From assembly GCA_041750915.1 (NCBI GenBank), contig JBGSYJ010000241.1:1067-65066 (forward strand): a stretch of 64,000 nucleotides of DNA, written 5' to 3'. Origin of the DNA: Thermoanaerobaculia bacterium. Lineage in GTDB: Bacteria; Acidobacteriota; Thermoanaerobaculia; Gp7-AA8. Within the stretch, counting starts at the first letter, position 1. The number at the start of each line of letters is the position of its first letter. A program made the translations under genes and the position numbers. This document shows positions 1-64,000 of the stretch, one piece after another. The notes beneath the pieces are model-generated. The model was not told the origin of the DNA. It did not search any database and worked only from the letters and a program-made list of their open reading frames with translations.

Positions 1-492
1 TCGAGCCGTCGTCACGAAGCAGCGGCGTCCACATCTTGACCGGCACACGGCCGCGGTCGAGCACGGAATGAATGGGCATGGTTTGGTCTCGTCAGATCAG
101 AACACCAAAAACGCGTCAGCCGGGATCGTTATGCCGCTGCCCCGCGCCGATGTGAACTTCTCGTGCACATTCCGCTTCGCGCGCAACTATCTACGTCTCG
201 CTTCGTAGCCCAGTGTGTGGAGGGAGCAAGATGCCGATATCCGAGGTAGACAGACAGGACTGGCAGAAATGTATTGGGGACGAGCGCTTCACGTCGCTCG
301 AAGCGATGAGGCGCGATCTCGTAAGCGGACCCGGCGGCCATGAGAACTACCACGCCTGGGAGTGTCTCAATTGCGGATCGTGGCATCTCGAGACGACCCA
401 GGCGCCCGCGATCCGGTCGCACTGAGTGCAGAAGAATTGGCCGCGGCGGTTAGAGTCTTGATCAGCTCCAGCTGTCCGCCGCGAAACAACCT

Positions 493-840
493 CCCCCTCT
501 CCCCAGGGAGAGGGGTGGCGAGCGCCAGCGAGCCGGGGTGAGGGCTCAGGTGGCTTTGCGGGACTGGATCTCTCTGATCATCTGTCGATCCGGATCGCGG
601 CTTGATTGAGATCATCCAGCTCTTTCGTTGCGAAGTCGCAGAACGGTCAGGCCGCGTGCTTCGAGGAATGTCGTGCGTTCGTTGTCGTGCGCGATCTGCT
701 TTTCATCGAGGTGCTGTATTCCGTCGCGCTCGATGACGAGATTCAGCTCTTCGCAGAAGAAGTCAGGGTAGAGCAGGGTTTCATTTAGCTGGGCCCTCAC
801 CCCGGCTCGCTGCGCTCGCCACCCCTCTCCCTCGGGGAGA
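493..840. repeat. Pair of ~45-bp GC-rich inverted repeats (each with an internal cccctctcccc/ggggagagggg palindrome) flanking a ~250-bp segment that carries a DUF559 remnant
   Basis: Read directly: 493-537 cctccccctctccccagggagaggggtggcgagcgccagcgagccggggtgaggg matches the reverse complement of 793-840 with 1-2 indels. Confidence 0.7.
612..770 (-). pseudogene. DUF559 (Vsr-like endonuclease fold) C-terminal fragment; the N-terminal ~40 aa are replaced by translated repeat sequence (PLPEGEGW)
   Basis: ORF 612..908 contains YPDFFCEELNLVIERDGIQHLDEKQIAHDNERTTFLEARGLTVLRL, which matches the DUF559 C-terminal consensus. The upstream part of the ORF is the translated inverted repeat and overlaps the vapC 3' end. 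Confidence 0.5.
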
Positions 841-858
841 GGGGAATTGTGTCTCGTG

Positions 859-1260
859 TCAATGGAACCAGTTTTCCACCTGCAGCCCGGGGACGCGCCG
901 GAATTCACGTTCGTTGTTCGTCACGAGCACCAGTTTCCGCGAAACCGCCTGGGAGGCGATTAGCGTATCGAGCGGGCCGATTGGAGTGCCGGCGCGTTCA
1001 AGCTTCGCTCTTATCTGGGCGTACGCGATTGCATCGACCGACGTGAACTCGACGATCGTAAGAGGCTTGAGAAAATTCTCGATGAGCCGAAGGGTCTTGA
1101 TCGGTGAGGAGCTCTTCGCCCCACCGGTTCTGAGCTCGGCTTCCGACACGACACTGATGGCAGTTTCATCCCGGCTCGTCGAGAGAAGCCGGTCGAGAAC
1201 GGCTGGATTGTGTTTGAGCGCGTAGATGCATGTGTCCGTGTCGAGCAGGAACCTCATCTC
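859..1260 (-). CDS. vapC: VapC PIN-domain toxin
   Basis: MRFLLDTDTCIY...VTNNEREFRRVPGLQVENW has PIN-domain acidic residues. The start overlaps the vapB stop (ATGA). The listed ORF start at 1356 is an upstream in-frame extension. Confidence 0.8.
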   Translation of the reverse strand, partial: EMRFLLDTDTCIYALKHNPAVLDRLLSTSRDETAISVVSEAELRTGGAKSSSPIKTLRLIENFLKPLTIVEFTSVDAIAYAQIRAKLERAGTPIGPLDTLIASQAVSRKLVLVTNNEREFRRVPGLQVENWFH

Positions 1261-1501
1261 ACAGCTTTCGCCGCGTCTCGACCTCGCCCTGAGGCGGCCG
1301 CTCGAAGTCTTCCGGCAAGCCGGCAAACGACTCGGCATAACCTTCAGGCCAGGCATCGCTGGGTTCGAGAATGATCGACGAACCCTCCCGTCGCACGAGA
1401 ACCGTATCGCCGTCGAAGCGGAACTCTTTCGGCAGGCGAACTGCCTGACTTCGTCCGGTCCAGAATACGCTTGCCTTCTTCGGTTTCATGTCATTCACCA
1501 A
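1259..1501 (-). CDS. vapB: VapB/AbrB-MazE-type antitoxin
   Basis: 80-aa protein. SVFWTGRSQAVRLPKEFRFDGDTVLVRREGSSIILEP is a SpoVT/AbrB swapped-hairpin motif. It lies immediately upstream of vapC and is translationally coupled to it. Confidence 0.75.
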   Translation of the reverse strand: MVNDMKPKKASVFWTGRSQAVRLPKEFRFDGDTVLVRREGSSIILEPSDAWPEGYAESFAGLPEDFERPPQGEVETRRKL

Positions 1502-1734
1502 TGGTACCTACTCATGATAGGTATCAACGGTGGATCCGTCAAGGCGCCTGTCCGAATAAAGTCATCACGGAGAAACAAATGGAAGGCGCGGAAGTGGAGA
1601 TTGGCTGGGGCTGGTGGACGATTTTCGAACAGCTGTTTTGGCCTCACTTGGGTAGATGCGCGAGCCGTCCGGTGTGGGGCAAACCATTGAAACGAAGACT
1701 ATTTTTGGACGCTGCGCACCCCAGCAGTCGGAAT

Positions 1735-1862
1735 GGCTTCGTTTCGAAAAATGCCAGGGTCGATGACCGGTTTGGCTTCGTTTCGAAATCTCAGGGTCAA
1801 TGACCAGTTTGGCTTCGTTTCGAAATCCCAAGGTCAATGACCAGTTTGGCTTCGTTTCGTAA
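1735..1862. repeat. Tandem direct repeat, 37-39 bp unit x ~3.4 (ggcttcgtttcgaaatc[tc/cc]a[ag]ggtcaatgaccagttt)
   Basis: Read directly. Copies start at 1735, 1774, 1811 and 1848. Both halves of each unit are conserved, so this is not a CRISPR array. Confidence 0.8.
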
Positions 1863-1965
1863 TTGGGCCACTGCACGATAGCTCCATTGCCCTCAATCTC
1901 GCTTCGATCGAAGAGTCGGCCCTGTGCCACGGCTAAAGTCCGTGACACAGGGGGCCGCCCCCCCG

Positions 1966-2718
1966 CTATGAGGCGGGTTCACCCTCGCCGGCACCGTGGA
2001 CCGTTAAGTCCATAGCGATCGGGGCAGTTACTGAACGATCTCCAGCACGAATTCGCTTGAGGCGCTCGAGCTCGTGCAGGGCCTTGTACATCGAATTCTC
2101 GAGTTGAGTCTCGTAACGGAGCATCTTCGAGTGAGGCACTTCCGCAGCCAGCGCCGCGGCTGGATCCACTGCATGTCCACCGCTGTCCTCTCCGAAAAAC
2201 GACTCCATGTTCGTTGAGAACCTATCGAGAAGCCCGGACAAAGCATCCATGTCGACGGTGGTTTTGAAGCCGTCTGCCGTCGTCAGTTCGCGAATGATTT
2301 CCGGCAGCGTCCGTACAGCGCCGCGCAGGTCGCCCGGGTTGAGCTTGTTGCCATCTGAATTCATATCCGGAAAAGTGATCTTGTAAAGGTCCAGGGGCGA
2401 AAGACCCTTCGTCCTTATGCTCCCCACGGTCTGCTGCGGCGCATCCAGACTGGCACCCTGTAACTTGACGAGACGTTGAAGACGTGTCGCAGCGAGAGCC
2501 GCCCGCTGAACATACAGACTCTCAATCAATCCAGCGGGTCTCACCTCGGCCATCAGTCCGGCGAGCATTTCGTTGTAGCCGGTGTGAAAATCTACTTTGT
2601 TGGGTTGAGCGGACGTCAACCCATGCTTGAGTGCATTCTGGCTTGTAGTTTCGGTGGCCTTTGGCCCCGTTGAAAGAGCCGCATTTCTTCTATTCGCTGC
2701 AGTTTTTTTCTTGGTCAT
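1966..2718 (-). CDS. Hypothetical protein (250 aa), no recognisable domain
   Basis: Long ORF in a plausible coding frame. The low-complexity Thr/Ala N-terminus is followed by a globular part. Confidence 0.4.
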   Translation of the reverse strand: MTKKKTAANRRNAALSTGPKATETTSQNALKHGLTSAQPNKVDFHTGYNEMLAGLMAEVRPAGLIESLYVQRAALAATRLQRLVKLQGASLDAPQQTVGSIRTKGLSPLDLYKITFPDMNSDGNKLNPGDLRGAVRTLPEIIRELTTADGFKTTVDMDALSGLLDRFSTNMESFFGEDSGGHAVDPAAALAAEVPHSKMLRYETQLENSMYKALHELERLKRIRAGDRSVTAPIAMDLTVHGAGEGEPAS

Positions 2719-4049
2719 AATATCCTCGATAGTGCTGGAGTCGACGCCGCCCTGACCTATGTGCCGGGAACGCCAACGCAGCTGTTTGATGGTTATTGTT
2801 CTGCGAGAAGCTTTTCAACGATTGAAACTTGCTGAAGTCTTTTCGCGTGGTCGCAAATTAACGAGAGGCTGGAACCTCTGATCGCAAAAGAGACGGGGCT
2901 CTTGTCACGGCGATCTGGATCTCGCCTTTGGGACCTGAACCCAATACCAACGGGTCGTTCTTGCTTTGGATGTGATTGTCATCGTGTTCTCTCCTTGGTC
3001 TAACGAGGGGGTTCAGAGTCGGCGAAAGCACTCAAACGCTGAGTTGTCAGACCGGACTCGCCTATGAATTGGGAAAACCAGAACCCCGTGGGGTCTCACT
3101 CTTCGAAGTGAAGAGTTCGTCCAGTGCGATAGTTCAGGCTCCTCTACAGATACAAAGAGTTTCGGACCTGTCGAAACCACGAAAACGCTGACTTGAGAGT
3201 TCGGACTCTTGCTGATAGGTGGGCAGCCGGGTCCCCGGTGGATCCGTTGGACTTCAACCGGCGCTATATGCGGGCGCGGGATAGGACGAACTGGCGATTC
3301 TACTGAGGTCAGACGACGCACAACTTGGTACGTCGAACAGACGGCTCATCTCTGATGGTTCGAAGGGACTTTCCGCAAACACCCCACCTCTGCTGGTCCC
3401 GCAGTCCGCGCCATAGTGGGACGCTCTCCCCGAGTGCGTCGATCGTTGGTCAACGTGGCTGACCGACCCGATCCCGTAGCCATCGAAACCGATCTGACCG
3501 GCGATTACCCGCCGAATTGCCCCTTCAGCAGCGGGGATCGAGAACACTCGCAAATGGGGACTCAACCCCGACTCTCTACGCCATCCTCACTCCGGCACCG
3601 GCTAATGGCGTATTCGCGTGCGGCGCGCTCAGCGAGCACACTTTCAAACCGCAGTACGTTGCTAGCGCTGGCATCTGCTAGTCGGTATTCCAACCGTGGT
3701 CGCTCAGTCGAACTCGAACCGACTGAGGAGCCAAGAGCACACACTTTCGAGACCCTGCGGTCGATCCTGTCCAACCGTCTTTGTTGGTTAGTAAGGGATG
3801 ATTCTGACGGGCAAAAACCTCATTCGAAAGGATGACGCGGTGGGCGATTGAATCGAGGCAGAGTTTTGCTTCCCCCGCAGATGCTGACGCTCAGACGATG
3901 GGGGACAATGATGAGTGATCACTTTTCTCGGGCGACCCACGAGCTATGACGTGAGGTACCCCAGAGAATCCGCCAGTGTTACCCTAGGCCCGCCGTCCGA
4001 TTTGCAGCAGGTTCTGAACCGTTTCCGCACCCTGCTCGAACCTCCGTCA

Positions 4050-6503
4050 ATGAACAAGAAAGACCTAACCGAACGCGACATCTGCACCAAGTACATCACT
4101 CCCGCCCTCGCAACCGCCGGCTGGGATGTGATGACGCAGGTACGCGAGCAGGTGCACTTCACGAAGGGCCGCATCATCGTGCGCGGTAAGCTCGTCACGC
4201 GTGCCAAATCCAGCTTTGCGGACTACATTCTTTATCACAAGCCGAATCTGCCCATCGCGATCATTGAGGCGAAGGACAACAGCTACCCTGTGGGCGGGGG
4301 CATGCAGCAGGGACTGCGCTACGCGGAGACGCTCGATATTCCTTTCGTTTTCTCCAGCAATGGAGACGGCTTCGTCTTTCATGACCGCACTGGGCTCTCT
4401 CAGAAGATCGAGACAGAGCTCCCGCTGGATCAGTTTCCGTCACCGCAGGAGCTCTGGGAGCGATACCGTCGCTGGAAGGGCTTCGCGCCATCTGAAGAAG
4501 AGACCGTTCTGCAGAAGTACTACGACGTTCCGGGCGGCAAAGAGCCCCGCTACTACCAGCGCGTTGCGATCAACAAGACCGTCGAGGCCATCGCTCGCGG
4601 GCAGAACCGCATCCTGCTCGTAATGGCAACGGGCACGGGCAAGACCTTCACTGCCTTCCAGACGATCTGGCGTCTCTGGAAGGCAGGAAAGAAAAGGCGA
4701 ATCCTCTTTCTCACAGACCGCAACATCCTCGCTGATCAGACGATGGTCAACGACTTCCGGCCCTTCGGAGGGGCGATGGCGAAGCTCAGCACCTCTTCGA
4801 AGACCATCGAGCGCGAAGACGGCACGAAGGTCGAACTCACGACCGCACTCGACAAGAATCGCCGCATCGACACATCGTATGAGATCTACCTCGCGCTGTA
4901 TCAGGCGATCACAGGACCTCTCGAGAGCCAGAAGCTCTATCGCGAGCTCTCGCGCGACTTCTTTGATCTCATCGTCATCGACGAGTGTCACCGCGGCAGC
5001 GCCGCAGAGGACTCCGCGTGGCGCGAGATCCTCGACTACTTTTCTGCCGCAACCCAGATCGGGCTGACCGCCACCCCGAAGGAAACCGAGTATGTCTCGA
5101 ACATCGAGTACTTCGGGGAGCCGCTCTACACCTATTCGCTGAAGCAGGGAATCCATGACGGCTTCCTCGCGCCCTACAAGGTCATCAAGGTTCATCTCGA
5201 TGTCGATGTCGAGGGCTATCGCCCCACGCCCGGCGAGAAGGACAAGTACGGCGAGGAGATCACCGACCAGATCTACAACCAGAAGGACTTCGACCGTACG
5301 TTCGTCATTGACGAGAGGACGAAGCGTGCTGCCCGGAAGGTCACAGAGTTTCTTAAACAGTCAGGCGATCCGTATCAGAAGACTATCGTCTTCTGTGTAG
5401 ATACCGAACACGCCGCGCGCATGCGACAGGCGCTGATCAACGAGAACGCCGCAGAGGTTATGAAGAATGAAAAATACGTCATGCGGATCACCGGCGACGA
5501 TCCCGTAGGGTCCGCCGAGGTGAGTAACTTCATCGATCCGGAATCGCGGTATCCGGTGATCGTCACAACTTCACGGCTCCTGTCGACCGGCGTCGACGCC
5601 CAGACCTGCCGGCTCATCGTGCTGGAGCGCGAGGTCGGATCCATGACCGAGTTCAAGCAGATCCTCGGGCGCGGCACACGCGTCCACGAAGATTCGAAAA
5701 AGTACTACTTCACGCTGATGGACTTCCGCAAAGCGACGAACCACTTCGCCGATCCCGACTTCGACGGCGAGCCTGTGCAGATCTACACGCCGGGCAAGAG
5801 CGATCCCATGACACCGCCGGACGTCGCTCCTTCTCCCGATGGAGAGCGCATCCCTCCGACACCAGGCGAGGATGAAACCGTCCTGATCACACCGGAGAGT
5901 CCCAACGTCGACATCCTCGACTCTCCCGACGCTGCTCGCAAGTACTACGTGGACGGCCGTCCCGTAAAGGTCATCGCGGAACGCGTTGAGTATCTCGACG
6001 AGAACGGGAAGCTGGTTACCGAGAGCCTGCGCGATTACTCGAAGAAGACCATCCGCAAGTGCTTCAGAAGCCTCGATGCGTTTCTCCGACGGTGGCGCTC
6101 CGATGAGCTGAAGGAAGCAATCATCACCGAGCTCGAGAGCGAAGGTTTGCTCCTCGAGCCGCTCGCCGAGGAAGTCGGGACGAACCTCGATCCATTCGAC
6201 CTGATCTGCCACGTCGCCTTCGACCAGCCGCCGCTCAGTCGCCGCGAGCGCGCAAGAAACGTAGAGAAGCGTGACATCTTCACAAAGTACGGTCCGCAGG
6301 CGCGCGCCGTCCTCGAGGCGCTCGTGCAAAAATACGAGGACGAGGGCATCATCGACATGCGCGACGCCCGCATTCTGAAGATCCCGCCGTTCGCCTCGAT
6401 GGGAACACCGCTGGAGCTGTTGAAAGAGTTTGGAGGGCTGCCCAATTACGAGGCGGCAGTCCGCGAGATTCAGTCCGCACTCTATGAAAAGGAAGTCTCC
6501 TGA
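4050..6503 (+). CDS. hsdR: Type I restriction enzyme R subunit (HsdR), SF2 helicase/endonuclease
   Basis: N-terminal MNKKDLTERDICTKYITPALATAGWD. Nuclease motif QQGLRYAETLDIPFVFSSNGDGFVFHD. Helicase motif I LVMATGTGKTFTAFQ. Motif II IDECHRGS. The start was moved to the internal Met at 4050. The stop abuts hsdM. Confidence 0.9.
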   Translation: MNKKDLTERDICTKYITPALATAGWDVMTQVREQVHFTKGRIIVRGKLVTRAKSSFADYILYHKPNLPIAIIEAKDNSYPVGGGMQQGLRYAETLDIPFVFSSNGDGFVFHDRTGLSQKIETELPLDQFPSPQELWERYRRWKGFAPSEEETVLQKYYDVPGGKEPRYYQRVAINKTVEAIARGQNRILLVMATGTGKTFTAFQTIWRLWKAGKKRRILFLTDRNILADQTMVNDFRPFGGAMAKLSTSSKTIEREDGTKVELTTALDKNRRIDTSYEIYLALYQAITGPLESQKLYRELSRDFFDLIVIDECHRGSAAEDSAWREILDYFSAATQIGLTATPKETEYVSNIEYFGEPLYTYSLKQGIHDGFLAPYKVIKVHLDVDVEGYRPTPGEKDKYGEEITDQIYNQKDFDRTFVIDERTKRAARKVTEFLKQSGDPYQKTIVFCVDTEHAARMRQALINENAAEVMKNEKYVMRITGDDPVGSAEVSNFIDPESRYPVIVTTSRLLSTGVDAQTCRLIVLEREVGSMTEFKQILGRGTRVHEDSKKYYFTLMDFRKATNHFADPDFDGEPVQIYTPGKSDPMTPPDVAPSPDGERIPPTPGEDETVLITPESPNVDILDSPDAARKYYVDGRPVKVIAERVEYLDENGKLVTESLRDYSKKTIRKCFRSLDAFLRRWRSDELKEAIITELESEGLLLEPLAEEVGTNLDPFDLICHVAFDQPPLSRRERARNVEKRDIFTKYGPQARAVLEALVQKYEDEGIIDMRDARILKIPPFASMGTPLELLKEFGGLPNYEAAVREIQSALYEKEVS

Positions 6504-6505
6504 CC

Positions 6506-7939
6506 ATGTCCGTTCGCGCCGCCGTCAAGTCGATTCAGGACATCATGCGGAAAGATTCAGGTGTCGACGGCGACGCCCAGCGCATCTCGCAGCTCTCCTG
6601 GATGTTCTTTCTCAAGATCATCGACGACCAGGACCAGGAGCTGGGGCTGATGCAGAAAGGCTACGACTCTCCCATTCCTCCGAGTCTCCAGTGGCGCGCC
6701 TGGGCCGCCGACCCGGAGGGAATGACCGGTGAGCAACTCCTCGGGTTTGTCAACGGCGAGCTCTTTCCCGCGTTGAAGGAGTTGACGGGCACCGACGGCC
6801 GTTCGCGCGTGGTCCGCAGCGTCTTCGAGGATGCGTACAACTACATGAAGTCCGGCCAGTTGATGCGCCAGATGATCAACAAGATCACGACCATCGACTT
6901 CAACAACCTCGCGGAGAAGCAGCACTTCGGCGAGATCTATGAGCAGATCCTCAACGACCTCCAGAGCGCCGGGAATGCCGGGGAGTACTACACGCCGCGG
7001 GCGGTCACGGCATTCATGGCCAATCGCATCGATCCGAGGCCGGGCGAGATCCTCTTCGATCCCGCGTGCGGCACCGGCGGCTTCCTCACCTGCGCCATCC
7101 GCCACATGCGCGAGCGCTACGTCAAGACAGCGAATGATGAGCACACGATGCAGAACGCGCTGCGGGCGACGGAGAAAAAGCAGCTCCCGCACATGCTCTG
7201 CGTGACGAACATGCTGCTTCACGGCATCGACGATCCATCGTTCGTCAAGCATGACAACACCCTGGCGCGCCCGTACACGAGCTACACGCAGGCCGACCGC
7301 GTGGACATCGTCCTCACCAATCCGCCGTTCGGAGGGAAGGAAGAGGATGGGATCGAGAGCAACTTCCCGAAACACTTCCAGACGCGAGAGACGGCGGACC
7401 TCTTCCTCGCGCTGATCGTGCGCCTGCTGAAGAGCGGAGGCCGCGCCGCAATGGTTCTTCCGGATGGAACGCTCTTCGGCGAGGGAGTAAAGACCCGGCT
7501 CAAGCAGCACCTGCTAGAGGAATGCAACCTACACACGATCGTCCGCCTGCCGAACAGCGTGTTCAAGCCATACGCCTCGATCGGCACGAATCTGCTCTTC
7601 TTCGAGAAAGGCACGCCGACGAGGGAGATCTGGTACTACGAGCATCGAGTGCCTGAAGGGCAGAAGGCGTACTCGATGACGAAGCCAATCCGTCTCGAGC
7701 ATCTCCAGCCATGCATCGACTGGTGGGACGCACGCGAGGAGAGCGAACTCGCCTGGAAGGTGACGATCGAAGAAATCAAGGGGCGCAACTACAACCTCGA
7801 CATCAAGAACCCGCACGAAGTCGAGGACGTCCACGGAGATCCGGAAGAGTTACTCGCGAGGCTCGAGGAGTCCGAGCAGCAAGCGGTGGCAATTCGAAGT
7901 GAGCTTAAAGCGATTCTCGAAGAGGCTTTGCGGCGATGA
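6506..7939 (+). CDS. hsdM: Type I R-M N6-adenine DNA methyltransferase subunit (HsdM)
   Basis: N-terminal HsdM_N-like region. AdoMet motif FDPACGTGGFL. Catalytic NPPFGG motif. There is a 4-nt overlap with hsdS. Confidence 0.9.
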   Translation: MSVRAAVKSIQDIMRKDSGVDGDAQRISQLSWMFFLKIIDDQDQELGLMQKGYDSPIPPSLQWRAWAADPEGMTGEQLLGFVNGELFPALKELTGTDGRSRVVRSVFEDAYNYMKSGQLMRQMINKITTIDFNNLAEKQHFGEIYEQILNDLQSAGNAGEYYTPRAVTAFMANRIDPRPGEILFDPACGTGGFLTCAIRHMRERYVKTANDEHTMQNALRATEKKQLPHMLCVTNMLLHGIDDPSFVKHDNTLARPYTSYTQADRVDIVLTNPPFGGKEEDGIESNFPKHFQTRETADLFLALIVRLLKSGGRAAMVLPDGTLFGEGVKTRLKQHLLEECNLHTIVRLPNSVFKPYASIGTNLLFFEKGTPTREIWYYEHRVPEGQKAYSMTKPIRLEHLQPCIDWWDAREESELAWKVTIEEIKGRNYNLDIKNPHEVEDVHGDPEELLARLEESEQQAVAIRSELKAILEEALRR

Positions 7940-8775
7940 ACGCTTCACAACTGCTTGAGCAATTTGATCGAATCAGCGAGGCCCCGGATGCGGTGCAGAG
8001 CATCAGAGCTTTTGTTTTGGATCTCGCGGTTCGCGGAAAGCTTGTAGGGCAGAGCAGCAGCGAAGAGCCCGCCTCTCAGCTCTTGAAACGCATTCGAAAA
8101 GAGCGTTTCACGCGCGTGCCACAATCACGACCAGTGACCCCGGTTGGCCGCGAGGAAATTCCATTCGAAGTGCCACCGAATTGGGAGTGGACGCGTTTAC
8201 TAGAGTTGCTCGTAAAGCTCACAGACGGTACACACCACTCGCCGCCGAATGGCCCCGAAGGTGCGTTCAGGTACATCACCGCAAAAAACATCAAGACTGA
8301 TGGAGTGCTGCTGGCAAATGTCTCGTATGTGACGGCAGAGGTTCATCGTGAGATCTATGCACGTTGCAATCCCGAGAAGGGAGATATCCTTTACATCAAA
8401 GACGGCGCGACGACGGGAGTGGCGACGATAAACGACCTCGATGAGCCGTTCAGTATGCTTTCGAGCGTCGCGCTTCTGAAGTTGACGTCGGGTGTTTACA
8501 ATCGCCTCCTGCTTTGCTTCTTGCGATCACCGTTTTTCTATTCGCAGATGCGGGAGCTAATGAAAGGAGCCGCGATAACGCGAGTCACCCTCAAACGTAT
8601 GTCGCCTGCGCTGGTTCCTTTGCCGCCGTTGGCCGAACAGCACCGAATCGTCGCCAGAGTGGATGAAGTAATGGCGCTCTGCGATCAGTTGGAATCGGCG
8701 CAGAGAAATAGAGCAACACTGCTTGCCAACCTTCTTGAATCGACTCTGCATCGTTTGTTGGCCGATTCTAGCTAG
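7936..8775 (+). CDS. hsdS: Type I R-M specificity subunit, half-size (single TRD flanked by conserved N- and C-terminal helices)
   Basis: 279 aa. N-terminal conserved region LDLAVRGKLV, one target-recognition domain, and C-terminal conserved helix LPPLAEQHRIVARVDEVMALCDQLE. Typical HsdS proteins are ~400-450 aa with two TRDs. Confidence 0.75.
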   Translation: MNASQLLEQFDRISEAPDAVQSIRAFVLDLAVRGKLVGQSSSEEPASQLLKRIRKERFTRVPQSRPVTPVGREEIPFEVPPNWEWTRLLELLVKLTDGTHHSPPNGPEGAFRYITAKNIKTDGVLLANVSYVTAEVHREIYARCNPEKGDILYIKDGATTGVATINDLDEPFSMLSSVALLKLTSGVYNRLLLCFLRSPFFYSQMRELMKGAAITRVTLKRMSPALVPLPPLAEQHRIVARVDEVMALCDQLESAQRNRATLLANLLESTLHRLLADSS

Positions 8776-8909
8776 CTAAGCCGGTGAGCTTCCGCTCCAG
8801 TTCTGGCTAACGGACTATGGAGCATCGGCGGTCCTTCTTGATGATTGGGCTTTGGACTGAGACAGAGTCACCAAGATAGTTCCGTCTTCTTAGAACTCAA
8901 TCCGAAGAC

Positions 8910-9731
8910 TTATTCCCGCACAACAGGGAAAATAGGTGCAGCGTCGCTGCGCACAGCAAATCTGACAAGAAGGCGTCGATCCGCAAGTTCGAGCACTATG
9001 CGCTGAATGTCCCGCTTGTCGTGCAGCAGAGCCGGTACCACACTATCGAGCAGATGGAGCCCTTCTTCGAGGAAGTGTTCGATGTCTTCGTCGGTAGGAT
9101 TTGTAATCACTAAATCGATCTCGAGATATTCGTCGCTATTTCTCAAGAAAGCCTTGAAAAGAAAGAGAACCTCGCGCTGGGGCTCGTTCTCCTTCTTCCT
9201 ACGAAGAAGCTGCTTCACTTGTTCTTTCAATGCGCCGTAAGCATCTGAACCGATCTGACCAAAAAACCCGCTGGCAATCGCTCCCGCGAGGAAAGTACCC
9301 CCTAGTGTGAGAATAGTGAGCGGCTCGAGCGCCTTCTTCACTTCCGGTTGCGGCTCGCACCCAAGCGTCGCTTCGATCTTCCGCAAGGTCGTCTGACTTT
9401 GCTCATCACAAAATCCGCGATCGAAAGCGGCGAAAAGCCTTTCGTGACCCGGCTTCCCTAGGGGCATCCTGCGATCACATATAAACGGGACAGGGTCGCC
9501 GTGTGCCCAACACTCAATCTCGGCCTCGACGGCCAACTCTCCGTCGTCAATTTGCTTCACTTCACCCTTCAACACACGGCCTACGGGAGGCAACCTCGGA
9601 TCGTGCTGGACCCAAACGGGCAGCAGTATCCGACTAAGATCGTCAGCCATGAGTCGCAGGCCTTCAGGGGAAATCGACTCGTTATGCGCATCGACGTGAG
9701 TCGTCGCCATGATGATTCTCTGTTTTCTCAT
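8910..9731 (-). CDS. Hypothetical protein with one predicted TM segment (ILTLGGTFLAGAIASGFFGQI)
   Basis: 273-aa ORF convergent with hsdS. No recognisable motif. Confidence 0.4.
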   Translation of the reverse strand: MRKQRIIMATTHVDAHNESISPEGLRLMADDLSRILLPVWVQHDPRLPPVGRVLKGEVKQIDDGELAVEAEIECWAHGDPVPFICDRRMPLGKPGHERLFAAFDRGFCDEQSQTTLRKIEATLGCEPQPEVKKALEPLTILTLGGTFLAGAIASGFFGQIGSDAYGALKEQVKQLLRRKKENEPQREVLFLFKAFLRNSDEYLEIDLVITNPTDEDIEHFLEEGLHLLDSVVPALLHDKRDIQRIVLELADRRLLVRFAVRSDAAPIFPVVRE

Positions 9732-9912
9732 CGCTGATCTCTTGGCTCAACCATTCCATCAACTCTCTCAGGGCTAAGTCCAGAAGGCACTGTTATATTT
9801 CTTGCATCATCTCAAAACAATCCGAGAGCGCTTACCTTGTCGGCCGGCGCCCCCGCTCTATTCGTATCAAGATCGTTGCACTCCAGATCAGACGGAGACA
9901 TGGTAGACAGCG

Positions 9913-10755
9913 ATGACAGAACTCGCTTGTGATCACAGCGCGCTCACCGAGATTTTCGAACTGAGGCCCGCCGACCGCGAAGCCGTCGTAGCCGGCCTTC
10001 GCCTTATGGGACGCTTCCGACTCACAACGGTCAATGTCCTCGAGGCGTATGGGCATGGACGCGCACGAATTCGCAAAGAAAAACTCGCCTTCTACAGGAA
10101 TCTTACAGGTGATCTCAACCCTATCGATGCGCCGAACGATCTCTTGCGAAAAAGCGGCATCGCCTACCATGAAGGCAGGAATGAGATCGAAGTCGGCAGC
10201 GCCGAGGCAAGGGCATTGCTTTACGAAACGAAGCTTCCCGAGGACCTCTACCACGAGTCATTCGCCTGGAACAAAGAGCGAAAAGCAGAATTCAAAAAGA
10301 TGCATCAGGAGCTACGACAGGTCTATCAGAAGCATTTCGAGAGCGTCCCCGCCGATCGCGCCAAGACAGTGGGAGACCTCACTAGATACTTTTGCGAGCG
10401 AGTCGACACATATCTCGAATTCCTGATCATTCCATTCTACGAAAGAGCCACGAATCTGACGATCACAAGGGAGAGAGCCTTAGACTTTACGAATAGGAGC
10501 ATGCCTTGGAGGCTCTTTTGGGTCAGCCGGATTCATGCTCTCTTTACTCGAAGCATTCAAGAACAGGGAAGCAGTGATCGGAAAAACGCCGGACAAGTAG
10601 ACCTCGAGTCCGCGATCTATCTTAGCTTGACACACATCTTCGTCACCGCCGACAAGGCGCAGTACGATGCCTTCATCGACATTAACGAATTCAATCCCAC
10701 AAACGCGAGAATTTACTGGTGGCCGGACATCAGGAAAGGCTTCCTAGGTATTTAG
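9913..10755 (+). CDS. Hypothetical protein (280 aa)
   Basis: ORF divergent from the previous gene and convergent with the RT gene. No recognisable motif. Confidence 0.4.
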   Translation: MTELACDHSALTEIFELRPADREAVVAGLRLMGRFRLTTVNVLEAYGHGRARIRKEKLAFYRNLTGDLNPIDAPNDLLRKSGIAYHEGRNEIEVGSAEARALLYETKLPEDLYHESFAWNKERKAEFKKMHQELRQVYQKHFESVPADRAKTVGDLTRYFCERVDTYLEFLIIPFYERATNLTITRERALDFTNRSMPWRLFWVSRIHALFTRSIQEQGSSDRKNAGQVDLESAIYLSLTHIFVTADKAQYDAFIDINEFNPTNARIYWWPDIRKGFLGI

Positions 10756-11004
10756 GCAACAGTCAATGCCGCAACTATTCAAGGGGGTTCTTCGATCGCA
10801 CCTCACAAGTCGGGGCGATAGACTTCGCGACCTTCATATCCGGCAGTGCCATCCTGGGCATACGCACGAAGACTGCCCCTCGGTGGGCGGGTGAAGAGGC
10901 GCGAGTTGACATTGTCCAGCGACGGATGCCGCAGCCCAAAGGGGTAACCCAGTGAGTGCTTCTCGCTTCCTCGTTGCGAAAGCGGCGAGGCCTCTCTACC
11001 CCAC

Positions 11005-12054
11005 TTACCCCAGCGTCCTTTGATCATCAGGTCGCACGACCCGTCGAGATGGTAACCGCTGCTCAGGTTGCCGGTAACGATGTCGGCTCATTCGGTGGCA
11101 CTTTCGACTCTCGCCGCGGGTGGCGCGCGTTCCATGAACCGTAGCAGTGGGCAGCACTGCCGACGCCAGGCATCGAAGCGAAGCACCTTGGGCGCGATTC
11201 ACGCTCGTGACATAGCTGATCTTCCCGTTCAGCGACGCGATTTCGTAATCAAACACGGCATTCTGGCGATTTGCAAGTTCGAGTATGGAGTCGCGGATCG
11301 TGCATATCAGTTCGCGTCCAGCGGAGATTTTGCGATTGACGATGATCCCGGTCAGCTTCTGCTGCTCGCCAGCCGTCATAACGGTTACTTTTGCCGCGCG
11401 TACAGAGTGTCCCATTCTTTTCAGAGCGGCGACAGTCGGTTCGATTGCTTCCCGGGCATGTTGTCCCGAGAATGCAATGTCATCAACGTACATCGTCCAG
11501 TCAAGACCGTAGACGGAGGCGATCTTGGCGATCTCCCGATGGAGAGGAAGCAACACAAGATTCGCGAGCACGGAACTGGTCGGCGCGCCCTGGGGCAGAC
11601 GATGTTGAAATGTCGTGAGCTTCGTCATCAGATCCGCAATCTCACCTGAATACAACAAGGTGTTCCGAAAGACGTCATAGATCGCGCGGTCGTTGATGTT
11701 TGGGAAACAGCTCTTTATGTCAATCGTGACGAGCGTGGGTGCATCCACGTGCACCGCAGCATTGTCCCGTGTCGAACGCCCCTTGATTCCGCCGAGGACT
11801 TGTTCGTCGAAAGGGAGTGTTTGAAGGATCGCGTGATAAATGCGTGACTGGAGGCTTTTGAGTGCGTCAGTGGGGTTATCGATGTGGCGCCATTTGTCGC
11901 GTTCGTGGCGCCGACGATCGAAGGGTTTGTAGTACGAGCCAGCCCGTGCCGCCACTCGGCGAATGTCGGAGCGGTTCCAGTGAAGCAGGCTTTCAAGGCG
12001 TCGCATCGACACCATTGGCTCGAATTGGAAAGCCTTCGTCCGGACAAACTTCAC
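11005..12054 (-). CDS. Reverse transcriptase, retron-like clade
   Basis: NAxxH-like RDNAAVHV before motif 1. IDIKSCFPNI (motifs 1-2). LPQGAPTSSVLANLVL (motif 4, retron-type QGxPTS). YVDDIAFSG (motif 5, YxDD). QKLTGIIVN (motif 7, VTG-like). ~350 aa, with no X/maturase or endonuclease domain and no DGR TR/VR repeats nearby. Confidence 0.75.
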   Translation of the reverse strand: MKFVRTKAFQFEPMVSMRRLESLLHWNRSDIRRVAARAGSYYKPFDRRRHERDKWRHIDNPTDALKSLQSRIYHAILQTLPFDEQVLGGIKGRSTRDNAAVHVDAPTLVTIDIKSCFPNINDRAIYDVFRNTLLYSGEIADLMTKLTTFQHRLPQGAPTSSVLANLVLLPLHREIAKIASVYGLDWTMYVDDIAFSGQHAREAIEPTVAALKRMGHSVRAAKVTVMTAGEQQKLTGIIVNRKISAGRELICTIRDSILELANRQNAVFDYEIASLNGKISYVTSVNRAQGASLRCLASAVLPTATVHGTRATRGESRKCHRMSRHRYRQPEQRLPSRRVVRPDDQRTLG

Positions 12055-12347
12055 TTTGCCGCCGAGTTCTCTTCGAGGATGACTGCGAGCAATTGGCTTC
12101 CGAGCTTTCCGGCTTCGGCTTCGGAAATGCCGTGCAGATCACGCCTTTCCGAGGCGAGAAGCGTGATGAGGTAGATCGGAACCATGAGTGCCTTCGCGAG
12201 AGCTTGTAGTGAAGCAGCGCTCGGTACTCGACGGTTCGCCTCAAGGAGCGAGATGTAACTCGCGTTCAGCTTGGAGCGACGCGCCAGCTCTTTCTGGTCG
12301 AGGTTCTTCGCGGCTCGGATAGTTCTTATCGCTTTACCGTAGTTCAT
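12051..12347 (-). CDS. XRE-family HTH DNA-binding protein, translationally coupled to the RT
   Basis: LDQKELARRSKLNASYISLLEANRRVPSAASLQALAKAL is a Cro/CI-type HTH. Its stop overlaps the RT start. Confidence 0.7.
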   Translation of the reverse strand: MNYGKAIRTIRAAKNLDQKELARRSKLNASYISLLEANRRVPSAASLQALAKALMVPIYLITLLASERRDLHGISEAEAGKLGSQLLAVILEENSAAK

Positions 12348-12424
12348 TCAGCCTTCCCGTGAAGCTGATCAGAGCCTCCGAACATTCGGAAGCTCAAAAC
12401 AGTCAACAGTTCGTTCGAAGCCAA

Positions 12425-12661
12425 TCACTCGCCGCTTACAACGAACGCCAGACACAACTCTCGTGCAAGGTCGTTCCACGCTTTTCGCGTCTTCCGTCGA
12501 TCGCCCACCGCTACCGCGTGGTCGACTTTCTGGAAGAGCGTTTCGAGCCTCTCCATTCGCTTCGGTTCCAATCCTCCGCGGCGGGTGATCTCCCGAAGAG
12601 AGGAGAGCATCGCCTTTGACGTCTTCTTGCTCTTCATAAAACCTCCATTTGGTTGTTTCAC
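12425..12661 (-). CDS. Small basic hypothetical protein (78 aa) upstream of the HTH-RT pair
   Basis: ORF on the same strand as the HTH and RT genes. Lys/Arg-rich. The region could alternatively be non-coding RNA. Confidence 0.25.
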   Translation of the reverse strand: MKQPNGGFMKSKKTSKAMLSSLREITRRGGLEPKRMERLETLFQKVDHAVAVGDRRKTRKAWNDLARELCLAFVVSGE

Positions 12662-13400
12662 CTGATCGCTCCGCGGCGTAATGCCGGCGGCACACAGGTC
12701 TCCCTATTGCTGTGTGGGCTTTCAGGGGCGGAGGTGGAACCGAACTGTTCTGTTCGCTGACTGGTGTCTCCCTCTTCAACGCAGCAGCTTTCACTGTCAC
12801 GACATGAAAGGGATAGACGAGACAACTGTCGTGGCATGCAGCGCGAACGCTGATGCCCACGATGGGCAGGACTCGGATGAATCCTGCGGCAACCCGAAAG
12901 TTGCCCTCAGTAGCCGGCCGTTAGGCCGACCGTGGCAACGGGCTGCAATGCAGCGCGCGCCATTACCCGACACATTCTGGGAGATGAAGAGCTTCAAAGA
13001 ACGCTACCGCGTCGCGCGGCCAAGAGAATTATCATCATCAGTTGATTAAATGTCAAGTGAGATGACTATGAGTAATGTCGCCAAGCTTGGTATTCCGGTT
13101 CCCATCGAGGGAAAGATTTGACGCAACCAGACTCTAAGTCCTGTAGAAAGTTGGGGCCTACAGAGGCCCTCGGCGACACACCGGCCGGCGCCTGGACCCT
13201 AGACTTTGAGGCTCAGTCTGGATGATCTGCGCGGGACTTCATGGGGAGTTCCAAGGCGACTCGTCAAAGATTCGCAGCGGTCCCTGTGCAGTGGTATACC
13301 GGAAGAGGATGTAAGGAACTCCGACATAAGAATGTGGTCTGAGTAGGTCGAGAGCTGGAGTGTGCAAACAGCGATCTTCCCGGATTTCGGTAGGGGGACG
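12662..13400. ncRNA. Highly structured intergenic region (multiple hairpins, 10-bp direct repeat atgcagcgcg at 12835 and 12948); candidate location for an RT-associated ncRNA (msr/msd-like) and a divergent promoter
   Basis: Hairpins read directly: cacacagg..ctgtgtg (12691-12716), cacgaca..tgtcgtg (12797-12830), ggcaac-ccgaaa-gttgcc (12888-12906), ctgtag..ctacag (13141-13163). Confidence 0.25.
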
Positions 13401-13405
13401 ACACC

Positions 13406-15355
13406 ATGGCTTCTAGAGGAGGACGGAAAGTAGGGGCTCCATCTGCAAGGCTTCCGAATAGACCTCGACAACATCAGCTCGAAACCGAGTCACGAAACGC
13501 GTTTCGTAGTGCTATACCCTCTGTGTGGGTGTTTCGAGACCTCGATCAGGATTATGGGATAGACGGCGAGGTCGAGATCTTTGAAGACTCTGGTGAAACA
13601 ACTGGTCTCAAGTTTCTCGTTCAGCTCAAGGCGACCGATCAAATTCTATCTCGTGCTCTTCGCCTTAGAGTGCGCGACTCAGCTGCCGGTTACTATTGGT
13701 CGCTGCAGCTTCCCGTTCTGATCGTTCGTTTCCACGCACCAAGTGAACGAATTTACTTTCGTTGGTTTCATTCGCTCGATCGGTACTACGGCAAAAAGTC
13801 GAAAGACGGGATGAGTTTCAAGCTGACAGATGCCGACGCGTGGGATTTACAGGCTCCTCCCAGAATTCGACGCGTAGTCAACGAATATCTCTCGGTAAAA
13901 TCCTCCCGTCTTCAGTTGCCGTTGATGATTTCCGTGTCAGTCGATGACGCCGGTATTCTAGGTATCCCGGCGCCCGGGATCATTTCGTTTTTGCAACGCC
14001 TCGCTTCAACGGTACGAGAGGTAATACGCTTCAGATGGGACGAGGAAGGCTCGAACTCCCTGATCCTTTCTAAGGAATCCCTCAGGGTCCGACTCGCGGG
14101 TGCCGATGTCTTCACGCTCCACTGGAACAATCAGAAACTGGGGCATTCCAAAGAGTCTCTTGCAAAGGATTCGTTGCTCGCCATTGCACTCTCTCTCGAC
14201 TTTTACGGCCATAGCACGTACGCGGCAACCCTGATCGCAAAGTTCGCTCACGGCTCCATTTTCGTGAGACAACTCGATATGGCCGTTGCCCTCGCCTCAG
14301 TCCTCGGAAGAGCTGGTCACACCTCATCGGCGCTCGAGATCGCTGCAGTTCTGTTCAAAGACGACCAAACGGTCGCGTCCGCACAGGCATTCACCCTGAC
14401 GTTTGTCGTCAATCAACGTGATCTCTCAGACTCGCAACTGAGTCACGGCATCCAGTTTATGCAGTTCCACGCGCAGTGCTTAGAGGATCGGGGTGTGCTG
14501 CGCGATGCAGCTGTTCTTCGCTATAACTGCGGTAGCACTCTTCGAGTCGCGAGTCGGTACCGTGAAGCCATTCGTGAATACCGCGCCGCCGCGAGGCTTG
14601 AGCCTCAGTACCTGCAGAGAAGCTATTTCTGGCGCGAGCTGGCTGGGATGTTGTTCTTGAACAGGCGATTTAATAGAGCAGTATGGGCTTACGAAAAAGC
14701 GCTTGGGCTAGAAGATGAACCGCTAGTTCGGTGTCTGCGGGCGGATGCGCAAATGTTTGCGGGTAAGTACGCGATCGCACTGCAAGCGTTCGAAGAGTGG
14801 GGCCCCCAATGTGACTCACCCGCAGATCTTGAATGGAGATTAAAAGCGATTGCCTTGAAAACGTTGATAGGGGTAGTGGGGCTTTCAGAGCAGCGCAGAT
14901 TCCCCTTGGCGGCTCAGGAAGAGTTCCAAGACAATGACACGTGCGAAGAGGCACTCGCCGATCTCGCCGGAGACGCGTTGTCGGCAAGCGCCTGGGAGCA
15001 TCTGGGTACATGCCGTGTAGATCGGCCAACTGAGGCCGGTCTGAGCCTACTCATCGTCGGACTAATCCACCCTCAACATATCCCGGCGCTAATCTCAGCA
15101 AGCTCACTCTTGAGGGACGTGAATATGGATTTGTCTTGTGAAATACTCTCATTTGCACTTCTGAAAAACCGCGAAGAAGTGAGCGACTTTCTGATTGCGC
15201 TTGGCATCACAACTGAAGAGGGGTCTGCTGATCTAAGTCGAAAGCTGGCAGAGATCATAAGAGTACTACCGGCCTTAGATGACAAGGATGTGCTTCGTTT
15301 TCACCATGATGATTTGTCATTCGATGAGATTGTGAGATATCTCGAGAAAGATTGA
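13406..15355 (+). CDS. DUF4365-like N-terminal (restriction-endonuclease-fold) domain protein with C-terminal TPR-like repeats
   Basis: N-terminal GIDGEVEIFEDSGETTGLKFLVQLKAT matches the DUF4365 pattern. The C-terminal half has TPR-like helical repeats (AIREYRAAARLEPQY..., AVWAYEKALGLEDEP). Confidence 0.45.
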   Translation: MASRGGRKVGAPSARLPNRPRQHQLETESRNAFRSAIPSVWVFRDLDQDYGIDGEVEIFEDSGETTGLKFLVQLKATDQILSRALRLRVRDSAAGYYWSLQLPVLIVRFHAPSERIYFRWFHSLDRYYGKKSKDGMSFKLTDADAWDLQAPPRIRRVVNEYLSVKSSRLQLPLMISVSVDDAGILGIPAPGIISFLQRLASTVREVIRFRWDEEGSNSLILSKESLRVRLAGADVFTLHWNNQKLGHSKESLAKDSLLAIALSLDFYGHSTYAATLIAKFAHGSIFVRQLDMAVALASVLGRAGHTSSALEIAAVLFKDDQTVASAQAFTLTFVVNQRDLSDSQLSHGIQFMQFHAQCLEDRGVLRDAAVLRYNCGSTLRVASRYREAIREYRAAARLEPQYLQRSYFWRELAGMLFLNRRFNRAVWAYEKALGLEDEPLVRCLRADAQMFAGKYAIALQAFEEWGPQCDSPADLEWRLKAIALKTLIGVVGLSEQRRFPLAAQEEFQDNDTCEEALADLAGDALSASAWEHLGTCRVDRPTEAGLSLLIVGLIHPQHIPALISASSLLRDVNMDLSCEILSFALLKNREEVSDFLIALGITTEEGSADLSRKLAEIIRVLPALDDKDVLRFHHDDLSFDEIVRYLEKD

Positions 15356-15410
15356 GAGTAGAGACAACTCTCGACATTAGACTGCTCGCAGGCAAGATTC
15401 CAAGGAACAG

Positions 15411-16226
15411 TTGCCAACAACAATGATTGATTATTCCGAGCCTGGGGCGGTTCTCTGGGCCGTTGATGATTCGGAGCTGACGATCGAAGGGAAGGCCCAC
15501 ACGCTTCTCGGCGCTGTTAGCTTCAGTCACCCGTGGCCGGTGTGCAACGGGATGGCCGAATTGCGGAACCACCTGAACCTTCCGGACGATTTTGAGTTCA
15601 AATGGAACAGCCGAATTGCGAGACCTGCAGACCGAGAGAAAGTGAGCGAGATGTTTCTCCGCATTCTGGCTCGCTCCGTCGGGGTAGTGACTGTCGTTGA
15701 AGGCCGTGACCATCAGAAAGGAGCTGAATTGCTGGCGCAGCAGATCGCCGATTTTCAGCAGCCAAGGACTGCGTCCCTGGCATTAATGGACAACGGGATC
15801 GTCAAGAAGCCGTTCGAGTTTCGTCGATTTCTTAATCAGTCCACAGACGACAACCTTCGCTACTTTCAGTTTGCGAGCGTCGACTCGTCACTCAACGACC
15901 TGATCCAATGTGCAGATATTTTTGCGGGCTTCCTCGCACTCAAAATCAAACTCGCGCTCAACATTGTGAAAGACCGCACGATCACCGACGATGAAGGGGA
16001 GCTATCCCTCTCTTCAGTGATTGAATTCTCTCTACGATACGTCATCTGGGGGGCTCGTAACGAGGTCGCGTTTGATTGGGATAATCAGACCGAGTCGCCT
16101 CCACCCGAGTTTTGGATTAAATATGCGAAGGGTTTCGGCCTGAGAATTCACTCTTCCGTCTCGGAGCACGTGCTCGAAAGGGTTTACTCGCAGGCAGGAA
16201 CCTTCTACATGGGCTGCTTGCATTAG
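15411..16226 (+). CDS. DUF3800-like protein
   Basis: 271 aa. The N-terminal acidic motif WAVDDSE and the C-terminal LIQCADIFAGF (QxxD) resemble the two DUF3800 signature motifs. Confidence 0.4.
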   Translation: MPTTMIDYSEPGAVLWAVDDSELTIEGKAHTLLGAVSFSHPWPVCNGMAELRNHLNLPDDFEFKWNSRIARPADREKVSEMFLRILARSVGVVTVVEGRDHQKGAELLAQQIADFQQPRTASLALMDNGIVKKPFEFRRFLNQSTDDNLRYFQFASVDSSLNDLIQCADIFAGFLALKIKLALNIVKDRTITDDEGELSLSSVIEFSLRYVIWGARNEVAFDWDNQTESPPPEFWIKYAKGFGLRIHSSVSEHVLERVYSQAGTFYMGCLH

Positions 16227-16347
16227 CATCGGCTTACCACTCTGCTACAAGCCTCCACATAACCGCAAACCTTTACGTTGAACAAGTCGCTGATTACGTG
16301 CGCTAGTAAGTAGAAACGTTTCGCACGATACGAAGTACCATGGACAC

Positions 16348-17310
16348 ATGGCAAAACGAGACTTCGTTGCCGAAATTCTCCAACGTCGCGGTAGGTCGAA
16401 ACATAGCTTTGCGGTAGGCAACCTGTTCCGCCGAATGCTTCGACTGGAGATCGCTTTCGATCAGTCAGGCACGATTGATCCCGAAATGATGCGTTATTTT
16501 CCGATAGCGATCGTGGCTTGTATGGAGAGCTTCTTTCGTGCCACGATCAGCGAGTTGATCGACGCGGGCGAGCCGTACACTAACCGACTCGACGAGTTCG
16601 AAAATATGAAGGTGGAGCCCTCGGTGATCAGGGCGATCCACGGGCAGAGGATCACTGCAGGAGAATTTGTCAGCCACCTGGTTCCGATAAACTCGCTGGA
16701 AGATATAGATCGTTCGATCTCGGTTCTAGTAAACGATGACTTCATAAAACGCGTGAAGACTGTTCGGGACCGCTGGGCGATCGAGGTCGAGGGTCAGTTG
16801 GATGCGCCGATTATTGTGGATCCGGGGAAGATAATCGCGGGAGTGAAAGAGGCGTTTCGGATTCGGCACATTCTTGCCCATGAGTTTTCGAATGACGAGA
16901 CGTTGTTCGACCGGACAATGATCGAAGAATCCTTTCGATGTTCGACGACATTCCTGCGCGCAGCGTCTGCGGTCATAAACGAGATTCGCTTTCCCGGCTC
17001 ACCACTCACGCAACTTGCGATGAACGAAAAATCCGCCGATGACTTTGCAACCGCTGATGCTGCGCTAAACGACGCCGTATCAGCACTGAATGAGCTGCTT
17101 GAGAGTGAAGAGCAAAAACTTTTGGCTACAGGGCAGTCAGCGTGGGAAATCACTCGGAACACCACCGCTACCATTGGCGCCAATCTACAAGGGAAGGGAG
17201 GCACAATCTGGCCAGTGCTCTACTATAGTCTCGCTCGAAGTCTCACCGCTACTCGGATGGAAGAGATTCGACACGTGATCGGCATCCATGAGTCGATGCG
17301 GCAGAACTGA
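16348..17310 (+). CDS. Two-domain hypothetical: N-terminal region with a possible HEPN-like Rx6H motif (RIRHILAH), C-terminal DUF1311 (LprI-like) domain
   Basis: The C-terminal segment ADAALNDAVSALNELL...QSAWEITRN...GGTIWPV...LTATRMEEI follows the DUF1311 pattern (ADxxLNxxY, QxAWxxxR, GGS/T). The N-terminal HEPN call is weak. Confidence 0.4.
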   Translation: MAKRDFVAEILQRRGRSKHSFAVGNLFRRMLRLEIAFDQSGTIDPEMMRYFPIAIVACMESFFRATISELIDAGEPYTNRLDEFENMKVEPSVIRAIHGQRITAGEFVSHLVPINSLEDIDRSISVLVNDDFIKRVKTVRDRWAIEVEGQLDAPIIVDPGKIIAGVKEAFRIRHILAHEFSNDETLFDRTMIEESFRCSTTFLRAASAVINEIRFPGSPLTQLAMNEKSADDFATADAALNDAVSALNELLESEEQKLLATGQSAWEITRNTTATIGANLQGKGGTIWPVLYYSLARSLTATRMEEIRHVIGIHESMRQN

Positions 17311-17665
17311 CGCGTCGGCCGAGGATCCGAACTATCGGCGCTGTAAATGAAACTCGACTGCTAACGATTCAGTTCGGTGGACTGATGATGGGCTTGTCTC
17401 GCAATAGCAAAGCTCCAGCTATCCGCGATGCTATTACCTACAACGCGATAATCTGGTGGCCGGGGTAGGCTTGGTCCCAAAAGTCTAGGCGAGCGGCATG
17501 TTTACCGATGTTCAGTTTCAAGTCGAAGTGTCGGACATCCCCCCATCGGTCGCGAATCGTCATCGTGAACTCGAACTGGCTAGGGTGTGGCGTTGGAATA
17601 CTTGTGGGCGCAACAAATGTGTCGCCCGATGGCAAAGTACTCGGGTGCCACGTTGAACCGGGCAT

Positions 17666-17885
17666 CGGGGTCAGACGCGTCTTTCCCAGTGACTTACTCG
17701 CTAATCCAGCAGAGCGTGACGGGTCATGGAGTATATGCGGCTCGCGACATACCTCGCCGAGCGAAGAGCATTTTGTAGTTCGAAGGCGATCTCATTCCGT
17801 CGATCATGACCGCACCGCAGTGTGCGCGACAAGGCGGATCAGCTGTCGGATACAGTAAGTCACTGGGAAAGACGCGTCTGACCCC
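17666..17885. repeat. Perfect 31-bp inverted repeat (ggggtcagacgcgtctttcccagtgacttac / gtaagtcactgggaaagacgcgtctgacccc) flanking 158 bp
   Basis: Read directly. The arms are at 17666-17696 and 17855-17885. Confidence 0.85.
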
Positions 17886-18014
17886 AACGTCCTCCGCTTC
17901 GCCGTGGCGCGCCGGTCGCTGTACGTCCTCCGCCGCCAGGCCCGCAGCGAGTAACAGCGCAAGCTGACAGCGAAAGAGCTTCGCTTCTAAATCGCTCCGA
18001 CCGGTCGCTATCGA

Positions 18015-19760
18015 CTAATCGAAAGCTATCCCGAGCAGACGGCCAGATGGCTCCAGGTCAGTTAGGCGAGTCGGGATCCGCCCTTCCAGGAAGTCCCCGC
18101 CGAGGAGCGCGGTCGGGAATTCGTCAGAGTTCATTGCGCACAGGTACTGAAATCCAAATCTCGCCGATTTGGCGGCCGCCAGCTCGAGCGCGAGCGCCTT
18201 CTGCCTCTCATCAACACCCTCAAAGATGGTGCTGTCGTGAATGAGCATGCCCGGCGCCTGGCTGTGGTCGGACCACAGTTCAGCGAGCATCAAATCGAAG
18301 CAGAACATGGCCATGTTCTCGACGCCGGCAGCATCCTTCCGGGGCATTTGCCAGCCGAAGAAGAAGCCATTGCTTCGGCTCTCGATGATGAATGACCCCG
18401 CCTGGCCGTAAAGATATTGGGTGTTCTCGAAAAAAATGCCGAGGATCTTCTCCCTTTGCAGGCGCAATTCAGAGAGGCTGAGTCGTGTCAGCTGTTGGAG
18501 GCGTGCTTCATCGACCTTCAGTGCGTCACGGCCCTCCGTGAACTTACGAATGTTCTCAAGCCGCTGCTCGACGTCCTTTAGCTGCGTGACTGTAGCGACA
18601 TGAAGCTGCTGCAGCTTCATGTACTCGTCCAGGGCGCCGTGGCTCTGCAACACTGTGAGGAGTTCCGCGCGCTCATCGCTCAGCCGCCGAATCTCCGCAG
18701 TACGCTCCGCGACTGACGCCTTCAAGCGCGCCATTTCGGTTGACAGAAACGCCCGTCGATCCTCGATGACACCTCGGTGGAAGTCTCGGACCTCATCGAA
18801 GCGCTTCAGGACGACGTCTGGAAGTTCGACGGACGCTGCCTCGTAGGCGCGTCGAATTTCCGTTTCACCGGGGTCCACTTCGATTTTCAGACTCTCCGCG
18901 TAATTCTGCAGGAGCCTCGTCTCGGTGAAGTTCGTGTCCGTGAGCTTCTGCAATGAGGCGGTGATGACGTTCGCTCGCCGCTCGATGTCTTCATACTGAG
19001 GATGAACCTTGAACGACTTGAGCCCAGATTCTTCGTCGCGAAGTCGCATCTGGAGTTTCACCCGGTCTGCCTCAAGTTGACCCTCTGATCCGAGTACGTT
19101 GTTGAGAAGCCCTGCGCCAGCCGCTTTTCTCAACTTTTGCAGGAGGGCTTCCTGCTCTTTGTGGAGCTTCCACTCGACTGCGGTCTGCCACGAGAGGCCA
19201 AGAAGGAATGCGATGTTGATGCGTGACTCGTACGATCCCTGCTTTCTATGCGTCTCAAACGGGCTTGCATACGCGTCTTTACCGACACGCACGAAGTAAG
19301 GGAACAGATTCCGAAAGGTCGGCTGATGAGCGACCGGATCGTCTACCGACAGCCCGAACATTAGCTGCCCGAGGACCCGCACCCATTCGTCGATCTTCAG
19401 AAAAGGGCCGTGCAAGAGGGTGTCCGCATGCGGTCGAATCGGAAACCACGAGGTGTCACCCGCAAAAATGACTTTGGCTGGCTCCGAGGTCGCGCGCGTG
19501 ACCGAGAACGTCCGTCCGCGGAGAACGACATCGAGTGTGAACTCCCAGCCTTCCAGCGCAAACTTCAGCAATCCCTTGTCCTTTGTCGTACTCGCGCCGA
19601 GGCAAAAGTGAATGATCTGGAGCAAGGTCGTCTTGCCCAAGCCATTGCGCGAGTCCTTTTCGGTGGACCTTTCGGTCCGATCCGCTAGGAGGACGTTGAA
19701 ATCTCCGCGAAGGGCGACCGTCCGGAATCCCGCGTTATTCGCCCTGATCTTGGCGATCAC
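18015..19760 (-). CDS. ABC/SMC-like ATPase with long coiled coil (Lamassu LmuB / ABC-3C ATPase-like)
   Basis: N-terminal Walker A NGLGKTTLLQII. ~300-aa coiled-coil middle rich in E/R/L heptads. C-terminal Walker B/D-loop region MLIHDSTIFEGVD. Its start overlaps the upstream small ORF. Confidence 0.6.
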   Translation of the reverse strand: MIAKIRANNAGFRTVALRGDFNVLLADRTERSTEKDSRNGLGKTTLLQIIHFCLGASTTKDKGLLKFALEGWEFTLDVVLRGRTFSVTRATSEPAKVIFAGDTSWFPIRPHADTLLHGPFLKIDEWVRVLGQLMFGLSVDDPVAHQPTFRNLFPYFVRVGKDAYASPFETHRKQGSYESRINIAFLLGLSWQTAVEWKLHKEQEALLQKLRKAAGAGLLNNVLGSEGQLEADRVKLQMRLRDEESGLKSFKVHPQYEDIERRANVITASLQKLTDTNFTETRLLQNYAESLKIEVDPGETEIRRAYEAASVELPDVVLKRFDEVRDFHRGVIEDRRAFLSTEMARLKASVAERTAEIRRLSDERAELLTVLQSHGALDEYMKLQQLHVATVTQLKDVEQRLENIRKFTEGRDALKVDEARLQQLTRLSLSELRLQREKILGIFFENTQYLYGQAGSFIIESRSNGFFFGWQMPRKDAAGVENMAMFCFDLMLAELWSDHSQAPGMLIHDSTIFEGVDERQKALALELAAAKSARFGFQYLCAMNSDEFPTALLGGDFLEGRIPTRLTDLEPSGRLLGIAFD

Positions 19761-19986
19761 GTGCCGAGGCCCTCTGAAGCTTCCCGTTCAACAACTCGAC
19801 GGCACCAACGGCGAAGAGAAAACTGACCGCCACCGTGAACCGGTTGAAGTTCTCTAGTTCGTGAATTTTTCGCGCGCTCTCCCAGAGCGATGAGACCGTT
19901 CGGGGCTGAGAAAGCTGCTTCAAGATCAGCGCTCCCATCCCAACAACAGATCGACGCGGCGTAATGTGCTTGTCGGGCAGAATCAC
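19735..19986 (-). CDS. Small middle-component-like protein (83 aa) between the effector and the ATPase
   Basis: Start overlaps the stop of the HNH gene (ATGA at 19983-19986). The end overlaps the ATPase start. Confidence 0.45.
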   Translation of the reverse strand: MILPDKHITPRRSVVGMGALILKQLSQPRTVSSLWESARKIHELENFNRFTVAVSFLFAVGAVELLNGKLQRASARDRQDQGE

Positions 19987-20753
19987 GGCTCGAAGACCTC
20001 ACACAGTTCAAACAAGTAGGAAAGAACCGCCTGGCCGGCTGCACGCCGAGAGCTGCCCGCCAATACTCCACCCGACGCGATCACCGAGAGTCGTTCGAAC
20101 AGATCGTCACCCTTCACTCCATCGTGCAGGAGTGCGTAATAGTGCTTACGGAAACCAAATTTCAGCCGGTCGGGGAAGGTCGAATCATTCGAGGTCTCCG
20201 CCGACACATAGTCCCGGACCCTTGAAGCGATGGAGATTCCATTCGTGAGTGCGAGCCGTGTGATACCTGAGAGCTCGTTCTTCAACATCTTCGCGTCGAT
20301 CTCGGTCCGTGTCAGCGTTCCTGGTGCCTGCTCGACCGCGGGATCGGCAACGAAACGCTCGCAGACGGCATCGAGTTCCGCGAAGGTCACGTCGGCTGTC
20401 GCCAAGTTTCGGACCGCCGCGATCTTTTCCTCCATCGCGCGCTTCATCACCCTCAGCGAATCAACGGGATGGGACTTGGGTGCCTTGTCTACTTGGGTGT
20501 GGTGATTTGGGCACAGCAGAATCAGATTCTCAGGTGCGTTCTTCTTCGCGATGGGGATCTTGGCGCCCTTCACGCCCCGCGGGCCCTCATCCGCGAGAGG
20601 GTAGACGTGCGCAGTCTCGTAAAGGTGAATGTCGCCGTCGGCGGGCGTCGGTTGGTCGAGGATCTTGTTGCACCCACCGAAGTTGCATATCCCTGCCGAA
20701 CGCGCGATCACGATCAGCTTTATCTTGGTTGGAACCTCGGCTTGTCTTGTCAT
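19983..20753 (-). CDS. HNH endonuclease-domain protein with C-terminal helical domain (candidate effector of the ABC ATPase system)
   Basis: GICNFGGCNK...AHVYPLADEGPRG...NLILLCPNHHTQVD has the CxxC...H...N...CPNHH HNH zinc-finger nuclease signature. It is the first gene of a three-gene overlapping operon. Confidence 0.65.
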   Translation of the reverse strand: MTRQAEVPTKIKLIVIARSAGICNFGGCNKILDQPTPADGDIHLYETAHVYPLADEGPRGVKGAKIPIAKKNAPENLILLCPNHHTQVDKAPKSHPVDSLRVMKRAMEEKIAAVRNLATADVTFAELDAVCERFVADPAVEQAPGTLTRTEIDAKMLKNELSGITRLALTNGISIASRVRDYVSAETSNDSTFPDRLKFGFRKHYYALLHDGVKGDDLFERLSVIASGGVLAGSSRRAAGQAVLSYLFELCEVFEP

Positions 20754-21631
20754 TTAGGGGTGAAGCCGCCTCAATATTATCCTGCCTGCCCTATGTTACT
20801 TGAAACTTCGCGAACCGCGCTGATTGCCGCGGTGATTTCCGGCAGATCTCTCCCGGAGACTGCCACTGTGCGACGGAAGCTTGCTCACATTGCTGCGGGT
20901 GACATGGTGACAGGACGGGGAGACTACGGCTCTCGCGCACGCCGCGCACTGGCCGTCCGGCTCTGATCCAGGACTCAACGGCGTATACACGACGGCGGCG
21001 GATGAGCGGCAGGAGATCTGTCAGTGCCGACGCATCGGCGGCTTCCGCTGCCCGACCCGTGTGCATACGGCGGTTCGGGAGCAAGTCTCGGATCGACGAA
21101 CGACCCTTGGGCAAGTTGTGTTGGTGCCATCTGGTCTCCGCTCATCGTTCTTTCCTTCGGCATCCAATTGTCTGGCGGAGAACGCGCTCCGACGTAGCGA
21201 ATGTGCGTAAGAGACCTCATCGGAGAAGCCACCGATAGTCCAAGTTCTCGTAAGAGGGACGCTATGACTTGATCTTGTTACAGATGCGGACACGTACTTC
21301 GGCTCGGGTGACTACGTTTCCACTTGGACTTCTTTCCTATCTCGCGTAACATTCACGGTGCATCAGGAATGAACGCGGTCTCGCGTTCAGCCAGACGGCG
21401 CCTTCGCGGGCGCCCGTTGGAGCCGGCAATCAAGCCGCGATGCGCGGGAAATATCCCGTAGGAGAAATTCGCGATGCAAAATCTCGCCGCACCCTGGAAC
21501 CGCTGTCTCCATTCCTCTCGCGGTAGCCCCTCGATCCACCTGCATGAACACCTAGCCGTTTATTCGCATCCGGAGAGAGGCTCGTTCAGAAAGAACTTCC
21601 GGAGCGCCGGCCGGCGTAGAAGGAGACACTC

Positions 21632-22207
21632 ATGAAATCAACCAGACCTCAGCGTATCTCTACCGTCGTCGATGGCCACGAGATTATCGGAGAAATCATT
21701 CTGCGCACGCGGAACGATATCGAAGTGCGGTTGTCGGGACCTCTTCCCCTGGTTACGGGGATGCACATCCCCTACTTCGCAATGCAGTTTCAGAACTACC
21801 AGAGCGAACTTGGAGACCGGACGGCCCGCACTCTTCTCGCCGAGCTGCACCGACGGGCACGACTCATTGAAGAGAATCGGGAACGTATCACGAGCTTACG
21901 GCTGACCCAGAGAGAAGAACTCGAACGATTCGACAACCGACTCCGCGAACTGGAGCTCCAGCAGCGTAGCGATCGCACACTACTGCGCCGACGGTTCCGA
22001 TCAGGCGAATTGACGCAACGAGACTATCAGGCAGCGCTCGAGGCACACCGCAAGAACATCGCTGAGATCGAAGGCCTCAGAAGCCGAACAGAGAACGCAT
22101 TCTCTGAACTCATACCAGACATTCCGGCCGACGACTGGGAACAAGTGCTCTCGTTGCTTCAACTGGAAGACGCCCCGGCTAGGTTCAAGCCCGGAGAATC
22201 GATGTAG
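21632..22207 (+). CDS. Hypothetical coiled-coil protein (191 aa)
   Basis: ORF with R/E/L-rich heptad-like segments. Confidence 0.35.
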   Translation: MKSTRPQRISTVVDGHEIIGEIILRTRNDIEVRLSGPLPLVTGMHIPYFAMQFQNYQSELGDRTARTLLAELHRRARLIEENRERITSLRLTQREELERFDNRLRELELQQRSDRTLLRRRFRSGELTQRDYQAALEAHRKNIAEIEGLRSRTENAFSELIPDIPADDWEQVLSLLQLEDAPARFKPGESM

Positions 22208-22615
22208 TGCGATCAAAGATTCTGACCGCGCGAATCGCAAGCCGGATGTCCCGCGCTGCGGAGCGCGACTCGGTACTATTCTTTCAGCCTAGCGTGATCG
22301 GCTCGCGGTCGTTACACGATCGACGTGCCAGATCATAAGCGTGCAGCACTACGAAAAGAGCCTGACAGCCGGTTACCCCCGACCGCCCACCGTATCAGCC
22401 CGTGTCGCTTCGGACCGGCGTAGGGCGGCTGAGGGTCGCTGCGGGGGTCAATGAAAGGCGCGAACACGTCCATCAGGCAGTACTCCTCACGAGGATACGC
22501 GCTTTTTTCAGCTCGAGCGGATGGCGGATGAGCTGATAGCTCCCATCGCTAGAACTTGGTGACAGCAAGCAGTTCACTCCTAGGGATGCATCGGTCCCCA
22601 GCCGCGCGGCCTGGA

Positions 22616-23818
22616 GTTGACCCGGTTTCGTGGACACCTGACCATTAGGGAGAGGAGTCACGATGCCGAGGACACGAAAAGCGTATGCAGCAGAGGCGAC
22701 CCAGTTCCGAATCGACTGCGCCGACGGCTCGAACCTTCGACTTAGCTCTTCTGGCGTTTGACCCTTCCGAACCAACTCCAGGGTCGGCGGAGCGACGGGC
22801 TGACCAGCGACGAGCGGGACGAGCTCACGCGCCTGCGACGTGAGAACCGCCGGCTGGAAGAAGAGCGGGAGATAGTGTCAAAAGCCGCGGCCTGGTTCGC
22901 TCAGGAGACGCAGAAGAAGCCGAACGGATCTTCAGAGCAAATCAGGCCTTTCATTCGATCGCTGCGATGTGCCGTGTACTGGAAGTCTCCACCAGCGGGT
23001 ACTACGCATGGCGAGGTCGTCTCGAGTCGACCAGAGCAAAGGAAGACGAAAAGCTGCAGCAAAGGATCAAAGCAATTCACACGTGGTCCCGAGGAACCTA
23101 CGGGGCTCCACGCGTGCATGCGGAGTTGAAGGACGAAGGGACGCTAGTGGGATGCAAGCGCGTGGCTCGCCTGATGAAAGCGGGCGGGATTGTGGGCGTA
23201 AGCCGGCGAAAATGGACCGTAACGACGCGACGAGATCCGGCCGCACGTCCGGCTCCTGATCTGGTCGATCGCAGCTTCAAAGCCGAACGACCGAATCAGC
23301 TATGGGTGGCGGACATCACGTATGTCCCGACCCTGACGGGGTTCCTCTACCTGGCCGTAGTTCTGGATGTATCGAGCAGGAAGATCGTCGGCTGGGCGAT
23401 GCAGAGGCATCTTCGAACCTCGCTCGTGCTCGATGCGCTGGAAATGGCAGTGGAACAGCGTCGTCCGGATGCAGGGCTAATTCACCACTCGGATCAGGGC
23501 TGCCAGTACACCGCGATCGGCTTCGGACAACGATGCAAGCAAGCGGGCATCCGACCCTCGATGGGATCGGTTGGCGACTGCTACGACAACGCCATGTGCG
23601 AGAGCTTCTTCGCCACGCTCGAATGTGAGCTTATCGATCGAACGCGCTTCATGAATCACTCAGAAGCCCGTGCGGCGATCTTCGATTTCATTGAAGGCTG
23701 ATACAACCCGCATCGTCGTCACTCTAGTCTCGCATATCATTCGCCTGTGAATTTCGAACGGATCGAGCAGATGTCTGCCTGATCCCAAGCTGTGAACCGT
23801 CCACGAAACCGGGGTAGC
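22616..23818 (+). mobile_element. IS3-family insertion sequence, degenerate (OrfA internally deleted or frameshifted; OrfB has a premature TGA replacing the conserved Trp of the GWYNP motif)
   Basis: The OrfA start MPRTRKAYAAE at 22663 runs into a stop after ~32 aa, then resumes in another frame with the IS3 leucine-zipper LTRLRRENRRLEEEREIVSKAAAWFA. OrfB (22967..23701) has a DDE integrase core (WVADITYV...HHSDQGCQYT...DCYDNAMCESFF). Its terminal IEG-stop-YNPHRRHSSLAYHSPVNFE continues in frame. Terminal inverted repeats cccggtttcgtggac (22621-22635) and gtccacgaaaccggg (23800-23814). Confidence 0.8.
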
Positions 23819-24151
23819 CTCAGACACCGGCTACCATCAGCACGAAGATGCTTGGCTTATCTTCTGTACGATCGATTCGGCGGGGCGCACTGGTCACGAT
23901 TATCCGAACAGATTCGATGGAAACGATCTCCCCCTGACCACCTCGTAACACACCACCGCCGCCGGGGTCCGGGTTCCCGACCCCCTGCTACCCTTGCTGA
24001 TCTTCCATCTGAAACGAAGCTGGCAATTCGTAAACTTTCGTTCTAGAGTTCCACGAGCAGCGCAATTTTGTGCCGCACGTATGTCGCCTGGCGAGCGGTT
24101 TACGATCAGCGAATCATCGGGGCCAATGCTCTTATTGAGGAGGGAAAGAAT

Positions 24152-24706
24152 ATGGCGAACAATAATAAAAGCGCGTCACACGTCTCCATTGATACCACCA
24201 GCTTCCCTAATGCGCGCGCGATGGCGTTGAGCGCCGGTGACATCAACCAAGCGGTAAGACGACGAGTAGGGGACATCCTAACGGCCAATCGAAATAACAT
24301 TCTAAAGGCGTTCCCCCAAGGTTTAAAGGAACTCGTTGATATGGGTGCGATCTCCGCTAATGAATCCCAGACATTGAGCAAGATTCTGAAGCTCATCATC
24401 GACGTCGACAGAGATCGTGCCGATCCCGAAGATGCCTTTCTTGCAATCAGAACCCTGTACCACGAGCTGATAGTGGACCAGCGGTCCACTCCGGTTGCAT
24501 TGGCGATTGCGGGGGTTGCGAGCTCATCGTTCAGTCTCGAGAAGAATAGCCCTCTGAAAGTCAATAAGATTGCCGGCGCAGGAGGCGCAATAGCTGGTGC
24601 GGTAACTGGAGCCGGAATTGGATTCGGTATTGGGGGGCCCATCGGCGGAGCTATTGGTGGCGTCATCGGCGGAGCTGTGGGCGCCACAGTCGGACTGTGC
24701 GGTTAG
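24152..24706 (+). CDS. Glycine-zipper (GxxxG-repeat) C-terminal domain protein, bacteriocin/membrane-toxin-like
   Basis: Strong RBS (gaggagggaaag) before the ATG at 24152. C-terminal GAGGAIAGAVTGAGIGFGIGGPIGGAIGGVIGGAVGATVG is a glycine-zipper membrane motif. Confidence 0.5.
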   Translation: MANNNKSASHVSIDTTSFPNARAMALSAGDINQAVRRRVGDILTANRNNILKAFPQGLKELVDMGAISANESQTLSKILKLIIDVDRDRADPEDAFLAIRTLYHELIVDQRSTPVALAIAGVASSSFSLEKNSPLKVNKIAGAGGAIAGAVTGAGIGFGIGGPIGGAIGGVIGGAVGATVGLCG

Positions 24707-24754
24707 AAGGTAGAATCGGGCCTTAACGCAGCAGCGCCGTCATGGAGGAAATTC

Positions 24755-24988
24755 ATGAGTTTATGGTCGAGCGTCAAGAAAGCTGCAAAGAGAATCTGGA
24801 GGGCCGCTAAAGCGGTCGTTCGCGCCATTATCCGGATTGTAGTCGTAATCCTCACCTCCCCTACGAAGGTTTGGGATCTTGTTTTTGGATGGGTCGCTTG
24901 GCCAAGGAAAAAGCTGAAGTTACACATAGCGGAAAGTCGGTCAGGTCCGCGAACGCTGGCGCGTCCATCTCGGTGCAGAGCCTGCTGA
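24755..24988 (+). CDS. Small hydrophobic/amphipathic protein (77 aa), candidate immunity/partner of the glycine-zipper protein
   Basis: RBS ggagga before the ATG. A basic amphipathic N-terminus is followed by the TM segment IIRIVVVILTSP. Confidence 0.4.
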   Translation: MSLWSSVKKAAKRIWRAAKAVVRAIIRIVVVILTSPTKVWDLVFGWVAWPRKKLKLHIAESRSGPRTLARPSRCRAC

Positions 24989-25682
24989 GTTTCAGGCGTT
25001 CGCCCAAACATACCGTTTCCGTCTCGGCTTCGATCGCGTCGATGAAGTTGTCGAGCGTGTGTCGGAAAGGATGATGTTCTTGAAGCTGATCCGATTCTGC
25101 ATCGCTTCTCGTCGCGGTAGGGATCGTGAGTGCCTCATCAAGGCTGGGAATGCGTCGCTGACGCGGTCGGATCTCGACGCTCTCCTCATCCGATATGACC
25201 TCGCTCTTCCGCCGAGCGAAAACTCGGCGACCGTTATCTACCTGAAGGCGCAACAATTCGAGGTCGAACCGGACTTCCATCTCGACTGGCGCGACCTCTC
25301 CGACGGCGACCCTGCTGCCGTAATCATCGCGAGCATGACAAGAAACATCGTCGGCCTACTGGTCATCATCCGGCACCTCGATCGTCCGGTTGATGCCGAT
25401 CAGGCCACCAACGAATCCCATTCCTGATGCATCGTGGTGGTACAGAAGCTGTGGCGACTTACCGTCCTCGTACCTCCAAACCTCAAGTGCAGGAAAAGCC
25501 GTGTGTGTCCCGGTGACTTTCAAGCCGCCATCACCCTTAGGCTTCAAAGTGAGGTTGTACTCGAGATTCGGAAGAAAACCGTACCCCAAGCCCATCGCTC
25601 GCCTCAGCTTTGGCGACAATGCCCTTAGACGTAGTCGAGACCTCCTGTTTGGCGACTTCTGCCGATCGAGCCTTGCTCCCAA
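24861..25682 (-). pseudogene. Hypothetical ORF interrupted by an in-frame TAG (two ORFs, 25356..25682 and 24861..25280, share one frame)
   Basis: The coordinates differ by a multiple of 3 and the two ORFs are separated by a single stop codon. Confidence 0.3.
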
Positions 25683-25909
25683 GATCGACAGGCCGGGCTT
25701 AAACTTCTCATCACAGGCTGCCTGCTCTGCGATTCAATCCAGAAAGTTCCTCAGAATGGATTCGGGGTGATCGGTGAGCGCGCGTCTACCGAGAGTAGAC
25801 ACGGTGTTCAGCTCATGGCCGACTGAAGCTGCGACCCCCCAAGGACCCTTATTATCGTCTTTCGAACCTCGAATGGTGGGGTCGGGTCCGAGGCTTTCGG
25901 GAACAGCAA

Positions 25910-26107
25910 TCACTCTTCGTCGACGATCGCGGGTTTCTTGATTGCTTCCGAGTAGCGCTCAAGTTCTGCGGCGAGGTCTTCTATAGACTCAGCACGCGGG
26001 AACACCGGCGTCTCAGTCCATCCAGTGACACGTCCGGTGTCGTCGTAAAACACCTCATGTATCGCGAACTCTCCGGCTCGTTCAACTACCCTGTAGTTCC
26101 AGCTCAC
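25910..26107 (-). CDS. Small immunity candidate (65 aa) for the Rhs C-terminal toxin; HicB/UPF0150-like antitoxin fold suspected
   Basis: Immediately follows the Rhs gene (stop/start adjacent at 26104-26107). NYRVVERAGEFAIHEVFYDDTGRVTGWTETP...IEDLAAELERYSEAIKK resembles HicB-type small antitoxins. Confidence 0.45.
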   Translation of the reverse strand: MSWNYRVVERAGEFAIHEVFYDDTGRVTGWTETPVFPRAESIEDLAAELERYSEAIKKPAIVDEE

Positions 26108-27999
26108 TTATGGTAATCCTTGAATTCTTTGATGATGACTTGTTCGTTCTCAATCTTGTAGATGACCCGTACGGCCCCCCGACCTTTTCCCGATCCTGGC
26201 AAATCAACTGCGGACCAGCCCTTTAGGTCGCCCTTGAGGGCATGCTGATTCTTTCCGGAAAGTCCTGAAGCGAGCATACCCTTTATCTGCTCGTATCCTT
26301 CTCGCTGTTTCCCCCTTAGCGCATCACCTTGTTTGGCGGCACCCGCTTCTTCCACTACAGTCATCATCCTCCGGGTACCTGTCCCGGCTACACGCTGAAT
26401 GAGGCCGCCTACCGCTGGCACGGCGGGTAGAACCAACGCAGCACCGTCAAATGACGCTATGACAAACTTCGCGCCGGCGTCGACAACGTTCGGGAGTGTC
26501 GGCTGCTCTCTTGCTTTGAAAAACGCCGCCGTCCAGGCTTTCGACGAATGGTCATATGACATGACGTCGAGTGCTTCCCATGGAAACCCCCACCTGCCCG
26601 TCGGGTCGATCTTGTTGATCGGATTGTTACGGACATACGAATACATGTTCCAACTCTGCGGCTGGCTCATGTCCCAGTCTTTGCCCGGATCGACGGACAA
26701 AAACCGTCCCAGATTCGGGTTGTAGTACCTCGCGTGCATGTAGTCGAGGTAGTCGACGTTCTCCGCGTAGAGGCCGCCGTGGTAGTCGCGCTCGTGGCCG
26801 GTGAACTGGCGGTCCACCTTTTCGTAGTTCCGTACCGCCATCTGCGTGATCGCGCTCGCTTCCTGGCCGAACGGGTAGTAGTCGTTCTGCGAGAGCTGCT
26901 CGCGGTTCGCGTTCGTGATCTGCCGCGGCGTCCCGAGGTGGTCGAGGTGGTAGTGCAGCCGCCCTCCCTCATTCTCCTCCCGCTGCGCGGCCAACAGAGC
27001 GCTCCCGCGGTACATCGTGTCCTCGGTCCAGAACCAGATCATCGTTGCATGCGTACCGGCGAAGCTCTCGTACTTCCGCTGTACCTTGCCTTCGAGATCG
27101 CGCACCGTCCAGGTCCACAGGCCCTGTCCGTTGTCCTTCGTGCCGATCCGCTCGTCGTCCGCCGTGTAGATGTAGTAGATCTGCTGGCCCCACGCTCCCG
27201 TCAGCTCCCGCATCATGTTCACCGGGTCGAAGTGATAGCTCTTCGTCCCGTTGAACGTCATATTCCCCGCGCCGTCGTAGCTCACCGCGCCGCTGAGCCG
27301 GTTGTTCGCGCTGTTCACTCCGATCGCACCGGGCGACTTGGCACTGTTCGCAGTGCCGGTGCGGCTCGTCATATTGCCGAATGAGTCGTAGCCGTACGTC
27401 TCGGTGACCGGCCCGTTCATCGTCGGAAAGGTCGCTGTCTTCAAGCGGCTCATCCGGTCGTACGTGTAGGACTGCTGCGTCCCGATCGCCGTGATGTTCC
27501 CCACCCCGTCGTAGCTGTACGCGCCCGAGCTCCAGTTCGCGGGGCTCGAGGTCGGATCGATGTTGCTCGACGCCTGCACCGATGAGCTCTCCGACGCTCC
27601 GGAGCGCTGATGGATTGCAACCGCTTCGTCCACCGGCATGACCCGCTGGAGGTACTTTACGTTCGGGTTGTTTCGCAGTCCATTGACTGCCTGCTCCGGA
27701 ATCCGGATCGCGACGCGGTTGCCCCATTCGGCATCCACCGTCGCTCCCGAGGCCGCAAAGTCGGGCCGCTGCGTGCCCTTCTTCGTCTCGAGCACCACGA
27801 TGTACTTGGCTTGCCCGGGCGCTGCCTGTGGCTGGAGCTCGGTGGCAGGTGATGCGTCACTCGCTGACACTCCGGGCGCGAGCAGCCCTATGCACAGCAG
27901 GCACATCAGCATCACTCGCCCGAGTTTCCCACTCGAGGCTCCGGCTCTTCTGCCAGGCGTGTTCATCTTGTTCTTCTCATTCATGGCGGGGCTCCTCAT
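26104..27999 (-). CDS. Secreted Rhs/YD-repeat protein with Rhs core end (RYYNPNLGRFLSVDP...NNPINKIDPTGRW) and a C-terminal YoeB/RelE-fold toxin domain
   Basis: YD repeats (YTYDRMSRL, YGYDSFGNM, VSYDGAGNM). Conserved Rhs C-terminal motifs. The final ~60 aa, HALKGDLKGWSAVDL...GAVRVIYKIENEQVIIKEFKDYHK, align to the YoeB/Txe (RelE superfamily) C-terminus including the terminal YH. Signal-peptide-like MLMCLLCIGLLAPGVSA near the N-terminus. Alternative starts at 27984 and 28053. Confidence 0.7.
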   Translation of the reverse strand: MRSPAMNEKNKMNTPGRRAGASSGKLGRVMLMCLLCIGLLAPGVSASDASPATELQPQAAPGQAKYIVVLETKKGTQRPDFAASGATVDAEWGNRVAIRIPEQAVNGLRNNPNVKYLQRVMPVDEAVAIHQRSGASESSSVQASSNIDPTSSPANWSSGAYSYDGVGNITAIGTQQSYTYDRMSRLKTATFPTMNGPVTETYGYDSFGNMTSRTGTANSAKSPGAIGVNSANNRLSGAVSYDGAGNMTFNGTKSYHFDPVNMMRELTGAWGQQIYYIYTADDERIGTKDNGQGLWTWTVRDLEGKVQRKYESFAGTHATMIWFWTEDTMYRGSALLAAQREENEGGRLHYHLDHLGTPRQITNANREQLSQNDYYPFGQEASAITQMAVRNYEKVDRQFTGHERDYHGGLYAENVDYLDYMHARYYNPNLGRFLSVDPGKDWDMSQPQSWNMYSYVRNNPINKIDPTGRWGFPWEALDVMSYDHSSKAWTAAFFKAREQPTLPNVVDAGAKFVIASFDGAALVLPAVPAVGGLIQRVAGTGTRRMMTVVEEAGAAKQGDALRGKQREGYEQIKGMLASGLSGKNQHALKGDLKGWSAVDLPGSGKGRGAVRVIYKIENEQVIIKEFKDYHK

Positions 28000-30900
28000 C
28001 ACTGCACCTGGATCGCGAGGTTCGGCGTGTAGTCCCCGAACCAGGCCACCCACTCATGAATCATCAGCCACTGGAAATTGTAGCTGCCCGCCGTCGCCGG
28101 CGCCGTCACATTGAACGTGAACGTGTGGTTTGCTCCCGGTGCGACCGACACCCCGGACGGAACGTTCACGCGGTTCAGGCCCCACCTGGTGTTGTCCTGC
28201 GGGTTCATCGAACCGAGCCGGAACTCATTCGTCACCCAGGTACTCGTGCCGCTGTTGGTGAGCGTAATCGAAACCTGGTAGGTCTGCCCCCGCGTCATCG
28301 TCATCGGCACCGACTGCGACACGAATGTCGACCGGTCGATGTTCGGCGCGACGTTGATTACGAGGTTCGGCGTATAGGCACCAAACCAGGCTACCCACTC
28401 GTGGATCATCAGCCACTGGAAGTTGTAATCGCCCACGGTCGATGGCGCGGTGACGTTGAAATTGAACGTATGGTTCGATCCGGGCGGCACGGAGACTCCA
28501 GCCGGAACGTTCACCCGGTTCAGCCCCCATCTGGTATTGTCCTGCGGATTCATCGACCCGAGACGGAAGTCGTTCGTGACCCAGGTGCTCGTGCCGCTGT
28601 TGTTCAGTGTGATGGAGACCGGATACGTCTGCCCCGGAATCATCGCCGAAGGAACGGATTGCGAAACGAACGTCGACCCATCGACGGGAGCTGCTGGCGC
28701 GGAGACCGCCACCACGACATTTGGTGTGTAAGCGCCGAACCACGCGACCCACTCGTGAATCATGAGCCATTGAAAGTTGTAGTTTCCTGCCGTCGAGGGT
28801 GCGGTCACGTTGAACGTGAACGTATGGTTCGCGCCTGGCAGAACCGAGGTTCCCGCGGGCACGTTCACCCGATTGAGTCCCCATCTTGTATTGTCCTGAG
28901 GGTTCATCGAGCCGAGACGGTACTCGTTGGTCACCCAGGTGTTCGTACCGCTGTTCTTGAGCGTGACCGACACCGAGTAGGTCTGCCCGGCAACCATGGA
29001 GGTGGGCACCGATTGCGAAACGAAGGTCGAGTTGTCTGGTATTACTGCCTGCCATGAGAGCTTTGCCACCGCTCCGCCGGCAGCCTCGAAGTACTCCATC
29101 ACGACCGTGTGGTTACCTGCCGTCAGGCTGATGTCAGCGGTATAGCTCGTCGGAGCCTGCGGGATCCATTTATCGATTCTCAGCACCCCATCGACATACA
29201 GCCGTACTCCGTCGTCGGTGGTCGTCGTGAATCTGTACGTCCCCGCCGCGAACGAAATCGTTCGCGTCCAGCGCGCCGAGAAGTTGTCAGCGGGAATACC
29301 GCAGGCCGAACTCGGGCTTCCCACTCCCCAGTCGAAGTTCAGGTCGCCCGCACCATCGTCGCGAACCAACACAGGCGAACCGGTCAGTCCCGTGTTGTTG
29401 AAATAGTCACCCTTCCATCGATCTGCTGCGACAGAAGCGGTGCAGTTACTGCTCACGACATTCACGGGAACATTGGTGCTCGACGCCCCGAACCATTCTA
29501 TGAATTCCCGCACCATCCTCCACTGGAAGTTGTAGGTTCCGGGAGTCGTCGGTGCAGTGACGTTGAACGTAAACGTACGGTCGGTATTTGGCGGAACCGT
29601 TGTACCGTCAGGGATCAGAACTCGCTTGAGTCCCCAGGTCATATTATCGAGCGGGTTGGCGGATCCGAGTTTGTAATCCTCCGCCGCCGTCCAGGTCGAG
29701 CTTCCACTGTTTCTCATTGTCACAGAGACTGCGTACGTCTGTCCGGGTGTCATCGTCGCCGGCACGCTCTGCGAAATGAACGTCGCGCCGTTCGCAAGCG
29801 ACTGGGTAATGGTTGCGAGGTTGCTGAAGACGGATCCGGTCGTCGTCGTGCTCGAGGGCGAAACGAGCTCGTCTCCCATACTGGACTTCGCAACGCTGTT
29901 CCCGGATGTGGAGCCACAGGCATTCGTAATCCGGACCCAGTAACTCGTCGGTTGAGTAGGCGTGACATCGAGATAAGGAACATTCGTTCCAAGAGGAATC
30001 GTTCTGTCACCCAACGGGCCCTGATACCACTGATAGCTGAGTGTTCCATTGCCGGAAGCCGTGACGGTCAGCCGTGTCGTGGTGCCGGCAGGGACCGACT
30101 TGCTCTGCGGCTGCTGCGTGATGGTCGGCGGGGCGCACGCGAGGCCCCCAGAGAATGTGATCTGGGACGGGCGGGGCATCCCGTGAGGATCGGCGAACTG
30201 ATCCGTCCTCACACCATTGCCGTGGTCGATCGATTTGAGCATGCCGCTAGGGTGATAGCCGATGTCGGACGCGAGCGTTGGAACGATGCTGAAGCCGGCG
30301 TTCCCAGTGGCTGAAATGGACTTGAGAAGTCCCCGCTGATAGGTGTTTGATACTGAGGCGACCGAGCTCTGGCCGCACTCGACTCCTGGAAGAATGCAGG
30401 TGGGGTATGTGAGGCTCGTTGCTCCCCCGAGTGGATCATAGGCAAACGACTGCTGGAACTTCTGGACAACGGAGTTGTCCTTCTTCACTTCCGTGAGCTT
30501 GACTGTCGCACGGCCGGCATCGTCCTGATAGAGGTACTGTTCGGTGACGATCGCGGTTCCGAATGTGGGACCGTAGTTGTGACGGATTGCGTGCGTGAGT
30601 TTTCCGCGGCTGCGGTCGCCGGGGCCTGCGCCTGCCCCGAAAACAAACTGCTTGAGGTCGCGAAACGACGTTGGTGCATTCGGATTTCTGCTTCGAACAT
30701 TCGTGAGCCGTTCCGCCGAATCGTAGGCGTACTGAAGGTCGAAGGTAGCGTAGTTGTAGCCGGGAGGAGGAACGGTCACGTTCGGCCAGGGCGCGTTCGG
30801 AAAGGTTCGCGATCCGGCGTGTCCCCGAGCATCGTATGAACCGTGCTGAATCTGTCCCGTCTCGGGATGCGTTTCGCTGGTCAGGAATCCGCGAAGGTCG

Positions 30901-33605
30901 TAGGTGAAAAGCCGTGACTGCGAGCCGTCGGGACCTACCATGCCCACGCTCACCAGCCGGTCTCCAACATCGTAGCCGTACGTTGTGGTAATTGTGTTCG
31001 GCTCGTTTTCGATCACGTATTTGAGCCTTCCGAGGCTGTCGTTGAGATGCGTGACGACGGCATTGCTGCCACTGATGCTGCTCGTTTTCTTCGTCTCGCG
31101 CATTCCCTGGTATGTGAACGAGGTAACGGAGCTGTCCGGTGCCGTGATCGTACCCACACGCCCGAACGGATCATACCCGCCATAGATGGTCCAATGGCTG
31201 GACCCGCGTTCGGAGACCCGGTCGAGCCAGCCCATCGCGTTCCTTCTGGTCTCTCGAACGGGTAAGCTTCCATCAGGCATCAGTTGCCGTTCCTTCCACA
31301 CGCGCCCGAACGAATCGTATTGAACGTCAGCCTGCGTCAGCATGGTGTTGGAAGAATCGAACTGCTTGATCACGACCGTGGCCGGGGCGCTCGCGCCGTT
31401 TGCATTCAGGTATTCGTAGGTGGTGCGTGCGGCTCCCTGAGGTGTCACACTGGTCAGCCGTCCCATCGCATCGTACAGGTAGGACGTCGGCACGAGCGCG
31501 GTGTCTCTCGAGGACGAAGCGAGGCCGGTGTTCGGGTCGATCGTCAGGTCCAGTCCGAGGAAACCACTTCCATAGTGCTGGGACGTTGCGAGCGAGCCGA
31601 ACTGGTAAGTGTGATCGATTCGATACGTAGGCGACACGACGGTTGCGAGGCATCCGCCCGCCGTTGGAATGGGCCCGGTATCCCCTCCTGACCACTCCTC
31701 GCGGATCACATTACCGTTGGTGTGGTCGAAGCGGGTCAGAATATCCGTCCCGGTCGGGCTGGATCCATTGTGGAGCACACGACGCCCAGACAGGAAGCCA
31801 TTATTCGAGTCGAAACAGAAGAGGGTCTTTTCGGTCGAGGAGCCTTCGGTGCGGGTGACACTGTCATACCGGCCCAGGATCCATTTCGCGGGCGGAACGA
31901 TCGTGCCTACATTGTAGTTCGTGGTGGTGCTGCGCAGAACTGCGGAAGATTGGTCCGCTAGAATAGTCTGCCGATAGCGGCCGTAGCCTGCGTAGTCATG
32001 ATGAAGCGTATCGACGTACTTGCCGGCGTCGTCATGGAAGACCGTCCGCTCTCCTGCCAAACGCCAGTTGGCTTCGAGTTCCGGCGCGTCGCTGTCGTAT
32101 CGCACGTAACTCGATCTAAGCAGTTGCGGGGACGTGCATTGGCCTGTGGGGGGACAGTCGAACGATTCTGTCGAAAGGAATAGCGTTTCCGGACCCGCGG
32201 CAAGCATTCTGCTGACGGACGCTTGCCTCGTGAAGGGTTTGCCGTATTCGTGTGACAGCGATCCGTTACAAGAGGCAACATTGGTATCGGGCCAGGCTGA
32301 AAAGTGATGCCTCGTGCGGTCCCCCAGCGGGGTAGTAACGGTGTTGCTGAATTTATGGGTGCCCGGTGGAGCGGGGGCGGCGCAGGAGGTCGGACATGTG
32401 GACATCAGGTCCAAATCGGGTTGGTATGTCCATGTCGCCGCCGGCTCTCCATGCAGGCCAGTGAACGCTCTCGTCACAACCCCCGGCCCGGCACTTAGAA
32501 ATTGATCCTCAAAATCGCAGCTCCCCGACGGAAGCAGGTAATTGCCAAAAGTCCAAGCGACGGTTCCACCAGTGGGTACTGATGCACTGACCACGATTCC
32601 ACTGTCACAATTTGATCCTTGGTTATATTGGAAACTCCAGGATGAGCCGTCGGGCAGCCCGATTGAGTTGAGCAGGGCAACTTGGACGTTCCGCTGTTCC
32701 TGCGGTGTGAACTCCGTACACCCCCGAGCAATAAGAACCGCGTTGGAGGAGTAGTTGAAGTTGTACACCGCCGGCGCCGGCTGTCCCCCTCCCGGCGGAG
32801 AGAACCGCGGCACCGAGATCGAGCTCACAACGTCGGCCCATCCTGTCTCGAGGTAATTGAGTCTCTGGAACTGTACAGTTGTCACTCTCTGGAACTTGTC
32901 CGTGATCGTCCAGTTCAATGGACCGTACGTGATCGTCACTTCATTCCCGAATGCGTCCCTCATTTTTGTCAGCCGCATCGACGTACCTGCTGTCCCGCGC
33001 GTGAACGTATGGACATGGCCGTCCTGGTGATGAACCTCCGCGTGCAGGTCCGACACTACGTGAAGCCTGAGGAAGCTGCTGTTCTTGGTGTAAAAGTATC
33101 CTGACGCTCCCACCAGAAACATGTGATCGGCGCCGTCGGGACTTTCGTAAATCCAGGCAGCGGGATTATTCTCGGAGGTCAGGCCATCCATGATCGGATC
33201 GTCAGCCGCAATGAGTCGTCCAAGCGATACCATCCATCCGATACCGGCATTGGCGCGTCTGTTGGGAATCGCCCGCACGTAAGGATGTCCGTACTCATCC
33301 CCGTAGTAATCCATTTTGCAGCTTTCCGCGAGAGGGTTGCAGTACGCTTCTTCGTGATCCCATAGCTTGCTGTTGTAGACTAGGCTCAGCCCATAGGTCA
33401 TCCCTCCATCGTTCGGCAGAGACCCCCCGATGGGTATCGACAGTTGCAGATTCCCATTAAAGAGATTGACGCTGTCGATGTCGCCGAACTGGTAGACCTT
33501 GTCCGCTGCAAAGCCACGCTGCAGATTGGGGTGCTGTTGCGCATGAGCCATCCCCGCCGTTAGAGCGATCACAATGAGGCTGGCTGCGAGCGAGAGCCGT
33601 TTCAT
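27999..33605 (-). CDS. Giant secreted YD-repeat protein with Ig-like, four NBR1-like (N_BRCA1_IG, FW motif) domains and a PA14 domain
   Basis: Signal peptide MKRLSLAASLIVIALTAGMAHA. Many YD repeats (YGYDVGDRL, FTYDLRGFL, YAYDSAERL). Four ~110-aa repeats STFVSQSVP...NTRWGLNRV...YNFQWLMIHEWVAWFG. PA14-like DRWKGDYFNNTGL...DDGVRLYVDG...AGNHTVVMEY. Confidence 0.75.
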   Translation of the reverse strand: MKRLSLAASLIVIALTAGMAHAQQHPNLQRGFAADKVYQFGDIDSVNLFNGNLQLSIPIGGSLPNDGGMTYGLSLVYNSKLWDHEEAYCNPLAESCKMDYYGDEYGHPYVRAIPNRRANAGIGWMVSLGRLIAADDPIMDGLTSENNPAAWIYESPDGADHMFLVGASGYFYTKNSSFLRLHVVSDLHAEVHHQDGHVHTFTRGTAGTSMRLTKMRDAFGNEVTITYGPLNWTITDKFQRVTTVQFQRLNYLETGWADVVSSISVPRFSPPGGGQPAPAVYNFNYSSNAVLIARGCTEFTPQEQRNVQVALLNSIGLPDGSSWSFQYNQGSNCDSGIVVSASVPTGGTVAWTFGNYLLPSGSCDFEDQFLSAGPGVVTRAFTGLHGEPAATWTYQPDLDLMSTCPTSCAAPAPPGTHKFSNTVTTPLGDRTRHHFSAWPDTNVASCNGSLSHEYGKPFTRQASVSRMLAAGPETLFLSTESFDCPPTGQCTSPQLLRSSYVRYDSDAPELEANWRLAGERTVFHDDAGKYVDTLHHDYAGYGRYRQTILADQSSAVLRSTTTNYNVGTIVPPAKWILGRYDSVTRTEGSSTEKTLFCFDSNNGFLSGRRVLHNGSSPTGTDILTRFDHTNGNVIREEWSGGDTGPIPTAGGCLATVVSPTYRIDHTYQFGSLATSQHYGSGFLGLDLTIDPNTGLASSSRDTALVPTSYLYDAMGRLTSVTPQGAARTTYEYLNANGASAPATVVIKQFDSSNTMLTQADVQYDSFGRVWKERQLMPDGSLPVRETRRNAMGWLDRVSERGSSHWTIYGGYDPFGRVGTITAPDSSVTSFTYQGMRETKKTSSISGSNAVVTHLNDSLGRLKYVIENEPNTITTTYGYDVGDRLVSVGMVGPDGSQSRLFTYDLRGFLTSETHPETGQIQHGSYDARGHAGSRTFPNAPWPNVTVPPPGYNYATFDLQYAYDSAERLTNVRSRNPNAPTSFRDLKQFVFGAGAGPGDRSRGKLTHAIRHNYGPTFGTAIVTEQYLYQDDAGRATVKLTEVKKDNSVVQKFQQSFAYDPLGGATSLTYPTCILPGVECGQSSVASVSNTYQRGLLKSISATGNAGFSIVPTLASDIGYHPSGMLKSIDHGNGVRTDQFADPHGMPRPSQITFSGGLACAPPTITQQPQSKSVPAGTTTRLTVTASGNGTLSYQWYQGPLGDRTIPLGTNVPYLDVTPTQPTSYWVRITNACGSTSGNSVAKSSMGDELVSPSSTTTTGSVFSNLATITQSLANGATFISQSVPATMTPGQTYAVSVTMRNSGSSTWTAAEDYKLGSANPLDNMTWGLKRVLIPDGTTVPPNTDRTFTFNVTAPTTPGTYNFQWRMVREFIEWFGASSTNVPVNVVSSNCTASVAADRWKGDYFNNTGLTGSPVLVRDDGAGDLNFDWGVGSPSSACGIPADNFSARWTRTISFAAGTYRFTTTTDDGVRLYVDGVLRIDKWIPQAPTSYTADISLTAGNHTVVMEYFEAAGGAVAKLSWQAVIPDNSTFVSQSVPTSMVAGQTYSVSVTLKNSGTNTWVTNEYRLGSMNPQDNTRWGLNRVNVPAGTSVLPGANHTFTFNVTAPSTAGNYNFQWLMIHEWVAWFGAYTPNVVVAVSAPAAPVDGSTFVSQSVPSAMIPGQTYPVSITLNNSGTSTWVTNDFRLGSMNPQDNTRWGLNRVNVPAGVSVPPGSNHTFNFNVTAPSTVGDYNFQWLMIHEWVAWFGAYTPNLVINVAPNIDRSTFVSQSVPMTMTRGQTYQVSITLTNSGTSTWVTNEFRLGSMNPQDNTRWGLNRVNVPSGVSVAPGANHTFTFNVTAPATAGSYNFQWLMIHEWVAWFGDYTPNLAIQVQ
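28002..29060. repeat. Intragenic tandem DNA repeats (~350 bp x3, with a diverged fourth copy at ~29480-29830) encoding the NBR1-like domains
   Basis: Near-identical segments seen at 28050, 28396 and 28752 (ccactcgtg[ga]atcat[cg]agcca[ct]tg[ga]aa[ga]ttgta). Confidence 0.7.
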
Positions 33606-34249
33606 CGCTGACCTCCCACCGCAAACACTTCGAGGCTCGCCGTGTCGAAGACTACGACGATGTCCTGGCCCCGCACATGGTCCGGCGTCGGTCCACTCTG
33701 TCCGATCGCCACCATCCTATCGATCGGCATACTGAACCTGCCGTTCAACTCCCCGTCGGCGTCCACTTTCGATCCGTCGTACGCGGTGATGCTCCAGGCG
33801 CCGACTCCCGGACGAGCGAAGAACACTTCGACGAACCCACGCTGCAGCTCGAGCCGGTTCAGTTGGCCTGGAGTCCCGGCCCGTAACCCGTTGCCCGGGA
33901 ACTGGACCTCTTTGATGGCGAAACCCTCGGGCGCGGCGAGCCTCAGGCGTCCCGTGGCAAGATCGACGACCGCCCAGACCGATCGCAGTGGGACGTCTCC
34001 GTCAAGAGCGTAGCGGACGACCCCGTCAGAATCGGCGTCAGTCTCGATCGCTTCTCGTCTCACGATGCGCGAGCGGTAATTGCCATACTCCCGAGCCACG
34101 GAGAAGATCGCAATCTTCTCGCCGCGCGAGACTCCTGAAACCATGACTGCGCTCTGCTCAAAGAAAACATTCATCGGTGCCGAGGGAGGGCCCTGAGCAA
34201 GAAGACTTGTACTGAAAATGACGAAAAAGAGAAAAATGAATGGTCTCAA
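33602..34249 (-). CDS. Secreted hypothetical protein (215 aa), first gene of the Rhs operon
   Basis: N-terminal signal peptide MRPFIFLFFVIFSTSLLAQG. The stop overlaps the start of the giant YD protein. Confidence 0.5.
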   Translation of the reverse strand: MRPFIFLFFVIFSTSLLAQGPPSAPMNVFFEQSAVMVSGVSRGEKIAIFSVAREYGNYRSRIVRREAIETDADSDGVVRYALDGDVPLRSVWAVVDLATGRLRLAAPEGFAIKEVQFPGNGLRAGTPGQLNRLELQRGFVEVFFARPGVGAWSITAYDGSKVDADGELNGRFSMPIDRMVAIGQSGPTPDHVRGQDIVVVFDTASLEVFAVGGQR

Positions 34250-35158
34250 CGAAGACTCCTTGGCGGGTTCTCTGCTCGAGCCCGTAAGGACCCGGATCGA
34301 CGGATGTTGTTGTGTGGGGCGTTCCCGAGGACGACAAGATTGGTGGCACCTTACAGAACGAGGCTCGCGCTGGATACTGACAATGTTTGATAGTTGTGAA
34401 TGCGAAACGAGGCTGCGGCAGCACTAGTGAGTTATCGGAAGCGCGGACTACGAGGAAATCGATTCTTCTGAGTGACTCGTGTTCAACGACGGCCGCTTGC
34501 GGCTCAGGAGCGCCGCATGAATACCGGAAGCGAGAGGCGGAGGTACGTCCGATTCTCAAATGCGTAGAGCGCTGGTTCGAACTGATCCGCTCCCAAGCTC
34601 CTGACTGATCGGCAAACTCTTAGTACGTCGGAAGCCGTTCGAAAGTACTCGCCTCTCGGAGTCGTGAGAATCAGTGTGCCGCCCTCCGACAGAAGTGATC
34701 CTTAGGTGGGCAAGAGCTCCGCCCGGCACGCAACGTACTCGATCACTTCGCACGCGATCACGACATCGAACGCTCCTTTCTCGTCCGGCGAGATGTCGAA
34801 CAGGTTTCTGGGGAACAGCCTGAAGTTGTGCGAGTCCGCTGAGGGATGTCACGAACTCATCCGCTCGCAGGCATTCACGACGACTCCGCGCCATCCCCAT
34901 CGCGAGGCCCCACCCAGCGCCACATCCCCGACGGCAACCTCGAGGACACGGCGTGGCGCAAGGTTCTGCGTGGCCTCGACTGTCACCAGCGCACGAAGAC
35001 GCCCGTTGCCGTGATATGAAGGAACGCTCGCGCCCGCAGGTCCCCCCTTCCGGATAACCTCTCCCGCGAAAGCGATTCCCAAGCGCCGGAAGACCGAAAG
35101 GCCCTTCGCACAAACGGCTTCGAATTCTAACGCTCCGGGACCAGGCGCGGTGATTCTC

Positions 35159-35602
35159 TCACCGCCGCGCCTCGATGCGGTACTGGTCGGGGGTCATGCC
35201 GGTCCGCTGTTTGAAGGCGCGAAAGAACGTGCGCTCCGTGCCGAATCCGGACTTGCCAGCGATCCGGGTAACGCTATAACGCCGGGAACGAAGCAGTCGT
35301 TTGGCGCACGCGATCTGTTGATCCTTAAAGTAATCGGAGAGTTTCACTCCCGTCCGTGCACGAAACAGTCGTGAGAGACCACCGACGGAGTAGTCAAGCA
35401 TGACTGCCAGTTCGCTCACATGAGGCGGTGACTCTTCGCTGAAACAACGCCTGAGGTAATTATTGACGTTACGAAGGAGCGCTCGCCCGGCCTCATCATG
35501 TCGGGAAGCGACACCGCGCATGACGGCTCGCGCTTTAATCTCAAGGGGTTCACGTTGCATGCTCCGCCTTTCCGACTCGGTATCTAGCTCGCGACCAGGC
35601 AA
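35159..35602 (-). CDS. AraC-family HTH domain protein (stand-alone or N-terminally truncated)
   Basis: C-terminal RLLRSRRYSVTRIAGKSGFGTERTFFRAFKQRTGMTPDQYR is the AraC-type HTH signature. Confidence 0.65.
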   Translation of the reverse strand: MPGRELDTESERRSMQREPLEIKARAVMRGVASRHDEAGRALLRNVNNYLRRCFSEESPPHVSELAVMLDYSVGGLSRLFRARTGVKLSDYFKDQQIACAKRLLRSRRYSVTRIAGKSGFGTERTFFRAFKQRTGMTPDQYRIEARR

Positions 35603-36679
35603 TCTTCGTTCGTACGGTCTTTTCGAGTCACATGTAAAGCCGGTCCGATCAGACGATCAAAACTGGGGCCGTTCTTACATCCCAAGGGTCCGTGCCTGCA
35701 TGGGGCGGATCCAGTTTCTATTTATTGGTGTGACGTGGGGAAGGTTTCCCTTATACCGAATGCCTCGCCAACTCCGCCACAAGTAGAGTTGGTTCCATGA
35801 CTTGGGAGGGCGGTCGGTTGCCGAGCGAGTTTGTTGAACCGCGGCTCCGTGCAAGCACTATTAGATGCTACCTGCGGGGGCGCAGCTGCGCCTGACATGC
35901 GATGACCGGGGGGTTGCTCACCGTGGCGAATGGGATCAGCATCTCGTTTAACCTAGCCAAGAGTCAGCTGCAGGGCGAGATTCTTCTCAAGCACGAACCA
36001 GCGAATCTGGTCGCTTGCCGATCTGGTTGTCCGCGTCTTCTTTAGGACGGGCGGATGCCGCCATAAGACGATTGCTCGAGGGATTCTCGCACGAAGTAAC
36101 GAAGGCCTGTCCCAAAGCATGTTCAGAAACAAAACGGCCTCGCGCTTGGTGGGCAAGCTCCGTATCACCTGAAATGGCCGTGCATCAAGACGTTTGAGCC
36201 TCCTGATTGGCCATCAAATGACTCCAGGCGGATATTATTCTGTGTCCCTTCCGCCTTCCTCGCGTTCCGTTCATCGCGTCCGCTCCCGCAGTTCATGGAT
36301 GTGCGCTGCTTTGATCGCGGTGACGCCAGCCCTAATCGTGGGGTCAGTGCAATAGGCTCTCGAGGAGAGCTCGAGCGCAGTACGCGCCTCGTAAAGTCGG
36401 TCTCGCAACTCCATCAGATCGATTCGTTTGATCGTCTTTGATCAGCGACAATTAGATCTTCGCCTCGTGTTGCCTCACCCGAGAATGTTACCGGAATCGC
36501 TCCTGGTCGTCTGCCTCGTTTTACTCCTGCTTTCTGGTGTTCTTTCTCGTCGCTAGCAGGGGCTGTGGGAGCTGTGGGAAACGCGGCTGTTTGCGTTTTC
36601 CAAGTCCTGTGGGAAGGTGCGGAGCAGCTTTCCACAGGACGTCAGCTTCCATAGCCCAGTTCCCTGTTCATCGTCGCGA

Positions 36680-38286
36680 TTACGAGATCAAGGCCGACAC
36701 TGGCTCTTCGGGACTGTGGCTGAACGGTATCGAATGGAGATCGACAGAGGCGGGCATGGCCACGATGAGCCTGCGAGCGGCGGCTGAGCGCCAATCTCGT
36801 ACCCGCCGCTGAAGAGTCCGCAGCTGACCATCGACAAACATGCCCGGGTGTTCCTGCTGTACGCGGTCGAACAGATCCGCTCCGGTTCGATCGGGTTCTG
36901 CCTCGAGCCAGGCGAGGATCGTTGGCCAGACCGCTTCGAACGGATCCTTTCTCGTTCGCCAGTCTCGGCGAGACTTTGGTCGTGCGCGATGGGTCGGACG
37001 GACCTCGCCCTCCTTCCACGCCGTGGCAAGACTGTCGAAGAGCACCTTGAGGTCCTCGTTCAACTGGGGCACATGGGAAGTCTGACCTTCCGCCTGCAGC
37101 GCGACATGATGCTGGACTGCACGAATTTCTCCAAGCAAAGCAAGGGGATCGAGCGTTTGCTGAACGACCCGAAGCCGCTCCTTGACGACGTCAGGTACTT
37201 GTGGAGAGGCAAGCAAAGCGTGCGCAGGGAGTCTCCGGAGCGTGATAACTCTTCAGGACTCGAGAGCCGACTCGCGTCTTGGTTGCCAGCTTGAACGAGG
37301 GCTGAAAGAAATTTACGAAGAGCCGTGCCGCGGCGTAGAGTCGCCCAAGCGCTTCAGCTCCGGTCCGCCCTTCCAGCCGGCCGGAGCCGACGAGCTTTCG
37401 AACTACTGCACCGTTCTTCTGCTCGACCCACGCCTGATCATTCTTTCGATACGGACGCGACCGTGTGAACTTGATGCCTTGTTGCTCGCAGTAGCTGATC
37501 ATCAGCTCGTTCAACAACTCACTCCCGTCGTCGACATCGAATCCGAGCAATGGAAACGGCATCATCGCGCGCAATTGTTCGAGTCCTTCGATGACCAACC
37601 CGGCCTGGCGGACGACCAGGGGTACGCACTCAGTCCAGCCGGTCGCAATGTCTGTGAGTGTGAGCGTGTGAACGAAACTGCCCGCGGCAGGAGTGCCGCA
37701 ATGCGCGACCAGGTCCCCCTCGACGTAACCTGGCGGCGGAGCATCCCAGTCGGCGAAGGTGCGCACTGGCACCTGACGACGAACCAGTGCCGTACCCGGC
37801 CGATGCACCACACGCCTGCCCGACGCCAGAGTGAGCAGGTTTGCGAAGTCGATCGATCGTTGCGGCGCTGACCTTGAGCACATGGGCGCGGACAACGCTG
37901 TCAAGCCGGAGATGTCCGTGTCGTTCCAGCGCTTCAACGAGTATGGTCAGCAACGACTTTAGTCGCTTGCCGCACACACGATCGGATGCTTCCCATAAGA
38001 TCACGAGCGCCTGTCGCACAGCCTCGTCGTAGACTCGACGAATGGCTCGCGCTCGGCCTGCCGGTTCGATCCCTTTCTCTGCGCCCAACAACACTCGGAT
38101 CGCGTGCTTGCGATGGTAGCCGGTGACCGCGACGAACTCAGTCAGGATCACTTTCTTCTCGGAATATGAACCGTTGCGGTATCGGTCGCCGATGGCTCTC
38201 GTCAGTTCCCTTCGTGTGGCCATGCTGATTCGCCTCCCCATCTCGCCCTCCCGTCTGGGAGAACGGTAGCAAACTTGATGAGGCAA
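36680..38286 (-). mobile_element. rve-superfamily DDE transposase split into three overlapping frames (degenerate IS; family not assigned)
   Basis: N-terminal piece 37630..38286 (MATRRELTRAIGDRYRNGSYSEKKVILTEFVAVTGYHRKHAIRVLL). Core 37191..37937 with DDE residues (GDLVAHCG, LLGFDVDDGSEL, AWVEQKNGAVVRKLVG). C-terminal piece 36680..37216. The pieces are in different frames. Confidence 0.6.
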
Positions 38287-39176
38287 CGACCCGGCTTCGG
38301 TAACAGTTCCGTTGAGTCAATGCGGAACGCAGTTCTAGTTGACGCCAGACAGCCCTTTCCAGCCTTCGTGTCAGACGCGAACTGCACGCATCTCCGCGAC
38401 GGAGCGGACGCGCCTTTCCAAAGCAGGTCCGGCACCTCCTGGTGAAGGTGCGAGAAGAGAACTGAGATGAAGGTTCTCATTCGTTGTGCGGCCTGATGCC
38501 TCGCGCTTTCCCAAAAGCCGCTGGCCTTGCAAAGAAGCCAGGTGGGCGCCGAAGAACTGAATCTCAGAGACTCATCTCCTCTTACCTTTCCCGTTCTGGG
38601 ATCCCATGCTCGTGCATTTGGGTAATCTGCTGCGATCACTTCCCAGCTATCGATATCTTCAGTGTTCAAAAGGCTCACACCGTCAGCCTCGATGGGTGCA
38701 GTGGGCGCAGTGATTCGATAGAGCGGGTATACGACGAGCCAATCGACTGTTCGCGCCATTAAAGTTTCAAGCAAACCTTGCCAAAGAACCAAGGCGAAAT
38801 CTTGCACGTCTTCTATCGCACGCGCATCGAACAGAGAGTTAGCCCTTCTGAGGAATACCACGTCGCCATCAAAAAAATCTCGATTGAGTGCATTCGTCGC
38901 GAGGAAGCTGTGTAGCTTCCGTTCAAGCGATTCAAGGCGCTCAGTGGAAAGGGCAGGCTCGACGCTGACTGCCATCGTCAAGAACTCCCGACGCACGCGA
39001 AAGTAACGAGGTGACAAATACCATTCGAGCCCAATCCCGAGAGAGCCCGCAGATCTGGCGCCCGTAAAAAACTGCCACCTCAACGGAATGGCTTCTGGTT
39101 CGGGAGGTCCTGAGATATATATCAGTCGAGTAAGCTCAATCAGCTTCCCAAAAATTCGTTTAGTCGCTCTGGACAT
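38202..39176 (-). CDS. Hypothetical protein (324 aa); its 3' end reads into the degenerate transposase region
   Basis: Long ORF with no recognisable motif. The C-terminal ~30 aa overlap the transposase N-terminal piece. Confidence 0.35.
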   Translation of the reverse strand: MSRATKRIFGKLIELTRLIYISGPPEPEAIPLRWQFFTGARSAGSLGIGLEWYLSPRYFRVRREFLTMAVSVEPALSTERLESLERKLHSFLATNALNRDFFDGDVVFLRRANSLFDARAIEDVQDFALVLWQGLLETLMARTVDWLVVYPLYRITAPTAPIEADGVSLLNTEDIDSWEVIAADYPNARAWDPRTGKVRGDESLRFSSSAPTWLLCKASGFWESARHQAAQRMRTFISVLFSHLHQEVPDLLWKGASAPSRRCVQFASDTKAGKGCLASTRTAFRIDSTELLPKPGRCLIKFATVLPDGRARWGGESAWPHEGN

Positions 39177-39466
39177 AATTATTCAGGAGCTCGGGCCCGA
39201 GATCGTAAGCTGCTGACAGTAGGGCACGTCCCGATGTTCTGGCGTGGATGAGTGTGGGAAGGACTCGCGGAACCTCAAACAAACCTCCTAAACCTCTAAC
39301 CAGGCCTCACGCCACCCCCCAGATCCTCCAGAAACTCCGACCCCGGCTTCACCGCGCTTACAACCAGATGATCCCGCGCCCTCGTACAGGCCACATACAG
39401 CAGGTGCCGCTCCGTCTCATACACCTCATTAAGATCTGACTCGTCGGTGACGGACTCAATGCGTTC

Positions 39467-41405
39467 CTAGAGCGGGAGGGTCTCGTCGTCGCAGGCCATC
39501 ACGGCGACGGCTCGGAACTCCAGGCCTTTCGCCAGGTGCATTGTGGCGATGGAGAGGCGGTCGTGTCTCGTCTCCACGTTCTCATCGAGTGTGACGTATG
39601 GCACGCCTGCGGTTTTCGCGGCGGCTTCAGCGCGCGGGAGCTGAGCGCTCGAGCGGACGAAGATCGCGATCTCGTGCGGGCGCAGTTCCTCGTCGAGGCG
39701 CGATTTGACCCACGCGGCGATCGCTTTCTGCTCGGCCGCTTCATTCTTTTCCAACACGATCGTCGGCGGGACGCTGTTGAAAACGGAGATCCCGGTCCGC
39801 TCTTCCGTCAGGCCGTCAACGTCCGCGACTTTCGCGGCCAGCAGGCGGTCGGCGTGCTGGCGGATCTGGTGCGAGGTTCGGTAGTTGATGCGAAGCCGTG
39901 ATGAACGGCCTCGGACGTCGATGCCGAGGGATCTCCAGGAGAAAGGCTGCTGAAAGATGCGCTGCCCGAGGTCGCCGGCGAAGAAGAGAGCGTTCGGGCG
40001 CTTGCCGCCGAGAGCGGCGAAGAAGCGCAGCTCGGCGATGCTGACGTCCTGCGCTTCGTCGATCACGGCGCAGTCGAATACCGCCCGCGAGAGTGTCGCG
40101 AGTTTGGTCGCGAGACGCGTGAACATCTGCGATTCCGTAATGAGGTTCTGCGCTTCGAGTTCCGTTTTCACTCCCTCGAAGATCGACCAGAGAGTCCGTC
40201 GCTGATTCTCTGGCAGGCGCGTCTTTCGCCCGAGGCGCTTCACGTCGCGGTACAACTCCCAGGTGTCGAGCTGCCAGGCGTCGACGACGTTCGCCCATTC
40301 GGTCCAGAGAAAGAACGGCGTGAACTTCTGATTCTCGACAGCGGCCGCTGCTTCGCGCAGCGCATCCTGAATCTCACCATCCGCCGCGAGACGCACCTTG
40401 CCGAAAGGAACCTCGTACAGCCGCTTGCCGATCGAGGTCATCGAATGCACTTCCAGACGCTCCGCGATTCGGCGGCCCGTTTCCGATCAGCTGCCTCACA
40501 CGAGCTCTCAACGCGTTCGCCAGCGCCTCGGAGAATGTGGCAAACAGAACGCGCGCATCGCGATTTGTCCGGACGAGCTGCACAGCGCGATGCAGCGCGA
40601 CGATCGTCTTCCCTGTCCCGGCGGATCCGTACGTACGCGCCGGCCCGACAAAGTTCTTCTCGACGAGGTGACGTTGCGCGGGATGGAGGACGACGGCCCA
40701 CTTCTCCCACAGATACTCCAGCGCGCGGTCGAGCTCTTCGATGTTCTCGATGACGCGGAAGCGCCGCTGCGCGTCGGGATGCTCGAACGGATCGGCCGTC
40801 GCCGGCATCTGTGGCGTCTCCCCCACCGCCAGATCCAGAAGCGCCTCGGCCGCCTCATTCGGCAGATGCTCCGCGAGATCGAACAGAGTCGCCTCGGTCG
40901 CCTCGCGCACCTGGCTCACCCACTCGCGGGGCACGCCGTACTCCATGAGAATCTCTTCAGGAATGTCGAGGAACAACTGTTTCGGCGGTTCGACGGACGG
41001 CGGCGCCTCGACATACTTCGGAATGACGATCTCGCGAACCTTCTCCAGAATTTCGACGAGCTGCACGGCGCCGGTGGTCGGATGCCGCTCGATCTTCCGC
41101 CTCTCCGCCCAATCGTGATGACCGGCGTAACAGAGCAGGAGTCCCGCTCCCGAGCGATGAACGATGAGCCGTACGTCCTTGTTCACCCTCACCGACCAGA
41201 AGTTGGGATCCTTCGCACGATCGAGCTTGTGAAACTGCATCCCCGGATTCGCCGGGTCCATCTGCAGATCGAACGCAGTCGTCTTCACCGCCTTCTGTTC
41301 ATCTCCGGAGAGCTTTGTCAGGCTGTCCGTGAACGTGTCTGCAATTCGAAAGTCCATCAGGATCGACTGCGGAAAGCTCGGCTGGTGCGCTGTTCTCTCG
41401 ATCAC
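39467..41405 (-). pseudogene. UvrD/REP-family SF1 helicase disrupted by a frameshift near 40400 (two overlapping ORFs, 40374..41405 and 39467..40450)
   Basis: Motif I GSAGTGKT in the upstream ORF. Motif II VIDEAQDVS, motif III/IV region and TMHLAKGLEFRAV (motif VI) in the downstream ORF. The ORFs overlap by 77 nt in different frames. Confidence 0.65.
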
Positions 41406-41777
41406 TATTAGTTAGCTGTGATTACATTCGGCGGATGATCGAGGGAACCTATTTCTTTCATCCTGGCGCGCGTAGCCTTCCAGTGTCTCGAAGGGCTGTT
41501 TTGAGATAATTGTCGGCTCGACTTACTTCCCGTTCGCTGCTCGAGGCGAGTTCTCGATCGGCTGGTTGGGTCGATGCGAGACCTAATCCCGATTGTTCTC
41601 TCGTTCGCGCGCGACAGTCATCGTTTCACTGCCGAAGTCAGACTCCGGGTACGCCGCGTAGGCATACGTCCTCTTCCATTCATCCCAACTTTCTACGTCG
41701 GCCGAGGCTAGATCCACGACTTCCCAAAAACGGCTCGGTTCGGCGTTCTGATCATCTGCCATTTGCTTGTTCTCCCA

Positions 41778-43406
41778 TTAAATTATTTTTTCAGACGAGG
41801 CATCAACAGTTGGAAAAGGAAGGTCAGCCTGCTTCGCGTCGAAGTGTTTCTTGAACTTGTGAAGAGTACTCTTTTCGAGATCTAGGTACGAAACCGGCAA
41901 CATCGCGACACTTGGAGTCGACGATTCTGTCGTCCATCTGATTGTGTTCCCGTCGTGATCTTTCCTTTCCCTGCGGATTCCAGCGGCTGTCGTCATCGAA
42001 AACACGTCCGCGTACCGACGAGGCCCGATGCCAATGAAAGGTCGCAACTCCACACGGTGTAGATCGGTGCAAGCAGCGATCCCGCACTCCACGCCAGCTT
42101 CAGGGAACCCGATTGCGTCGGCGTGAAGCTCCAGCGCCTGACTCTTCGGGTATGGCTCGATAAACAGCACCTCTTTGATACCTGCCGTGATTATCAAACG
42201 AGCACATTCATGACACGGGAACGTCGTCGTGAACAACCTCGCTCCCCGGATTGACCAGCCGACTCTTCCCGCGGCTATGATCGCTTCCATCTCAGCATGC
42301 GTCGTGCGCCCAAATTCCAGCAAATGCATGATTCGTGTTTTTCGCAGGGCTAACCGGGCCTGATCAAGCGTAGGAGGTGGGTTGTCGCCAAACCAGTTCG
42401 CTGCGCCCGCACTAGTCAGAATCTCTTCGAGAATTCGATCTGCGTGCTCATTCGTAGAATCTCGCTCTCGGCAAATGTCCCTTTCGTCGTAGTGATCGTT
42501 TGCACGGTAAAGACCGCCGCCGCCCTTCGGGACGTCGTTCCACCCGACACCGAGAATCTCACCGGTAGGCGCGACCAGAATCGCACCCACTTGGCGACCG
42601 AGCGCTCCAGAGGCGAGCGAACATGCGAAGGCATGAAACATGTACTGCTCGTCGGGAAGCGGTGTCTTGGAAAGATCTCCCAAGATCAACCGAACAAATC
42701 GGTCGACATCATCGAAAAGTTGTCCGTCTTTCTCTTCGTTTGCGAAGGAGACGAAGAAATCAGCGAGTTGAAACACATCCCTGAGCTTTTGTCCAAAGTC
42801 CCCAGCTTCTTCATCATCTCGCTTCGCCAGCCTCTGCGCTTCGTGAAGATGCTCAGCAAAATGCTCCGATCTTGTCGTCTCGCCGTGTTCTTTGCTGAAT
42901 CGATTCGCCAGCTTTTGGATCCGATCCTTCTCGCTGGCGAAGAGACTGATTAGAAAGAAACCATCGCCATAGACATTGCGAAGCAGGTTCACTTCTTCTG
43001 GTCGCTTCAACGACCGCAGAACGTAAGCCCGGCGATGAGGCTGCCCGCCGACCGCTTCACGGCGAACACCGATTTCACCGATGGCTGCCGCAGCCATTGC
43101 CGCGGCGTCTTTGCAGTGACGGCGGATCGCGTTCCCACCGTTCATGAATGTTTCGATCCGAAGCTCTTCCGTCGATGAGTCGAGAACGACGGGGTCACCC
43201 GACTCGCCGCATATCTCGTGGCGTTTCACGATCTCGGATATCAACTCGCTGATCGTGATTTCCTCAACCTCGTACTGGTAGTTCTTAAGCACATCGGCGA
43301 GCGTTCTGCTCAGGAGCATCAAATCCGACCCGAGGGCGCCAGCAAGGCCGAAGACGAGCTCTGTGTTTCGATATCCTCGCGCCGCAGAATCTGGTTCAGA
43401 TGACAT
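41778..43406 (-). CDS. Two-domain protein: N-terminal nucleotide-kinase-like region plus C-terminal CMP/dCMP deaminase zinc-binding domain (anti-phage dCTP-deaminase-like)
   Basis: Deaminase signature TTHAEMEAI ... FPCHECARLIITAGIKEV (HxE...PCxxC). 542 aa, with a ~250-aa N-terminal domain starting LVFGLAGALGSD. Confidence 0.55.
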   Translation of the reverse strand: MSSEPDSAARGYRNTELVFGLAGALGSDLMLLSRTLADVLKNYQYEVEEITISELISEIVKRHEICGESGDPVVLDSSTEELRIETFMNGGNAIRRHCKDAAAMAAAAIGEIGVRREAVGGQPHRRAYVLRSLKRPEEVNLLRNVYGDGFFLISLFASEKDRIQKLANRFSKEHGETTRSEHFAEHLHEAQRLAKRDDEEAGDFGQKLRDVFQLADFFVSFANEEKDGQLFDDVDRFVRLILGDLSKTPLPDEQYMFHAFACSLASGALGRQVGAILVAPTGEILGVGWNDVPKGGGGLYRANDHYDERDICRERDSTNEHADRILEEILTSAGAANWFGDNPPPTLDQARLALRKTRIMHLLEFGRTTHAEMEAIIAAGRVGWSIRGARLFTTTFPCHECARLIITAGIKEVLFIEPYPKSQALELHADAIGFPEAGVECGIAACTDLHRVELRPFIGIGPRRYADVFSMTTAAGIRRERKDHDGNTIRWTTESSTPSVAMLPVSYLDLEKSTLHKFKKHFDAKQADLPFPTVDASSEKII

Positions 43407-43872
43407 GCTGGGAGCCCATCAAATGGTAGTCTAGCCGATTCCTAGTTCCCGATGCGTCCAATTTGAATTTAGCGAGACTCCGCCCCGAACGAGCATGCAA
43501 ACCTACACTCAATGGTAGGAGAGAGCGTTCAAGCTGATTCCCCGGGCGCTTCGCGGTCTCGCCGCAGCTGGACCGGAAGGAGTAGTGGTTGAACAGCCGG
43601 TTGAACTCGGTGAGGTAGATGTCTGCAACGCGCTGGTCACCACGGATGATAAGCATATTCTCGTCATTGCTATTCATCGAAGCTTTGCTGAAATTCGCCG
43701 AACCGGTGACAACGATCGGATCTTTGCTGAGAGGATCGCGGAGCCTTCGAATGGATATACGACACGTGCGTGCTGAACCGCATTCGTTTTCACGCACCCA
43801 CTGATAAACCGCGTCGTCAATGAATGCGCCGAAGGCCTGTTTCCGAGTGACAGAAGTCGCCCGGATGGACAA
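43396..43872 (-). pseudogene. Phospholipase D-like (HKD nuclease fold) fragment
   Basis: VVTGSANFSKASMNSNDENMLIIRGD matches the second half of the PLD HKD motif (GSxN...NDEN). The upstream His/Lys part is degenerate. Only 158 aa. Overlaps the start of the deaminase gene. Confidence 0.4.
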
Positions 43873-44306
43873 CCCTCTTCAGGGAACAACGTCCTGGAAC
43901 ATTCACACCTAACTAGGGTTGCACCGCACACGAACCGCTTGTTGCTATGTCGACAGTTTCATAGTATTCGGCGTGCGGTTCGCTCCGTCGGGACCGCGAT
44001 GAGCCAGGAAGTGCTTGCTGAAAAGGCTGGTCTGCACGAGAACTACATCCCGTCTGGAGGCCGGTCGACAAGAGCCTGGCCTGTTCGTGATCCTCCGCCT
44101 TGCGCGCGCTCTTGAAGTGGCGCCGGCCACCCTGCTCGAAAAGCTCTCCTGAAGGCGCGGCTAGGTTTGTCTGGAACAAGGGGCGCCCGGATCCGAGGTT
44201 ATCGGGTAAGGAAATGGGGCTGAGCGTCACTCCCCCACCTATGGGCCACTCGGGCTGTGGCACCGAGGAGTGATCGTCCCAAGGGGGGAAAGGAGCCGAA
44301 CTCTTT

Positions 44307-45422
44307 ATGGACAACGTGAAGGGACACGATGCATCCCGGGCATACGCCTCTCGCTTGCACAGGGAGCTTGCTGACCTGCACCGAGGCACTGTTGGCCGCG
44401 AAGAACCCGCGAGCGTGACGTCCTGGAATGATGCCTTGGATGCTGATGCGGAAATCCTTCGAGCGTTACCCGAGGAGCAATTGCGCCGTCGCGCCTGGGC
44501 AGTGCGAGAAGCTTTTCGTCGGTGCAGCACAGCAGCAACATGGGCGGCCTATGAGGCATCGCTGCCCCCGGATGCGGCACAAGCGCCCGTCGAGGCCTTG
44601 CGCGCGGACCTCGTCGAGTTGCAGCGCGAGATGAACCGGACCCGCCTCTTGACGAGCGAATTTGAGCGAACCCGCAGCGAGCTCTCAGCATGGCTGGCAT
44701 GGGTCGGGTTAGCAGCACTGGCGGCACTGATTGTCATGCTGACCTTGGATGTGATCGTGCGAGTCGTGGAGCGCCAGCCGCGCGAGGCGCTAATGGTCGG
44801 GCTGATCGTCCTCTTGCTACTCGGCGCATGGCTCATTCGTCGGTATCGCACCAAGAAAGGGGGCGTCGCCGGAGCGCTCCTCCTGTGTTTATTAGCGTCA
44901 TTCTCGGATGCTCAACAACCACCGGCCCCCACTCCCAGTTCCCCCACCACGCAGGAAGTAAAGACGGAGGAGGCTGGGCCGACCGGCAGAGACCGAGCGA
45001 GGTTTGGGGCGACAACGCTCACGATGGTCATGCTCGCAGGACTGCTTGGCGCACTTTTCAGCACGCTGCGGCGTGTCCAGACTGCCGCAATCAAAATCGA
45101 TCCGGTCACGGAGTTGATGCTCTTTGATTCTGCTCGAACCGGCGCGCTCCTCTCAGCGATCGCCGGGGTTGTCGCAGCACTCTTTCTCTATACGATTTTT
45201 GTGGGAGGTCTCCTCCAGGGAGCGCTCTTCCCCAATTTCGGACCGGCATGGGACAAAGAGACTCCCATGACGTTTCTGGAGTTCATCAAAGCTGTCGGTC
45301 CCAAAGGCCCAATCGACCATGGAAAGCTGCTCGTGTGGTCCTTCATCGCCGGGTTTGCCGAGCGGTTCGTTCCCGACTTGATTCAGCGACTCACGAATCG
45401 AGCCGACGAGGCCAAGCATTGA
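44307..45422 (+). CDS. Multi-pass membrane protein, hypothetical
   Basis: Several hydrophobic segments (LAWVGLAALAALIVMLTL, MVGLIVLLLLGAWLI, LSAIAGVVAALFLYTIFVGGLL). Confidence 0.45.
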   Translation: MDNVKGHDASRAYASRLHRELADLHRGTVGREEPASVTSWNDALDADAEILRALPEEQLRRRAWAVREAFRRCSTAATWAAYEASLPPDAAQAPVEALRADLVELQREMNRTRLLTSEFERTRSELSAWLAWVGLAALAALIVMLTLDVIVRVVERQPREALMVGLIVLLLLGAWLIRRYRTKKGGVAGALLLCLLASFSDAQQPPAPTPSSPTTQEVKTEEAGPTGRDRARFGATTLTMVMLAGLLGALFSTLRRVQTAAIKIDPVTELMLFDSARTGALLSAIAGVVAALFLYTIFVGGLLQGALFPNFGPAWDKETPMTFLEFIKAVGPKGPIDHGKLLVWSFIAGFAERFVPDLIQRLTNRADEAKH

Positions 45423-45955
45423 TGCAGATGAATCCGCCGCCACCACCGAAGAATGACCGGAGTGGTTTCGGTCAGCTCGTCGGTCAGGTAGTTACCGACG
45501 ATGGCTTGGTCTCTTTAGATCTGGCTGGATTCTTCGTTTTGTTTGTAGGCCTCGCCTTGATGGGTTTCTCTGGATACCTCTTCTTTGAAGCCCTTCAGCT
45601 TCAAAGGGCTAGCCATACGAGCGAACAATCGGGATACCGAGGCAACCCGTGGGCTCCGCCGCTCCTGTCGGGAGCTCTCCTCGTTGGTTGGAGTGCATTC
45701 GTCCTTTGGCTATCGCCTTTTTACGATGTTCTGACCGCAGTGATCGCCGCACCGCGACCCTTCACTCCGGGTATCTACGTTGCGGCCTCAGTCCTGGCGC
45801 TCGCAGCGATGTTTCACATGGCGGTTGCCACTGCCTTGTTGCGGCGGCCGGGACCTCCCTCGCCCAGTGTCGGACTAATAGGCCTTTCTCTGGCCACGAT
45901 TAATCTGACTGCGAGCATTGCCACATTGATAACGTTCTACTGGTCAGCTCGATAG
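45423..45955 (+). CDS. Small membrane protein, hypothetical
   Basis: The ATG directly follows the previous stop. 4 predicted TM helices. Confidence 0.4.
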
Positions 45956-45991
45956 GTTCTGTTGCGCACTTGTCACGCCGCCGGAGGGAAT

Positions 45992-46582
45992 TCAACGGCT
46001 AGTCCCTGGCTTGCCGACGTAGATGTGCTGCACGGCACCGAAGACGGGAGTTCCCTCGGCTGCCGCCTCTCGGAGATACGTTCCTTGCTCGTCGGTTTCG
46101 AAGTAGTAGGAGACAATCATCTCTCCGGGCGTGACGGTGATTGTTGGTGCTGAACCGATGACCCATTTACCTTCGTGAAGGCCGATCATCTGGTAGGGAA
46201 CGGCGCGCACGGAGGGCGGCCCGCGTCGGGTGACGTGCAGAGCGGGGTTAATTGCGAGTGCCCAATCCCCGTGATTTGTGATCTTCACGTCAATGATCAC
46301 TCCCGTCGTGCGCGTCATGCCGGGAACGACCCGCGCATCAATATGCGCGTCGGCGCGCGTGGTGCCGGTGAGTCGCTCATCGAGTGCTCGGGCTTCGAGC
46401 ACCGTCTTCGTGAGGTTCGCGCGCACCACAGGCATTTCGAGGAGGACAAAGCGGAATACGAGCCATGCGCCGGTCGCCAGGGTAGCGATAGCGCCGATAC
46501 CGGTGGTGAGGACAGTGAGGATCAGCAGTGCACCCTGGAGAATCCTCTTGACTGCTGGGCGCAACACTCTTGAAGGATACAA
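45992..46582 (-). CDS. Membrane-anchored hypothetical protein
   Basis: N-terminal TM segment LLILTVLTTGIGAIATLATGAWLVF. Confidence 0.35.
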   Translation of the reverse strand: MYPSRVLRPAVKRILQGALLILTVLTTGIGAIATLATGAWLVFRFVLLEMPVVRANLTKTVLEARALDERLTGTTRADAHIDARVVPGMTRTTGVIIDVKITNHGDWALAINPALHVTRRGPPSVRAVPYQMIGLHEGKWVIGSAPTITVTPGEMIVSYYFETDEQGTYLREAAAEGTPVFGAVQHIYVGKPGTSR

Positions 46583-46969
46583 CAGAGGCTAGAAAAGGAG
46601 GCGCACCCGGACATACGTGGATGACGCTATGGGACAACATCTTAAGCACAACAGGCCATAACCCGTACCGAAAGATACTGGGGACGCCGCTGCCGTTCGC
46701 GGCCGAACGGGCAGGCGAATACGCCCGCGGATCTTCACGCGTTGGCCCGTCAGATCCTCGCGCTGACGAAGCTAAACTGGTCATCATCATCCGATGCCCT
46801 CACCGGTGAGCCCATTACGACGAAGTACGCGGGCGATATCGCGGATCTAACGGCCTTGTTCCTTCGGCAGAAGAGCACATCCACGCTCCATCCCGTGCTC
46901 GAAATTGACGCCCTGGTTCTTGTAGGTCGTTCCCACGATCTACACCACGTGAGCCGTCCATAGTCTAGG

Positions 46970-47948
46970 TCAAGTCTTTCGGGCTGGACGTTTGCGAATT
47001 AGCCGTCGTGCGAAATAGCCCGAACTTTCCAGAAGCTTCACTTCTCCTGAGACGAGGATCGCGCGCATGAGCTCGGCCACTGCTTTGGGCTTGGCCACAC
47101 CACCGACGCCTTCCCGGACGACCCACGGCGATTTGAGAGCGTCATGGACAAACGAAAGTTCCCGAGCGGTCGCGTAAGTAGCGTCTGCCTGCGTCACCGT
47201 CATCTCCCGATCACTGCGGCACAGGACGCTGGTGGCGCGCGGCGGGAGAATCGCGAACCCATCCAGTGCTCCGGCGCCGAGCCAGTAGAGCTCACTCTTT
47301 CCGCTGTACGGCGCCACGACGAAGATCGTCTGGGGATAACGTCGAGGGAGCGCACGCTTTGCGTCTGCGAGGGCAGCATAGAAGAGGTCCCACCGATGGT
47401 CACCGCGATCACTTGCAATGGATTGCTCGTTCCACTTCGCCGCGACGAGCGTGCTCGGCGCGAGGACTGGCTGCAAACATCCTGAACGTCTGCGTCGTCT
47501 CTCGCACATACCAGTTGTAGACGCGCTCGAGTGCGGAGCTGAAATTCGCAATGCCCTCCTTCACGTCGGTGAAGAGGAGGTCGGAGGCGACGAGCATGAC
47601 CGGCACGACGGCCTTTCCGAGCGTGAAGAGGTTGAGTGCGCGCCAGTCGTCTTTGCCAAGGCCGATGTGCACCAGGTCCCACTCCGTGCAGTGTTCCTCG
47701 CGAACGGCGCGCTGCAAATCGAGGCCGCGCAACTCGCCATCAACGGTAGCGCGCCAGTCGTAGAGGTGATCGCCGAGCGTGACGGCCCTTGCTCCAGCGC
47801 CCCATTGCTTTGCCGCAGCCACCCTGATGTCCAGTTTTTTGGAATCCTTGCTTCTCGAACAGAATACTTTCCTTTCAATTTGCTGAGGAGGTTCTTGGAG
47901 GATTCCTGGGGGCGGTTCGCGACAGGAGCCGCCGCCGCCCCCCAACAA
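46970..47948 (-). pseudogene. Hypothetical gene apparently split by a frameshift (47409..47948 and 46970..47551 overlap in different frames)
   Basis: Two substantial ORFs overlap by ~140 nt. No confident domain assignment. Confidence 0.25.
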
Positions 47949-47953
47949 GTTCT

Positions 47954-49375
47954 TTAGTTTGGTTGGTCGATGGTGTCAATCGGTGCTCCGGAGATGGCGA
48001 TGATGTCCTTGATCTCGAGGTCCTTCCCATTGCCTCCGATCCAGGGCGTCCAGTCTGGTTGGACGTTGAGCCACGAGAGTGGGTCCGCTTTGAGGAGCCC
48101 CCAGAATACTTCTGCGACGATGTTCCCGCCGGTGGGCCCGACGTGCTCGCCCCCATTGTCCTCTGCTGACTCGTTGAGGATGTAGAACCACAGTGGGTCG
48201 TGTCGGTCGCTGTTGATGGGAGTGATCCCGAGTGCACGCGCAACGGATTGCCCGGAGGGGAGACCGAGTCGCCAGCCTCGGACCAGGTTGAGTATTGCGA
48301 GGGGGTTTTCTCCGCCTGGTCCTGCTGGGATGGCGCGGAGTGCCCGGGCGAGCTTGATGTCGATGCGCCGGCTGGGCTGCAGTTCGCCTGCGCCGAAGTC
48401 GAAGTATCGGTTCCACTCGATCGTCCACATCGTGGGGAGGGGGCGAAACCCGCGAAGATCATCAAGCGGCCCGGGATTGGCGCTTCGTGGTAGGAAGATC
48501 GGCAGTGGCTGACCCCCGCGAGCCTCTTTGAGTGGTGTGTTGAGGTGGTACGCACCACGGATCATGCTATGGCCGAGCCGGTACGCGGCACCGGAGAACT
48601 CGACCGGGATGAAGGCATTCTTGTGGGGCTTGTAGAAGCGCAACTGTGGCGAACCGAGATCATCCTTTTTTGGGGCGATGCGCTCCCAGAGCTTGCGCCC
48701 CACGATGCGCGGGAGAAAATCATGGACGACCGCCCATTGGTAGTGCCATCGAACCTCGCGCTGGACCCGCTCGAAATGCTCGCGCTCGTTGAGATCTCCC
48801 CGCGGCACTTCCGCCATCATGCGGTTGTGGAACTTGAGGAACATGAGTTGGAACTGGCTGACGATGATGTTTTCATCATTGCGCGGATCACCGATGAGTG
48901 CGCGTCCCTGACTGTTGCGCTGCAAGTCATCCTCACCACCGTTGCTCCCTAGGAGGAACTGCCACCCCCCGCTCGACTGATCGTAGAGATAGGGCTGGTC
49001 ATCAACGCCACGACCATAGATACAATCCAAATCAAAGCGCGGTGAGCGAAAATTCACCAGCCGATTCGGATCATTCTGCCGCTGCAGACTCGACGTCGGA
49101 TCAAACGTGATGTCGTGATCAATGAACTGGCCAAAATACGTGTACCCCGACGGGATCTTCCTGTTATCAAGACCAGGATCAAAGGGCTCCGGCTCACTCA
49201 TCACATTCGACAAAGTCTCCAACTGCTGCAGCTTCGCCACCTCATCCTGCCCCGGGGGGATGTACGGTGGAAGCTTGCGAAACAAACGACCAAACGGACC
49301 CTCAAAGAAGGGAGAATGCGGAACCACACGCGTCGCGTCCTGAACAAGATCACTCCGACCATGATGCATAAACAA
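47954..49375 (-). CDS. Animal-haem-peroxidase (peroxidase-cyclooxygenase superfamily) protein
   Basis: YTYFGQFIDHDITF (distal His motif GQFxDHD). RNDENIIVSQFQLMFLKFHNRMM. AAYRLGHSMI (proximal His). Confidence 0.75.
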   Translation of the reverse strand: MFMHHGRSDLVQDATRVVPHSPFFEGPFGRLFRKLPPYIPPGQDEVAKLQQLETLSNVMSEPEPFDPGLDNRKIPSGYTYFGQFIDHDITFDPTSSLQRQNDPNRLVNFRSPRFDLDCIYGRGVDDQPYLYDQSSGGWQFLLGSNGGEDDLQRNSQGRALIGDPRNDENIIVSQFQLMFLKFHNRMMAEVPRGDLNEREHFERVQREVRWHYQWAVVHDFLPRIVGRKLWERIAPKKDDLGSPQLRFYKPHKNAFIPVEFSGAAYRLGHSMIRGAYHLNTPLKEARGGQPLPIFLPRSANPGPLDDLRGFRPLPTMWTIEWNRYFDFGAGELQPSRRIDIKLARALRAIPAGPGGENPLAILNLVRGWRLGLPSGQSVARALGITPINSDRHDPLWFYILNESAEDNGGEHVGPTGGNIVAEVFWGLLKADPLSWLNVQPDWTPWIGGNGKDLEIKDIIAISGAPIDTIDQPN

Positions 49376-49843
49376 CCCTCCTCCAACTCTTTCTTGTACG
49401 GGAGTGACGCGGGAGGAGAATTCCTTACTCCGGTTTGCCAGATTCCTGGACGGGCCCGTACGCCAAAGAGCTTCACGCCTGGAGGACAGGCGCGCGCATA
49501 ACTGCTGAACTCCACTCCAAAGACCGTCGATCTTGGAACTTGACTAAGGACGGGCACAAGAACGCCGCCGAGGCAATTGTTCCCAGATCTTTGACAATCT
49601 GTTCCTTGAGCATGACGCTGTTCGATCGGTAAGCCCGGCGTTTGCGAGGGCCCCCAAAGGTTGAACACCGCCAGTGTCACACCCTCAAGTCATGCAAACA
49701 ACTATTCACAGTTCTGCCCGGTTGATCACGGGCGACTCACAGACGACCGCGATCTTCGGGATTTTTCGCATCAGAGGTAAGGAAACGAGCGGTTCTGTCA
49801 CTCCTCAAGTAGCAATTCCCAACACATCAAGGAGGGACGACTC

Positions 49844-51703
49844 ATGGCATCTAAGAAAAGAGTGTCACGAAGGTCTGTGAAGTCACGCGTAAAGGAGGTG
49901 GCTCCGACCTCCCGTAGGCAGGAAAAGCTCAGCAAGGATGATCTTCCCCGGAAAGTGTTTGCGCAAGCCTCACCGCGTTCGATGAGTGGGGTCTCGCTGT
50001 TTGGCGGGCAAGAACAGATCAACGCCGATACCGTTCTGAACTTCTTTTCTCAGACCGACGTGATTATGGCTGCCGCCGCCCGGCTGGAAGACGCTGGGTT
50101 CGAGATCCTGCAGATCTCACCGATGACGATCAACATCGCCGGATCCCCCACGACGTATCGCAAAGCGTTTAACACCCAGCTGGTCGTCCTGGACAAGCCG
50201 GTCATCAAGGAGTCTGCGAAAGAGGACATCGCGCAGTTCATCGACAGCCCGGACACCACAATGCCCGGGCTCATTGAAACACGAGGGACAACATTCGAAG
50301 ATGTCCTCGAAGGCGTCGCGCTTGAAGAACCCGTGTATTTCATGGCCGCCTCCGCCTTTGCCCCGACGAAGGCATACTGGCACCTCCGGGTGCCCGGCGA
50401 TATTTCCTTATGCTGCAACGCGGACCGAGCGCACCGAGCGGGGATCACGGGAAAGGGAGTCAGAGTAGCCATGGTGGACAGCGGTTGGTACAAGCACCCG
50501 TATTTCGTCGGTCGCGGATACCGTGCCGCGCCGGTCGTCCTCGGACCCGCCGCCGTAAACCCCCTCAACGATGAGAGTGGGCACGGCACGGGTGAGTCCG
50601 CGAATATTTTCGCAAACGCTCCGGACGTGGAACTCCTCCCGGTCAAGATCAATTTCGTGAATAGCATCGGGGCGTTCAATGCTGCGGTCGGCCTCAATCC
50701 GGACATCATCACATGCAGCTGGGGGAGCAGCGTGCAAAACGGACCGTTGAGCGCCGCAAACCAAGCCCTGGCAGCAGCGATCGCGGCCGCCGTGGCTAGC
50801 GGGATCACCGTTATCTTCTCGGCAGGCAACGGCCACTATGGTTTTCCCGGGCAACACCCCGACGTCATCTCCGCCGGCGGCACCTTCATGAACCCGGACG
50901 AGACCCTGCGCGCCTCTGACTACGCCAGCGGGTTCATGAGCACTATCTACGCAAATCGTCGCGTGCCCGACTTGTGCGGGCTGGTAGGGATGCGCCCCAG
51001 GGCGATCTACATTATGCTGCCCTTGGAACCCGGCGGTCAGATCGACGTCGGCAATGCCGGAGGAACCCACCCCAACGGCGACGAAACGACGAACAACGAT
51101 GGGTGGGCCGCCTTTAGCGGCACATCAGCGGCCGCACCGCAGCTGGCTGGCGTCGCGGCACTCATGAAACAGGCCTGCTCCTCGCTAACACCCGCGGATA
51201 TCAAGGACATCATGCGGAAGACCGCACGTGACGTGACACAGGGAACGTGCAGCCCGAGCACCGGCGGCAATGCAGCTGTCGTCGGACCGGACCTTGCGAC
51301 GGGCGACGGTCTCGTCGACGCGCATAAGGCGGTCATGGTGGCCAAGGTCAAGTGTCTGGGGCCGATCATCACGCCCATCCGGCCCCCGATCCGGCCACCA
51401 ATCCAACCAATCACGGGACCCGTACGACCCATCGTGGGACCACAGCCCATCGAGCCCGTACGACCGCCAATTCAACCCATACGTCCTATCGAACCCATCA
51501 CACCAATACAACCAGGACCCATTCGCCCGGTGGAACCGGTGCGGCCGATCGCGCCGATTGTGAACCCGGGCCCCATCCCCCAACGCGAAGCGCCAGAGCA
51601 ACCAGGACCGTCGCAACAGCAGGAACAATCCAAGCTGAGTGCCGAAGATGTCACCACTCTGAGCAACATGATCATCGACGCAGAACTGGACCTAGAGAAA
51701 TAG
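49844..51703 (+). CDS. Subtilisin-like S8 serine protease with C-terminal proline-rich PIxP repeat tail
   Basis: Catalytic triad contexts VAMVDSGW (Asp), HGTGES (His), GTSAAAPQLAGVAALM (Ser). The C-terminus PIRPPIRPPIQPITGPVRPIVGPQPIEPVRPPIQPIRPIEPITPIQPGPIRPVEPVRPIAPIVNPGPIP is low-complexity. Confidence 0.8.
   Translation: MASKKRVSRRSVKSRVKEVAPTSRRQEKLSKDDLPRKVFAQASPRSMSGVSLFGGQEQINADTVLNFFSQTDVIMAAAARLEDAGFEILQISPMTINIAGSPTTYRKAFNTQLVVLDKPVIKESAKEDIAQFIDSPDTTMPGLIETRGTTFEDVLEGVALEEPVYFMAASAFAPTKAYWHLRVPGDISLCCNADRAHRAGITGKGVRVAMVDSGWYKHPYFVGRGYRAAPVVLGPAAVNPLNDESGHGTGESANIFANAPDVELLPVKINFVNSIGAFNAAVGLNPDIITCSWGSSVQNGPLSAANQALAAAIAAAVASGITVIFSAGNGHYGFPGQHPDVISAGGTFMNPDETLRASDYASGFMSTIYANRRVPDLCGLVGMRPRAIYIMLPLEPGGQIDVGNAGGTHPNGDETTNNDGWAAFSGTSAAAPQLAGVAALMKQACSSLTPADIKDIMRKTARDVTQGTCSPSTGGNAAVVGPDLATGDGLVDAHKAVMVAKVKCLGPIITPIRPPIRPPIQPITGPVRPIVGPQPIEPVRPPIQPIRPIEPITPIQPGPIRPVEPVRPIAPIVNPGPIPQREAPEQPGPSQQQEQSKLSAEDVTTLSNMIIDAELDLEK
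51360..51590 (+). repeat. Proline-rich PIxP imperfect tandem repeats inside the S8 protease gene
   Basis: Read directly from the translated sequence and the DNA periodicity (ccgatccggcc / ccaatccaacc / cccatcgagccc). Confidence 0.7.
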
Positions 51704-51751
51704 AAGGGGGTCAGTACGGGACAATCGAAGAGCGTCGCGACGACCAGACGC

Positions 51752-53677
51752 ATGCCGCGGGTACTTCTCGTGAGCATGCCTTTTGGCGCGCTTGAGCGTC
51801 CAGCGCTGGGGCTCAGCCTCCTCAAGGCCCGCCTGACGCTGGACGGCGTGGTGTGTCACGTGCGCTATCTCAATTTTCCGTTCGCAGAACTCATCGGGCT
51901 GGAACACTATCAATGGGTGACGCACGAACTCCCCTATACGGCCTTTGCGGGTGACTGGGCCTTCACCTCCGTCCTCTACGGTGATCGGCCCGAGGTCGAA
52001 GCAGCCTACATCCAAGAGGTACTCCGCAAGACGTGGCGACTCGGCGACACGGAAATCAACCGACTGTTAAACGTGCGTGCGCGCACACCGCTCTTTCTGG
52101 ACCACTGCATGGCAGCGATCCCTTGGGCGTCGTATGACGTGGTGGGCTTCACGTCCACGTTTGAGCAGAACATCGCCTCACTCGCCCTCGCCCAGCGAGT
52201 CAAGCAATCGCACCCGGATATCCTGATCGTGTTTGGGGGCGCCAACTGGGAAACGGACATGGGCCATGAGCTGCACCGACAGTTCCCGTTCGTCGACTAC
52301 GTGTGCAGCGGCGAGGCGGATGACAGCTTCCCCGCACTCATCCGCCAACTACAGCACACACCACGGCCGGTGGTGCGCGGGATCGTACACCGCACTACCG
52401 CTGGCGCGTCCGTGTTTACAGGGCCGGCACCAGTGATCAGCAAGATGGACGACCTGCCACTGCCGGATTTTAGCGACTACCTGCACGACCTCCAAGAGTC
52501 TTCCGCGGCCACGCCGATCATCCCCACGCTGCTCTTTGAAAGTGCTCGCGGATGCTGGTGGGGCGCGAAATCTCACTGCACGTTCTGCGGCCTCAACGGC
52601 GGCAGCATGGCCTTTCGGAGCAAGAGCGCCCGACGCGTCGTGGAGGAACTCACCACCCTGCGCGCACAATGGCCCAACGATCTTGCGGAGGCCGTCGACA
52701 ATATCTTGGACGTAGCGTACTTCAAGGATCTGCTGCCGGCACTGGCGCGTGCCCGACTCTCCTTGCAACTCTTCTATGAGGTCAAAGCAAACCTAAGTCG
52801 AGCGCAGGTACGCTTGCTCAGCGAGGCAGGCGTTCACCGCATCCAGCCCGGTATCGAAAGCCTCAACGACCACATCCTCACGCTCATGCGCAAGGGCACG
52901 ACCGCACTGCGCAACATTCAACTGCTCAAGTGGGCACAGGAGTATGGCGTCACCGTCGAATGGAACCTTTTGTACGGGTTCCCCGGCGAGACAATTACTG
53001 ATTACGCGGACATGCTCCGACTCCTGCGCCCCATTCGGTTCTTACGACCACCCTGCGCATGCGGGCCGATTCGACTGGACCGATTCAGCCCGTACTACAA
53101 CACGCCCCAAGCGTTTGGCCTGACGAACGTCACACCGATCAACACCTACCGATACCTCTACCCCTGTGATGAAGCAAGCCTGGCGCGGATCGCGTACTAC
53201 TTCGACTTCACCTACGAGGATACCGTCGACCCCACCGGCCATGCGGCATCAGTGATCGCGTACATCAACGACTGGCAATCCCACCCCGAGCACGGCAGCC
53301 TCTGGGCGCTCTCCACGCCTGACGCACTCGTGCTGCTGGACCAACGCTCAAGCGCCAGTCTCCCCATGCTCCGCCTCGTCGGGCTGGAACGCACTGCGTA
53401 CGAGTTCTGCGACGAAGCCCACCGGCTGAGCAGCGTCGTCGCAGCACTCCGTCGCACCTTCCCACAGGTCGCGTTTACCGAGGACGACGTACTCACGTTC
53501 CTGAATTCTCTGGTCGCGAACAACCTCATGGTCACGGACGGCGCACTATACCTGAGCCTCGCCATCTACTCACCACCGCGAGATACAATACCCGGCCATC
53601 AGTATCAGGACCACCGGCACGACCAGATCATCACGCACACCAAGGCAAGGGCGACCGCGCATACGGCCGACGCTTAA
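51752..53677 (+). CDS. B12-binding-domain radical SAM enzyme (RiPP-maturase-like)
   Basis: N-terminal cobalamin-binding-like domain (LLVSMPFGALERPALGLSLLKA). Cys motif ARGCWWGAKSHCTFCGLNG (Cx7CxxC). ~640 aa. Confidence 0.65.
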   Translation: MPRVLLVSMPFGALERPALGLSLLKARLTLDGVVCHVRYLNFPFAELIGLEHYQWVTHELPYTAFAGDWAFTSVLYGDRPEVEAAYIQEVLRKTWRLGDTEINRLLNVRARTPLFLDHCMAAIPWASYDVVGFTSTFEQNIASLALAQRVKQSHPDILIVFGGANWETDMGHELHRQFPFVDYVCSGEADDSFPALIRQLQHTPRPVVRGIVHRTTAGASVFTGPAPVISKMDDLPLPDFSDYLHDLQESSAATPIIPTLLFESARGCWWGAKSHCTFCGLNGGSMAFRSKSARRVVEELTTLRAQWPNDLAEAVDNILDVAYFKDLLPALARARLSLQLFYEVKANLSRAQVRLLSEAGVHRIQPGIESLNDHILTLMRKGTTALRNIQLLKWAQEYGVTVEWNLLYGFPGETITDYADMLRLLRPIRFLRPPCACGPIRLDRFSPYYNTPQAFGLTNVTPINTYRYLYPCDEASLARIAYYFDFTYEDTVDPTGHAASVIAYINDWQSHPEHGSLWALSTPDALVLLDQRSSASLPMLRLVGLERTAYEFCDEAHRLSSVVAALRRTFPQVAFTEDDVLTFLNSLVANNLMVTDGALYLSLAIYSPPRDTIPGHQYQDHRHDQIITHTKARATAHTADA

Positions 53678-53692
53678 AAGGAGCAGAATAAA

Positions 53693-54073
53693 ATGGCGAT
53701 CGCCAAAACTATCTCCGCTCAAGTCATCATTAAACCGACTACGTCGGTCGCGGAGCCCGTGACCGCGGCAAACGTGCACGAACTCAACTCAGCACCGGAT
53801 GTGGTGACCAAGATCCAGGACGCTTTCGCAAAAAACGGCTTCGAGGTCGGCAACGTCGTCGCGAGCACTTTCAGCATCACCGCGCCGGTGTCGACCTTTA
53901 AGAAAATGTTCGGCGTAGGCTTCGCCCGTGATGAGCGCGGCGGCATGGTCGTGCGTGGCGTACGAGACGCGCCGCGCGAACTGCCCAGAACACGACTCCC
54001 CAAGGCACTCGCCCAAGCTATCGCAGCGATCACGTTTGGGGAACCCCCGGACTTCGGACCAACGAACTTCTGA
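53693..54073 (+). CDS. Small protein (126 aa) between the rSAM and oxygenase genes; possible precursor/leader-like peptide
   Basis: Starts 16 nt after the rSAM stop. The VVTKIQDAFAKNGFEVGNV segment loosely resembles Nif11-type leader helices. No Cys. Confidence 0.3.
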   Translation: MAIAKTISAQVIIKPTTSVAEPVTAANVHELNSAPDVVTKIQDAFAKNGFEVGNVVASTFSITAPVSTFKKMFGVGFARDERGGMVVRGVRDAPRELPRTRLPKALAQAIAAITFGEPPDFGPTNF

Positions 54074-54084
54074 CAACGTCGATC

Positions 54085-54759
54085 ATGCCCGTACAAGCTA
54101 CCGCAGCACGACACAAGACTCCTCCCGCGGAGCATCAACGATTCGCGAACACGGATCCTATTCGTGAGTCGCCGTTGATGCGCACCGGTGGTTGGGCCGT
54201 CTACGAAGGCCTCGTTGACCGCCTCTACCGGTCGGCAATGCTCGCGGAAGCGCTCACGCTCGCACCTGGTGCCAAGGATTGGTGGGTGCCCTCATCGGAC
54301 GGCGAAGAGCACCGCGGCGGAGTGCCGGCACGACGGTTCAAGAGCACGATCGGTGGGCCACTCCAGACGGCATTCTACGGGTCAGCCTGGACCCTCGAGT
54401 TTCTTGGTCAACTCACGACGCCGACGATTGTGCGCACTGGCGGCGCCGGCACGTACTCCTACTACACGCGCCCAGGTGATTTTCTTGCGCTGCACCGGGA
54501 CATCATCGCGTGTGATGTGGCGCTGATCACCTGCTTGCAGAACGATGATGGCATGGGGGGAGGCCTGTGCCTGTACCCGCATCGCATTGCAGAACCGCTC
54601 TCCGCTATCCGTGCCACACCAGAGCATGGAGCCGTCAGCGTCCAGCTTCAGGCCGGGCAAACGATCGTTCTCTACGGCGGCCTCCTCCCGCACGCACTGC
54701 TGCCGCTCACCCGTGGTCAAACACGAATCGTCTCGGTGCTCTGCTATCAAACCTCGTAA
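54085..54759 (+). CDS. 2OG-Fe(II)-oxygenase/cupin-like protein
   Basis: HxD...H facial-triad candidates ALHRDII and LLPHALLPL, followed by a conserved Arg (TRGQTRIV). Confidence 0.45.
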   Translation: MPVQATAARHKTPPAEHQRFANTDPIRESPLMRTGGWAVYEGLVDRLYRSAMLAEALTLAPGAKDWWVPSSDGEEHRGGVPARRFKSTIGGPLQTAFYGSAWTLEFLGQLTTPTIVRTGGAGTYSYYTRPGDFLALHRDIIACDVALITCLQNDDGMGGGLCLYPHRIAEPLSAIRATPEHGAVSVQLQAGQTIVLYGGLLPHALLPLTRGQTRIVSVLCYQTS

Positions 54760-55939
54760 GCCGCCGCGGTTCCGCCCCCCAGCATCACCCAGTTGACGGC
54801 ATTGAGAATCCGAGAGCGAAAACAGACGTTGTGGAAAATCGCCACGATCATCAGCGCAGCGCTGCCCTGCGTTGGGCGCGATGCTGGCAGCCGGGTACTT
54901 GGGAATGTACGAACTCGTGACCGAGTACCTGACGCTCGCGTACTTGTACCATCGTGCTGAGGACGAGATCGCGGCAACCGTCCGCTGTTATCTCAGGGAG
55001 TAGCTATCTAGCGAATTCTCAGCGCCCCGCAGCACGCCGAACGCCACGAGCGGGCTGTCTCGATCAAAGGATGTCTCAAAGCGTGTCTGGCCATGTGCCC
55101 CTGATGCAGGGTCCTTACACAATCTATTCTCATCCAACGATTTGCGTAGGTTGCCTAGCCGCTCGGCCTCCTGATTGGCCATCAGGTTCCGCCTAGCCCA
55201 GCGAAAACTGATTAAGCTGCACGTAGCCCGCATCACGACGTAGACGCCGATGATCCAGCGGTGGCGGCACGCAGCTTCACCGACGAGTTCGAAAAATTCT
55301 CGATGGCGGGTCATCGACGAAGGCGCTGCCTCCTCTTGCCGCGAGATGTGACAAAAAGAACACTCCGGGATATTCGACGCGAACTATTCGTGCCGTGCAC
55401 CGGAGAATCCCTCGGTTACGGAGGATCGCCAAACATCTCTACGAATTCAGCCGGAAAGTTCCTCAGAATGTAAGGTTCTGATGCCATGAGGGGCGGCGCA
55501 TCCACAGCGAGTAGAGGCAGCGTTCATCTCTTGCGCGACTGAGCCCTGATACGCATATAGCAGGCGAGGACCGACGCGGTGTTGAGGCATGGATTGTCGA
55601 GGAAAGGAGCCTGCCATGGAGAAGTACTACGCAGCATTCTATGCCTTCCCATTGGACGCGCGCTCGTTTATAGCGTCAGGGTCGGGTCCGCTCACTCCGG
55701 CTGCAGACTTGATTCTGATGCGGTGACTGGTGCGGATGATCTCGATCCGACGCCGCACGAACGAGACAATGGGACTGCTGACTCAGACGTTACACAGGAC
55801 CCCATCGATTAGCGGCGGCTAAACGCCGCAAGGAATTCGCTCGCCCATGTTGAAAATGCCTGCCAATGGGTGATCCGTTGGTTCACGCGAAGGGAGAAGG
55901 ACTCCCTCGCAGCGGTGGCCTGAACCCAGGCGGCCCTGA

Positions 55940-57410
55940 TCACAACGACGCTTGGCTCAGTCGCCGCAAAGCCGCCTGCGCCACCTGTCGGTCACTGTGA
56001 GGTATTCTTTGGCCTTGAATGAGTTGCACCGTTTCCGTGCCCTTCCCAAGCAAGACGACCACCCCGTCAGGACGCGCGGCCTGAATGGCTGCTTCGATCG
56101 CTGAACATCGGTCCAGAATGACGCGCACGCGACCCGACGTGGAGCCGGTCGTCACTCCCTTCATCATGTCGCTGATAATCGCAGCCGGATGCTCTGAGCC
56201 TGGATTATCGCTCGTGAGGATGCAATGCTCAGAACCTGCGACCGCCGCCCGGGCCATCAACGGCCGCTTTCCTTTGTCGCTGTTCTGGCTGCACCCCAAT
56301 ACCACGACGCGTCGGCGCCGCCCAGCCAATGGCGCCAATGCCTCCAGGACTGCTGTTACGCTCTCCGGGGTATGAGCGTAGTCGACGTACACGTCTATTC
56401 CACTATTACTGTCTAAATATTCAAGTCGTCCGAATCCGATTGGCATGCCGAAGGCCCTCGATTGCGACATCTACGCCGACGAGTTCCTGCGTCAGCGCGA
56501 ACGCCCCCAACAGGTTGTACAGATTGTGCTTGCCAAGTAATGGAGTGAGGAGTTCCCTGCCACAAAGCGAAAGACTCATGCCATGGGGAGTGAAGCGATA
56601 CTCATCAGGCCGAATATCGCCGTTATCGAGACCATACGTGATCACTCGCCCACGGACCATCTTTCGGATCTCACGACCGATCGGATCATCAATGTTCAAG
56701 ACAATGACGCAATCCGGGGTTTGAAGGGATGAGTCGATGAAGAGTCGCGCCTTCGCGGCTGCGTATGCTTCCCATCCACCGTGGTATTCCAGGTGATCGG
56801 AGCCAAGATTAGTAAATACCACTCCGGAAAATTTCAGGCCGTGCAGTCGGTTTTCGGCAATGCCAATCGAGCTGGCCTCCAGCACCACCTTGGTAGCACC
56901 GTTCCCGAGCATGTGGCGCAACAGACCATGAAGCTCGAAGGGTTCCGGTGTTGTATTGCTGCTGGGTCGATGCCCCTCCGGTGATTTGCGTATGAGGGAA
57001 CTTATCATGCCGATGCGAACGCCCGCATAGCGCAGGACATCGTGAATCAAATGGCAGACCGTGGTCTTTCCCTTTGTCCCAGTCACACCATACAGTGCCA
57101 GTGCATCGTGAGCGTTCTCAAAGAAATTCGCCGCCATCAACGCATATGCCTGTTGCGGGCACTGCACGATGATTCTGCACGCAGAAGGTTCGGATTGGGC
57201 ATCAGCGTCATCAGTCCCGACGAGAACACCGGACGCTCCTGCGCTGAGTGCCGCGTTCTCACTGCTCGTTGGCATCCACTTCAAGCCCAGCTTTCCGAAA
57301 ATCGCCCCCGGCCGAATATTGTTCGGATGCATTGCTAATGAGGACACTTCCAGTTCTTCGTCGATCTGTGCGAGAACATCAATGCCCGACATCAATTCGC
57401 GAAGCTTCAT
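55940..57410 (-). pseudogene. Mur ligase family protein (MurE-like; CapB/PgsB-like role possible) split by a frameshift near 56440
   Basis: Upstream ORF has the P-loop GVTGTKGKTT and the middle domain. Downstream ORF 55940..56470 has the C-terminal DYAHTP motif. The two ORFs overlap by 50 nt in different frames. Confidence 0.65.
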
Positions 57411-58234
57411 GCATCGAACTCCTCAACCCGCCCCTCCACCACCATTCCCTTCGAAGATGAGGCATGGATGATGCTCATGCCACCGCAAGGCAGTCGCAAG
57501 AGGAGCCCCACGTGCACGGTGTTTGGTAGGCCGGCGCTGCTAAACCGCAATCGTGGAATCGCAGCGGCCAGTTGATTAGTGGAGTGGCGTGGAATGATCC
57601 TGGCCGCAACCTCCCGGTACAGGCGCTGTGCGAGACCCGAACAATCCATTCCCGACTTCGTCGTCCCGCCGGCACAGTATGGCGTACCCAAAAATGACCG
57701 CGCTATGTCAAGCCACCGTCTGTCTGTTGGGTTGACGGCCTGGAAGGCACGCGGTTGCACATCGGCAAGCGGATCATTTGTCCAGCCCACAGTTCCATCG
57801 CTGGCACGGACTAACCAGGCCTCCTTGGTTAGTGCAATCAACCTGACTGGACCGTCGCCGGACACTATTTCCGACGCAAGGGTTACGCACGTGCGTTCGC
57901 GCCACAAACGCGTAACCGGACGAACCGCCGATCGCAGCTTGGCCTTCTCTTCCAGACATGAAAAACTAACGAGAAGGCGCCATCGTGGCCCGATGACCTC
58001 TCTGAGCCCGTTCGTGAGGCTGGCCCCAAGTTCCTTGAGTAATACACATCCTCGCACCCAAAGCACCCGGTTGTCCCGGTCCACGTCAAGGTCCCACTCC
58101 ATCCAGGTCCAGGGCGTACTGGCGGATGAGTCCGTCGCGTACGCGTTCAAGATAGGCCGTCGTAAGAGCAGAAATGAGCTCCACCTCGCCCGCCCCGACA
58201 CGAGAGATGCTGAGCGATGCCGGAACCGACGCAT
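57407..58234 (-). CDS. NlpC/P60-family cysteine peptidase domain protein
   Basis: GTPYCAGGTTKSGMDCSGLAQRLY (catalytic Cys) with a downstream His. The stop overlaps the Mur ligase start. Confidence 0.6.
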   Translation of the reverse strand: MRRFRHRSASLVSGRARWSSFLLLRRPILNAYATDSSASTPWTWMEWDLDVDRDNRVLWVRGCVLLKELGASLTNGLREVIGPRWRLLVSFSCLEEKAKLRSAVRPVTRLWRERTCVTLASEIVSGDGPVRLIALTKEAWLVRASDGTVGWTNDPLADVQPRAFQAVNPTDRRWLDIARSFLGTPYCAGGTTKSGMDCSGLAQRLYREVAARIIPRHSTNQLAAAIPRLRFSSAGLPNTVHVGLLLRLPCGGMSIIHASSSKGMVVEGRVEEFDA

Positions 58235-58264
58235 CGCGGTATCGAGGATGAAGAAAGTCTTCCA

Positions 58265-59392
58265 TCACGCTGCAGTCTGGATCACTCCACGGCCGCTTGA
58301 ATTCCTAATCACGGTTCCAAACGATCGGCTGATGGCGATGAGATGTTCCAGCAGGGCATCCGCGTCATGCCCGTAGAGAATTGCCGGCTGATAGCGACCA
58401 CGAACGGGAACAATCTCCACGGACCGCACATGATGGTTCGCGATCTTCAGCTTTACGAGCATGTTGTCCCCCCAGTAAGAATGATCATGACCAAAGATAA
58501 AGTTTCCGAGAGAATAGAAGATTGGGCGCTGCCGGTAAATCTCAATGCTCCCCGGAACATGCGGATGATGTCCAAGTATCACGTCGGCGCCGCAATCGAC
58601 GAAATCACGAGCGAGTTCAACGAGCCGGGGCCACGGAGTCGCACGGTTCTCTAGGCCCCAGTGGATGGACAAAACTAGAACATCCACGGACGCTCGAATA
58701 CGGCTAATATCCTGCCCGACGACGAGCGGATTGAGTGGCGCAACCCCGCAATCGCGAGTGCTGGCATAAATCCAGTCAGGGCCAACCATCGAATACCCCA
58801 GGAACCCGATGGTTTCGCTACCTATCGAGATGACGGCTGGCGACCGTGCATCCTCAAGGCAGACGCCAGCCCCTACGATTGCGATGCCGCTTTCGCGCAA
58901 CGCCTCTAAAGTATCGTGGAACGCTAGCTCTCCGTAGTCAAGCGCATGGTTGTTCGCAAACGAGAGTACGCGAAAGCCGGCGGTTGCCATCGCTTGTGCG
59001 TGGTTAGGGCTGGCCTGATAATTAATATCATTGGAAGCGGGACGTCCTCGACGGGAGAGGGGACACTCAAGATTGCCGAACACCATATCGGAGCCACGCA
59101 GTTCATCCGCCATAGCCCGAAACACGTAATTTGCGTCGTTCTCCACCGCCTTCGGAAGTTCGACTGGGAGGCTCGTTGCCGCATGCGACGTCGCGTGAAT
59201 ACCTTGAGTGGAACGATCAAGAGAAGCTAGCCATTGATGACTTTCTGACGAATTGATGAATGGGATCTTGTAGTTGGACTCTAAACCAATCACACACGAT
59301 GAGACTTCAGGATAGTGGTAGAAGACTCGCGGTGGTTGCAACCGACGATCCAACATGATGTCGCCCACTGCGGAAATCGTTACCGAGCTCAC
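58265..59392 (-). CDS. capA: CapA/PgsA-family poly-gamma-glutamate synthesis protein (metallophosphatase fold)
   Basis: ISAVGDIMLDR, FGNLECPL, SFANNHALDYG and ILGHHPHV are CapA family motifs. Confidence 0.7.
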   Translation of the reverse strand: MSSVTISAVGDIMLDRRLQPPRVFYHYPEVSSCVIGLESNYKIPFINSSESHQWLASLDRSTQGIHATSHAATSLPVELPKAVENDANYVFRAMADELRGSDMVFGNLECPLSRRGRPASNDINYQASPNHAQAMATAGFRVLSFANNHALDYGELAFHDTLEALRESGIAIVGAGVCLEDARSPAVISIGSETIGFLGYSMVGPDWIYASTRDCGVAPLNPLVVGQDISRIRASVDVLVLSIHWGLENRATPWPRLVELARDFVDCGADVILGHHPHVPGSIEIYRQRPIFYSLGNFIFGHDHSYWGDNMLVKLKIANHHVRSVEIVPVRGRYQPAILYGHDADALLEHLIAISRSFGTVIRNSSGRGVIQTAA

Positions 59393-62300
59393 TCCAGAGT
59401 CACCGAGGTCGACTGCTTAGCACCGATCGACGCCTGAACATGGCTGGTTCCAAGCGAGATCTGGTAAGACCCGGGCGGCAGGCCAGACAGGCTGAATGGA
59501 ACACCAGCCTTGACAGAAGGCCAACTTCCGATCCGTTGAAGCAACGCCGTCAGGTTCCAGCCGTTGGGGCCCAGAATCTGCGGCGTACCCTCGAACTTGG
59601 AGTTCACGAGTAATGCGCCACTGGGCCCCATGCGAACCATTATCCCCTTGAGCCATTGATCAGAGGTGAGCCAGGTTCCTAAAACCCAACCCTCTGTATG
59701 CATCACGGCGTAACGGAGTTGACGCGGTGGTATATCGCGAAACCGCATTTTCACCCAACCCGTCGAGTCGGTCGTAGCAATCATCATGTTACCGGTGTCA
59801 GTTTCTACAAACACGAATGCATTTGAGCCGGCACTGCCGCTAGCTGCCAGGACCTGCACGCGTATCTCATCGCGGTTAAGGTTTCCCAGCTCAAGCCTGA
59901 CCGGCTGCGACTCGCGTCCCAATTCGATCTGGACCTCGATAACATCGCTGAAGTCATCGCCGAGCCTAGCTCGCAATCGGTGGTTACCGGGAAGCAGTCC
60001 CCCCATCGCAAAGGTGCCGTCTGACTTTGTCACCGCGCTCCCTGGTCCACCTATCTCCTCGACCGTAGCGAATCGCGCTGGGCGCGAATCCCCGTCGACA
60101 ACCATACCCCGGATAGTAGACGCGTCGTACTGGAGCATGATCGACTGCTGCGACTGAGATTCCACCTTGACTGTCTTGGACGGGGTGGTTCCGTGCTCGG
60201 CACCGATCCACCGTACGTTCCAAATTGCAGGATTGATCTCGCTCGTCTCGAACGTGCCGTCAAGGGCAACCTGTGTGGAAACCTGACCGGAGCCGCCGAG
60301 GACGCGCTGTTGTGTCGCTCCAAGCGGCGAAGACTGATTGTAAATCACACCTGCAAGCGCCCCGGCGGCGGCAGGAGTCCAGACGAGCGTGCCGCCAGCT
60401 GCAGGGCGGTCACCGATCAGCACTCTGCCGCTAACGATGACGTCCTGCACTGAACACTCGACCTCAAAAATGTCATCTTGGCGAGGAATCTCAACGCTGT
60501 GTTCGCAAACGACGGTTCTGTCACGCGACAGGCTGACCCGCACGGGTCCAGGCGGTACTTGGCGGATGGTCGCGGATCCATCCTGCATGGCTGCGGATAA
60601 GCGGTCAATTTCACCCGTATTCTCGTCTATCGAGATGTTCGCGGTCCCAGTGAAATCCGAATTAGATGTAACTCGAACTGTCGTTCCCTTCTCGAGTCGA
60701 ATATCGCCAATGTCTGACAGCCCAGTGCTGCCGTCGACCGTGACGGAACGAAAGGCACGTGCATAACCGGGTAGATCAAAGCGCAGAAGCGAGGGCTGGG
60801 GCCCAATCCCTCGGAGAGTAAACATCCCTTCGTCTTCACTTAGTGTTCGCAACGTATTACCTGATGACCACGAGAGCAATGGTCCTCCGGTAATCGGTCG
60901 CGTTGTCCACACTGCCACGCCTTTCGCAGGCATTCCATCTTCGGTGACGACACGCCCGCGAATCCGGTTACCCGTTTCGGGGTGTAAGACTCCAAGGTCA
61001 AGATCTTCCCCTCGCCTTCCTTGGACTTCGCGCAGCAAGCTCAGAGTGGACGGCGAGACAAACTCAAGACGCAAGGCCTTATCCGGTTCCACCGCCACCT
61101 GGAAATCGCCACCAACGATCCGCTCCTCTCGCGAGTGCCCGCCATCGAGAATTCGGACTGCTGCGCCTTCGATCTGTTCGCCCGAAGCCTCAATGAATCG
61201 TCCAGTTACAACGAACGCGCGAGTGACTTCAACTGTCACCTCCCGCGACAGCGGCGCGCCAAGTGTTTTCTTAAAATCAAGGTACCCGCTTGCCTCGACA
61301 GCCACATCGAGGGGATTGGCAACTGACACGTCGTCCAGCACGGCCAATCCCTTTTTGTTTGAGATAGCCCTTCGGCCGAACTTCGCGCTAACCAGTGCGC
61401 CCACTACAGGCCTCAGGTCAGTGTCGTCAACAACACGAACGGTGAGCTGCTCGCCGCTCACGAGAACTATTGGCCCCAGGTCCATGTGCTGGTCGCCTAG
61501 GGACACCTCCGTGAGACGTGGCGCAAAGCCCTCCCGCCGCATCGCCAGAACGAACTTGCTTCGTGCTGGTAAGTTTTTCAGCATCCATCTGCCGTCCTCG
61601 GTCGTTTTTCCTCGACGCGCCGCGATCACGCTAGCTCCCGACAACCAGCCTTCGGCGGTGACTTCGACGCCCTCAAGTGGATGATCCTTTCCATCGACCA
61701 CCGTGCCCGTGATGGAGAACCCCTCGCTCATTGTGATTACGGCCGGGAATTCGCCGATTTTCAGAGGAACGGCTTTGGCCGCATGGTTAGCTTCAGTGAG
61801 TACCAGCGTGAGCGACGCGCGATTCGGAAGGGATTCAATCTGGGCAATTCCCTGTCGGCTGATATACTGCGCGGCAAGTTGCGGATTTCCTTTATCAAGG
61901 ATCGTCATGATCGCAATATTGGCGTCCAACGGCGTTCCATCTGCGCTTTCCACCCGAAAACTCTGGCTCGTCGCGGGCAAGATGACGAGCGGGCTCTTCG
62001 AGGCAAGCGACGGTGTTACACTCGCCCACCAAGTGCCTTCATCACGCCCCAGCACCCGCACCCTCCATTCCGCGTCTTGCGCGTATGGAACCTCGATCAC
62101 CCCATTTGCTGGAACAGGCCAAGAAGGCAACATCGATTCAGGAACCTCAAGCCACATGGCCTTTGGTGCTGCACGCAACCGGAAGGCCTCTGCGCTCCTT
62201 TTTGGCTCAACTTCAAGCCTCATTTTTCTGACATCATCATCCGGACTCATCTTCGGATCTAATGGGCGATTGGGCGAGAAGCGAAACGGCGGGATTTCGT

Positions 62301-62463
62301 CAGACCATGCCCATCCAAACGCTAGCTCTCCGGGAGCCGAGTCCGACATCGCCGTCCAAACCCCGTCCGCATAACTAACGACCTGGAGTCTCTCCGATTT
62401 CGGCCGATCGCCACCATGGGCCGAGGCCGCAACCAAGAGCGCGACCGCTGCGATCCATCTCAT
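59389..62463 (-). CDS. Large secreted protein with multiple carboxypeptidase-regulatory-like (transthyretin-fold) domains
   Basis: Signal peptide MRWIAAVALLVAASAHG at the internal Met (62463); the ORF extends upstream to 62808. Repeated motifs ITGTVVDGKDHPLEGVEV, IRGRVVTEDGMPAKGVAV, IRGMVVDGDSRPARFATV. Confidence 0.55.
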   Translation of the reverse strand: MRWIAAVALLVAASAHGGDRPKSERLQVVSYADGVWTAMSDSAPGELAFGWAWSDEIPPFRFSPNRPLDPKMSPDDDVRKMRLEVEPKRSAEAFRLRAAPKAMWLEVPESMLPSWPVPANGVIEVPYAQDAEWRVRVLGRDEGTWWASVTPSLASKSPLVILPATSQSFRVESADGTPLDANIAIMTILDKGNPQLAAQYISRQGIAQIESLPNRASLTLVLTEANHAAKAVPLKIGEFPAVITMSEGFSITGTVVDGKDHPLEGVEVTAEGWLSGASVIAARRGKTTEDGRWMLKNLPARSKFVLAMRREGFAPRLTEVSLGDQHMDLGPIVLVSGEQLTVRVVDDTDLRPVVGALVSAKFGRRAISNKKGLAVLDDVSVANPLDVAVEASGYLDFKKTLGAPLSREVTVEVTRAFVVTGRFIEASGEQIEGAAVRILDGGHSREERIVGGDFQVAVEPDKALRLEFVSPSTLSLLREVQGRRGEDLDLGVLHPETGNRIRGRVVTEDGMPAKGVAVWTTRPITGGPLLSWSSGNTLRTLSEDEGMFTLRGIGPQPSLLRFDLPGYARAFRSVTVDGSTGLSDIGDIRLEKGTTVRVTSNSDFTGTANISIDENTGEIDRLSAAMQDGSATIRQVPPGPVRVSLSRDRTVVCEHSVEIPRQDDIFEVECSVQDVIVSGRVLIGDRPAAGGTLVWTPAAAGALAGVIYNQSSPLGATQQRVLGGSGQVSTQVALDGTFETSEINPAIWNVRWIGAEHGTTPSKTVKVESQSQQSIMLQYDASTIRGMVVDGDSRPARFATVEEIGGPGSAVTKSDGTFAMGGLLPGNHRLRARLGDDFSDVIEVQIELGRESQPVRLELGNLNRDEIRVQVLAASGSAGSNAFVFVETDTGNMMIATTDSTGWVKMRFRDIPPRQLRYAVMHTEGWVLGTWLTSDQWLKGIMVRMGPSGALLVNSKFEGTPQILGPNGWNLTALLQRIGSWPSVKAGVPFSLSGLPPGSYQISLGTSHVQASIGAKQSTSVTLE

Positions 62464-63521
62464 TGCCACTCCGCCAATATGAGGCGTCCAGCGGTGGGAG
62501 CTCCATCGTTTCGCCAGCGGGCGGAGAGATTCATTAGAAACGCGACTTCCTTTTCCATTAGATCGGCTCGCAACGAGGCGACGTCGGTAGGTGCCGTAAA
62601 CGGGAGCCGCAGGACACTGGCCGGCCTGTCCCGATGCAGTACGACCATTGACCAGTGAGTAATGCCATCGATCACCTCCCGAACCACTAAGGCTGGCCCC
62701 TCGGGCATAGCGAGCACATCGTCGACGACACGCTTCTGCTTGAGCCACTGCATTCGAGCTTCTGGGTCCTTCATGTATAAGAGTTGCTGCGGCTGGGAAA
62801 GTTCGCACTCGTCAAAAACATTCAACGGTTCTGTCTGCCACACATGGGCTAATTTGCCGTCTTTTTGATAGAGAAAAACACCAGGCTCGACGCCCGGTAC
62901 GACAACATACGAGCCGTCCGGAAAAAACCGAACTGCCCCGTGACTGATAAACCCACACCGCCCCAAGATCTTCTTGTCGGGTCCGACTGAGGAAAAATGG
63001 ACGGGATGAAGATCCTTCAGTCCACTGCTCAGGGTTCCCGTCCAAGCGATCGCTCCATCCGGAGCCCACACTCCGTTTTCCCGCCGAGAACCGAGCAACA
63101 GGAGCTTGTCCCCATGGACGTCGATATCCACGACCATGTCAAAAGGGAGGAGATGACCGGACGACTCCGTGAGTTGCTTCCAAGCAACCCCGGCGACCGT
63201 GTGTGCCGTTACTAGGTAATCGGTAGAGAGCCCTAGCATGCTGCATTCGAGGCACTGGCCCCTAATCCCGCGTACGACATTCTTCAGCACGTGGAGGTCC
63301 TCGGTGCGAACTTTGACAACACTCTCCTCGAAGGACGTCATGTAAAGGATGCCTGGCGACTCCCACCGCAAGTCGAGTGCGTACGCAGCTTTGCCGGCAA
63401 GAGGACTGTCAGAAATGATGCGAAGCCTGTTCGCTTCCGGTGCACGGTTTCCAATCAGCACGATCCCACTTCCGATCAACAGGAGTGTGAAGGCTGATGC
63501 AAAAGCGTGCATTTTCATCAT
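62460..63521 (-). CDS. Secreted hypothetical protein (353 aa)
   Basis: Signal peptide MMKMHAFASAFTLLLIGSGIVLIG. The stop overlaps the downstream gene start. Confidence 0.45.
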   Translation of the reverse strand: MMKMHAFASAFTLLLIGSGIVLIGNRAPEANRLRIISDSPLAGKAAYALDLRWESPGILYMTSFEESVVKVRTEDLHVLKNVVRGIRGQCLECSMLGLSTDYLVTAHTVAGVAWKQLTESSGHLLPFDMVVDIDVHGDKLLLLGSRRENGVWAPDGAIAWTGTLSSGLKDLHPVHFSSVGPDKKILGRCGFISHGAVRFFPDGSYVVVPGVEPGVFLYQKDGKLAHVWQTEPLNVFDECELSQPQQLLYMKDPEARMQWLKQKRVVDDVLAMPEGPALVVREVIDGITHWSMVVLHRDRPASVLRLPFTAPTDVASLRADLMEKEVAFLMNLSARWRNDGAPTAGRLILAEWQ

Positions 63522-63597
63522 GATAGATAACTTAGTGCGACTAGCAAGCGTATCGACTGTCTATCTCGCTGACCGGGACGACTCCGCCTCAGAATGG

Positions 63598-63873
63598 CTA
63601 CTCTGCACACGTCACGGCCGGTTGTCCGGGCTCAGAACAACACCAGGCTGTACTCGGGCAGCACCAAGCCTCCATTGTGTAGCAGGACTCTCCTCCCTGT
63701 GTGTCCCAGCAGTACGTACACCCTGGACCATCCCCTCCGCACAGGTACCAGCCGCTGGTCATGTCGTATAATGGAGCTGTCTCCTCAGCATAATCACAAG
63801 AGTAGGCTTCAACCGGGGACGGAGTCAAAAGCGCGGCCGCAGACAACGGTAGCAATCCCTTGAGCACTCGCAT
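63598..63873 (-). CDS. Small secreted cysteine-rich protein (91 aa, 11 Cys in the mature part)
   Basis: Signal peptide MRVLKGLLPLSAAALLTPSPVEA. CDY...CGGDGPGCTYCWDTQGGESCYTMEAWCCPSTAWCC. Confidence 0.45.
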   Translation of the reverse strand: MRVLKGLLPLSAAALLTPSPVEAYSCDYAEETAPLYDMTSGWYLCGGDGPGCTYCWDTQGGESCYTMEAWCCPSTAWCCSEPGQPAVTCAE

Positions 63874-64000
63874 CGAGACTTCCTCCTTTGCATGATTTCA
63901 CCAACCTGATACAGCAATGCACGACACTGTGGTCGTGGAACCCGGATCCTTCACACCCCGCCCATAACGACCGAGAACCTTACGGAGTGAGCGAATTCTT

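Follow-up and report, generated by a model that had tools for sequence, protein, structure and literature searches.

The window, by which we mean the whole 64,000-nucleotide stretch of DNA that was analysed, carries on its minus strand between positions 11005 and 13056 a promoter, a hybrid RNA (hyRNA) that includes a small protein (SP) gene, an HTH gene and a reverse transcriptase (RT) gene, in that order. We regard it as almost certain that this locus is an intact Type VI retron. Type VI is a previously defined kind of retron, and the copy described here comes from a new, uncultured lineage. Its main parts are the following.

13028..13056, minus strand: sigma-70-like promoter TTGACA-N17-GATAAT, agreeing with the consensus at 11/12 positions
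12369..13021, minus strand: predicted hyRNA, made up of a structured leader, the SP coding sequence and a 3' hairpin (from fold and covariation, with inferred ends)
12425..12637, minus strand: SP gene, 70 aa, predicted three-helix protein and candidate toxin (conserved co-linear ORF; AF2 model)
12051..12347, minus strand: HTH gene, 98 aa, Cro/C1 type (PADLOC HTH_VI, 3.8e-19; Pfam HTH_3, 2.6e-11)
11005..12054, minus strand: RT gene of the retron, 349 aa, catalytic motif YVDD (PADLOC RT_VI, 8.6e-66)

The original prediction, made from the letters of the sequence, had credited the 349-aa RT with retron-type signatures, and the ORF at 11005-12054 (minus strand) does carry all four motifs: RDNAAVH, LPQGAPTSSVLANL, YVDDIAFSG and KLTGIIVN, with the catalytic YVDD intact. 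Scored against 62 PADLOC RT models, the protein matched RT_VI best (220 bits, 274/279 profile positions) and RT_II-A second (180 bits); the top 25 PADLOC matches were all to retron models, which gave between 114 and 220 bits. With the NCBIfam model retron_St85 the score was 158 bits, and with the group II model 31. Homologues of the RT numbered 317 at E ≤ 1e-10. For the HTH protein the best-scoring PADLOC model was HTH_VI (67 bits, 88/92 profile positions). The TGA stop of its gene and the GTG start of the RT gene share 4 bp, the overlap that had been predicted.

As defined in 2020, Type VI combines a clade-3-type RT with a Cro/C1 HTH protein of 91-110 aa, and its ncRNA was not recognised at that time (Mestre 2020, PMC7736814). 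We assign the locus to this type because RT_VI and HTH_VI are the best models for the two proteins, because the retron model lies far above the group II and DRT models, because the HTH of 98 aa overlaps the RT as the definition has it, and because the SP-HTH-RT order is kept despite different genomic flanks. The family assignment of the RT is a prediction that rests on its PADLOC HMM scores. These models agree with the earlier view of a defence module built from a retron-type RT and a Cro/CI HTH, with its ncRNA upstream, although that view had not placed the module in the already defined Type VI. The surroundings are also as had been proposed, between a type I R-M system and defence-like genes: the R-M system occupies 3915-8775 (HsdR, 1144 bits against the EcoAI family), and on the far side of the retron are a DUF4365-TPR protein and an ABC-3C system, both defence genes.

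The promoter is the sole promoter-like site in 10800-13500 and gives a predicted transcription start near 13021. Conservation among relatives starts exactly at this promoter, with TTGACA invariant in 12 loci. The predicted hyRNA would run for about 650 nt, from 13021 to ~12369, and enclose the SP gene. A 677-nt transcript folds with an MFE of -299 kcal/mol (z = -7.05). When 12 loci were aligned, 92.1% of cells were paired over 99 pairs, compared with 35-45% in slid controls; compensatory changes were found in 47/99 pairs and covariation supports 15 helices. The ncRNA had been sought in a structured spacer of 0.7 kb. The proximal 384 nt of this spacer (12638-13021) are conserved in relatives and fold better than all shuffles (z = -3.45, 0/100 shuffles fold as well), but the distal part, 13057-13405, shows no conservation in relatives and no such structure (z = +0.61, 72/100 shuffles fold as well). 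Nor does the candidate border at 12662 hold, since the structure continues through the small ORF to ~12369. A covariation-supported structured RNA is found upstream of and within the operon, as expected. The 10-bp direct repeat pointed out in the same region is real, with exact copies at 12836-45 and 12948-57, but the repeat that matters is a 7-nt GGGAGAC pair. The 10-nt exact repeats D7 and D8 appeared unconserved by eye in the relatives' alignment and were taken as chance. Rfam returned no real match, either for 9000-15000 at permissive thresholds or for the whole window at gathering thresholds. The elements of the hyRNA are listed below from its 5' end.

13006..13020, minus strand: P1, a 5' stem-loop of 5-6 bp with a 3-nt loop (5/5 pairs covary, 27 loci)
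12994..13002, minus strand: near-invariant single-stranded motif GUUCUUUGA, conserved in 26/27 diverged loci
12980..12992, minus strand: 5' element GCUCUUCAU-CUCC, complementary to the Shine-Dalgarno sequence (SD) of SP and to the region of its start codon
12866..12962, minus strand: hairpins P2-P5 of the conserved 5' domain (covariance model R1), with an invariant ACUGA at 12907-12911
12756..12862, minus strand: hairpins P6 (12829-12862) and P7 (12756-12826), candidate msd; two hairpins are predicted in 12/12 homologues
12766..12772, minus strand: copy A of the GGGAGAC direct repeat, at the base of P7 on its 3' side
12742..12749, minus strand: IR1, 5' arm of a long-range inverted repeat, pairing with IR2
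12669..12716, minus strand: hairpins P8 (12691-12716; 95% paired) and P9 (12669-12690; 94% paired), predicted riboregulator
12698..12704, minus strand: direct repeat copy B, GGGAGAC, in the P8 loop
12405..12412, minus strand: IR2, the 3' partner of IR1, 13 nt past the SP stop codon
12369..12398, minus strand: P10, a hairpin past IR2 and ahead of the HTH ribosome site (compensatory changes in 8/12 pairs; 91.5% of cells paired)

Across 27 sequences, 94.4% of cells in the 5' domain are paired and 39/42 pairs show compensatory changes. Covariance model R1 recovers the domain upstream of SP in 15 loci outside its building set. Applied to Psychrobacter pA22P5 and Pseudomonas pBYT1-1, two plasmid-borne proteobacterial Type VI-like loci, the model gave nothing convincing (best 9.8 bits). 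As a guess, the GUUCUUUGA motif might be an RT or HTH contact, or a priming region. The pairing of the 5' element joins alignment columns 70-77 with 501-508 (95.8% of cells, 3 covarying pairs). In 9/27 loci, distant ones included, the duplex that the 5' element forms within its own locus ranks above all 26 cross-locus duplexes. The pairing is part of the MFE structure of 11/12 truncated transcripts, and in partition-function folds the SP SD bases are mostly paired in 12/12 homologues. This locus-specific pairing with SD and AUG indicates selection on translational control. RNAalifold also proposed a local UGA/UCA hairpin in the 5' motif; its bases are invariant, and there is stronger support for the long-range pairing to the start codon.

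Hairpins P6 and P7 vary in length and sequence among the 12 homologues. By analogy with Retron-Vpa2 and Retron-Sen3, and from the position of repeat copy A, we consider them the candidate template for reverse transcription (msd). Within the predicted riboregulator, P9 has 7 covarying pairs in the 12-locus alignment. Of 26 loci, 16 (plus 2) have the 7-nt repeat pair in homologous places; 16 different core sequences occur, and copies A and B always change together across lineages. Such concerted change suggests a nucleic-acid switch, in which the copy of one repeat would have to pair with the other, and is the pattern predicted by selection for cDNA-to-loop complementarity.

The IR1/IR2 pairing brackets the SP gene (100% of cells paired and 4 covarying pairs in the 12-locus alignment). 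Distant loci have other sequences in the same place, with complementarity kept. Topologically, IR1/IR2 and the 5' element pairing cross, which makes them alternatives or a pseudoknot. Canonical a1/a2 repeats around a single msd stem had been anticipated; there are instead these two long-range pairings, IR1/IR2 and 5' element/SP start. A local CGAAC/GUUCG hairpin was considered in place of IR1-IR2 and rejected, since the second group does not conserve it and covariation is seen for the long-range pairing. CCUCC at 12733-12729 was likewise rejected as an anti-SD, since the consensus pairs it with GGAGG inside the SP coding sequence; it is possible that it pairs alternatively with the SP SD. P10, which is followed by no U-tract, may form the hyRNA 3' end or serve stability. 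Five nucleotides after IR2 there is an invariant CUG (12400-12398), which we note only as a lead toward the priming G, a1/a2 and the msd borders.

The SP gene starts at ATG 12637 behind the Shine-Dalgarno sequence GGAGG at 12646-12642; the small ORF first proposed here is thus present, with a length of 70 rather than 78 aa. Homologues of 70 aa are 77-80% identical, and a co-linear ORF of 60-75 aa stands ahead of HTH-RT in ~85 loci, in the place taken by the toxin proven by experiment in Type VI, the family aligning gap-free. A search with the SP profile gave 282 clusters at 50% identity, and relatives retrieved by this profile alone again adjoin HTH-RT. The AF2 model (pLDDT 84.6) has three helices, the C-terminal one long (residues 47-69). 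SP had no match in Pfam, PADLOC or NCBIfam, and Foldseek against the PDB found only generic helical bundles (E > 0.4). Compared by hhalign with the small proteins of pA22P5 and pBYT1-1, the SP profile gave E ~0.01 with a probability <5%; this match is marginal and we therefore do not claim homology. The original prediction left the effector unclear between the HTH, the small ORF and a neighbouring gene. It was right to count the small ORF among the candidates, and for Type VI published experiments now settle the roles: the toxin is encoded by the small ORF and held in check by the HTH (bioRxiv 10.1101/2025.10.22.683967; 10.64898/2026.04.27.721009). By analogy with Vpa2 and Sen3, SP is a candidate toxin.

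In Retron-Vpa2 from Vibrio parahaemolyticus the toxic component is SP, RT and HTH are both bound by the hyRNA, and translation of SP requires msDNA; 7-nt direct repeats were tied to this msDNA-dependent derepression (Zhang et al., bioRxiv 10.1101/2025.10.22.683967). In Retron-Sen3 from Salmonella, SP and ssDNA are constitutive and control is post-translational (Garcia-Rodriguez et al., bioRxiv 10.64898/2026.04.27.721009). The triggers in the studied Type VI relatives are phage recombination proteins or RecBCD inhibition. Compared with the published description of the Vpa2 hyRNA, the present locus has the same succession of a structured RNA with SP, then HTH, then RT. Inverted repeats join the first arm, at its base, to the region past SP, the SP SD and AUG fall within predicted structure, and one copy of a 7-nt repeat pair is in the template hairpin and the other in the riboregulator loop. 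Both SPs are small helical proteins whose C-terminal helix is hydrophobic. The two differ in the length of the hyRNA (predicted ~650 nt here, ~470 nt in Vpa2) and of SP (70 and 55 aa) and in the catalytic motif (YVDD and YADD). The repeats here vary in concert between lineages, whereas the Vpa2 set is described as sequence-conserved.

With Sen3 and its cluster cl2075 the locus shares the SP-HTH-RT order, a variable central segment, a conserved 5-bp 5' stem-loop (P1 here) just ahead of the 5' pairing element, and an SP ribosome site that pairs with the 5' region (the 'ncRNA conformation'), with an alternative IR1-IR2 pairing that flanks SP. The leader is longer here (384 versus ~280 nt) and the SP family differs, proteobacterial Type VI SPs coming no closer than the hhalign E ~0.01. 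Compensatory changes in IR1-IR2 are clear in our loci and not statistically significant in cl2075. The host is environmental and probably Acidobacteriota-like, rather than one of the Enterobacterales. As for Type VI as drawn up by Mestre, the 98-aa HTH falls within the range of 91-110 aa and the 70-aa three-helix SP and the RT_VI and HTH_VI matches fit, but the named accessory clusters (cl2075, cl2760, cl3272, cl3897) are 75-79 aa long. Ec86 (Eco1), Eco6 and Sen1 have in common with the locus a retron-clade RT, an adjoining structured RNA and long-range inverted repeats; unlike theirs, the RNA here carries a protein-coding candidate toxin gene, and no Rfam family of canonical retrons matches it. 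In canonical retrons msDNA is the antitoxin, while in the studied Type VI systems it is an activator or a bystander.

The best explanation of the locus as a whole, to which we give a probability of about 0.6, is a Type VI retron in which SP is silenced by RNA structure plus HTH and released by reverse-transcribed DNA. For the mode of control we lean, by a little, towards a translational variant of the mechanism like that of Vpa2, all the biochemical steps of which we infer. The constitutive promoter would give the ~650-nt hybrid RNA, and read-through would give the translationally coupled HTH and RT. In the folded hyRNA, P1-P5 would probably serve as the handle for RT and HTH and P6/P7 probably as template, with P8/P9 as riboregulator, and IR1 and IR2 would clamp the SP gene into the fold. 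SP would stay untranslated as long as its SD and AUG are tied up by pairing, either with the 5' element (12992-12980) or locally. Further restraint, on reverse transcription, on the SP protein or on both, would come from the HTH protein. Upon infection, single-stranded cDNA made from P7 would build up; its 5' part would carry GTCTCCC, the complement of copy A, and could hybridise to copy B in the P8 loop. Through this hybrid the riboregulator would open and the SP start site become accessible, and the three-helix SP toxin would then halt growth (abortive infection). We put forward more tentatively, at a little under even odds, that the uncultured clade carries a distinct, longer hyRNA family (~650 nt, outside Rfam), with the co-evolving repeats, and a 5' element co-evolving with the start codon and first codons of the toxin gene, as evolutionary proof of a cDNA-triggered riboregulator. 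If so, reverse-transcribed DNA would act in trans as an 'anti-antisense' that switches a toxin gene on, and sequence by itself would suffice to read the rule of the switch, which could be extended to hundreds of Type VI loci.

The mode of Retron-Sen3 is the main competitor, and in our judgement an unlikely one. It would have ssDNA and SP made constitutively, with the HTH binding SP (and RT) as an antitoxin protein, phage inhibition of RecBCD freeing SP, and the RNA organising the complex without gating translation. The architecture is identical, down to the common 5' stem-loop, IR1/IR2 around SP and the SP coding sequence within the structure; at 70 aa, SP is closer to that of Sen3 (79 aa) than to that of Vpa2 (55 aa), and it has a long C-terminal helix (47-69), the part for which contact with HTH has been proposed in Sen3. 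The Sen3 ribosome site is likewise predicted to be sequestered and SP is still made, so that RNA features alone cannot separate the two modes. What tips us towards translational control is that the concerted 7-nt repeats are hard to explain without pairing between the copies, and that the 5' element pairs with SD and AUG in a locus-specific way. The HTH possibly acts as an additional antitoxin at the protein level, which would be compatible with both the repeat and the 5' element evidence.

The remaining readings question the effector or the RT itself. It is very improbable that the small ORF is no effector, the HTH a transcriptional autoregulator and a neighbour the effector, be it the divergent DUF4365-TPR gene or the ORFs at 8910-10755. 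The DUF4365-TPR gene is directly upstream on the opposite strand, and toxicity of the SP family is here an extrapolation for a protein lacking a Pfam, PADLOC, NCBIfam or significant structural match. The flanking genes, however, are wholly different among relatives while SP-HTH-RT stays together; SP keeps its length and sequence pattern over ~85 loci, its profile-only homologues are again found beside HTH-RT, and SP is a proven toxin in two Type VI retrons (Vpa2, Sen3). Hardly credible, finally, is an RT from another system (group II intron, DGR, Abi or DRT) next to an unrelated upstream structure. The RT does match Pfam RVT_1 (1.5e-16), a core common to all prokaryotic RTs, and gives weak matches to the group II model TIGR04416 (30.8 bits, cutoff 300), Drt3a (30 bits, cutoff 200) and Drt2 (25 bits, cutoff 390). 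These 25-31 bits against cutoffs of 200-390 contrast with 114-220 bits for retron models, RT_VI being the best, and the type-specific partner HTH_VI is present. The RT carries no maturase or endonuclease domain and ends ~60 aa past RT motif 7, Rfam shows no group II intron within the 64-kb window, and 8800-15400 holds no direct repeat of at least 25 nt above 73% identity that could be a TR/VR pair (only two 26-nt matches at 73%). The earlier statement that X/maturase, endonuclease and TR/VR are missing is borne out by these searches.

Standard annotation pipelines would miss both the 70-aa gene and the ~650-nt RNA, which at present are unnamed ('hypothetical') and lack a family in Pfam or Rfam. 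The related loci offer evidence at the level of sequence comparison for the pairing of the 5' element with the toxin start and for a repeat pair that must stay identical. They come from soil and groundwater lineages, among them Acidobacteriota, Planctomycetota, Nitrospirota and candidate-phyla bacteria, and the Type VI design, a toxin gene within the retron RNA guarded by HTH and RT, reaches well beyond Proteobacteria.

Three co-oriented genes occupy the minus strand at 11005-13056, encoding a reverse transcriptase (RT), a helix-turn-helix (HTH) partner protein and a small protein (SP):

11005-12054 (-), RT ORF, 349 aa (Pfam RVT_1, 1.5e-16; PADLOC RT_VI, 8.6e-66)
12051-12347 (-), HTH ORF, 98 aa, Cro/C1 type (Pfam HTH_3, 2.6e-11; PADLOC HTH_VI, 3.8e-19)
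12425-12637 (-), SP gene, 70 aa, with Shine-Dalgarno (SD) sequence GGAGG at 12646-12642, five bases before ATG 12637
13056-13051 (-), TTGACA of the promoter TTGACA-17-GATAAT (11/12 consensus positions)

All motifs quoted in the original prediction (RDNAAVH, LPQGAPTSSVLANL, YVDDIAFSG and KLTGIIVN) lie in the 349-aa RT, and the Cro/C1 HTH gene overlaps the RT start as described, its stop TGA sharing GTGA with the RT start GTG. HMM scoring bore out a retron-type RT. The top PADLOC match was RT_VI (220 bits, near full length; runner-up RT_II-A, 180 bits), the top NCBIfam match was the retron St85 family (158 bits), and the HTH matched best the type-specific HTH_VI (runner-up capH, 2.7e-10). The RT reached 31 bits with the NCBIfam group II intron RT/maturase model (cutoff 300), 30 bits with Drt3a and 25 bits with Drt2, and no TR/VR-like repeat was found in 8800-15400, in line with the prediction. 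An assignment to group II introns, DGRs or DRT/Abi systems was therefore rejected. Type VI retrons are defined by a clade-3 RT and a Cro/C1 HTH protein of 91-110 aa; some members of the family have a small accessory protein of three helices as well (Mestre et al. 2020, PMC7736814). We assign the locus to this type with a probability of roughly 0.93.

A consensus scan of 10800-13500 gave a single promoter-like site, TTGACA-17-GATAAT. In an alignment with the three closest relatives, similarity begins abruptly at its TTGACA, which is invariant in 12/12 alignable loci, and the sequence upstream is unrelated. From ~13021 to the SP start, DNA-level conservation of the leader exceeds that of the coding sequence, and a sequence profile search recovered the leader from eight more loci with RTs of just 48-55% identity. 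The 384-nt leader alone folds with z = -3.45 and the whole 677-nt stretch up to the HTH start with z = -7.05, whereas the distal part (13057-13405, z = +0.61) folds no better than shuffles. The structured 0.7-kb region noted originally thus resolves into the leader and an unrelated spacer. The ncRNA expected at 12662-13400 is accordingly retained from ~13021 and given up in the distal part, and its structure continues downstream through SP. The consensus scan marked P1, the conserved 5' hairpin (13006-13020, -), together with the U-rich stretch after it, as terminator-like.

The small ORF, first listed as 78 aa (12425-12661, -), is a real conserved gene, read here as 70 aa from ATG 12637 behind GGAGG; it has homologues of exactly 70 aa with 77-80% identity. 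Among loci recovered via the RT it stands ahead of HTH-RT in every close relative while the flanking genes differ, and a 60-75-aa ORF with an SD lies just upstream of the HTH in ~85 of ~170 RT-containing loci scanned. Forty diverse members align essentially gap-free, sharing the pattern ..L..L...G.LEPEQ....A...L.HAL...D....KA...LAR.FL. An SP profile search of 1.84 billion representatives returned 282 clusters, nearly all full-length proteins of 59-76 aa; in two members reached by this profile alone HTH-RT again follows, one locus lying beside a type I R-M gene and the other beside a GmrSD gene. The protein is predicted by AlphaFold2 to have three helices (residues 2-19, 25-44 and 47-69; pLDDT 84.6), in agreement with the three-helix bundle of Type VI accessory proteins (PMC7736814). 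The family has no model in Pfam, PADLOC or NCBIfam and SP has no significant PDB neighbour; the RNA and small protein of the locus have so far no entry in Rfam or Pfam. SP shows only marginal similarity to the small proteins encoded by two Type VI-like loci on proteobacterial plasmids, Psychrobacter pA22P5 and Pseudomonas pBYT1-1. In both operons an HTH and an RT accompany a hypothetical small protein, with 'reverse transcriptase family protein' as the sole annotation; both probably represent Type VI retrons from other subclades, and their leaders were not detected by the RNA model built here.

Folding of a 12-locus alignment with RNAalifold gave 97 pairs, 41 with compensatory changes. In the curated structure for these loci (99 pairs, 15 helices), 92.1% of cells were paired, compared with 35-45% when partners were slid by 1-3 columns. 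Both sides had changed in 47 pairs; slid controls gave 10-20 such pairs and shuffles 24±3, with 0/500 shuffles attaining 47. A covariance model built on the 5' domain (hairpins P1-P5) located the domain in 15 further loci, none used for model building, each time on the expected strand and 240-460 nt ahead of the SP start; Planctomycetia, Nitrospirota, Fibrobacterota and Woesebacteria MAGs are among the hosts. In the alignment of 27 sequences obtained in this way, itself fitted to the model, 94.4% of cells paired (slid controls reach just 33-45%) and 39/42 pairs had compensatory changes. Two single-stranded motifs are near-invariant, GUUCUUUGA after P1 and ACUGA between P3 and P4. The further elements of the RNA are:

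12992-12980 (-), 5' element GCUCUUCAU-CUCC, reverse complement of the SP start AUGAAGAGC plus GGAG of the SP SD
12862-12829 (-), variable hairpin P6
12826-12756 (-), variable hairpin P7
12772-12766 (-), direct-repeat copy A, GGGAGAC, at the 3' base of P7
12749-12742 (-), inverted repeat IR1, pairing with IR2
12704-12698 (-), direct-repeat copy B, GGGAGAC, in the loop of hairpin P8
12412-12405 (-), inverted repeat IR2, 13 nt past the SP stop, pairing with IR1

IR1 and IR2, which bracket the SP gene, are paired in all cells with four covarying positions (variants ACAGUUCG/CGAACUGU, ACGGUCCG/CGGACCGU, ACGGUUCG/CGAACCGU and CAGUAGU/ACUACUG), and distant loci carry wholly different yet complementary sequences at these places. 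GGUUCC and CUCCG, adjoining IR1, pair with GGAACC and CGGAG within the SP coding sequence, which therefore belongs to the fold, as reported for Retron-Sen3 (10.64898/2026.04.27.721009). In the helix between the 5' element and the SP start, 95.8% of cells are paired and three pairs covary, a Lys-to-Arg codon change being linked to one of these. This helix appears in the minimum-energy fold of 11/12 homologues (transcripts cut after SP codon 5), and in 9/27 loci, among them distant ones with unrelated sequences (such as UUCGCGCAU/AUGCGCGAA and AUCUUGUUCAU/AUGAACAAGAU), the own-locus duplex beats all 26 cross-locus combinations. Since this pairing crosses IR1/IR2, the two must be alternatives or form a pseudoknot, matching the two conformations proposed for Sen3 (10.64898/2026.04.27.721009). 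Five nt downstream of IR2, a CUG (12398-12400, -) is invariant in 12/12 aligned loci; if IR2 acts as a1, the G of this CUG could be where priming occurs, which is pure speculation.

The segment from P5 to IR1 varies in length and sequence and forms two hairpins, P6 and P7, in every homologue. P7, perhaps with P6, appears to be the best msd candidate because of its variable sequence, its conserved shape and the position of copy A. Copies A and B change together across lineages (GGGAGAC, GGGACAC, GCGACAC, GGGGCAC, GCGGAGAC and others). The longest repeat between both regions lies at homologous positions in 16/26 loci (18 with two by direct search), with 16 different core sequences. The same repeat pair is described for Retron-Vpa2, where a cDNA copy of the first repeat is proposed to hybridize to the second and free the SP start site (Zhang et al., 10.1101/2025.10.22.683967). 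Judged by sequence comparison, the concerted change is what that model would predict, and it is the main evidence added by the present analysis. Two other direct repeats, each an exact 10-nt match, read CGCCGCGGAG (12574-12583, 12669-12678) and CGCGCUGCAU (12836-12845, 12948-12957) on the RNA strand; the latter lies in the region for which the original prediction gave a 10-bp direct repeat. Neither looks conserved in relatives when the alignment is inspected by eye, so they are probably due to chance; that of CGCCGCGGAG could give a CCUCCGC element two alternative partners.

Two preprints have characterised Type VI retrons, and each describes structured RNA ahead of SP together with inverted repeats on either side of the gene (10.1101/2025.10.22.683967, 10.64898/2026.04.27.721009); they answer for Type VI the effector question raised originally. 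In Vpa2, RT, HTH and RNA form a complex, the HTH represses reverse transcription, and SP translation needs msDNA accumulating on infection (Zhang et al., 10.1101/2025.10.22.683967). Our analysis establishes what the parts are, that they are conserved, and how the RNA pairs. By analogy, SP would be the toxin, the HTH would restrain reverse transcription and/or SP, cDNA would accumulate on infection, and its hybridization to the P8 loop would release translation. We lean slightly towards such a Vpa2-like translational switch at this locus. Sen3 makes ssDNA and SP constitutively, with the HTH acting as a protein antitoxin and RecBCD inhibition as the trigger (Garcia-Rodriguez et al., 10.64898/2026.04.27.721009); protein-level control of this kind is a tentative alternative here, and compatible with the Vpa2-like switch. 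An effector encoded by a neighbouring gene is unlikely because the neighbours differ in every relative. The original observation was thus real and its interpretation right, with its limits corrected. A further Type VI retron, in an uncultured lineage, will not surprise a retron specialist; the locus set provides useful comparative data for testing the cDNA-triggered riboregulator model.

The retron lies within a defence island, between a type I R-M system and other defence genes as originally described:

3915-8775, type I R-M system
7936-8775 (+), type I specificity subunit HsdS, 279 aa
8910-9731 (-), 273-aa ORF
9913-10755 (+), 280-aa ORF
13406-15355 (+), DUF4365 (restriction-endonuclease-like) protein with TPR repeats, 649 aa, divergent from the retron
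15411-16226 (+), 271-aa protein, weak DUF3800 match (E = 0.0015)
16348-17310 (+), 320-aa protein, C-terminal LprI domain
18015-20753 (-), complete three-component ABC-3C system with DUF2326 ATPase (PADLOC PDC-M68B, 4.9e-178)
19735-19986 (-), its Middle Component 6
19983-20753 (-), its HNH-CTD10 effector
22967-23701 (+), IS-type integrase (rve)
26104-33605 (-), large RHS-repeat proteins

HsdS matches one half of the HsdS model and may be a half-size S subunit. No match in Pfam, PADLOC or NCBIfam was found for the 273-aa and 280-aa ORFs (8910-10755), which separate the R-M system from the retron and may be uncharacterised defence-island cargo. The DUF4365-TPR protein weakly matches PADLOC Aga_REase (8.5e-08), and its gene is not conserved beside related retrons. 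DUF3800 is a domain linked to Type VII retrons. No tRNA genes were found within the 64-kb window. The integrase and RHS genes downstream of the defence genes are consistent with a variable genomic island.

Follow-up and report, generated by a model that had tools for sequence, protein, structure and literature searches.

Three co-oriented genes in a bacterial defence island: on balance, a predicted DUF4365-TPR nuclease gene adjoining a facultative DUF3800 and HEPN-DUF1311 pair

Does a run of three co-oriented genes in a defence island form one system, or do separate modules simply lie side by side? The question is raised by a 3.9-kb part of a 64,000-nucleotide sequence from a Thermoanaerobaculia bacterium (the window, meaning that whole stretch), which a preliminary description had read as either one uncharacterised module or three independent genes. 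ORF calling in the window confirmed three + strand genes, here called A, B and C, at 13406-17310. The gaps between them were 55 nt (A-B) and 121 nt (B-C), against the 56 and 122 nt given before, and the motifs quoted for their products were all found: DYGIDGEVEIF...FLVQLKAT in A, VDDSE and IQCAD in B, and FRIRHILAHE in C. The flanks were also as described, with a retron on one side and an ABC-ATPase system on the other.

11005-12347, - strand: type VI retron (PADLOC RT_VI, 8.6e-66; HTH_VI, 3.8e-19)
13406..15355, + strand: gene A, 649-aa DUF4365 (PD-(D/E)xK, Mrr/DREN-like) predicted nuclease fused to a TPR solenoid
15411..16226, + strand: gene B, 271 aa, TTG start, divergent DUF3800 protein with a predicted RNase H-like fold
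16348..17310, + strand: gene C, 320-aa HEPN-DUF1311 fusion, predicted cytoplasmic
17438-17665, - strand: small ORF just downstream of gene C, with no Pfam match
18015-20753, - strand: ABC-3C / PDC-M68 system (PADLOC PDC-M68B, 4.9e-178; PDC-M68A, 7.4e-65)

Pfam and PADLOC placed a type I restriction-modification (R-M) system, the type VI retron, ABC-3C and an IS3 element in the window, a defence-island setting that backs the earlier label of the trio as defence-flavoured. The label did not extend to the family of gene C in general, whose neighbours were heterogeneous: 142 genes flanking C homologues in 40 genomes carried 169 different Pfam families, housekeeping ones included, and the commonest, phage integrase, occurred just three times.

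Gene A was examined at the level of its domains and its family.

13481..13870, + strand: gene A nuclease domain, residues 26-155 (Pfam DUF4365 match)
14162..15151, + strand: gene A TPR/alpha-solenoid, approximately residues 253-582 (family profile against TPR structures)

Pfam DUF4365 (PF14280) matched residues 26-155 at 53.7 bits (E 2.9e-14; curated gathering cut-off 24.3), and D49, D53, E57, Q73 and K75 of the predicted nuclease site were invariant in an alignment of 21 homologues. Between profile positions 253 and 582, the family profile aligned to consensus TPR and OGT TPR structures in as many as 15 stretches (E 7e-39); the single sequence gave weak, sub-threshold matches to Pfam TPR families. 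No NTPase, STAND or AAA family matched A in Pfam or PADLOC, and a Walker A motif was absent from A and from every family member checked (21/21). Full-length homologues (n = 50) measured 620-670 aa. These results bear out the proposed fusion of a DUF4365 nuclease domain to TPR repeats; the neighbourhoods of its homologues, given below, indicate that gene A is a stand-alone family.

Gene B has an alternative ATG start at 15423, from which the source assembly calls a 267-aa product. The Pfam DUF3800 profile (PF12686) matched the window protein below its cut-off (E 1.5e-3, 19.7 bits against 21) and covered profile positions 106-147 only, while 11 of the 13 family members matched it, at best with E 1.1e-7. 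Conserved across the family were D19, D20, S21 and E22, E97, D127, Q166/D169 and the motifs GLRIHSS and YMGC, the last two forming a C-terminal signature of this subfamily. A structure model of moderate confidence (pLDDT 73), searched with Foldseek against the PDB, matched RNase HII (3p83_E, 1.2e-4), retroviral integrase cores and RNase HI best, all at low TM-scores (0.33-0.36). In PADLOC, the matches of B and its relatives to PDC-M04 and PDC-S51 spanned only 24-55 residues at the QxxD helix (E between 1e-6 and 2e-3), and none was full-length. By the family's profile matches, the conserved motifs and the modelled RNase H-like fold, gene B is a divergent DUF3800 protein, in line with the DUF3800-like assignment. 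None of the 11 DUF3800-associated RNA motifs (DUF3800-I to XI) was detected in the window, nothing relevant appeared at E<=5 in 12200-18100, and an Rfam scan of the whole 64-kb window gave no match at the gathering threshold.

The product of gene C was resolved into two helical parts.

16435..16992, + strand: N-terminal all-helical predicted HEPN domain, RiboL-PSP type, approximately residues 30-215 (PF18735 in homologues, helical model)
16864..16884, + strand: R173-H-I-L-A-H178-E179, predicted HEPN catalytic Rx4H motif (invariance in homologues)
17008..17265, + strand: C-terminal DUF1311/LprI-fold helical bundle, residues 221-306 (Pfam LprI, 3gi7 superposition)

Across 42 homologues with an average column identity of 28%, the sole invariant columns were F170, R173, H178 and E179 (F-x2-R-x4-H-E). 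HEPN_RiboL-PSP (PF18735) matched 12 of these 42 homologues with scores that reached the curated cut-off at most; in five (L011, L016, L026, L013 and L014) the match was full-length on the profile, and the best score came from L011 (residues 40-213, E 1.7e-6; 28.5 bits, cut-off 28.4). The window protein itself gave no HEPN profile match in Pfam. Its model was all-helical in the N-terminal domain; Foldseek against the PDB recovered the DUF1311 half alone and no HEPN, and the best BFVD match, a weak one, was a MAE_28990-like HEPN protein. The HEPN domain proposed tentatively before is thus a probable one, predicted from the invariance of the motif together with the borderline Pfam matches in homologues. 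The DUF1311 assignment was confirmed by a Pfam LprI/DUF1311 match (E 3.7e-12, 47 bits against a cut-off of 22) and by the model, which superposed on 3gi7, a DUF1311 structure, at 1.7 A across 92 columns. Export was judged from a simple hydropathy scan rather than from SignalP: there was no signal peptide, lipobox or TM segment, the N-terminus is charged, and the maximum 19-residue hydropathy was 0.48 in windows starting in the first 30 residues, which predicts a cytoplasmic location for this DUF1311 protein. We conclude that gene C encodes a predicted cytoplasmic fusion of a probable HEPN domain of RiboL-PSP type to DUF1311. Its family comprises 566 clusters (50% identity) at E<=1e-30, with a uniform length of ~315-330 aa. 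PADLOC gave no match to C, PDC-M04 and PDC-S51 included. No MNT partner was found: Pfam assigned DUF3800 alone to the adjoining gene B, and no nucleotidyltransferase was among the commonest families in the 142 flanking genes of C homologues.

The conservation of the three-gene run was then read from the loci of homologues. Homologues of A occupied six independent contexts, including ThsB-TIR neighbours, a Proteus integrase/GmrSD island, a large methyltransferase neighbour and a viral contig, and neither B nor C was detected near A in any of the six (tblastn, profile search). Reciprocally, A was absent from 24 B loci and 51 C loci. Co-occurrence of the trio was seen nowhere else, and the absence of orthologue-level synteny of A, B and C outside the window speaks against one conserved three-gene module. 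Of the two options left by the preliminary description, the independence of A was upheld, while that of B and C was upheld only in part, since their adjacency recurs although each is also found alone.

The recurrence of B and C was as follows. In one clade, B was followed directly by C on the same strand in about six distinct loci (L004, L007/L057, L055, L058, L062 and L070), with gaps of 7-36 nt and differing flanks; in L005/L006/L059, an intact B preceded a truncated remnant of C. The window C shares 27% identity with these paired proteins and 37-41% with the unpaired L001, L002 and L008. It lies in a different clade from the paired proteins, so C follows B in the same orientation in two far-apart parts of the C tree. 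Judged from these neighbourhoods, B and C are a non-randomly linked yet facultative and loose recurring pair. To our knowledge, such a pair of predicted RNA-cutting enzymes has not been studied before.

Taken together, the 3.9-kb run is on balance probably two separate nuclease modules, gene A and the facultative pair B-C, that adjoin in a defence island. The principal alternative is that each of the three genes is a fully independent module by itself, and that B and C adjoin in the window through incidental island stacking, without functional meaning here. B was absent near C in 43/43 genome loci carrying C, and no other neighbour of C recurred. The closest relatives of the window C (L001, L002) stand without B, the closest relative of the window B (P0010/L083, 72% identity) lacks C and precedes an LssY_C gene, and B persists intact after decay of C in L005/L006/L059. 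The window gap of 121 nt is longer than any in the paired clade (<40 nt). As each gene is closer to unpaired relatives and the gap is longer, the adjacency in the window could be a secondary juxtaposition. Both families are rare, however, yet B then C on the same strand is found in a whole clade, with varied flanks, and recurs in the window, whose C belongs to a remote lineage; two chance juxtapositions would be very unlikely. We regard full independence as rather unlikely.

A single signalling system of A, B and C is improbable. By analogy, the trio would be a CRISPR-independent counterpart of Cas13-CASK signalling, or of the suspected route at Cas12a3 loci from RNase through RNA fragment to TPR effector: the HEPN domain of C would free RNA fragments on infection, A would sense them through its TPR array and unleash its DUF4365 nuclease, and B would make, trim, clear or otherwise modulate the signal. 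In a weaker version, B and C alone would form a new two-nuclease anti-phage system with the DUF1311 bundle as sensor. The genes are co-oriented with short gaps, and their domains parallel Csx33 (kinase-TPR), Csx32 (DUF3800) and Cas13 (HEPN), a system whose TPR-bearing kinase is switched on by CCA fragments that tRNA cleavage yields (10.64898/2026.08.25.746378). Cas12a2/a3, too, are accompanied by TPR-DUF3800 proteins (PMC10910872, PMC13594972), and a trypsin-TPR gene lies immediately upstream of B at one locus (L063). Against this, A never accompanies B or C in the homologue loci above, nor they A, and A is a self-contained family present in many unrelated neighbourhoods.

A type II-like toxin-antitoxin arrangement, in which one of B and C is a nuclease toxin that the other must neutralise, is already disfavoured and improbable. 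The tight two-gene cassette of the paired clade would suit it, and HEPN toxins usually come with a cognate antitoxin (PMC3710099); however, each gene is intact without its partner (C in >40 genomes, B in at least 7 loci, seven B loci without C being counted), B outlasts a decayed C, both products keep nuclease-type catalytic residues, and neither resembles MNT or a small antitoxin. C is very unlikely to be a lysozyme inhibitor of the usual periplasmic LprI/YecT type, outside nucleic-acid conflict: Pfam LprI scores above its cut-off and RefSeq labels homologues "lysozyme inhibitor LprI family protein", but C lacks an export signal, two-thirds of it is another domain whose Rx4HE motif supplies three of the family's four invariant residues, homologues match HEPN_RiboL-PSP, and some of them sit within R-M clusters.

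For the two-module reading, the nuclease activities, triggers and defence role of the three genes are predictions from sequence. Gene A would act as a cytoplasmic single-protein sensor-effector, whose TPR solenoid may recognise a trigger (probably some macromolecule such as a phage protein); trigger binding or oligomerisation would switch on the DUF4365 nuclease and lead to indiscriminate nucleic-acid cutting. This model is drawn by analogy with the SPARDA DUF4365/DREN nuclease and with nuclease-TPR sensors. DUF4365 is the collateral nuclease of short-pAgo systems (PMC10810196); within SPARDA, assembly induced by the target turns it into an active collateral DNase/RNase (PMC10810196, PMC12205087), and Divona is a DUF4365 protein that acts as a single-gene defence (10.1101/2024.07.02.601686). 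A shares with the short-pAgo DREN(DUF4365)-APAZ proteins the PD-(D/E)xK domain with an intact D...E...QxK site, and the PADLOC model of Argonaute-associated REase (Aga_REase) matched its nuclease domain, at residues 41-122 only (profile positions 28-112 of 429). Unlike them, A has no APAZ, carries instead a TPR solenoid of ~330 residues, and neighbours the retron and gene B rather than an Argonaute; no sequence-level match to the solved SPARDA chains was found. With Avs/STAND nuclease-NTPase-TPR sensors, A has in common an N-terminal Mrr-like nuclease and a C-terminal TPR array in one polypeptide, which suggests by analogy the same logic of TPR recognition coupled to nuclease activation; A differs in lacking the NTPase module and, at 649 aa, is far shorter than Avs proteins.

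In the facultative pair, C would be a HEPN ribonuclease whose Rx4H site is completed on dimerisation, with the DUF1311 bundle as a dimerisation or regulatory domain, and would cut single-stranded cellular and phage RNA, causing growth arrest. B would be a metal-dependent RNase H-fold nuclease contributing a further activity, against structured RNA or RNA in hybrids. Each would be tolerated, and presumably functional, alone, with pairing as an optional reinforcement. DUF3800 is the RNase H2-like effector of retron type VII (PMC7736814) and adjoins Cas13, Cas12a2 and Cas12a3 (10.64898/2026.08.25.746378, PMC10910872, PMC13594972). B shares with the retron- and CRISPR-linked proteins the RNase H/RNase HII-like fold, the N-terminal D-(D)-x-E and the C-terminal QxxD (PMC7736814, PMC10910872). 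Like Cas13-associated Csx32 it stands beside a HEPN RNase, here a predicted one; unlike the Cas12a2/a3 TPR-DUF3800 proteins, it has neither a CRISPR context nor a fused TPR. Assignment of B to retron type VII was rejected: B has no fused RT, and the one RT nearby, encoded on the other strand with an HTH partner of its own, scores highest against the type VI model. No RT homologue was found in the homologue loci of A, B and C (L001-L080).

The pair would repeat a known pattern of HEPN plus RNase H-fold nuclease, described as the "two-headed RNase" theme by Anantharaman et al. 2013 (PMC3710099); there, the HEPN domain of RNase LS/RnlA is joined to RNase H domains, and NamA, which has an RNase H-fold, shares gene neighbourhoods with HEPN (PMC3710099). 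As in RNase LS/RnlA-LsoA and NamA-HEPN, a predicted HEPN RNase stands beside an RNase H-fold protein; B-C differs in using a RiboL-PSP-like HEPN and DUF3800, in lacking an RnlB-like antitoxin and in its optional partnership. C is probably akin to HEPN_RiboL-PSP (PF18735) and MAE_28990-like proteins, given the full-profile though borderline matches of several homologues, its invariant Rx4H and its best, if weak, viral structural match, and departs from them in its fusion partner, DUF1311 in place of endoribonuclease L-PSP. No paper mentioning both HEPN and DUF1311 was found in the literature library searched. Proteins of LprI type leave the cytoplasm, as lipoproteins or as periplasmic proteins. 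The C-terminal 90 residues of C resemble LprI/DUF1311 proteins (YecT, PP0307) in profile and in structure; in C, which has no export signal, this domain is the C-terminal appendage of a predicted cytoplasmic HEPN protein.

The best-supported reading of the three neighbouring genes, here called A (DUF4365-TPR), B (DUF3800-like) and C (HEPN-DUF1311) and together the trio, has A standing alone, with B and C as a facultative pair. All motifs quoted for them in the preliminary description were found in the open reading frames (ORFs), and its domain calls (DUF4365, TPR, DUF3800, HEPN-like and DUF1311) were borne out by profiles, conserved residues and folds, the DUF3800 and HEPN-like calls mainly through homologues. 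The genes are separated by 55 nt (A-B) and 121 nt (B-C), and a promoter and terminator scan was uninformative on operon structure. The trio and its surroundings comprised the following features.

13406-15355, +, gene A, ORF of 649 aa
15411-16226, +, gene B, ORF of 271 aa from TTG; the ATG at 15423, called in the source assembly, gives 267 aa
16348-17310, +, gene C, ORF of 320 aa
3915-8775, type I restriction-modification (R-M) operon hsdR/M/S, island member
11005-12347, -, type VI retron (PADLOC RT_VI 8.6e-66, HTH_VI 3.8e-19)
18015-20753, -, complete ABC-3C / PADLOC PDC-M68 system
18015-19760, -, ABC ATPase-CTD10-DUF2326 gene of the ABC-3C system
19735-19986, -, candidate middle component of the ABC-3C system, 83 aa
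19983-20753, -, HNH-CTD10 gene of the ABC-3C system
22758-23701, IS3-family transposase in two overlapping frames
26104-33605, large RHS-repeat genes

The type I R-M operon, the IS3-family transposase and the RHS genes confirm a mobile defence/conflict island around the trio. Between the R-M operon and the retron lie two divergent genes (8910-9731, -, 273 aa; 9913-10755, +, 280 aa) that remain unannotated members of this island: searches of Pfam, PADLOC, NCBIfam and PHROGs gave neither of them a significant match, and the sole match for the two was a sub-threshold one of the 280-aa protein (NCBIfam, E 0.055). On the minus strand, the retron consists of a reverse transcriptase (RT, 11005-12054), an HTH gene (12051-12347) and a 78-aa ORF (12425-12661) whose size matches the small type VI accessory proteins described by Mestre et al. 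A near-consensus promoter, TTGACA-17-GATAAT (11/12), was found at 13056-13028 on the same strand, and the msr/msd RNA presumably lies at 12662-13028, where Rfam returned nothing.

Synteny of the trio was searched with tblastn and family HMMs in 43 genome loci recovered via C (one genome per species, many phyla), 21 loci from a metagenome scan via B, supplemented with contigs found by exact look-up, and six A contexts. The trio recurred in none of these loci, and no B or A homologue was found within 8 kb of C in the 43 genome loci. The 142 genes flanking C homologues fell into 169 different Pfam families, of which integrase was the commonest with three occurrences, and no neighbour family was recurrent. 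All-against-all clustering of neighbour ORFs likewise revealed no other conserved partner of C or B, only integrases and lineage-specific neighbours. A conserved three-gene system is thus not supported: where the preliminary description had offered either one multi-gene defence module or three independent genes, the single module found no support and the independence of A was borne out, but B and C emerged as a facultative pair instead.

We also weighed a cascade like that of the Cas13-linked CASK loci, in which a HEPN Cas13 accompanies Csx33 (kinase-TPR) and Csx32, a DUF3800 protein (10.64898/2026.08.25.746378). Here, RNA fragments cleaved by the HEPN protein would activate the TPR-bearing enzyme. 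The trio (effector-TPR, DUF3800 and HEPN RNase) mirrors the CASK logic at the domain level, and another B locus without C (L063, 4496-6804) carries a trypsin-like protease fused to TPR just upstream of B. However, orthologue synteny gives this cascade no support, and we therefore rate it as very improbable. Together with window A, the L063 protein hints at a domain-level theme of effector-TPR plus DUF3800, resembling the published TPR-DUF3800 and Csx33/Csx32 cases. A possible operon upstream of B in L004, a locus with a B-C pair, was compared with L063 and rejected, the proteins being unrelated.

The pairing of B and C was observed in several B loci. C lay directly 3' of B on the same strand in L004, L007/L057, L055, L058, L062 and L070, with gaps below 40 nt and differing flanks. 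An intact B was followed by a truncated C remnant in L005/L006 (1052-1297) and L059 (1014-1212), B stood without C in L051, L052, L054, L060, L061, L063 and L064, and a frameshifted B with no C was present in L067-L069. In the closest relative of window B (72% identity), the next gene was LssY_C, not C. The paired Cs formed one clade, with window C outside it (27% identity to paired Cs versus 37-41% to the unpaired L001, L002 and L008). B and C are non-randomly associated: the two families are rare, yet their order and orientation are kept across an entire clade whose flanks vary, and recur in a distant lineage of C. Even so, the pairing is facultative. Either gene commonly occurs without its partner and B outlives the decay of C, which argues against a toxin-antitoxin dependency. 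The C remnants behind intact B and the frameshifted B without C speak for the independence of each gene from its partner, and a toxin-antitoxin reading was rejected, as each gene occurs intact without its neighbour.

Two paired loci have a convergent HEPN_Apea/ApeA_NTD1 gene directly 3' of the pair (L004, 9912-11306, -; L058, 7572-9107, -), indicating that at least this B-C clade resides in defence-type islands; the L004 copy adjoins an integrase and the R-M system Eco29kI. Some C family members lie inside R-M clusters, but as a rule the family is not restricted to defence islands. In one lineage, a divergently oriented gene of about 250 aa and no known function is located immediately upstream of B whether C is present or not (L055, 3065-4300, -; L058, 4904-5668, -; L005/L006, 3-170, -; also L059 and L067-L069); it does not occur in the window.

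Window B matched the C-terminal part of the DUF3800 profile weakly (19.7 bits, cut-off 21), and the profile matched 11 of 13 B family members (best E 1.1e-7). The family conserves D19-D20-S21-E22, E97, D127 and Q166/D169, and ends in a distinctive GLRIHSS...YMGC. The top match of the AlphaFold model (pLDDT 73) was RNase HII (3p83_E, E 1.2e-4), followed by retroviral integrase cores and RNase HI, in agreement with the published RNase H2-like nature of DUF3800 (PMC7736814, PMC10910872). DUF3800 occurs in TPR-DUF3800 proteins beside Cas12a2/a3 (PMC10910872, PMC13594972) and in retron type VII (PMC7736814), and the B-C pairing fits this company of RNA-cleaving effectors, Cas13 included. It also fits a described theme in which HEPN RNases work together with nucleases of the RNase H fold, examples being the RNase LS/RnlA fusions and the NamA-HEPN neighbourhoods (PMC3710099). 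C would act as a dimeric HEPN RNase whose DUF1311 bundle regulates or dimerises it, with B as a putative accessory metal-dependent nuclease; we infer these activities, that of A and a role in defence. Finding B next to a predicted stand-alone HEPN RNase adds an independent case, outside CRISPR, to the association between DUF3800 and RNA-cutting immune effectors, and offers a simple two-gene context for learning DUF3800 function. The trio results are not categorically new biology; HEPN RNases with RNase H-fold nucleases and nuclease-TPR sensors are known kinds.

A link of B to the adjacent retron was considered because DUF3800 is a type VII retron effector, and was dismissed, as the A, B and C homologue loci L001-L080 contained no RT homologue and the RT in the window belongs to type VI and has an HTH partner of its own. 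Rfam matched no family in the window, the eleven described DUF3800-associated RNA motifs (PMC5737381) included. A phage origin of the trio was also rejected, B and C being absent from IMG/VR and A having one match.

Residues 26-155 of A constitute DUF4365 (Pfam, E 2.9e-14), and D49, D53, E57, Q73 and K75 were invariant in an alignment of 21 homologues, giving an intact PD-(D/E)xK-type site. A belongs to a well-defined family with about 50 full-length homologues (620-670 aa). Pfam TPR matches of the single sequence were weak; the family profile matched consensus TPR and OGT TPR structures over profile positions 253-582 (E 7e-39). Unlike Avs-type sensors, the family has no NTPase: a Walker A motif was absent from every member checked, so A is not a STAND/Avs protein. 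DUF4365 is the collateral nuclease of short-pAgo systems (PMC10810196), whereas A has neither an APAZ domain nor a pAgo; only its nuclease part matched the PADLOC Argonaute-associated REase model, and it had no sequence match to solved SPARDA chains. B and C were absent from all six independent A contexts, listed here.

Adjoining ThsB-TIR genes
Island in Proteus that carries integrases and GmrSD
Next to a methyltransferase of 1064 aa and an AAA_15 ATPase
Close to an integrase
Viral contig
Unknown genes around

A is thus best read as a self-contained, stand-alone nuclease-TPR protein. By analogy with the SPARDA DUF4365 nuclease and nuclease-TPR sensors, its TPR array may recognise a trigger, and assembly would then activate the nuclease. 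The single-gene system Divona uses a DUF4365 domain (10.1101/2024.07.02.601686). For single-gene defence, the DUF4365-TPR proteins offer a compact candidate family.

The last 90 residues of C are DUF1311/LprI (Pfam, E 3.7e-12), and the model superposed on 3gi7 at 1.7 Å. The N-terminal 215 residues of the window protein had no Pfam match. Among 42 homologues (mean column identity 28%), the only invariant residues were F170, R173, H178 and E179, the last three forming an Rx4H motif followed by E. HEPN_RiboL-PSP, the sole recurring Pfam family besides LprI, was detected in 12 of the 42, near whole-profile in five, with the best match at residues 40-213 of L011 (E 1.7e-6; 28.5 bits, cut-off 28.4); the best BFVD structural match of C was, weakly, a MAE_28990-like HEPN protein. 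On the question of a signal peptide or a cytoplasmic location, a hydropathy scan revealed no signal peptide or membrane segment, and a periplasmic LprI reading was rejected on hydropathy and domain architecture. An exhaustive profile search (E<=1e-30) returned 566 clusters at 50% identity, nearly all of 310-335 aa, indicating a fixed two-domain architecture. As judged from sequence, members of the C family are predicted to be cytoplasmic fusions of HEPN and DUF1311 that share an invariant Rx4HE site, an architecture not found in the literature searched. In RefSeq, they go by 'DUF1311 domain-containing' or 'lysozyme inhibitor LprI family', names that miss the HEPN half. Recognising this large family of at least 566 clusters, which is mis-described at present, corrects an annotation and is the most useful by-product of the analysis.

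On the Sulfuricurvum kujiense plasmid pSULKU03 (L081, 5090-7809), a C homologue labelled only DUF1311 in RefSeq lies 5 nt past a DUF4062 gene, with a 'restriction endonuclease' 15 nt on and a type I hsdR directly upstream; the HEPN-DUF1311 family may have a further multi-gene setting here. In Noviherbaspirillum autotrophicum (L022, 7296-8756 and 11104-11322; L023), a C homologue appears rearranged: a 486-aa ORF joins residues 67-307 to a different N-terminal extension, and residues 4-64 are found in a copy some 2.4 kb further downstream.

Follow-up and report, generated by a model that had tools for sequence, protein, structure and literature searches.

A probable ABC-3C / short type II Lamassu defence operon with an HNH effector in a Thermoanaerobaculia genome

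Lamassu and ABC-three component (ABC-3C) systems illustrate how machinery for DNA repair, of the Rad50/SbcC type, has been converted into an immune sensor whose killing domains can be exchanged. Sequestration of the effector, sensing of DNA ends and tetramerisation have been published for Lamassu, and the activation of an HNH nuclease through a tetramer has been published for the Cap5/SPARHA clade; detailed dissection has so far covered only the versions carrying a Cap4 nuclease or a lipase. An HNH N-terminal domain is a listed effector type of LmuA/ABC-3C (PMC10586767; PMC12663957, section 5; PMC12738770, discussion). Among Lamassu systems, HNH was described as an effector that only the short ones use, and the "HNH short Lamassu" clade may not equal the DUF2326/MC6 lineage exactly. 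In the 2025 DefenseFinder Lamassu paper ABC-3C profiles were included. The PDC families of PADLOC are unvalidated candidates. In a literature search no paper mentioning PDC-M68 was found, nor any experimental test of the HNH/DUF2326/MC6/CTD10 subtype, and the literature naming DUF2326 was made up of genome and transcriptome reports in which the family is not characterised.

We have analysed a stretch of 64,000 nucleotides from a Thermoanaerobaculia bacterium (contig JBGSYJ010000241.1), referred to here as the window. It probably carries an intact three-gene ABC-3C / short type II Lamassu defence operon of the DUF2326, MC6 and CTD10 lineage with an HNH effector (PADLOC PDC-M68), acting by the mechanism proposed below. 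The genes and their parts are as follows.

19983..20753, minus strand: effector gene (LmuA-like / PDC-M68A), ATG start, 256 aa, HNH plus ABC-3C CTD10
20391..20753, minus strand: HNH nuclease domain of the effector, aa ~1-121, Cap5/SPARHA clade
19986..20384, minus strand: CTD10 of the effector, all-helical, aa ~124-256, ending in an invariant LFExCEVFE
19735..19986, minus strand: middle component gene (LmuC-like, ABC-3C MC6), GTG start, 83 aa
18015..19760, minus strand: ATPase gene (LmuB-like; DUF2326 / YydD family / PDC-M68B), GTG start, 581 aa
19191..19760, minus strand: N-terminal head half of the ATPase, aa 1-190, with Walker A G40-L-G-K43-T-T and Q-loop Q174
18408..19190, minus strand: antiparallel coiled-coil arm, aa ~191-451, helices in the AF2 model
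18015..18407, minus strand: C-terminal head half of the ATPase and stop codon, aa 452-581, with the signature region, Walker B and invariant DERQ and NSD

The three minus-strand frames of 256, 83 and 581 codons, described in a preliminary description of this DNA as having overlapping start and stop codons, were recovered at the same coordinates and span 2.7 kb in total. The effector stop and the middle component start share a 4-nt GTGA, and the middle component overlaps the ATPase gene by 26 nt, an overlap of the same length being present in the two closest relatives. A scan for promoters upstream revealed no sigma-70-like site, and the sole terminator-like site downstream was a weak 5-bp stem (17622-17635), with a rate below chance expectation. 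Searches of the whole window with Rfam (gathering threshold) and ARAGORN found no RNA features. In one relative (L083) a 354-aa gene lies directly upstream of the trio; it was considered as a fourth component and rejected because neither the window nor a second relative (L082) has a corresponding gene.

The 256-aa protein matched PADLOC PDC-M68A over its full length (E 7.4e-65, residues 2-255, 253-position model) and, in Pfam, HNH_2 (1e-6) and CTD10 (2e-5). The HNH domain consists of an N-terminal helix (aa 9-18), the zinc ligands C23, C28, C81 and H85 and the catalytic H49, together with N76, H84 and D89, and it was shown that C23, C28, H49, N76, C81, H85 and D89 are invariant across homologues, which bears out the HNH motifs noted in the preliminary description; the first pair of zinc ligands, given there as CxxC, is in fact Cx4C (CNFGGC). 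The features of the Cap5/SPARHA clade (His-Me finger, CCCH zinc site, catalytic His, Asn and His, N-terminal dimerisation helix) are all present, and in the AF2 model of the effector (pLDDT 84.8) the predicted HNH structure resembles the Cap5 and SPARHA HNH domains, the closest solved structure being the SPARHA effector (2.1e-38). The regulatory module is different: CBASS Cap5 carries SAVED, which responds to cyclic nucleotides, and the SPARHA HNH-APAZ protein relies on APAZ/pAgo and a guide-target duplex, whereas here CTD10 takes their place and would dock to the SMC-like ATPase. The C-terminal helical domain had been called unknown, and it belongs to a described family. Its score of 25.5 bits lies just under the CTD10 gathering score of 28.1, relatives score above that threshold (42.3 bits in L037), and the family alignment together with these relatives supports its assignment to ABC-3C CTD10. 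The CTD10 model gave a weaker structural match to the C-terminal domain of LmuA, and CTD10 is presumed to serve as the docking and oligomerisation module.

The 83-aa protein matched Pfam MC6 at 4.6e-15 (55.8 bits; gathering score 27.2). It has a conserved N-terminal motif, MILPxKH, and its alignment shows P4, K6, G18, W35, F50 and G68 to be invariant, with a pN of 0.11-0.13 against a pS of 0.74-0.76. A sequence-profile search of the PDB detected no solved relative of the middle component, and therefore the stoichiometry and the sequestration geometry given below are extrapolated.

The ATPase matched PADLOC PDC-M68B along almost its entire length (4.9e-178, residues 1-580, 581-position model) and Pfam DUF2326 in its C-terminal part (4.8e-29, residues 447-580), and the match to PADLOC LmuB (PDLC03859) was weak (4.5e-11; best LmuB score 40.6 bits). 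In the AF2 model (pLDDT 81.5) the head is split by a coiled coil of ~260 aa (residues ~191-451), which is shorter than the ~300 aa estimated earlier, with helices at 191-215, 226-248, 256-293, 315-373, 376-431 and 433-451 and a turn at H374-G375, inside a conserved (T/S)HGALxEY motif. A CxxC zinc hook is lacking in the window ATPase and was found in only 3 of 200 homologous sequences. The two motifs on which the preliminary description had relied, an N-terminal Walker A and a C-terminal Walker B-like LIHDS, are both conserved across homologues: Walker A reads SRNGLGKTT, with K43, and Walker B reads LIHD509-S510, with D509 and S510 invariant in 200/200 sequences. A weak CTD10 match inside the ATPase (residues 294-385) was judged to reflect generic helical/coiled-coil similarity.

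When the ATPase model was searched with Foldseek, YydD (9a6c_A) ranked first (2.4e-25, TM 0.58, 17% identity), followed by the solved LmuB chains 9nyg_B, 9hqx_B and 9hqu_A (2-8e-12, identity 13-15%, TM ~0.39), with SbcC (6e-10) and Rad50 ranking behind both. A sequence-profile search of the PDB with the ATPase gave nothing meaningful and no LmuB, and the link to LmuB comes from the fold comparison only. Sequence and fold together have shown the largest of the three proteins, of 581 aa, to be an ABC ATPase like Rad50 and LmuB and the smallest, of 83 aa, to be a middle component of the ABC-3C type, and that the 256-aa protein joins a Cap5/SPARHA-type HNH DNase to a helical domain with a weaker likeness to that of LmuA.

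The locus shows a Rad50-like coiled-coil ABC ATPase, an MC-family gene between effector and ATPase, and a variable N-terminal enzyme joined to a family C-terminal domain, all of which define ABC-3C, and its adjacent genes match the M68A and M68B HMMs by which PADLOC recognises PDC-M68. With the ABC-3C group of Krishnan et al. 2020, as it is represented in the Pfam MC1-8 and CTD families and in citing papers, and with PDC-M68, it has the same three families, gene order and overlaps; as far as these sources describe the architecture there is no difference from it, and the window copy stands apart by 22-26% divergence in protein and by the rare S477A and K484A. UniRef and NCBI name the ATPase homologues "ABC-three component system protein", and JGI names many of them "YydD (DUF2326 family)".

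Short type II Lamassu (LmuA-LmuC-LmuB; DdmABC of V. cholerae, LmuACB of S. enterica) likewise has an effector, a small middle gene and an SMC-like ATPase of ~600 aa, a Walker B of the form hhhhD[Q/S/T/E], a zinc hook that is sometimes absent and an N-terminal enzyme followed by a helical C-terminal domain. The 581 aa of the window ATPase, its LIHDS and its matches to the LmuB fold agree with the short LmuB, and among structures solved by experiment the LmuB chains matched best, behind only the integrative model of YydD, yet the similarity to LmuB in sequence is marginal, as seen from the score with the LmuB HMM and the PDB profile search. Furthermore, the validated short Lamassu systems pair a Cap4 or a lipase effector with partners of the MC3/CTD7 type, whereas the window locus has HNH, MC6 and CTD10, and its middle component is shorter. 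In B. subtilis YydB-YydC-YydD, YydD is the namesake of DUF2326 and the top structural match. YydB (481 aa), which we take to be a metallophosphoesterase rather than a nuclease of the HNH type, gave a weak partial match to the window effector (E 1.7, 139 columns). In 9a6c, an integrative, crosslinking-based model in the PDB, YydD contacts its effector YydB.

The reading of the trio as a Lamassu type II or ABC-3C system made up of effector, small protein and SMC-like ATPase is upheld by Pfam (MC6, CTD10, DUF2326), PADLOC (PDC-M68A/B, full-length) and the fold search, which gave a YydD/LmuB-like head and coiled coil. The novelty suggested for an HNH-armed variant was overstated, as HNH is already a listed LmuA/ABC-3C effector, CTD10 has a name and PGAP annotates the trio. 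The family, the domains and the likely role can be found in Pfam, in PADLOC and in the annotation of RefSeq, and the Lamassu models of DefenseFinder from 2025 reportedly contain them too. The locus is a well-preserved example of a catalogued immune operon type, not a new kind of system.

Among 80 genomes of bacteria and archaea, 76-78 have the order effector, middle component, ATPase. In 78 of these loci the gene immediately before the ATPase encodes a middle component, so that the 83-aa frame is indeed conserved, and 4-nt overlaps are typical. The expected synteny of the effector with the ATPase was confirmed: an effector bearing CTD10 is present in 76/80 loci, and in 54 it carries the HNH domain. 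The N-terminal domain could be swapped with CTD10 kept, for example for a PNP_UDP_1 phosphorylase, and N-terminal swapping with a constant CTD10 is the hallmark modularity of ABC-3C/Lamassu. Cyanobacterial variants have effectors of ~210 aa, whose first ~100 aa may represent either a new effector domain or a form that lacks one. The genome scan retained 80 loci, of which nine are archaeal. The distribution is patchy across bacteria and archaea, and the nearest database relatives, at 74-78% identity (22-26% protein divergence), lie in unrelated contexts. For all three genes pN was 0.11-0.23 against a pS of 0.69-0.78 and, as judged from these sequence comparisons, all three are under purifying selection. 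These values, like the E-values of the Pfam and PADLOC matches, lie well outside what chance would give.

As in the Lamassu complexes whose structures were solved from Vibrio and Salmonella, two ATPase protomers and one middle component would clamp the C-terminal domain of the effector, keeping it monomeric and inactive. When a phage or plasmid invades, the ATPase heads may then recognise the ends of its DNA or its replication intermediates, upon which the coiled coils would rearrange and the effector would be released. By analogy with Cap5, SPARHA and LmuA, freed effectors would oligomerise, probably as tetramers, with contacts made both by the C-terminal domain and by the helix at the N-terminus of HNH. 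Such an oligomer would create composite HNH active sites, and sequence-nonspecific cutting of DNA could lead to cell death or arrest, that is, to abortive infection.

It is conceivable that the complex serves mainly in competition between mobile elements, eliminating or excluding plasmids or stabilising its carrier much as DdmABC acts against plasmids, with phage defence being secondary. Homologues are carried by 67 plasmids, including 28 conjugative ones, and by none of 50,697 phage records. On a conjugative plasmid of Pseudomonas psychrotolerans the trio, already annotated by RefSeq/PGAP, directly follows a MobF relaxase gene, an IS3 transposase lies 2 kb from the trio in the window, and Lamassu/DdmABC is known to act on plasmids. 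A plasmid role is nevertheless compatible with phage defence, both being carried out by validated Lamassu. Most of the 80 loci are chromosomal, and several adjoin type I R-M or Pycsar-/Shedu-like genes, as in anti-phage islands; the close relatives have PycTM, guanylate-cyclase-domain and Shedu-like (SduA_C) genes as neighbours. The window itself forms a defence island that contains type I R-M genes, a retron-type RT, the IS3 element and RHS genes, and when PADLOC was run on the immediate neighbours of the relatives' loci (97 ORFs, 55 loci, L001-L055) the top families listed were the REase and the specificity subunit of type I R-M, with 3 members each. We consider a role mainly in element competition unlikely.

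Less probable still is a stable holo-nuclease of ATPase, middle component and HNH protein that would cut invader DNA directly, in the style of SbcCD/Mre11-Rad50 or of Septu PtuAB, with no release, oligomerisation or killing. The ATPase fold does resemble DNA-bound SbcC/Rad50 heads, ABC ATPases are paired with HNH proteins in Septu (PtuA ABC ATPase with PtuB HNH) and in type I-A retrons, and YydD is bound to YydB in the 9a6c model. However, HNH nucleases of the Cap5/SPARHA clade need tetramerisation for their activation, and CTD10 resembles the C-terminal domain of LmuA, the oligomerisation module that is sequestered in Lamassu. Moreover, no PADLOC Septu match was obtained, the PtuA/PtuB families not being matched, and exchangeable effectors that are not nucleases, such as the phosphorylase, favour a generic release-and-kill logic.

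The ABC signature region of the ATPase reads AAGVENM in the window, compared with SxGxxxMK in the family. The substitutions S477A and K484A were found in 7/200 and 5/200 sequences, respectively, confined to the small subclade of the window. Loss of the signature serine and of the following lysine could alter the ATP-dependent engagement of the heads. It might be argued from the restriction of both changes to this subclade that the window copy has decayed, its heads being unable to engage and the complex being inert or permanently locked. Yet the substitutions are common to relatives that differ by 22-26% in protein, pN is far below pS, and the other motifs and the three reading frames are intact; the shared substitutions and the low pN therefore speak for selection on a working variant, and decay is highly improbable. 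That the trio is a housekeeping or DNA-repair module of the RecN/RecF/SbcCD kind, placed near mobile DNA by chance, has the general Rad50/SMC fold in its favour and is scarcely credible, given that the NCBIfam scan of the three proteins gave no match and hence no curated SMC/RecN/RecF/SbcC equivalog for the ATPase (which falls outside these families, nearest in fold to YydD and LmuB), no SbcD/Mre11 or kleisin partner was found, the PADLOC candidate models match, and the family shows patchy distribution, plasmid carriage and variable effector domains.

As a discovery the locus adds little beyond the Pfam, PADLOC and RefSeq annotation. It is a clean and compact example of the HNH-armed DUF2326/MC6/CTD10 lineage, which is widespread in bacteria, archaea and plasmids, and it bears on whether the sequester, release and oligomerise logic applies to HNH effectors and to a lineage that has no zinc hook, and on the role of the signature substitutions. 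It is doubtful that this lineage is a mechanistically separate branch of SMC-like immunity, beyond another Lamassu. The points raised for such a branch were the missing zinc hook, the invariant (T/S)HGALxEY apex, the lost signature serine and lysine in the subclade of the window, which would hint at a sensor that works by other means than canonical ATP-driven head engagement or responds to a trigger other than DNA ends, a much smaller middle component and an unusually frequent occurrence in archaea.

The preliminary description had placed three consecutive minus-strand genes at 18015-20753, and the ORF list of the 14-25 kb region gives them at exactly these coordinates.

Genes and features of the operon
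19983-20753, minus strand: effector gene, ATG start, 256 aa
19735-19986, minus strand: middle component (MC) gene, GTG start, 83 aa
18015-19760, minus strand: ATPase gene, GTG start, 581 aa
18336-18344 and 18315-18317, minus strand: degenerate ABC signature (ATPase aa 475-485 region; codons 477, 478 and 484), from an alignment of 200 homologues

The effector and MC genes share a 4-nt overlap (GTGA) and the MC and ATPase genes a 26-nt overlap, which, like the lengths of these last two genes, is identical in the two nearest relatives in public assemblies. When all three genes were compared with these relatives, nonsynonymous differences per site were 0.11-0.23 and synonymous ones 0.69-0.78; therefore the three ORFs, including the 83-aa one, are genuine coding genes under purifying selection. 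A promoter scan detected no sigma-70-like promoter upstream of the operon, and a weak terminator-like hairpin was the only one found downstream.

The effector matched the Pfam families HNH_2 (1e-6) and ABC-3C C-terminal domain 10 (CTD10; 2e-5, just below threshold), as well as the PADLOC candidate-system profile PDC-M68A over its full length (7.4e-65), and its HNH half was strongly similar to CBASS SAVED-HNH effectors (about 1e-25, PADLOC). Residues C23, C28, H49, R59, N76, C81, H85 and D89 are invariant in the family alignment, as is the extreme C-terminus LFExCEVFE; the first cysteine pair, previously read as CxxC, is in fact Cx4C (C23, C28). In the predicted model (pLDDT 84.8) the HNH domain is followed by a C-terminal domain of seven helices, and the N-terminal helix of the Cap5/SPARHA HNH type is present at aa 9-18. 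A PDB search with the family profile gave 9om4_A (2.1e-38), an entry code found in the SPARHA paper, as the nearest solved HNH by sequence. The small protein was assigned by Pfam to ABC-3C Middle Component 6 (MC6; 4.6e-15), and the N-terminal motif MILPxKH is invariant in its alignment. PDB sequence searches with the MC and ATPase profiles found nothing, and an NCBIfam scan of the operon proteins gave no match.

The ATPase belongs to DUF2326 (Pfam, 4.8e-29) and matched PDC-M68B over its full length (4.9e-178), with weak matches to the Lamassu ATPase LmuB (best 4.5e-11), and its homologues are named by the sources "YydD (DUF2326 family)" or "ABC-three component system protein". When 1.84 billion cluster representatives were scanned in full with HMMER, 586 clusters matched at E <= 1e-30. 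Across 200 aligned ATPases, Walker A reads SRNGLGK[ST]T and Walker B hhhHDS, the D509 and S510 of the latter being invariant; Q174 is conserved, DERQ and NSD show almost no variation, and a (T/S)HGALxEY motif is conserved at the apex of the coiled coil. Any CxxC was present in just 3 of the 200 sequences, and the ATPase therefore has no zinc hook. A Rad50-like split head with a coiled-coil arm was borne out by structure prediction: the model (pLDDT 81.5) has a bipartite ABC head (residues 1-190 and 452-581) whose halves are separated by a helical hairpin with its turn at residues 374-375, the coiled coil covering about 260 residues rather than the roughly 300 first estimated. In a Foldseek search against the PDB, 9a6c_A, an integrative model of B. 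subtilis YydD-YydB, ranked first (2.4e-25), followed by LmuB chains 9nyg_B, 9hqx_B and 9hqu_A from the Lamassu complexes of V. cholerae and S. enterica (2-8e-12), E. coli SbcC (6e-10), and then Rad50, SMC, JetC and others.

A scan in which a single genome represented each GTDB species found 258 relatives; the 80 loci kept from these are spread over many bacterial phyla. The operon is conserved among them: an MC6 homologue lies directly upstream of the ATPase in 78 of the 80, the two exceptions being truncated contigs, so that the expected conservation of the 83-aa ORF was confirmed. The proposed synteny of an HNH gene with the ATPase held for the CTD10-bearing gene, found on the same strand no more than 4 kb upstream (as a rule immediately upstream of MC) in 76/80 loci, and only in part for the HNH domain, which it carries in 54/80. 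The remaining effectors retain CTD10 and differ at the N-terminus, some of them being longer forms of 385-476 aa. At L040:4296-5726, in a Gemmatales MAG, a PNP_UDP_1 nucleoside phosphorylase is fused to CTD10 in place of HNH, a variant of the same system targeting nucleotides or nucleosides. Cyanobacterial loci (L002-L006, L013, L015, L016, L018, L020, L021, L023, L028, L031, L037, L038, L049, L053, L055; for example L003:5106-5738) retain MC6, ATPase and CTD10 in effectors of ~200-217 aa in whose N-terminus, about 100 residues, no enzyme domain can be recognised; they represent either a small effector of a novel kind or the "clade O" mentioned for short Lamassu, which lacks an effector. Nine of the 80 loci are from archaeal MAGs (L008, L010, L017, L027, L058, L061, L063, L065, L076; Methanothrix, Methanoperedens, Methanophagales, Heimdallarchaeota, Aenigmatarchaeota, Woesearchaeota and Nanoarchaeota); among the complete RefSeq genomes of a published survey, seven archaeal ones only were reported to have Lamassu (Haudiquet et al., PNAS 2025).

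The reading of the trio as effector, middle component and SMC-like ATPase of Lamassu II/ABC-3C type is supported by Pfam, PADLOC and Foldseek alike. ABC-3C and type II Lamassu are treated as equivalent in reviews and structural papers, and an HNH superfamily nuclease is listed among the N-terminal domains of the effector LmuA (Gruber-lab review). Short Lamassu alone has HNH, SMEK and lipase effectors, and its LmuB is about 600 aa long, with a Walker B of hhhhD[Q/S/T/E] and no, one or two zinc hooks (Haudiquet et al., PNAS 2025); the window ATPase agrees with this LmuB in all three respects. The locus is thus very probably an ABC-3C, or short type II Lamassu, system with an HNH effector, corresponding to PADLOC PDC-M68. 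The architecture, every domain family and the HNH variant have already been described. PADLOC candidates, nominated by guilt-by-embedding, are mostly unvalidated according to the literature, in which no experimental work testing PDC-M68 or the DUF2326/MC6/CTD10-HNH lineage was found.

In the Lamassu systems of Vibrio and Salmonella, LmuA is sequestered by its C-terminal domain at the distal coiled coils of an LmuA1-LmuB2-LmuC1 complex, which binds DNA ends; freed LmuA forms a tetramer, the active nuclease. HNH domains of Cap5 and SPARHA are likewise activated by tetramerisation, through an N-terminal helix that is kept here. From these parallels we propose that an (ATPase)2-MC6 complex would sequester monomeric HNH-CTD10 protein, that foreign DNA would release it, and that its oligomerisation would yield an active non-specific DNase leading to abortive infection or plasmid elimination. 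The present analysis shows the folds and motifs, conservation of the operon, modularity of the effector and a setting among mobile and defence genes; the mechanistic details, drawn by analogy, are held with moderate confidence. The locus would be a good choice for cloning, through which what is known of Lamassu might be extended to HNH effectors and to ATPases that lack a zinc hook.

The data also agree with a mainly anti-plasmid or inter-element role, which does not exclude this proposal. Homologues are carried by 67 plasmids, of which 28 are conjugative; a search of 50,697 phage records gave none. On the conjugative plasmid NZ_CP102430.1 of Pseudomonas psychrotolerans (L084, 5037-7746) the trio, already annotated in RefSeq, adjoins mobF: it lies in the conjugation region and directly follows the genes for the MobF relaxase and the type IV coupling protein, a position suggesting that it serves plasmid competition or establishment. 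The HNH clade and the LmuA-like C-terminal domain make a stable holo-nuclease, like SbcCD or Septu, less likely. The sole feature of the locus slightly out of the ordinary is its ABC signature, with S477A (Ser in 193/200 homologues) and, at the lysine following a conserved Met, K484A (Lys in 191/200). These substitutions are common to a small subclade of relatives at 74-78% identity, themselves under purifying selection, which makes functional decay of the window copy unlikely. A role in housekeeping repair is all but excluded.

In one relative at 74-78% identity the trio adjoins yajC/tgt and PycTM/DUF4407/DDE_3 genes, and in the other guanylate-cyclase-domain and SduA_C genes; since these neighbourhoods are unrelated, the trio moves as a cassette. 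Type I R-M subunits flank some relatives' loci, which fits the guilt-by-embedding route. The window operon is located in an island of defence and mobile elements.

Neighbouring features in the window
3915-8775, plus strand: complete type I R-M, hsdR (862 aa), hsdM (477 aa) and hsdS (279 aa, short specificity subunit)
8910-9731 (minus), 9913-10755 (plus) and 12369-12860 (minus): ORFs flanking the reverse transcriptase, no family match
11005-12054, minus strand: retron-type reverse transcriptase (PADLOC RT_VI, 8.6e-66; Pfam RVT_1)
13406-15355, plus strand: DUF4365 (restriction-endonuclease-like) and TPR protein, 649 aa, weak PADLOC Aga_REase match
22758-23701, plus strand: IS3-family transposase, orfA and rve-domain orfB, 2 kb from the operon
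26104-33605, minus strand: giant RHS-repeat protein (1868 aa) with PA14 and Ig-like domains, then RHS protein (649 aa)
39467-43406, minus strand: UvrD-like helicase and deaminase-domain protein

The IS3 element, whose orfB of just 244 aa is possibly truncated, fits a mobile or variable island, and 26104-33605 looks like a polymorphic-toxin locus. No Rfam ncRNA was found for the reverse transcriptase at the gathering threshold; its neighbouring ORFs could be its effector or accessory genes. The DUF4365-TPR gene is the first of three co-directional genes (13406-17310, plus strand), the other two encoding proteins of 271 aa, weakly similar to DUF3800, and of 320 aa, with an LprI-like domain at the C-terminus, and the group may be an uncharacterised defence cassette. 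A further defence module may lie at 39467-43406, where the UvrD-like domains are divided between two overlapping ORFs (39467-40450 and 40374-41405), perhaps by a frameshift or mis-called start, and adjoin a 542-aa cytidine/dCMP-deaminase-domain protein. A 212-aa ORF without family match (24068-24706, plus strand), whose C-terminal tail is glycine-rich and hydrophobic (…GAGGAIAGAVTGAGIGFGIGGPIGGAIGGVIGGAVG…), resembles a glycine-zipper membrane toxin or bacteriocin.

Follow-up and report, generated by a model that had tools for sequence, protein, structure and literature searches.

Four consecutive genes in the 64-kb window (the whole stretch of DNA analyzed here) most probably form a polymorphic toxin locus of the Rhs type. 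Sequence comparison and structure modeling predict that its payload is an endoribonuclease of the RelE superfamily whose active site resembles that of HigB, and we assign a probability of about 0.75 to this reading. ORF calls and translations placed all four genes on the minus strand, in agreement with the first-pass annotation. The locus comprises the following features, whereby residue numbers of the Rhs protein refer to its 649-aa form (GTG 28053):

33602..34249, minus strand: 215-aa gene, first in the operon (ORF and translation; N-terminal hydrophobic, signal-peptide-like segment)
27999..33605, minus strand: gene of the 1868-aa secreted YD-repeat protein (ORF; Pfam domains)
26104..28053, minus strand: Rhs gene, maximal ORF of 649 aa from GTG 28053 (ORF)
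26104..27984, minus strand: Rhs gene from the gene-caller start ATG 27984, 626 aa (gene caller)
26596..26880, minus strand: Rhs repeat-associated core, aa 392-486 (TIGR03696, E 3.6e-17)
26389..26595, minus strand: pre-toxin module, ~70 aa, aa 487-555 (independent matches in 19 other proteins)
26107..26388, minus strand: toxin domain, 94 aa, aa 556-649 (AF2 model, Foldseek, family profile)
25910..26107, minus strand: 65-aa acidic immunity ORF (ORF; GTGA overlap with the toxin gene)

The four genes are tightly coupled. The 215-aa gene, which has a TTG start with AGGAG 7 nt upstream, overlaps the giant gene by 4 nt, and a GGAG-N8-ATG at 27984 follows the TGA of the giant gene. The stop of the Rhs gene and the start of the immunity gene share letters in a GTGA, and through this overlap the immunity gene is translationally coupled to the toxin gene. 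The overlapping junctions described earlier were thus found at the 215-aa/giant and the Rhs/immunity borders. Promoter and terminator scans yielded nothing above background level. Signal peptides were judged by eye only.

Predicted RelE-Superfamily Toxin Domain at the Rhs C-Terminus

The C-terminal region of the Rhs protein, which contains the ...LKGDLKGWS...KDYHK stretch, matched no Pfam family at E<=1, including no model of the RelE clan. A family profile was needed, since a search of the single sequence against PDB sequences returned only a spurious MHC match. Eight of the nine PDB matches of this profile, which was built from 47 members, are RelE-superfamily toxins, namely HigB (E 0.02-0.12), YafQ, YoeB, and RelE, whereby the HigB match of the toxin domain is individually marginal (E ~0.02). 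The AF2 model of the domain (pLDDT 89.3) has a beta-alpha-alpha-beta4 topology, in which beta-alpha-alpha is combined with a four-stranded antiparallel sheet. Foldseek comparison with the PDB gave 19 matches at E<=1e-3, all of them RelE/ParE-superfamily toxins, with YafQ 9lew_B as the top match (E 3.4e-5, TM 0.73/0.76, rmsd 2.2 A), followed by HP0894, YoeB, RelE, and HigB. Compared with YoeB and RelE in this way, the C-terminal domain models as a RelE/ParE fold (TM up to 0.76).

The first-pass annotation had read the last ~60 residues as RelE-like and had named YoeB/Txe as the relative. Its superfamily assignment agrees with the AF2 model and the Foldseek matches, but the domain extends over ~94 aa (556-649), and an identity as YoeB in particular did not hold. 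The YoeB structures 2a6r_C and 6l8e_E match at fold level only, with 15-16% identity, YoeB_toxin is matched by one of the 47 family members (E 0.11), and the partner is not Phd/YefM-like. Pfam YafQ_toxin is matched by eight of the 47 (best E 3.5e-5), and a HigB model was not among the families listed for these members at E<=10.

By its active site, too, the domain is nearest to HigB. H54, R73, D90, Y91, and H92 are the proposed catalytic residues of Proteus HigB (PMC5027501), and they are identical to H604, R629, D646, Y647, and H648 of the toxin domain. In the family-profile alignment, the HPLKGD...R...DYH of HigB is placed on H604-ALKGD, R629, and D646-Y647-H648, so that HxLKGD, Arg73, and the C-terminal Asp-Tyr-His coincide in both proteins. 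H604, K607, R629, D646, Y647, and H648 would accordingly form a HigB-type active site. H49, L51, G71, R74, and H93 are invariant across the 47 family members. HigB from Proteus vulgaris (PDB 4px8, 4mct, 4ypb) shares the RelE/ParE fold and is the best PDB sequence match of the profile; YafQ (of DinJ-YafQ) and Helicobacter HP0894 are the best structural matches, with an identity of 12-16%, although their partners and genetic contexts differ from those in the window and the window protein lies below every Pfam threshold. As judged from alignment and model, the nearest relatives of the toxin domain are thus HigB (sequence, active site) and YafQ (structure). HigB is a free cytoplasmic toxin, whereas the window domain sits at the tip of an Rhs protein that is presumably exported. 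Furthermore, the window toxin has a conserved 6-residue GxGRG insertion between strands, part of a Gly/Arg-rich loop (PGSGKGRG, aa 619-626) that is specific to the toxin family. Since this insertion is absent from HigB, it could change the substrate.

Many BECR-fold toxins of CDI and colicin systems are ribosome-independent RNases, and the window toxin might likewise be a tRNase or rRNase instead of an A-site mRNA interferase. The GxGRG insertion would fit such an activity, as would the variation of D646 and Y647 in more distant clades of the family, and the characterized BECR-fold toxins among secreted polymorphic toxins are mostly tRNases (PMC5737660, PMC9086364). However, the ribosome-dependent YafQ, HigB, YoeB, and RelE provide the nearest folds and the sole sequence matches, and this toxin clade has residues identical to the HigB general base, to its phosphate-binding Arg, and to its C-terminal DYH. 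We therefore regard a ribosome-independent RNase as rather unlikely.

The toxin family comprises 98 members by exhaustive HMMER search, compared to a single relative by a k-mer-prefiltered search, and forms ~80 clusters at 50% identity. The toxin lies at the C-termini of these proteins, 15 of which also carry PT-HINT and 11 RHS_repeat. A system of this kind is already known. 'Tox-RelE' on HINT/RHS scaffolds was catalogued by Zhang, de Souza, Anantharaman, Iyer, and Aravind in 2012 (PMC3482391) with Imm54 as immunity and conserved [KR],R, whereby the text cites a single classical RelE instance. There, a RelE/BECR-fold domain forms the C-terminus of signal-peptide ('T2SS') HINT or RHS proteins, which is the pattern of the window family too. 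Given this entry and the ~80 clusters, a RelE-fold Rhs toxin is less unusual than had been assumed. The published description differs from the window family, although the two sets may overlap: the invariant residues of the window toxin are H, R, and H instead of [KR],R, and the 'GF, Q' motifs given for Imm54, an alpha+beta protein, are not evident in the 65-aa protein. Neither this protein nor its homologues had a meaningful Pfam match. The toxin/immunity family itself is unnamed.

The 65-aa Protein as Conserved Partner of the Toxin Clade

The AF2 model of the 65-aa protein (pLDDT 94.9) shows a beta-beta-beta-alpha topology, and its acidic pI of 4.5 is complementary to the basic pI of 9.7 of the toxin domain. 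Eleven homologues were found. In seven independent contexts, a gene of this kind directly follows a toxin of this clade, separated by 4 nt or a short gap. These include contigs L001/L006/L007, L009, L010 (a Variovorax Rhs), and L011 (Chitinimonas), as well as L023/L024 (Escherichia coli) and L025 (PT-HINT). A search for related loci with an 8-sequence alignment led to two genomes. A cognate immunity gene directly after the toxin gene, as proposed earlier, is thus backed by both the GTGA overlap and this synteny. The pair occurs across phyla and delivery scaffolds, and the 65-aa protein is the conserved partner of the toxin clade on three of the latter, i.e., Sec-exported Rhs, PT-HINT, and T6SS Rhs proteins. 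The family is present in eight complete E. coli genomes, and a tssM-tagF-vgrG-dcrB-rhs cluster of E. coli A34 has the pair on its Rhs protein, which indicates that the toxin is used as an interbacterial effector. The GC content drops at the toxin/immunity cassette, to ~52% in the toxin domain compared to 62-65% in the Rhs body. The low-GC cassette thus resembles a module that was swapped in, which is common among polymorphic toxins. No second copy of the toxin or the immunity gene was found within the 64-kb window.

The inhibitor of HigB is the HTH antitoxin HigA, whereas the window inhibitor is a compact alpha/beta protein without a Pfam match and without an HTH or other DNA-binding antitoxin domain. 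A HicB-like immunity protein, the flavor previously ascribed to this ORF, was rejected on the missing Pfam match and on the Foldseek search, in which no PDB fold matched better than E 0.7. The only structural relatives were unnamed phage proteins. The 65-aa protein matches phrog_21321 (E 9.3e-10), but tblastn with the window protein against phages gave nothing at E<=0.01, and the phage homologues, in which the immunity gene stands alone, came up only when a relative served as query and in the HMM and structure searches.

It was also considered that the pair works chiefly within the producing cell and stabilizes a defense island as a toxin-antitoxin or addiction module, with no delivery to other cells. 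The island also holds a type I R-M system, a reverse transcriptase, PDC-M68, and an IS3 fragment, there are no T6SS, T2SS, or other export genes within the 64-kb window, and Salmonella Rhs elements are reported to act as TA modules (PMC7043789). Nevertheless, such a role is very improbable: the toxin is fused in frame behind the Rhs core of a protein whose N-terminus carries a signal sequence, the E. coli T6SS Rhs effector and PT-HINT proteins bear the same toxin/immunity pair, and the immunity protein has no DNA-binding antitoxin domain. The least probable alternative is a ParE-like gyrase poison instead of an RNase. ParE and RelE have a common fold, Pfam ParE_toxin or ParE-like_toxin is weakly matched by five or six of the 47 family members, and ParE structures appear further down the Foldseek list. 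However, the ParE matches rank below all RNase members (E >= 0.015 compared to 3e-5 for YafQ), the invariant His/Arg/His corresponds to the HigB RNase active site, and the gene behind a member of a distant toxin clade encodes a protein with a weak Barstar match, a partner that fits RNase activity.

Rhs Core, Pre-Toxin Module, and the Giant YD-Repeat Protein

The Rhs protein consists of a signal peptide (aa 24-64, by eye), a short YD-repeat region (~aa 170-390; PF05593, E 7.1e-8), the core, and the toxin region. TIGR03696 scores 62.6 bits on this protein compared to a cutoff of 32.5, the motifs RYYNPNLGRFLSVDP...NNPINKIDPTGRW occupy residues 442-488, and the core end could be read directly as ...SVDP...NPINKIDPTG. 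The canonical Rhs core terminus was thus confirmed, but the extension behind it, estimated before at ~190 aa, measures 163 aa (487-649). The residue after the DPxG motif is R (IDPTG-RW), where Rhs proteins usually have L. By analogy, the DPTG of the core is the presumed aspartyl autoprotease and release site, whereby cleavage at this position is taken from established knowledge on Rhs and TcC proteins.

The first part of the extension, the pre-toxin module, matches 19 other proteins that do not carry the toxin. In these proteins it is located right after DPxG and precedes Tox-SHH, AHH, Tox-HNH-EHHH, TNT, or unassigned C-termini. It has no PDB sequence match, it is missing from the E. coli T6SS Rhs homologue, and a hydrophobic stretch by computed hydropathy (aa 523-558) begins within it. 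The module is a reusable linker or possibly an entry module.

The giant protein starts with a signal peptide (by eye) and ~650 unassigned residues, followed by YD repeats at ~aa 700-1150 (RHS_repeat PF05593, five stretches, E 6.6e-12), a weak Ig, a first NBR1-like domain, PA14 (aa 1399-1519, E 3.9e-19), and three tandem NBR1-like domains (N_BRCA1_IG, four stretches in total, E 2.3e-22). The YD, PA14, and four NBR1-like domains that had been annotated were recovered, whereas the support for the Ig is weak, with an Ig_3 match (E 4e-4) under the Pfam cutoff. The last NBR1-like domains are encoded by three 345-nt tandem DNA repeats at 28006-29004, which are 74-79% identical. The TIGR03696 core was not found in this protein (NCBIfam), its N-terminal 1152 aa have no PDB sequence match, and Pfam gave no SpvB or FG-GAP match. 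Its best homologues are proteins of Thermoanaerobaculia MAGs with only 30-34% identity. On contigs L021, which is from a Thermoanaerobaculia MAG, and L022, a 29-31% identical homologue of the 215-aa protein is located directly upstream of the giant-protein homologue, and the contigs with such homologues stop short of the expected position of the short Rhs gene. The 215-aa protein itself has no Pfam, NCBIfam, PADLOC, PHROG, or PDB match. Metagenomes scanned for the N-terminal portion of the Rhs protein contained only distant, differently organized Rhs genes (e.g., a single 2108-aa Rhs on L013).

Bacillus subtilis WapA is Sec-exported and T6SS-independent. The window Rhs protein has YD/Rhs repeats, core, variable C-terminal nuclease toxin, and downstream immunity gene in common with WapA/WapI and T6SS Rhs effectors, but it is very short (626 aa) and encoded behind a separate 1868-aa YD protein. 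PAAR, VgrG, and Eag, which belong to T6SS Rhs effectors, are found neither in the Rhs protein nor elsewhere within the 64-kb window, whereas the E. coli homologue has a T6SS neighborhood. The arrangement resembles TcB/TcC in that two YD-repeat genes lie side by side and an Rhs core and a toxin are present in the second alone, and YenC2 is among the PDB sequence matches of the short Rhs protein. In contrast to TcB/TcC, the first protein lacks SpvB/FG-GAP and has its YD repeats N-terminal to lectin-like domains, and there is no TcA-like gene.

By this analogy, the Rhs protein might supply the core and the cargo of a delivery machine that has two components and does not depend on a T6SS, a reading that we consider doubtful. 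Its YD repeats span ~220 aa between the N-terminal domain and the core, which in view of the solved Rhs structures seems too short to enclose the 163-aa cargo alone; in the PDB sequence search, the alignments with solved shells (8qja, Tse5, YenC2, Tse15) cover no more than the last 100-315 aa of the pre-toxin part. By itself, the short Rhs protein exported by Sec would then be unable to form a cocoon. Most of the YD shell would come from the giant protein, whose four NBR1-like domains and PA14 would also provide a lectin-like arm for targeting. The conserved 215-aa protein would help with assembly or export, and with the aid of the hydrophobic pre-toxin module the HigB-like RNase would cross the envelope of the target. 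Other short Rhs proteins with signal peptides occur (P0014, P0029, P0085). If this reading were true, an environmental lineage, probably an acidobacterial one, would use a split Rhs system similar to TcB/TcC to kill other bacteria.

Proposed Mode of Action and Significance

For the preferred reading of an Rhs-delivered, HigB-like RNase, we propose that the 215-aa, the giant, and the Rhs protein are exported by Sec, and that the Rhs core cuts itself at DPTG and frees the C-terminal region. This region might then reach the cytoplasm of a competitor, possibly aided by the hydrophobic pre-toxin module, whereby the giant YD/NBR1-like/PA14 protein may bind glycans on the target surface. In the target, the toxin would cleave RNA and translation would stop; as with HigB, mRNA at the A site of the ribosome is the most likely substrate. 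In the producer, the cytoplasmic immunity protein is suggested to bind the basic RNA-binding face of the toxin tightly in a 1:1 manner and thus to protect the ribosomes. Points that speak against the preferred reading are the marginal HigB sequence match, the Gly/Arg loop that HigB lacks, the variation of D646 and Y647 in distant clades, the shortness of the YD-repeat region relative to the cargo, and the absence of export genes from the 64-kb window.

RelE-family toxins are textbook components of intracellular toxin-antitoxin systems. In the searchable literature, no experimental study of them as exported interbacterial weapons was found, and so far this use is represented by a single entry of a computational catalogue (Zhang et al., 2012, PMC3482391). 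The locus defines a coherent toxin/immunity family with a HigB-type active site, a family-specific GxGRG loop, and a compact acidic inhibitor, for which no match was obtained among the searched antitoxin models of Pfam and antitoxin folds of the PDB. The scaffolds between which this family moves are Sec-exported Rhs, PT-HINT, and T6SS Rhs proteins. Its presence in complete E. coli genomes makes it directly testable. Since the immunity protein has stand-alone homologues in phages, one may ask whether this fold serves phages against defense toxins of the RelE/HigB type. Overall, the family would reveal a ribosome-dependent RNase that is neutralized by a non-antitoxin fold.

Organization of the Rhs Operon

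The first-pass annotation had placed four overlapping minus-strand genes at 25910-34249. ORF reading recovered all four, which are co-directional and joined by tight junctions:

33602-34249, minus strand, 215-aa ORF
27999-33605, minus strand, giant 1868-aa ORF
26104-28053, minus strand, Rhs ORF (649 aa maximal)
25910-26107, minus strand, 65-aa ORF

The genes for the 215-aa and the giant protein overlap by 4 nt. Downstream of the giant gene's TGA come a GGAG and the ATG at 27984, where the public gene call starts the Rhs gene and thereby yields a 626-aa product (Rhs residue numbers used here refer to the 649-aa maximal ORF). The Rhs stop codon and the GTG start of the 65-aa ORF overlap in the sequence GTGA. 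By eye, the 215-aa, 1868-aa, and Rhs proteins each begin with a Sec signal-peptide-like N-terminus, basic and then hydrophobic, and no such N-terminus was seen in the 65-aa protein.

The Short Rhs Protein and Its Giant Neighbor

The 649-aa protein contains RHS repeats and a Rhs-associated core (TIGR03696, E 3.6e-17, aa 392-486), whose terminus reads ...SVDP...NPINKIDPTG|RW, so that the canonical core terminus proposed earlier is borne out by both the profile and the motif itself. Between the N-terminal region and the core, the YD repeats span only ~220 aa, and solved Rhs shells align to the last 100-315 aa only of the protein. With a YD region of this length, it would seem that a 626-aa Rhs protein cannot enclose its cargo by itself. 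The signal peptide is separated from the YD repeats by a domain (window 27546-27861, minus strand; Rhs aa 65-170; AKYIVVLETKKG...NVKYLQRV) that has no Pfam match and, on visual inspection, is reminiscent of a subtilisin-propeptide (I9)-like fold. The same layout of signal peptide, domain, and YD repeats is seen in P0014, another short signal-peptide Rhs protein, and further proteins of this kind (P0029, P0085; 430-620 aa) hint that "mini-Rhs" proteins form a recurrent class.

In the giant protein, Pfam detected RHS_repeat in five stretches, N_BRCA1_IG in four (E 2.3e-22), and PA14 (E 3.9e-19), in agreement with the YD repeats, four NBR1-like domains, and PA14 domain that had been read from the sequence; the match to the Ig domain was weak. 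Three tandem 345-nt repeats (window 28006-29004, minus strand), 74-79% identical, code for the final three NBR1-like domains, a pattern that points to a recent amplification of these domains. On a contig of a Thermoanaerobaculia MAG and on one other contig, giant-protein homologues are immediately preceded by a homologue of the 215-aa protein (29-31% identity), and the gene pair is thus conserved. Both contigs stop short of where a downstream Rhs gene would show. A search with TIGR03696 found no Rhs core in the giant protein. The Rhs and giant proteins might together form a TcB/TcC-like split machine, a reading that we regard as unlikely.

The C-Terminal Domain of the Rhs Protein Resembles HigB and YafQ

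Searched exhaustively with HMMER, aa 486-649 yielded 98 cluster representatives, which align to query positions 1-75 or 75-164 and seldom to both. The first module (aa 487-555), which includes a hydrophobic stretch, occurs directly after DPxG in other Rhs proteins, where it is followed by Tox-SHH, AHH, Tox-HNH-EHHH, TNT, or unassigned C-termini. The second module (aa 556-649) forms the extreme C-terminus of PT-HINT (15/98), RHS (11/98), and other proteins; in the window protein it is covered by no Pfam, NCBIfam, or PADLOC model. The Rhs protein of the E. coli T6SS cluster described below carries the toxin directly after DPWGL, without the pre-toxin module.

For the toxin domain, an AlphaFold model was generated from an alignment of 47 members (pLDDT 89.3), which shows a beta-alpha-alpha-beta4 topology. 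The Foldseek comparison of this model with the PDB gave 19 matches at E<=1e-3, every one of them a RelE/ParE-superfamily toxin. These include YafQ of V. cholerae (E 3.4e-5, TM 0.73/0.76), HP0894, YoeB, and RelE, and ribosome-bound HigB comes next with E 3.7e-3. When the family profile was compared with PDB sequences, HigB, YafQ, YoeB, or RelE accounted for eight of the nine matches. Individual family members match Pfam YafQ_toxin (eight members, best E 3.5e-5), and some match ParE families.

Five alignment positions are invariant (H49, L51, G71, R74, and H93), which correspond to H604, L606, G626, R629, and H648 of the window protein. In the profile alignment, the HPLKGD...R...DYH pattern of HigB pairs with H604-ALKGD...R629...D646-Y647-H648. 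For HigB, it has been proposed that His54 acts as general base, that Arg73 stabilizes the transition state, and that Asp90, Tyr91, and His92 are critical C-terminal residues (Schureck et al., 2016, PMC5027501); these five residues as well as Lys57 are all identical in the window toxin domain. Relative to HigB, the family differs by the insertion of a conserved GxGRG-containing loop. From the model and the profiles we conclude that aa 556-649 are a predicted RelE-superfamily RNase. The earlier assignment to this superfamily thus holds with respect to fold, profile, and active site, whereas the specific likeness to YoeB gives way to a HigB/YafQ-like one. Based on the active-site match, the toxin is predicted to cleave mRNA in a ribosome-dependent manner.

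The 65-aa Protein as Putative Immunity Protein

The 65-aa protein, for which 11 close homologues were found, is predicted to adopt a compact beta-beta-beta-alpha fold (pLDDT 94.9). It is acidic (pI 4.5), and the toxin is basic (pI 9.7). A HicB-like antitoxin, as had been suggested, is not what the comparisons return, as there is no Pfam match and the best PDB match in Foldseek has E 0.7.

The proposed role in immunity gains support from gene neighborhoods, since members of the 65-aa family lie directly 3' of "DYH"-clade toxins on Rhs, PT-HINT, and T6SS Rhs scaffolds. In three metagenomic Rhs tips (L001, L006, and L007), toxin and immunity protein are 68% and ~80% identical to the window pair, respectively. 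The same order is found in locus L009 on a Rhs protein with a different linker, in Variovorax sp. EL159 on a 1533-aa signal-peptide Rhs protein, in Chitinimonas prasina behind an orphan toxin fragment, and in L025 behind a PT-HINT protein (immunity HMM E 1e-22). In E. coli, the pair (toxin 61%, immunity 55% identical to the window pair) is part of a T6SS cluster with the order tssM-tagF-vgrG-dcrB-rhs-immunity-SMI1. Examples are locus L023 and strain A34 (L024, NZ_CP028741.1, 942057-946684), in which the Rhs protein WP_073535618.1 and WP_001542649.1 are followed by an SMI1/KNR4 gene. In RefSeq the E. coli immunity gene is annotated as a hypothetical protein only. Among 5426 complete E. coli genomes, 8 carry the pair, which makes this species a tractable experimental model. 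In distant toxin clades the downstream proteins are unrelated to the 65-aa family; next to one distant member, the following gene encodes a protein with a weak Barstar match. Taken from this genomic context, the 65-aa ORF is the predicted cognate immunity protein of the toxin.

In Variovorax sp. EL159, an orphan Rhs tip (L010 5495-6082; ...RYSQPDPIGLQGG...) with a different C-terminal toxin lies 3' of the toxin-immunity pair, an arrangement that by its gene order is a classic orphan-cassette array. Orphan immunity copies with 52-61% identity occur in L003 (10001-10201), L004 (6287-6487), L005, and L008 (504-716), where there is no toxin upstream and small membrane proteins adjoin.

Structural and HMM comparisons relate the 65-aa protein solely to unnamed proteins of phages (TM 0.8-0.88 in BFVD; E 9.3e-10 for phrog_21321). 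Stand-alone homologues are gp58 of Mycobacterium phage Gaia (L029 2498-2743) and gp216 of Pseudoalteromonas phage H101 (L030 2501-2746). The phage homologues share the MTWNYRV...EVYY...KPV motifs with the immunity protein and sit among small early hypothetical genes; for gp58 and gp216, no RelE-like toxin was found adjacent or nearby. It could be that the phage proteins are inhibitors of RelE/HigB-type host toxins.

Genomic Surroundings

The GC content of the toxin/immunity cassette is ~52%, compared to 62-65% for the Rhs body, as is typically seen where a polymorphic tip has been exchanged. The window around the operon is a defence and mobile-element island with the following features:

3915-8775, plus strand, complete type I restriction-modification operon (HsdR, HsdM, HsdS)
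11005-12054, minus strand, reverse transcriptase (RVT_1, E 1.5e-16), and 13406-15355, plus strand, 649-aa DUF4365 protein
18015-20753, minus strand, PDC-M68 pair, a candidate two-gene anti-phage system
22967-23701, plus strand, IS3-type transposase ORF (HTH_21 + rve), separating the defence genes from the Rhs operon
24068-24706, plus strand, 212-aa ORF without family match, whose C-terminus is a long glycine-zipper stretch (GAGGAIAGAVTGAGIGFGIGGPIGGAIGGVIGG...)
25356-25682, minus strand, ORF just 3' of the immunity gene, 108 aa maximal or 79 aa with the called start (ATG at 25595)
39467-41405, minus strand, UvrD-like helicase split over two overlapping ORFs, and 41778-43406, minus strand, adjoining deaminase gene
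47954-53677, adjacent genes for haem peroxidase-like, S8 subtilase, and B12-binding radical SAM proteins

The reverse transcriptase gene may be a defence element of the retron or DRT type; the ORFs flanking it and the DUF4365 gene have no family matches. PDC-M68B is a DUF2326/ABC-3C ATPase-like protein (E 4.9e-178) and PDC-M68A an HNH-CTD10 effector (E 7.4e-65). The transposase ORF appears to be C-terminally truncated, and the glycine-zipper ORF could encode a small membrane-active or bacteriocin-like protein. The ORF at 25356-25682, which matches the C-terminal part of DUF3238 weakly and below threshold (E 0.0026), may be what is left of a toxin or immunity cassette that has been displaced. 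For the split helicase a frameshift or pseudogene is possible, the adjoining 542-aa protein with a cytidine/dCMP-deaminase domain may be another defence gene, and the gene group at 47954-53677 may be a peptide-modification cluster. Neither T6SS or other secretion genes nor tRNA genes were found within the 64-kb window.

Relation to Known Polymorphic Toxins

"Tox-RelE" has been listed among polymorphic toxin domains with signal-peptide export, HINT and RHS modules, and Imm54 immunity, and the text of that study gives one classical RelE instance (Zhang et al., 2012, PMC3482391). This kind of system is therefore already known, and a RelE-fold Rhs toxin is not as unusual as first assumed. A survey from 2025 that covers multidomain RelE/ParE toxins makes no mention of Rhs, and in the literature we found no experimental study on Rhs or T6SS effectors of RelE or HigB type. 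The toxin family and the immunity family of the window appear to be uncatalogued and are uncharacterised. Overall, we consider it probable, at roughly three chances in four, that the operon encodes an exported Rhs polymorphic toxin with a HigB-like translation-blocking RNase, together with a dedicated immunity protein. The Rhs protein would be exported, presumably by way of its signal peptide, and its toxin delivered into a target, where the RNase would block translation on the ribosome, and in the producer the dedicated acidic 65-aa protein would neutralise the toxin.
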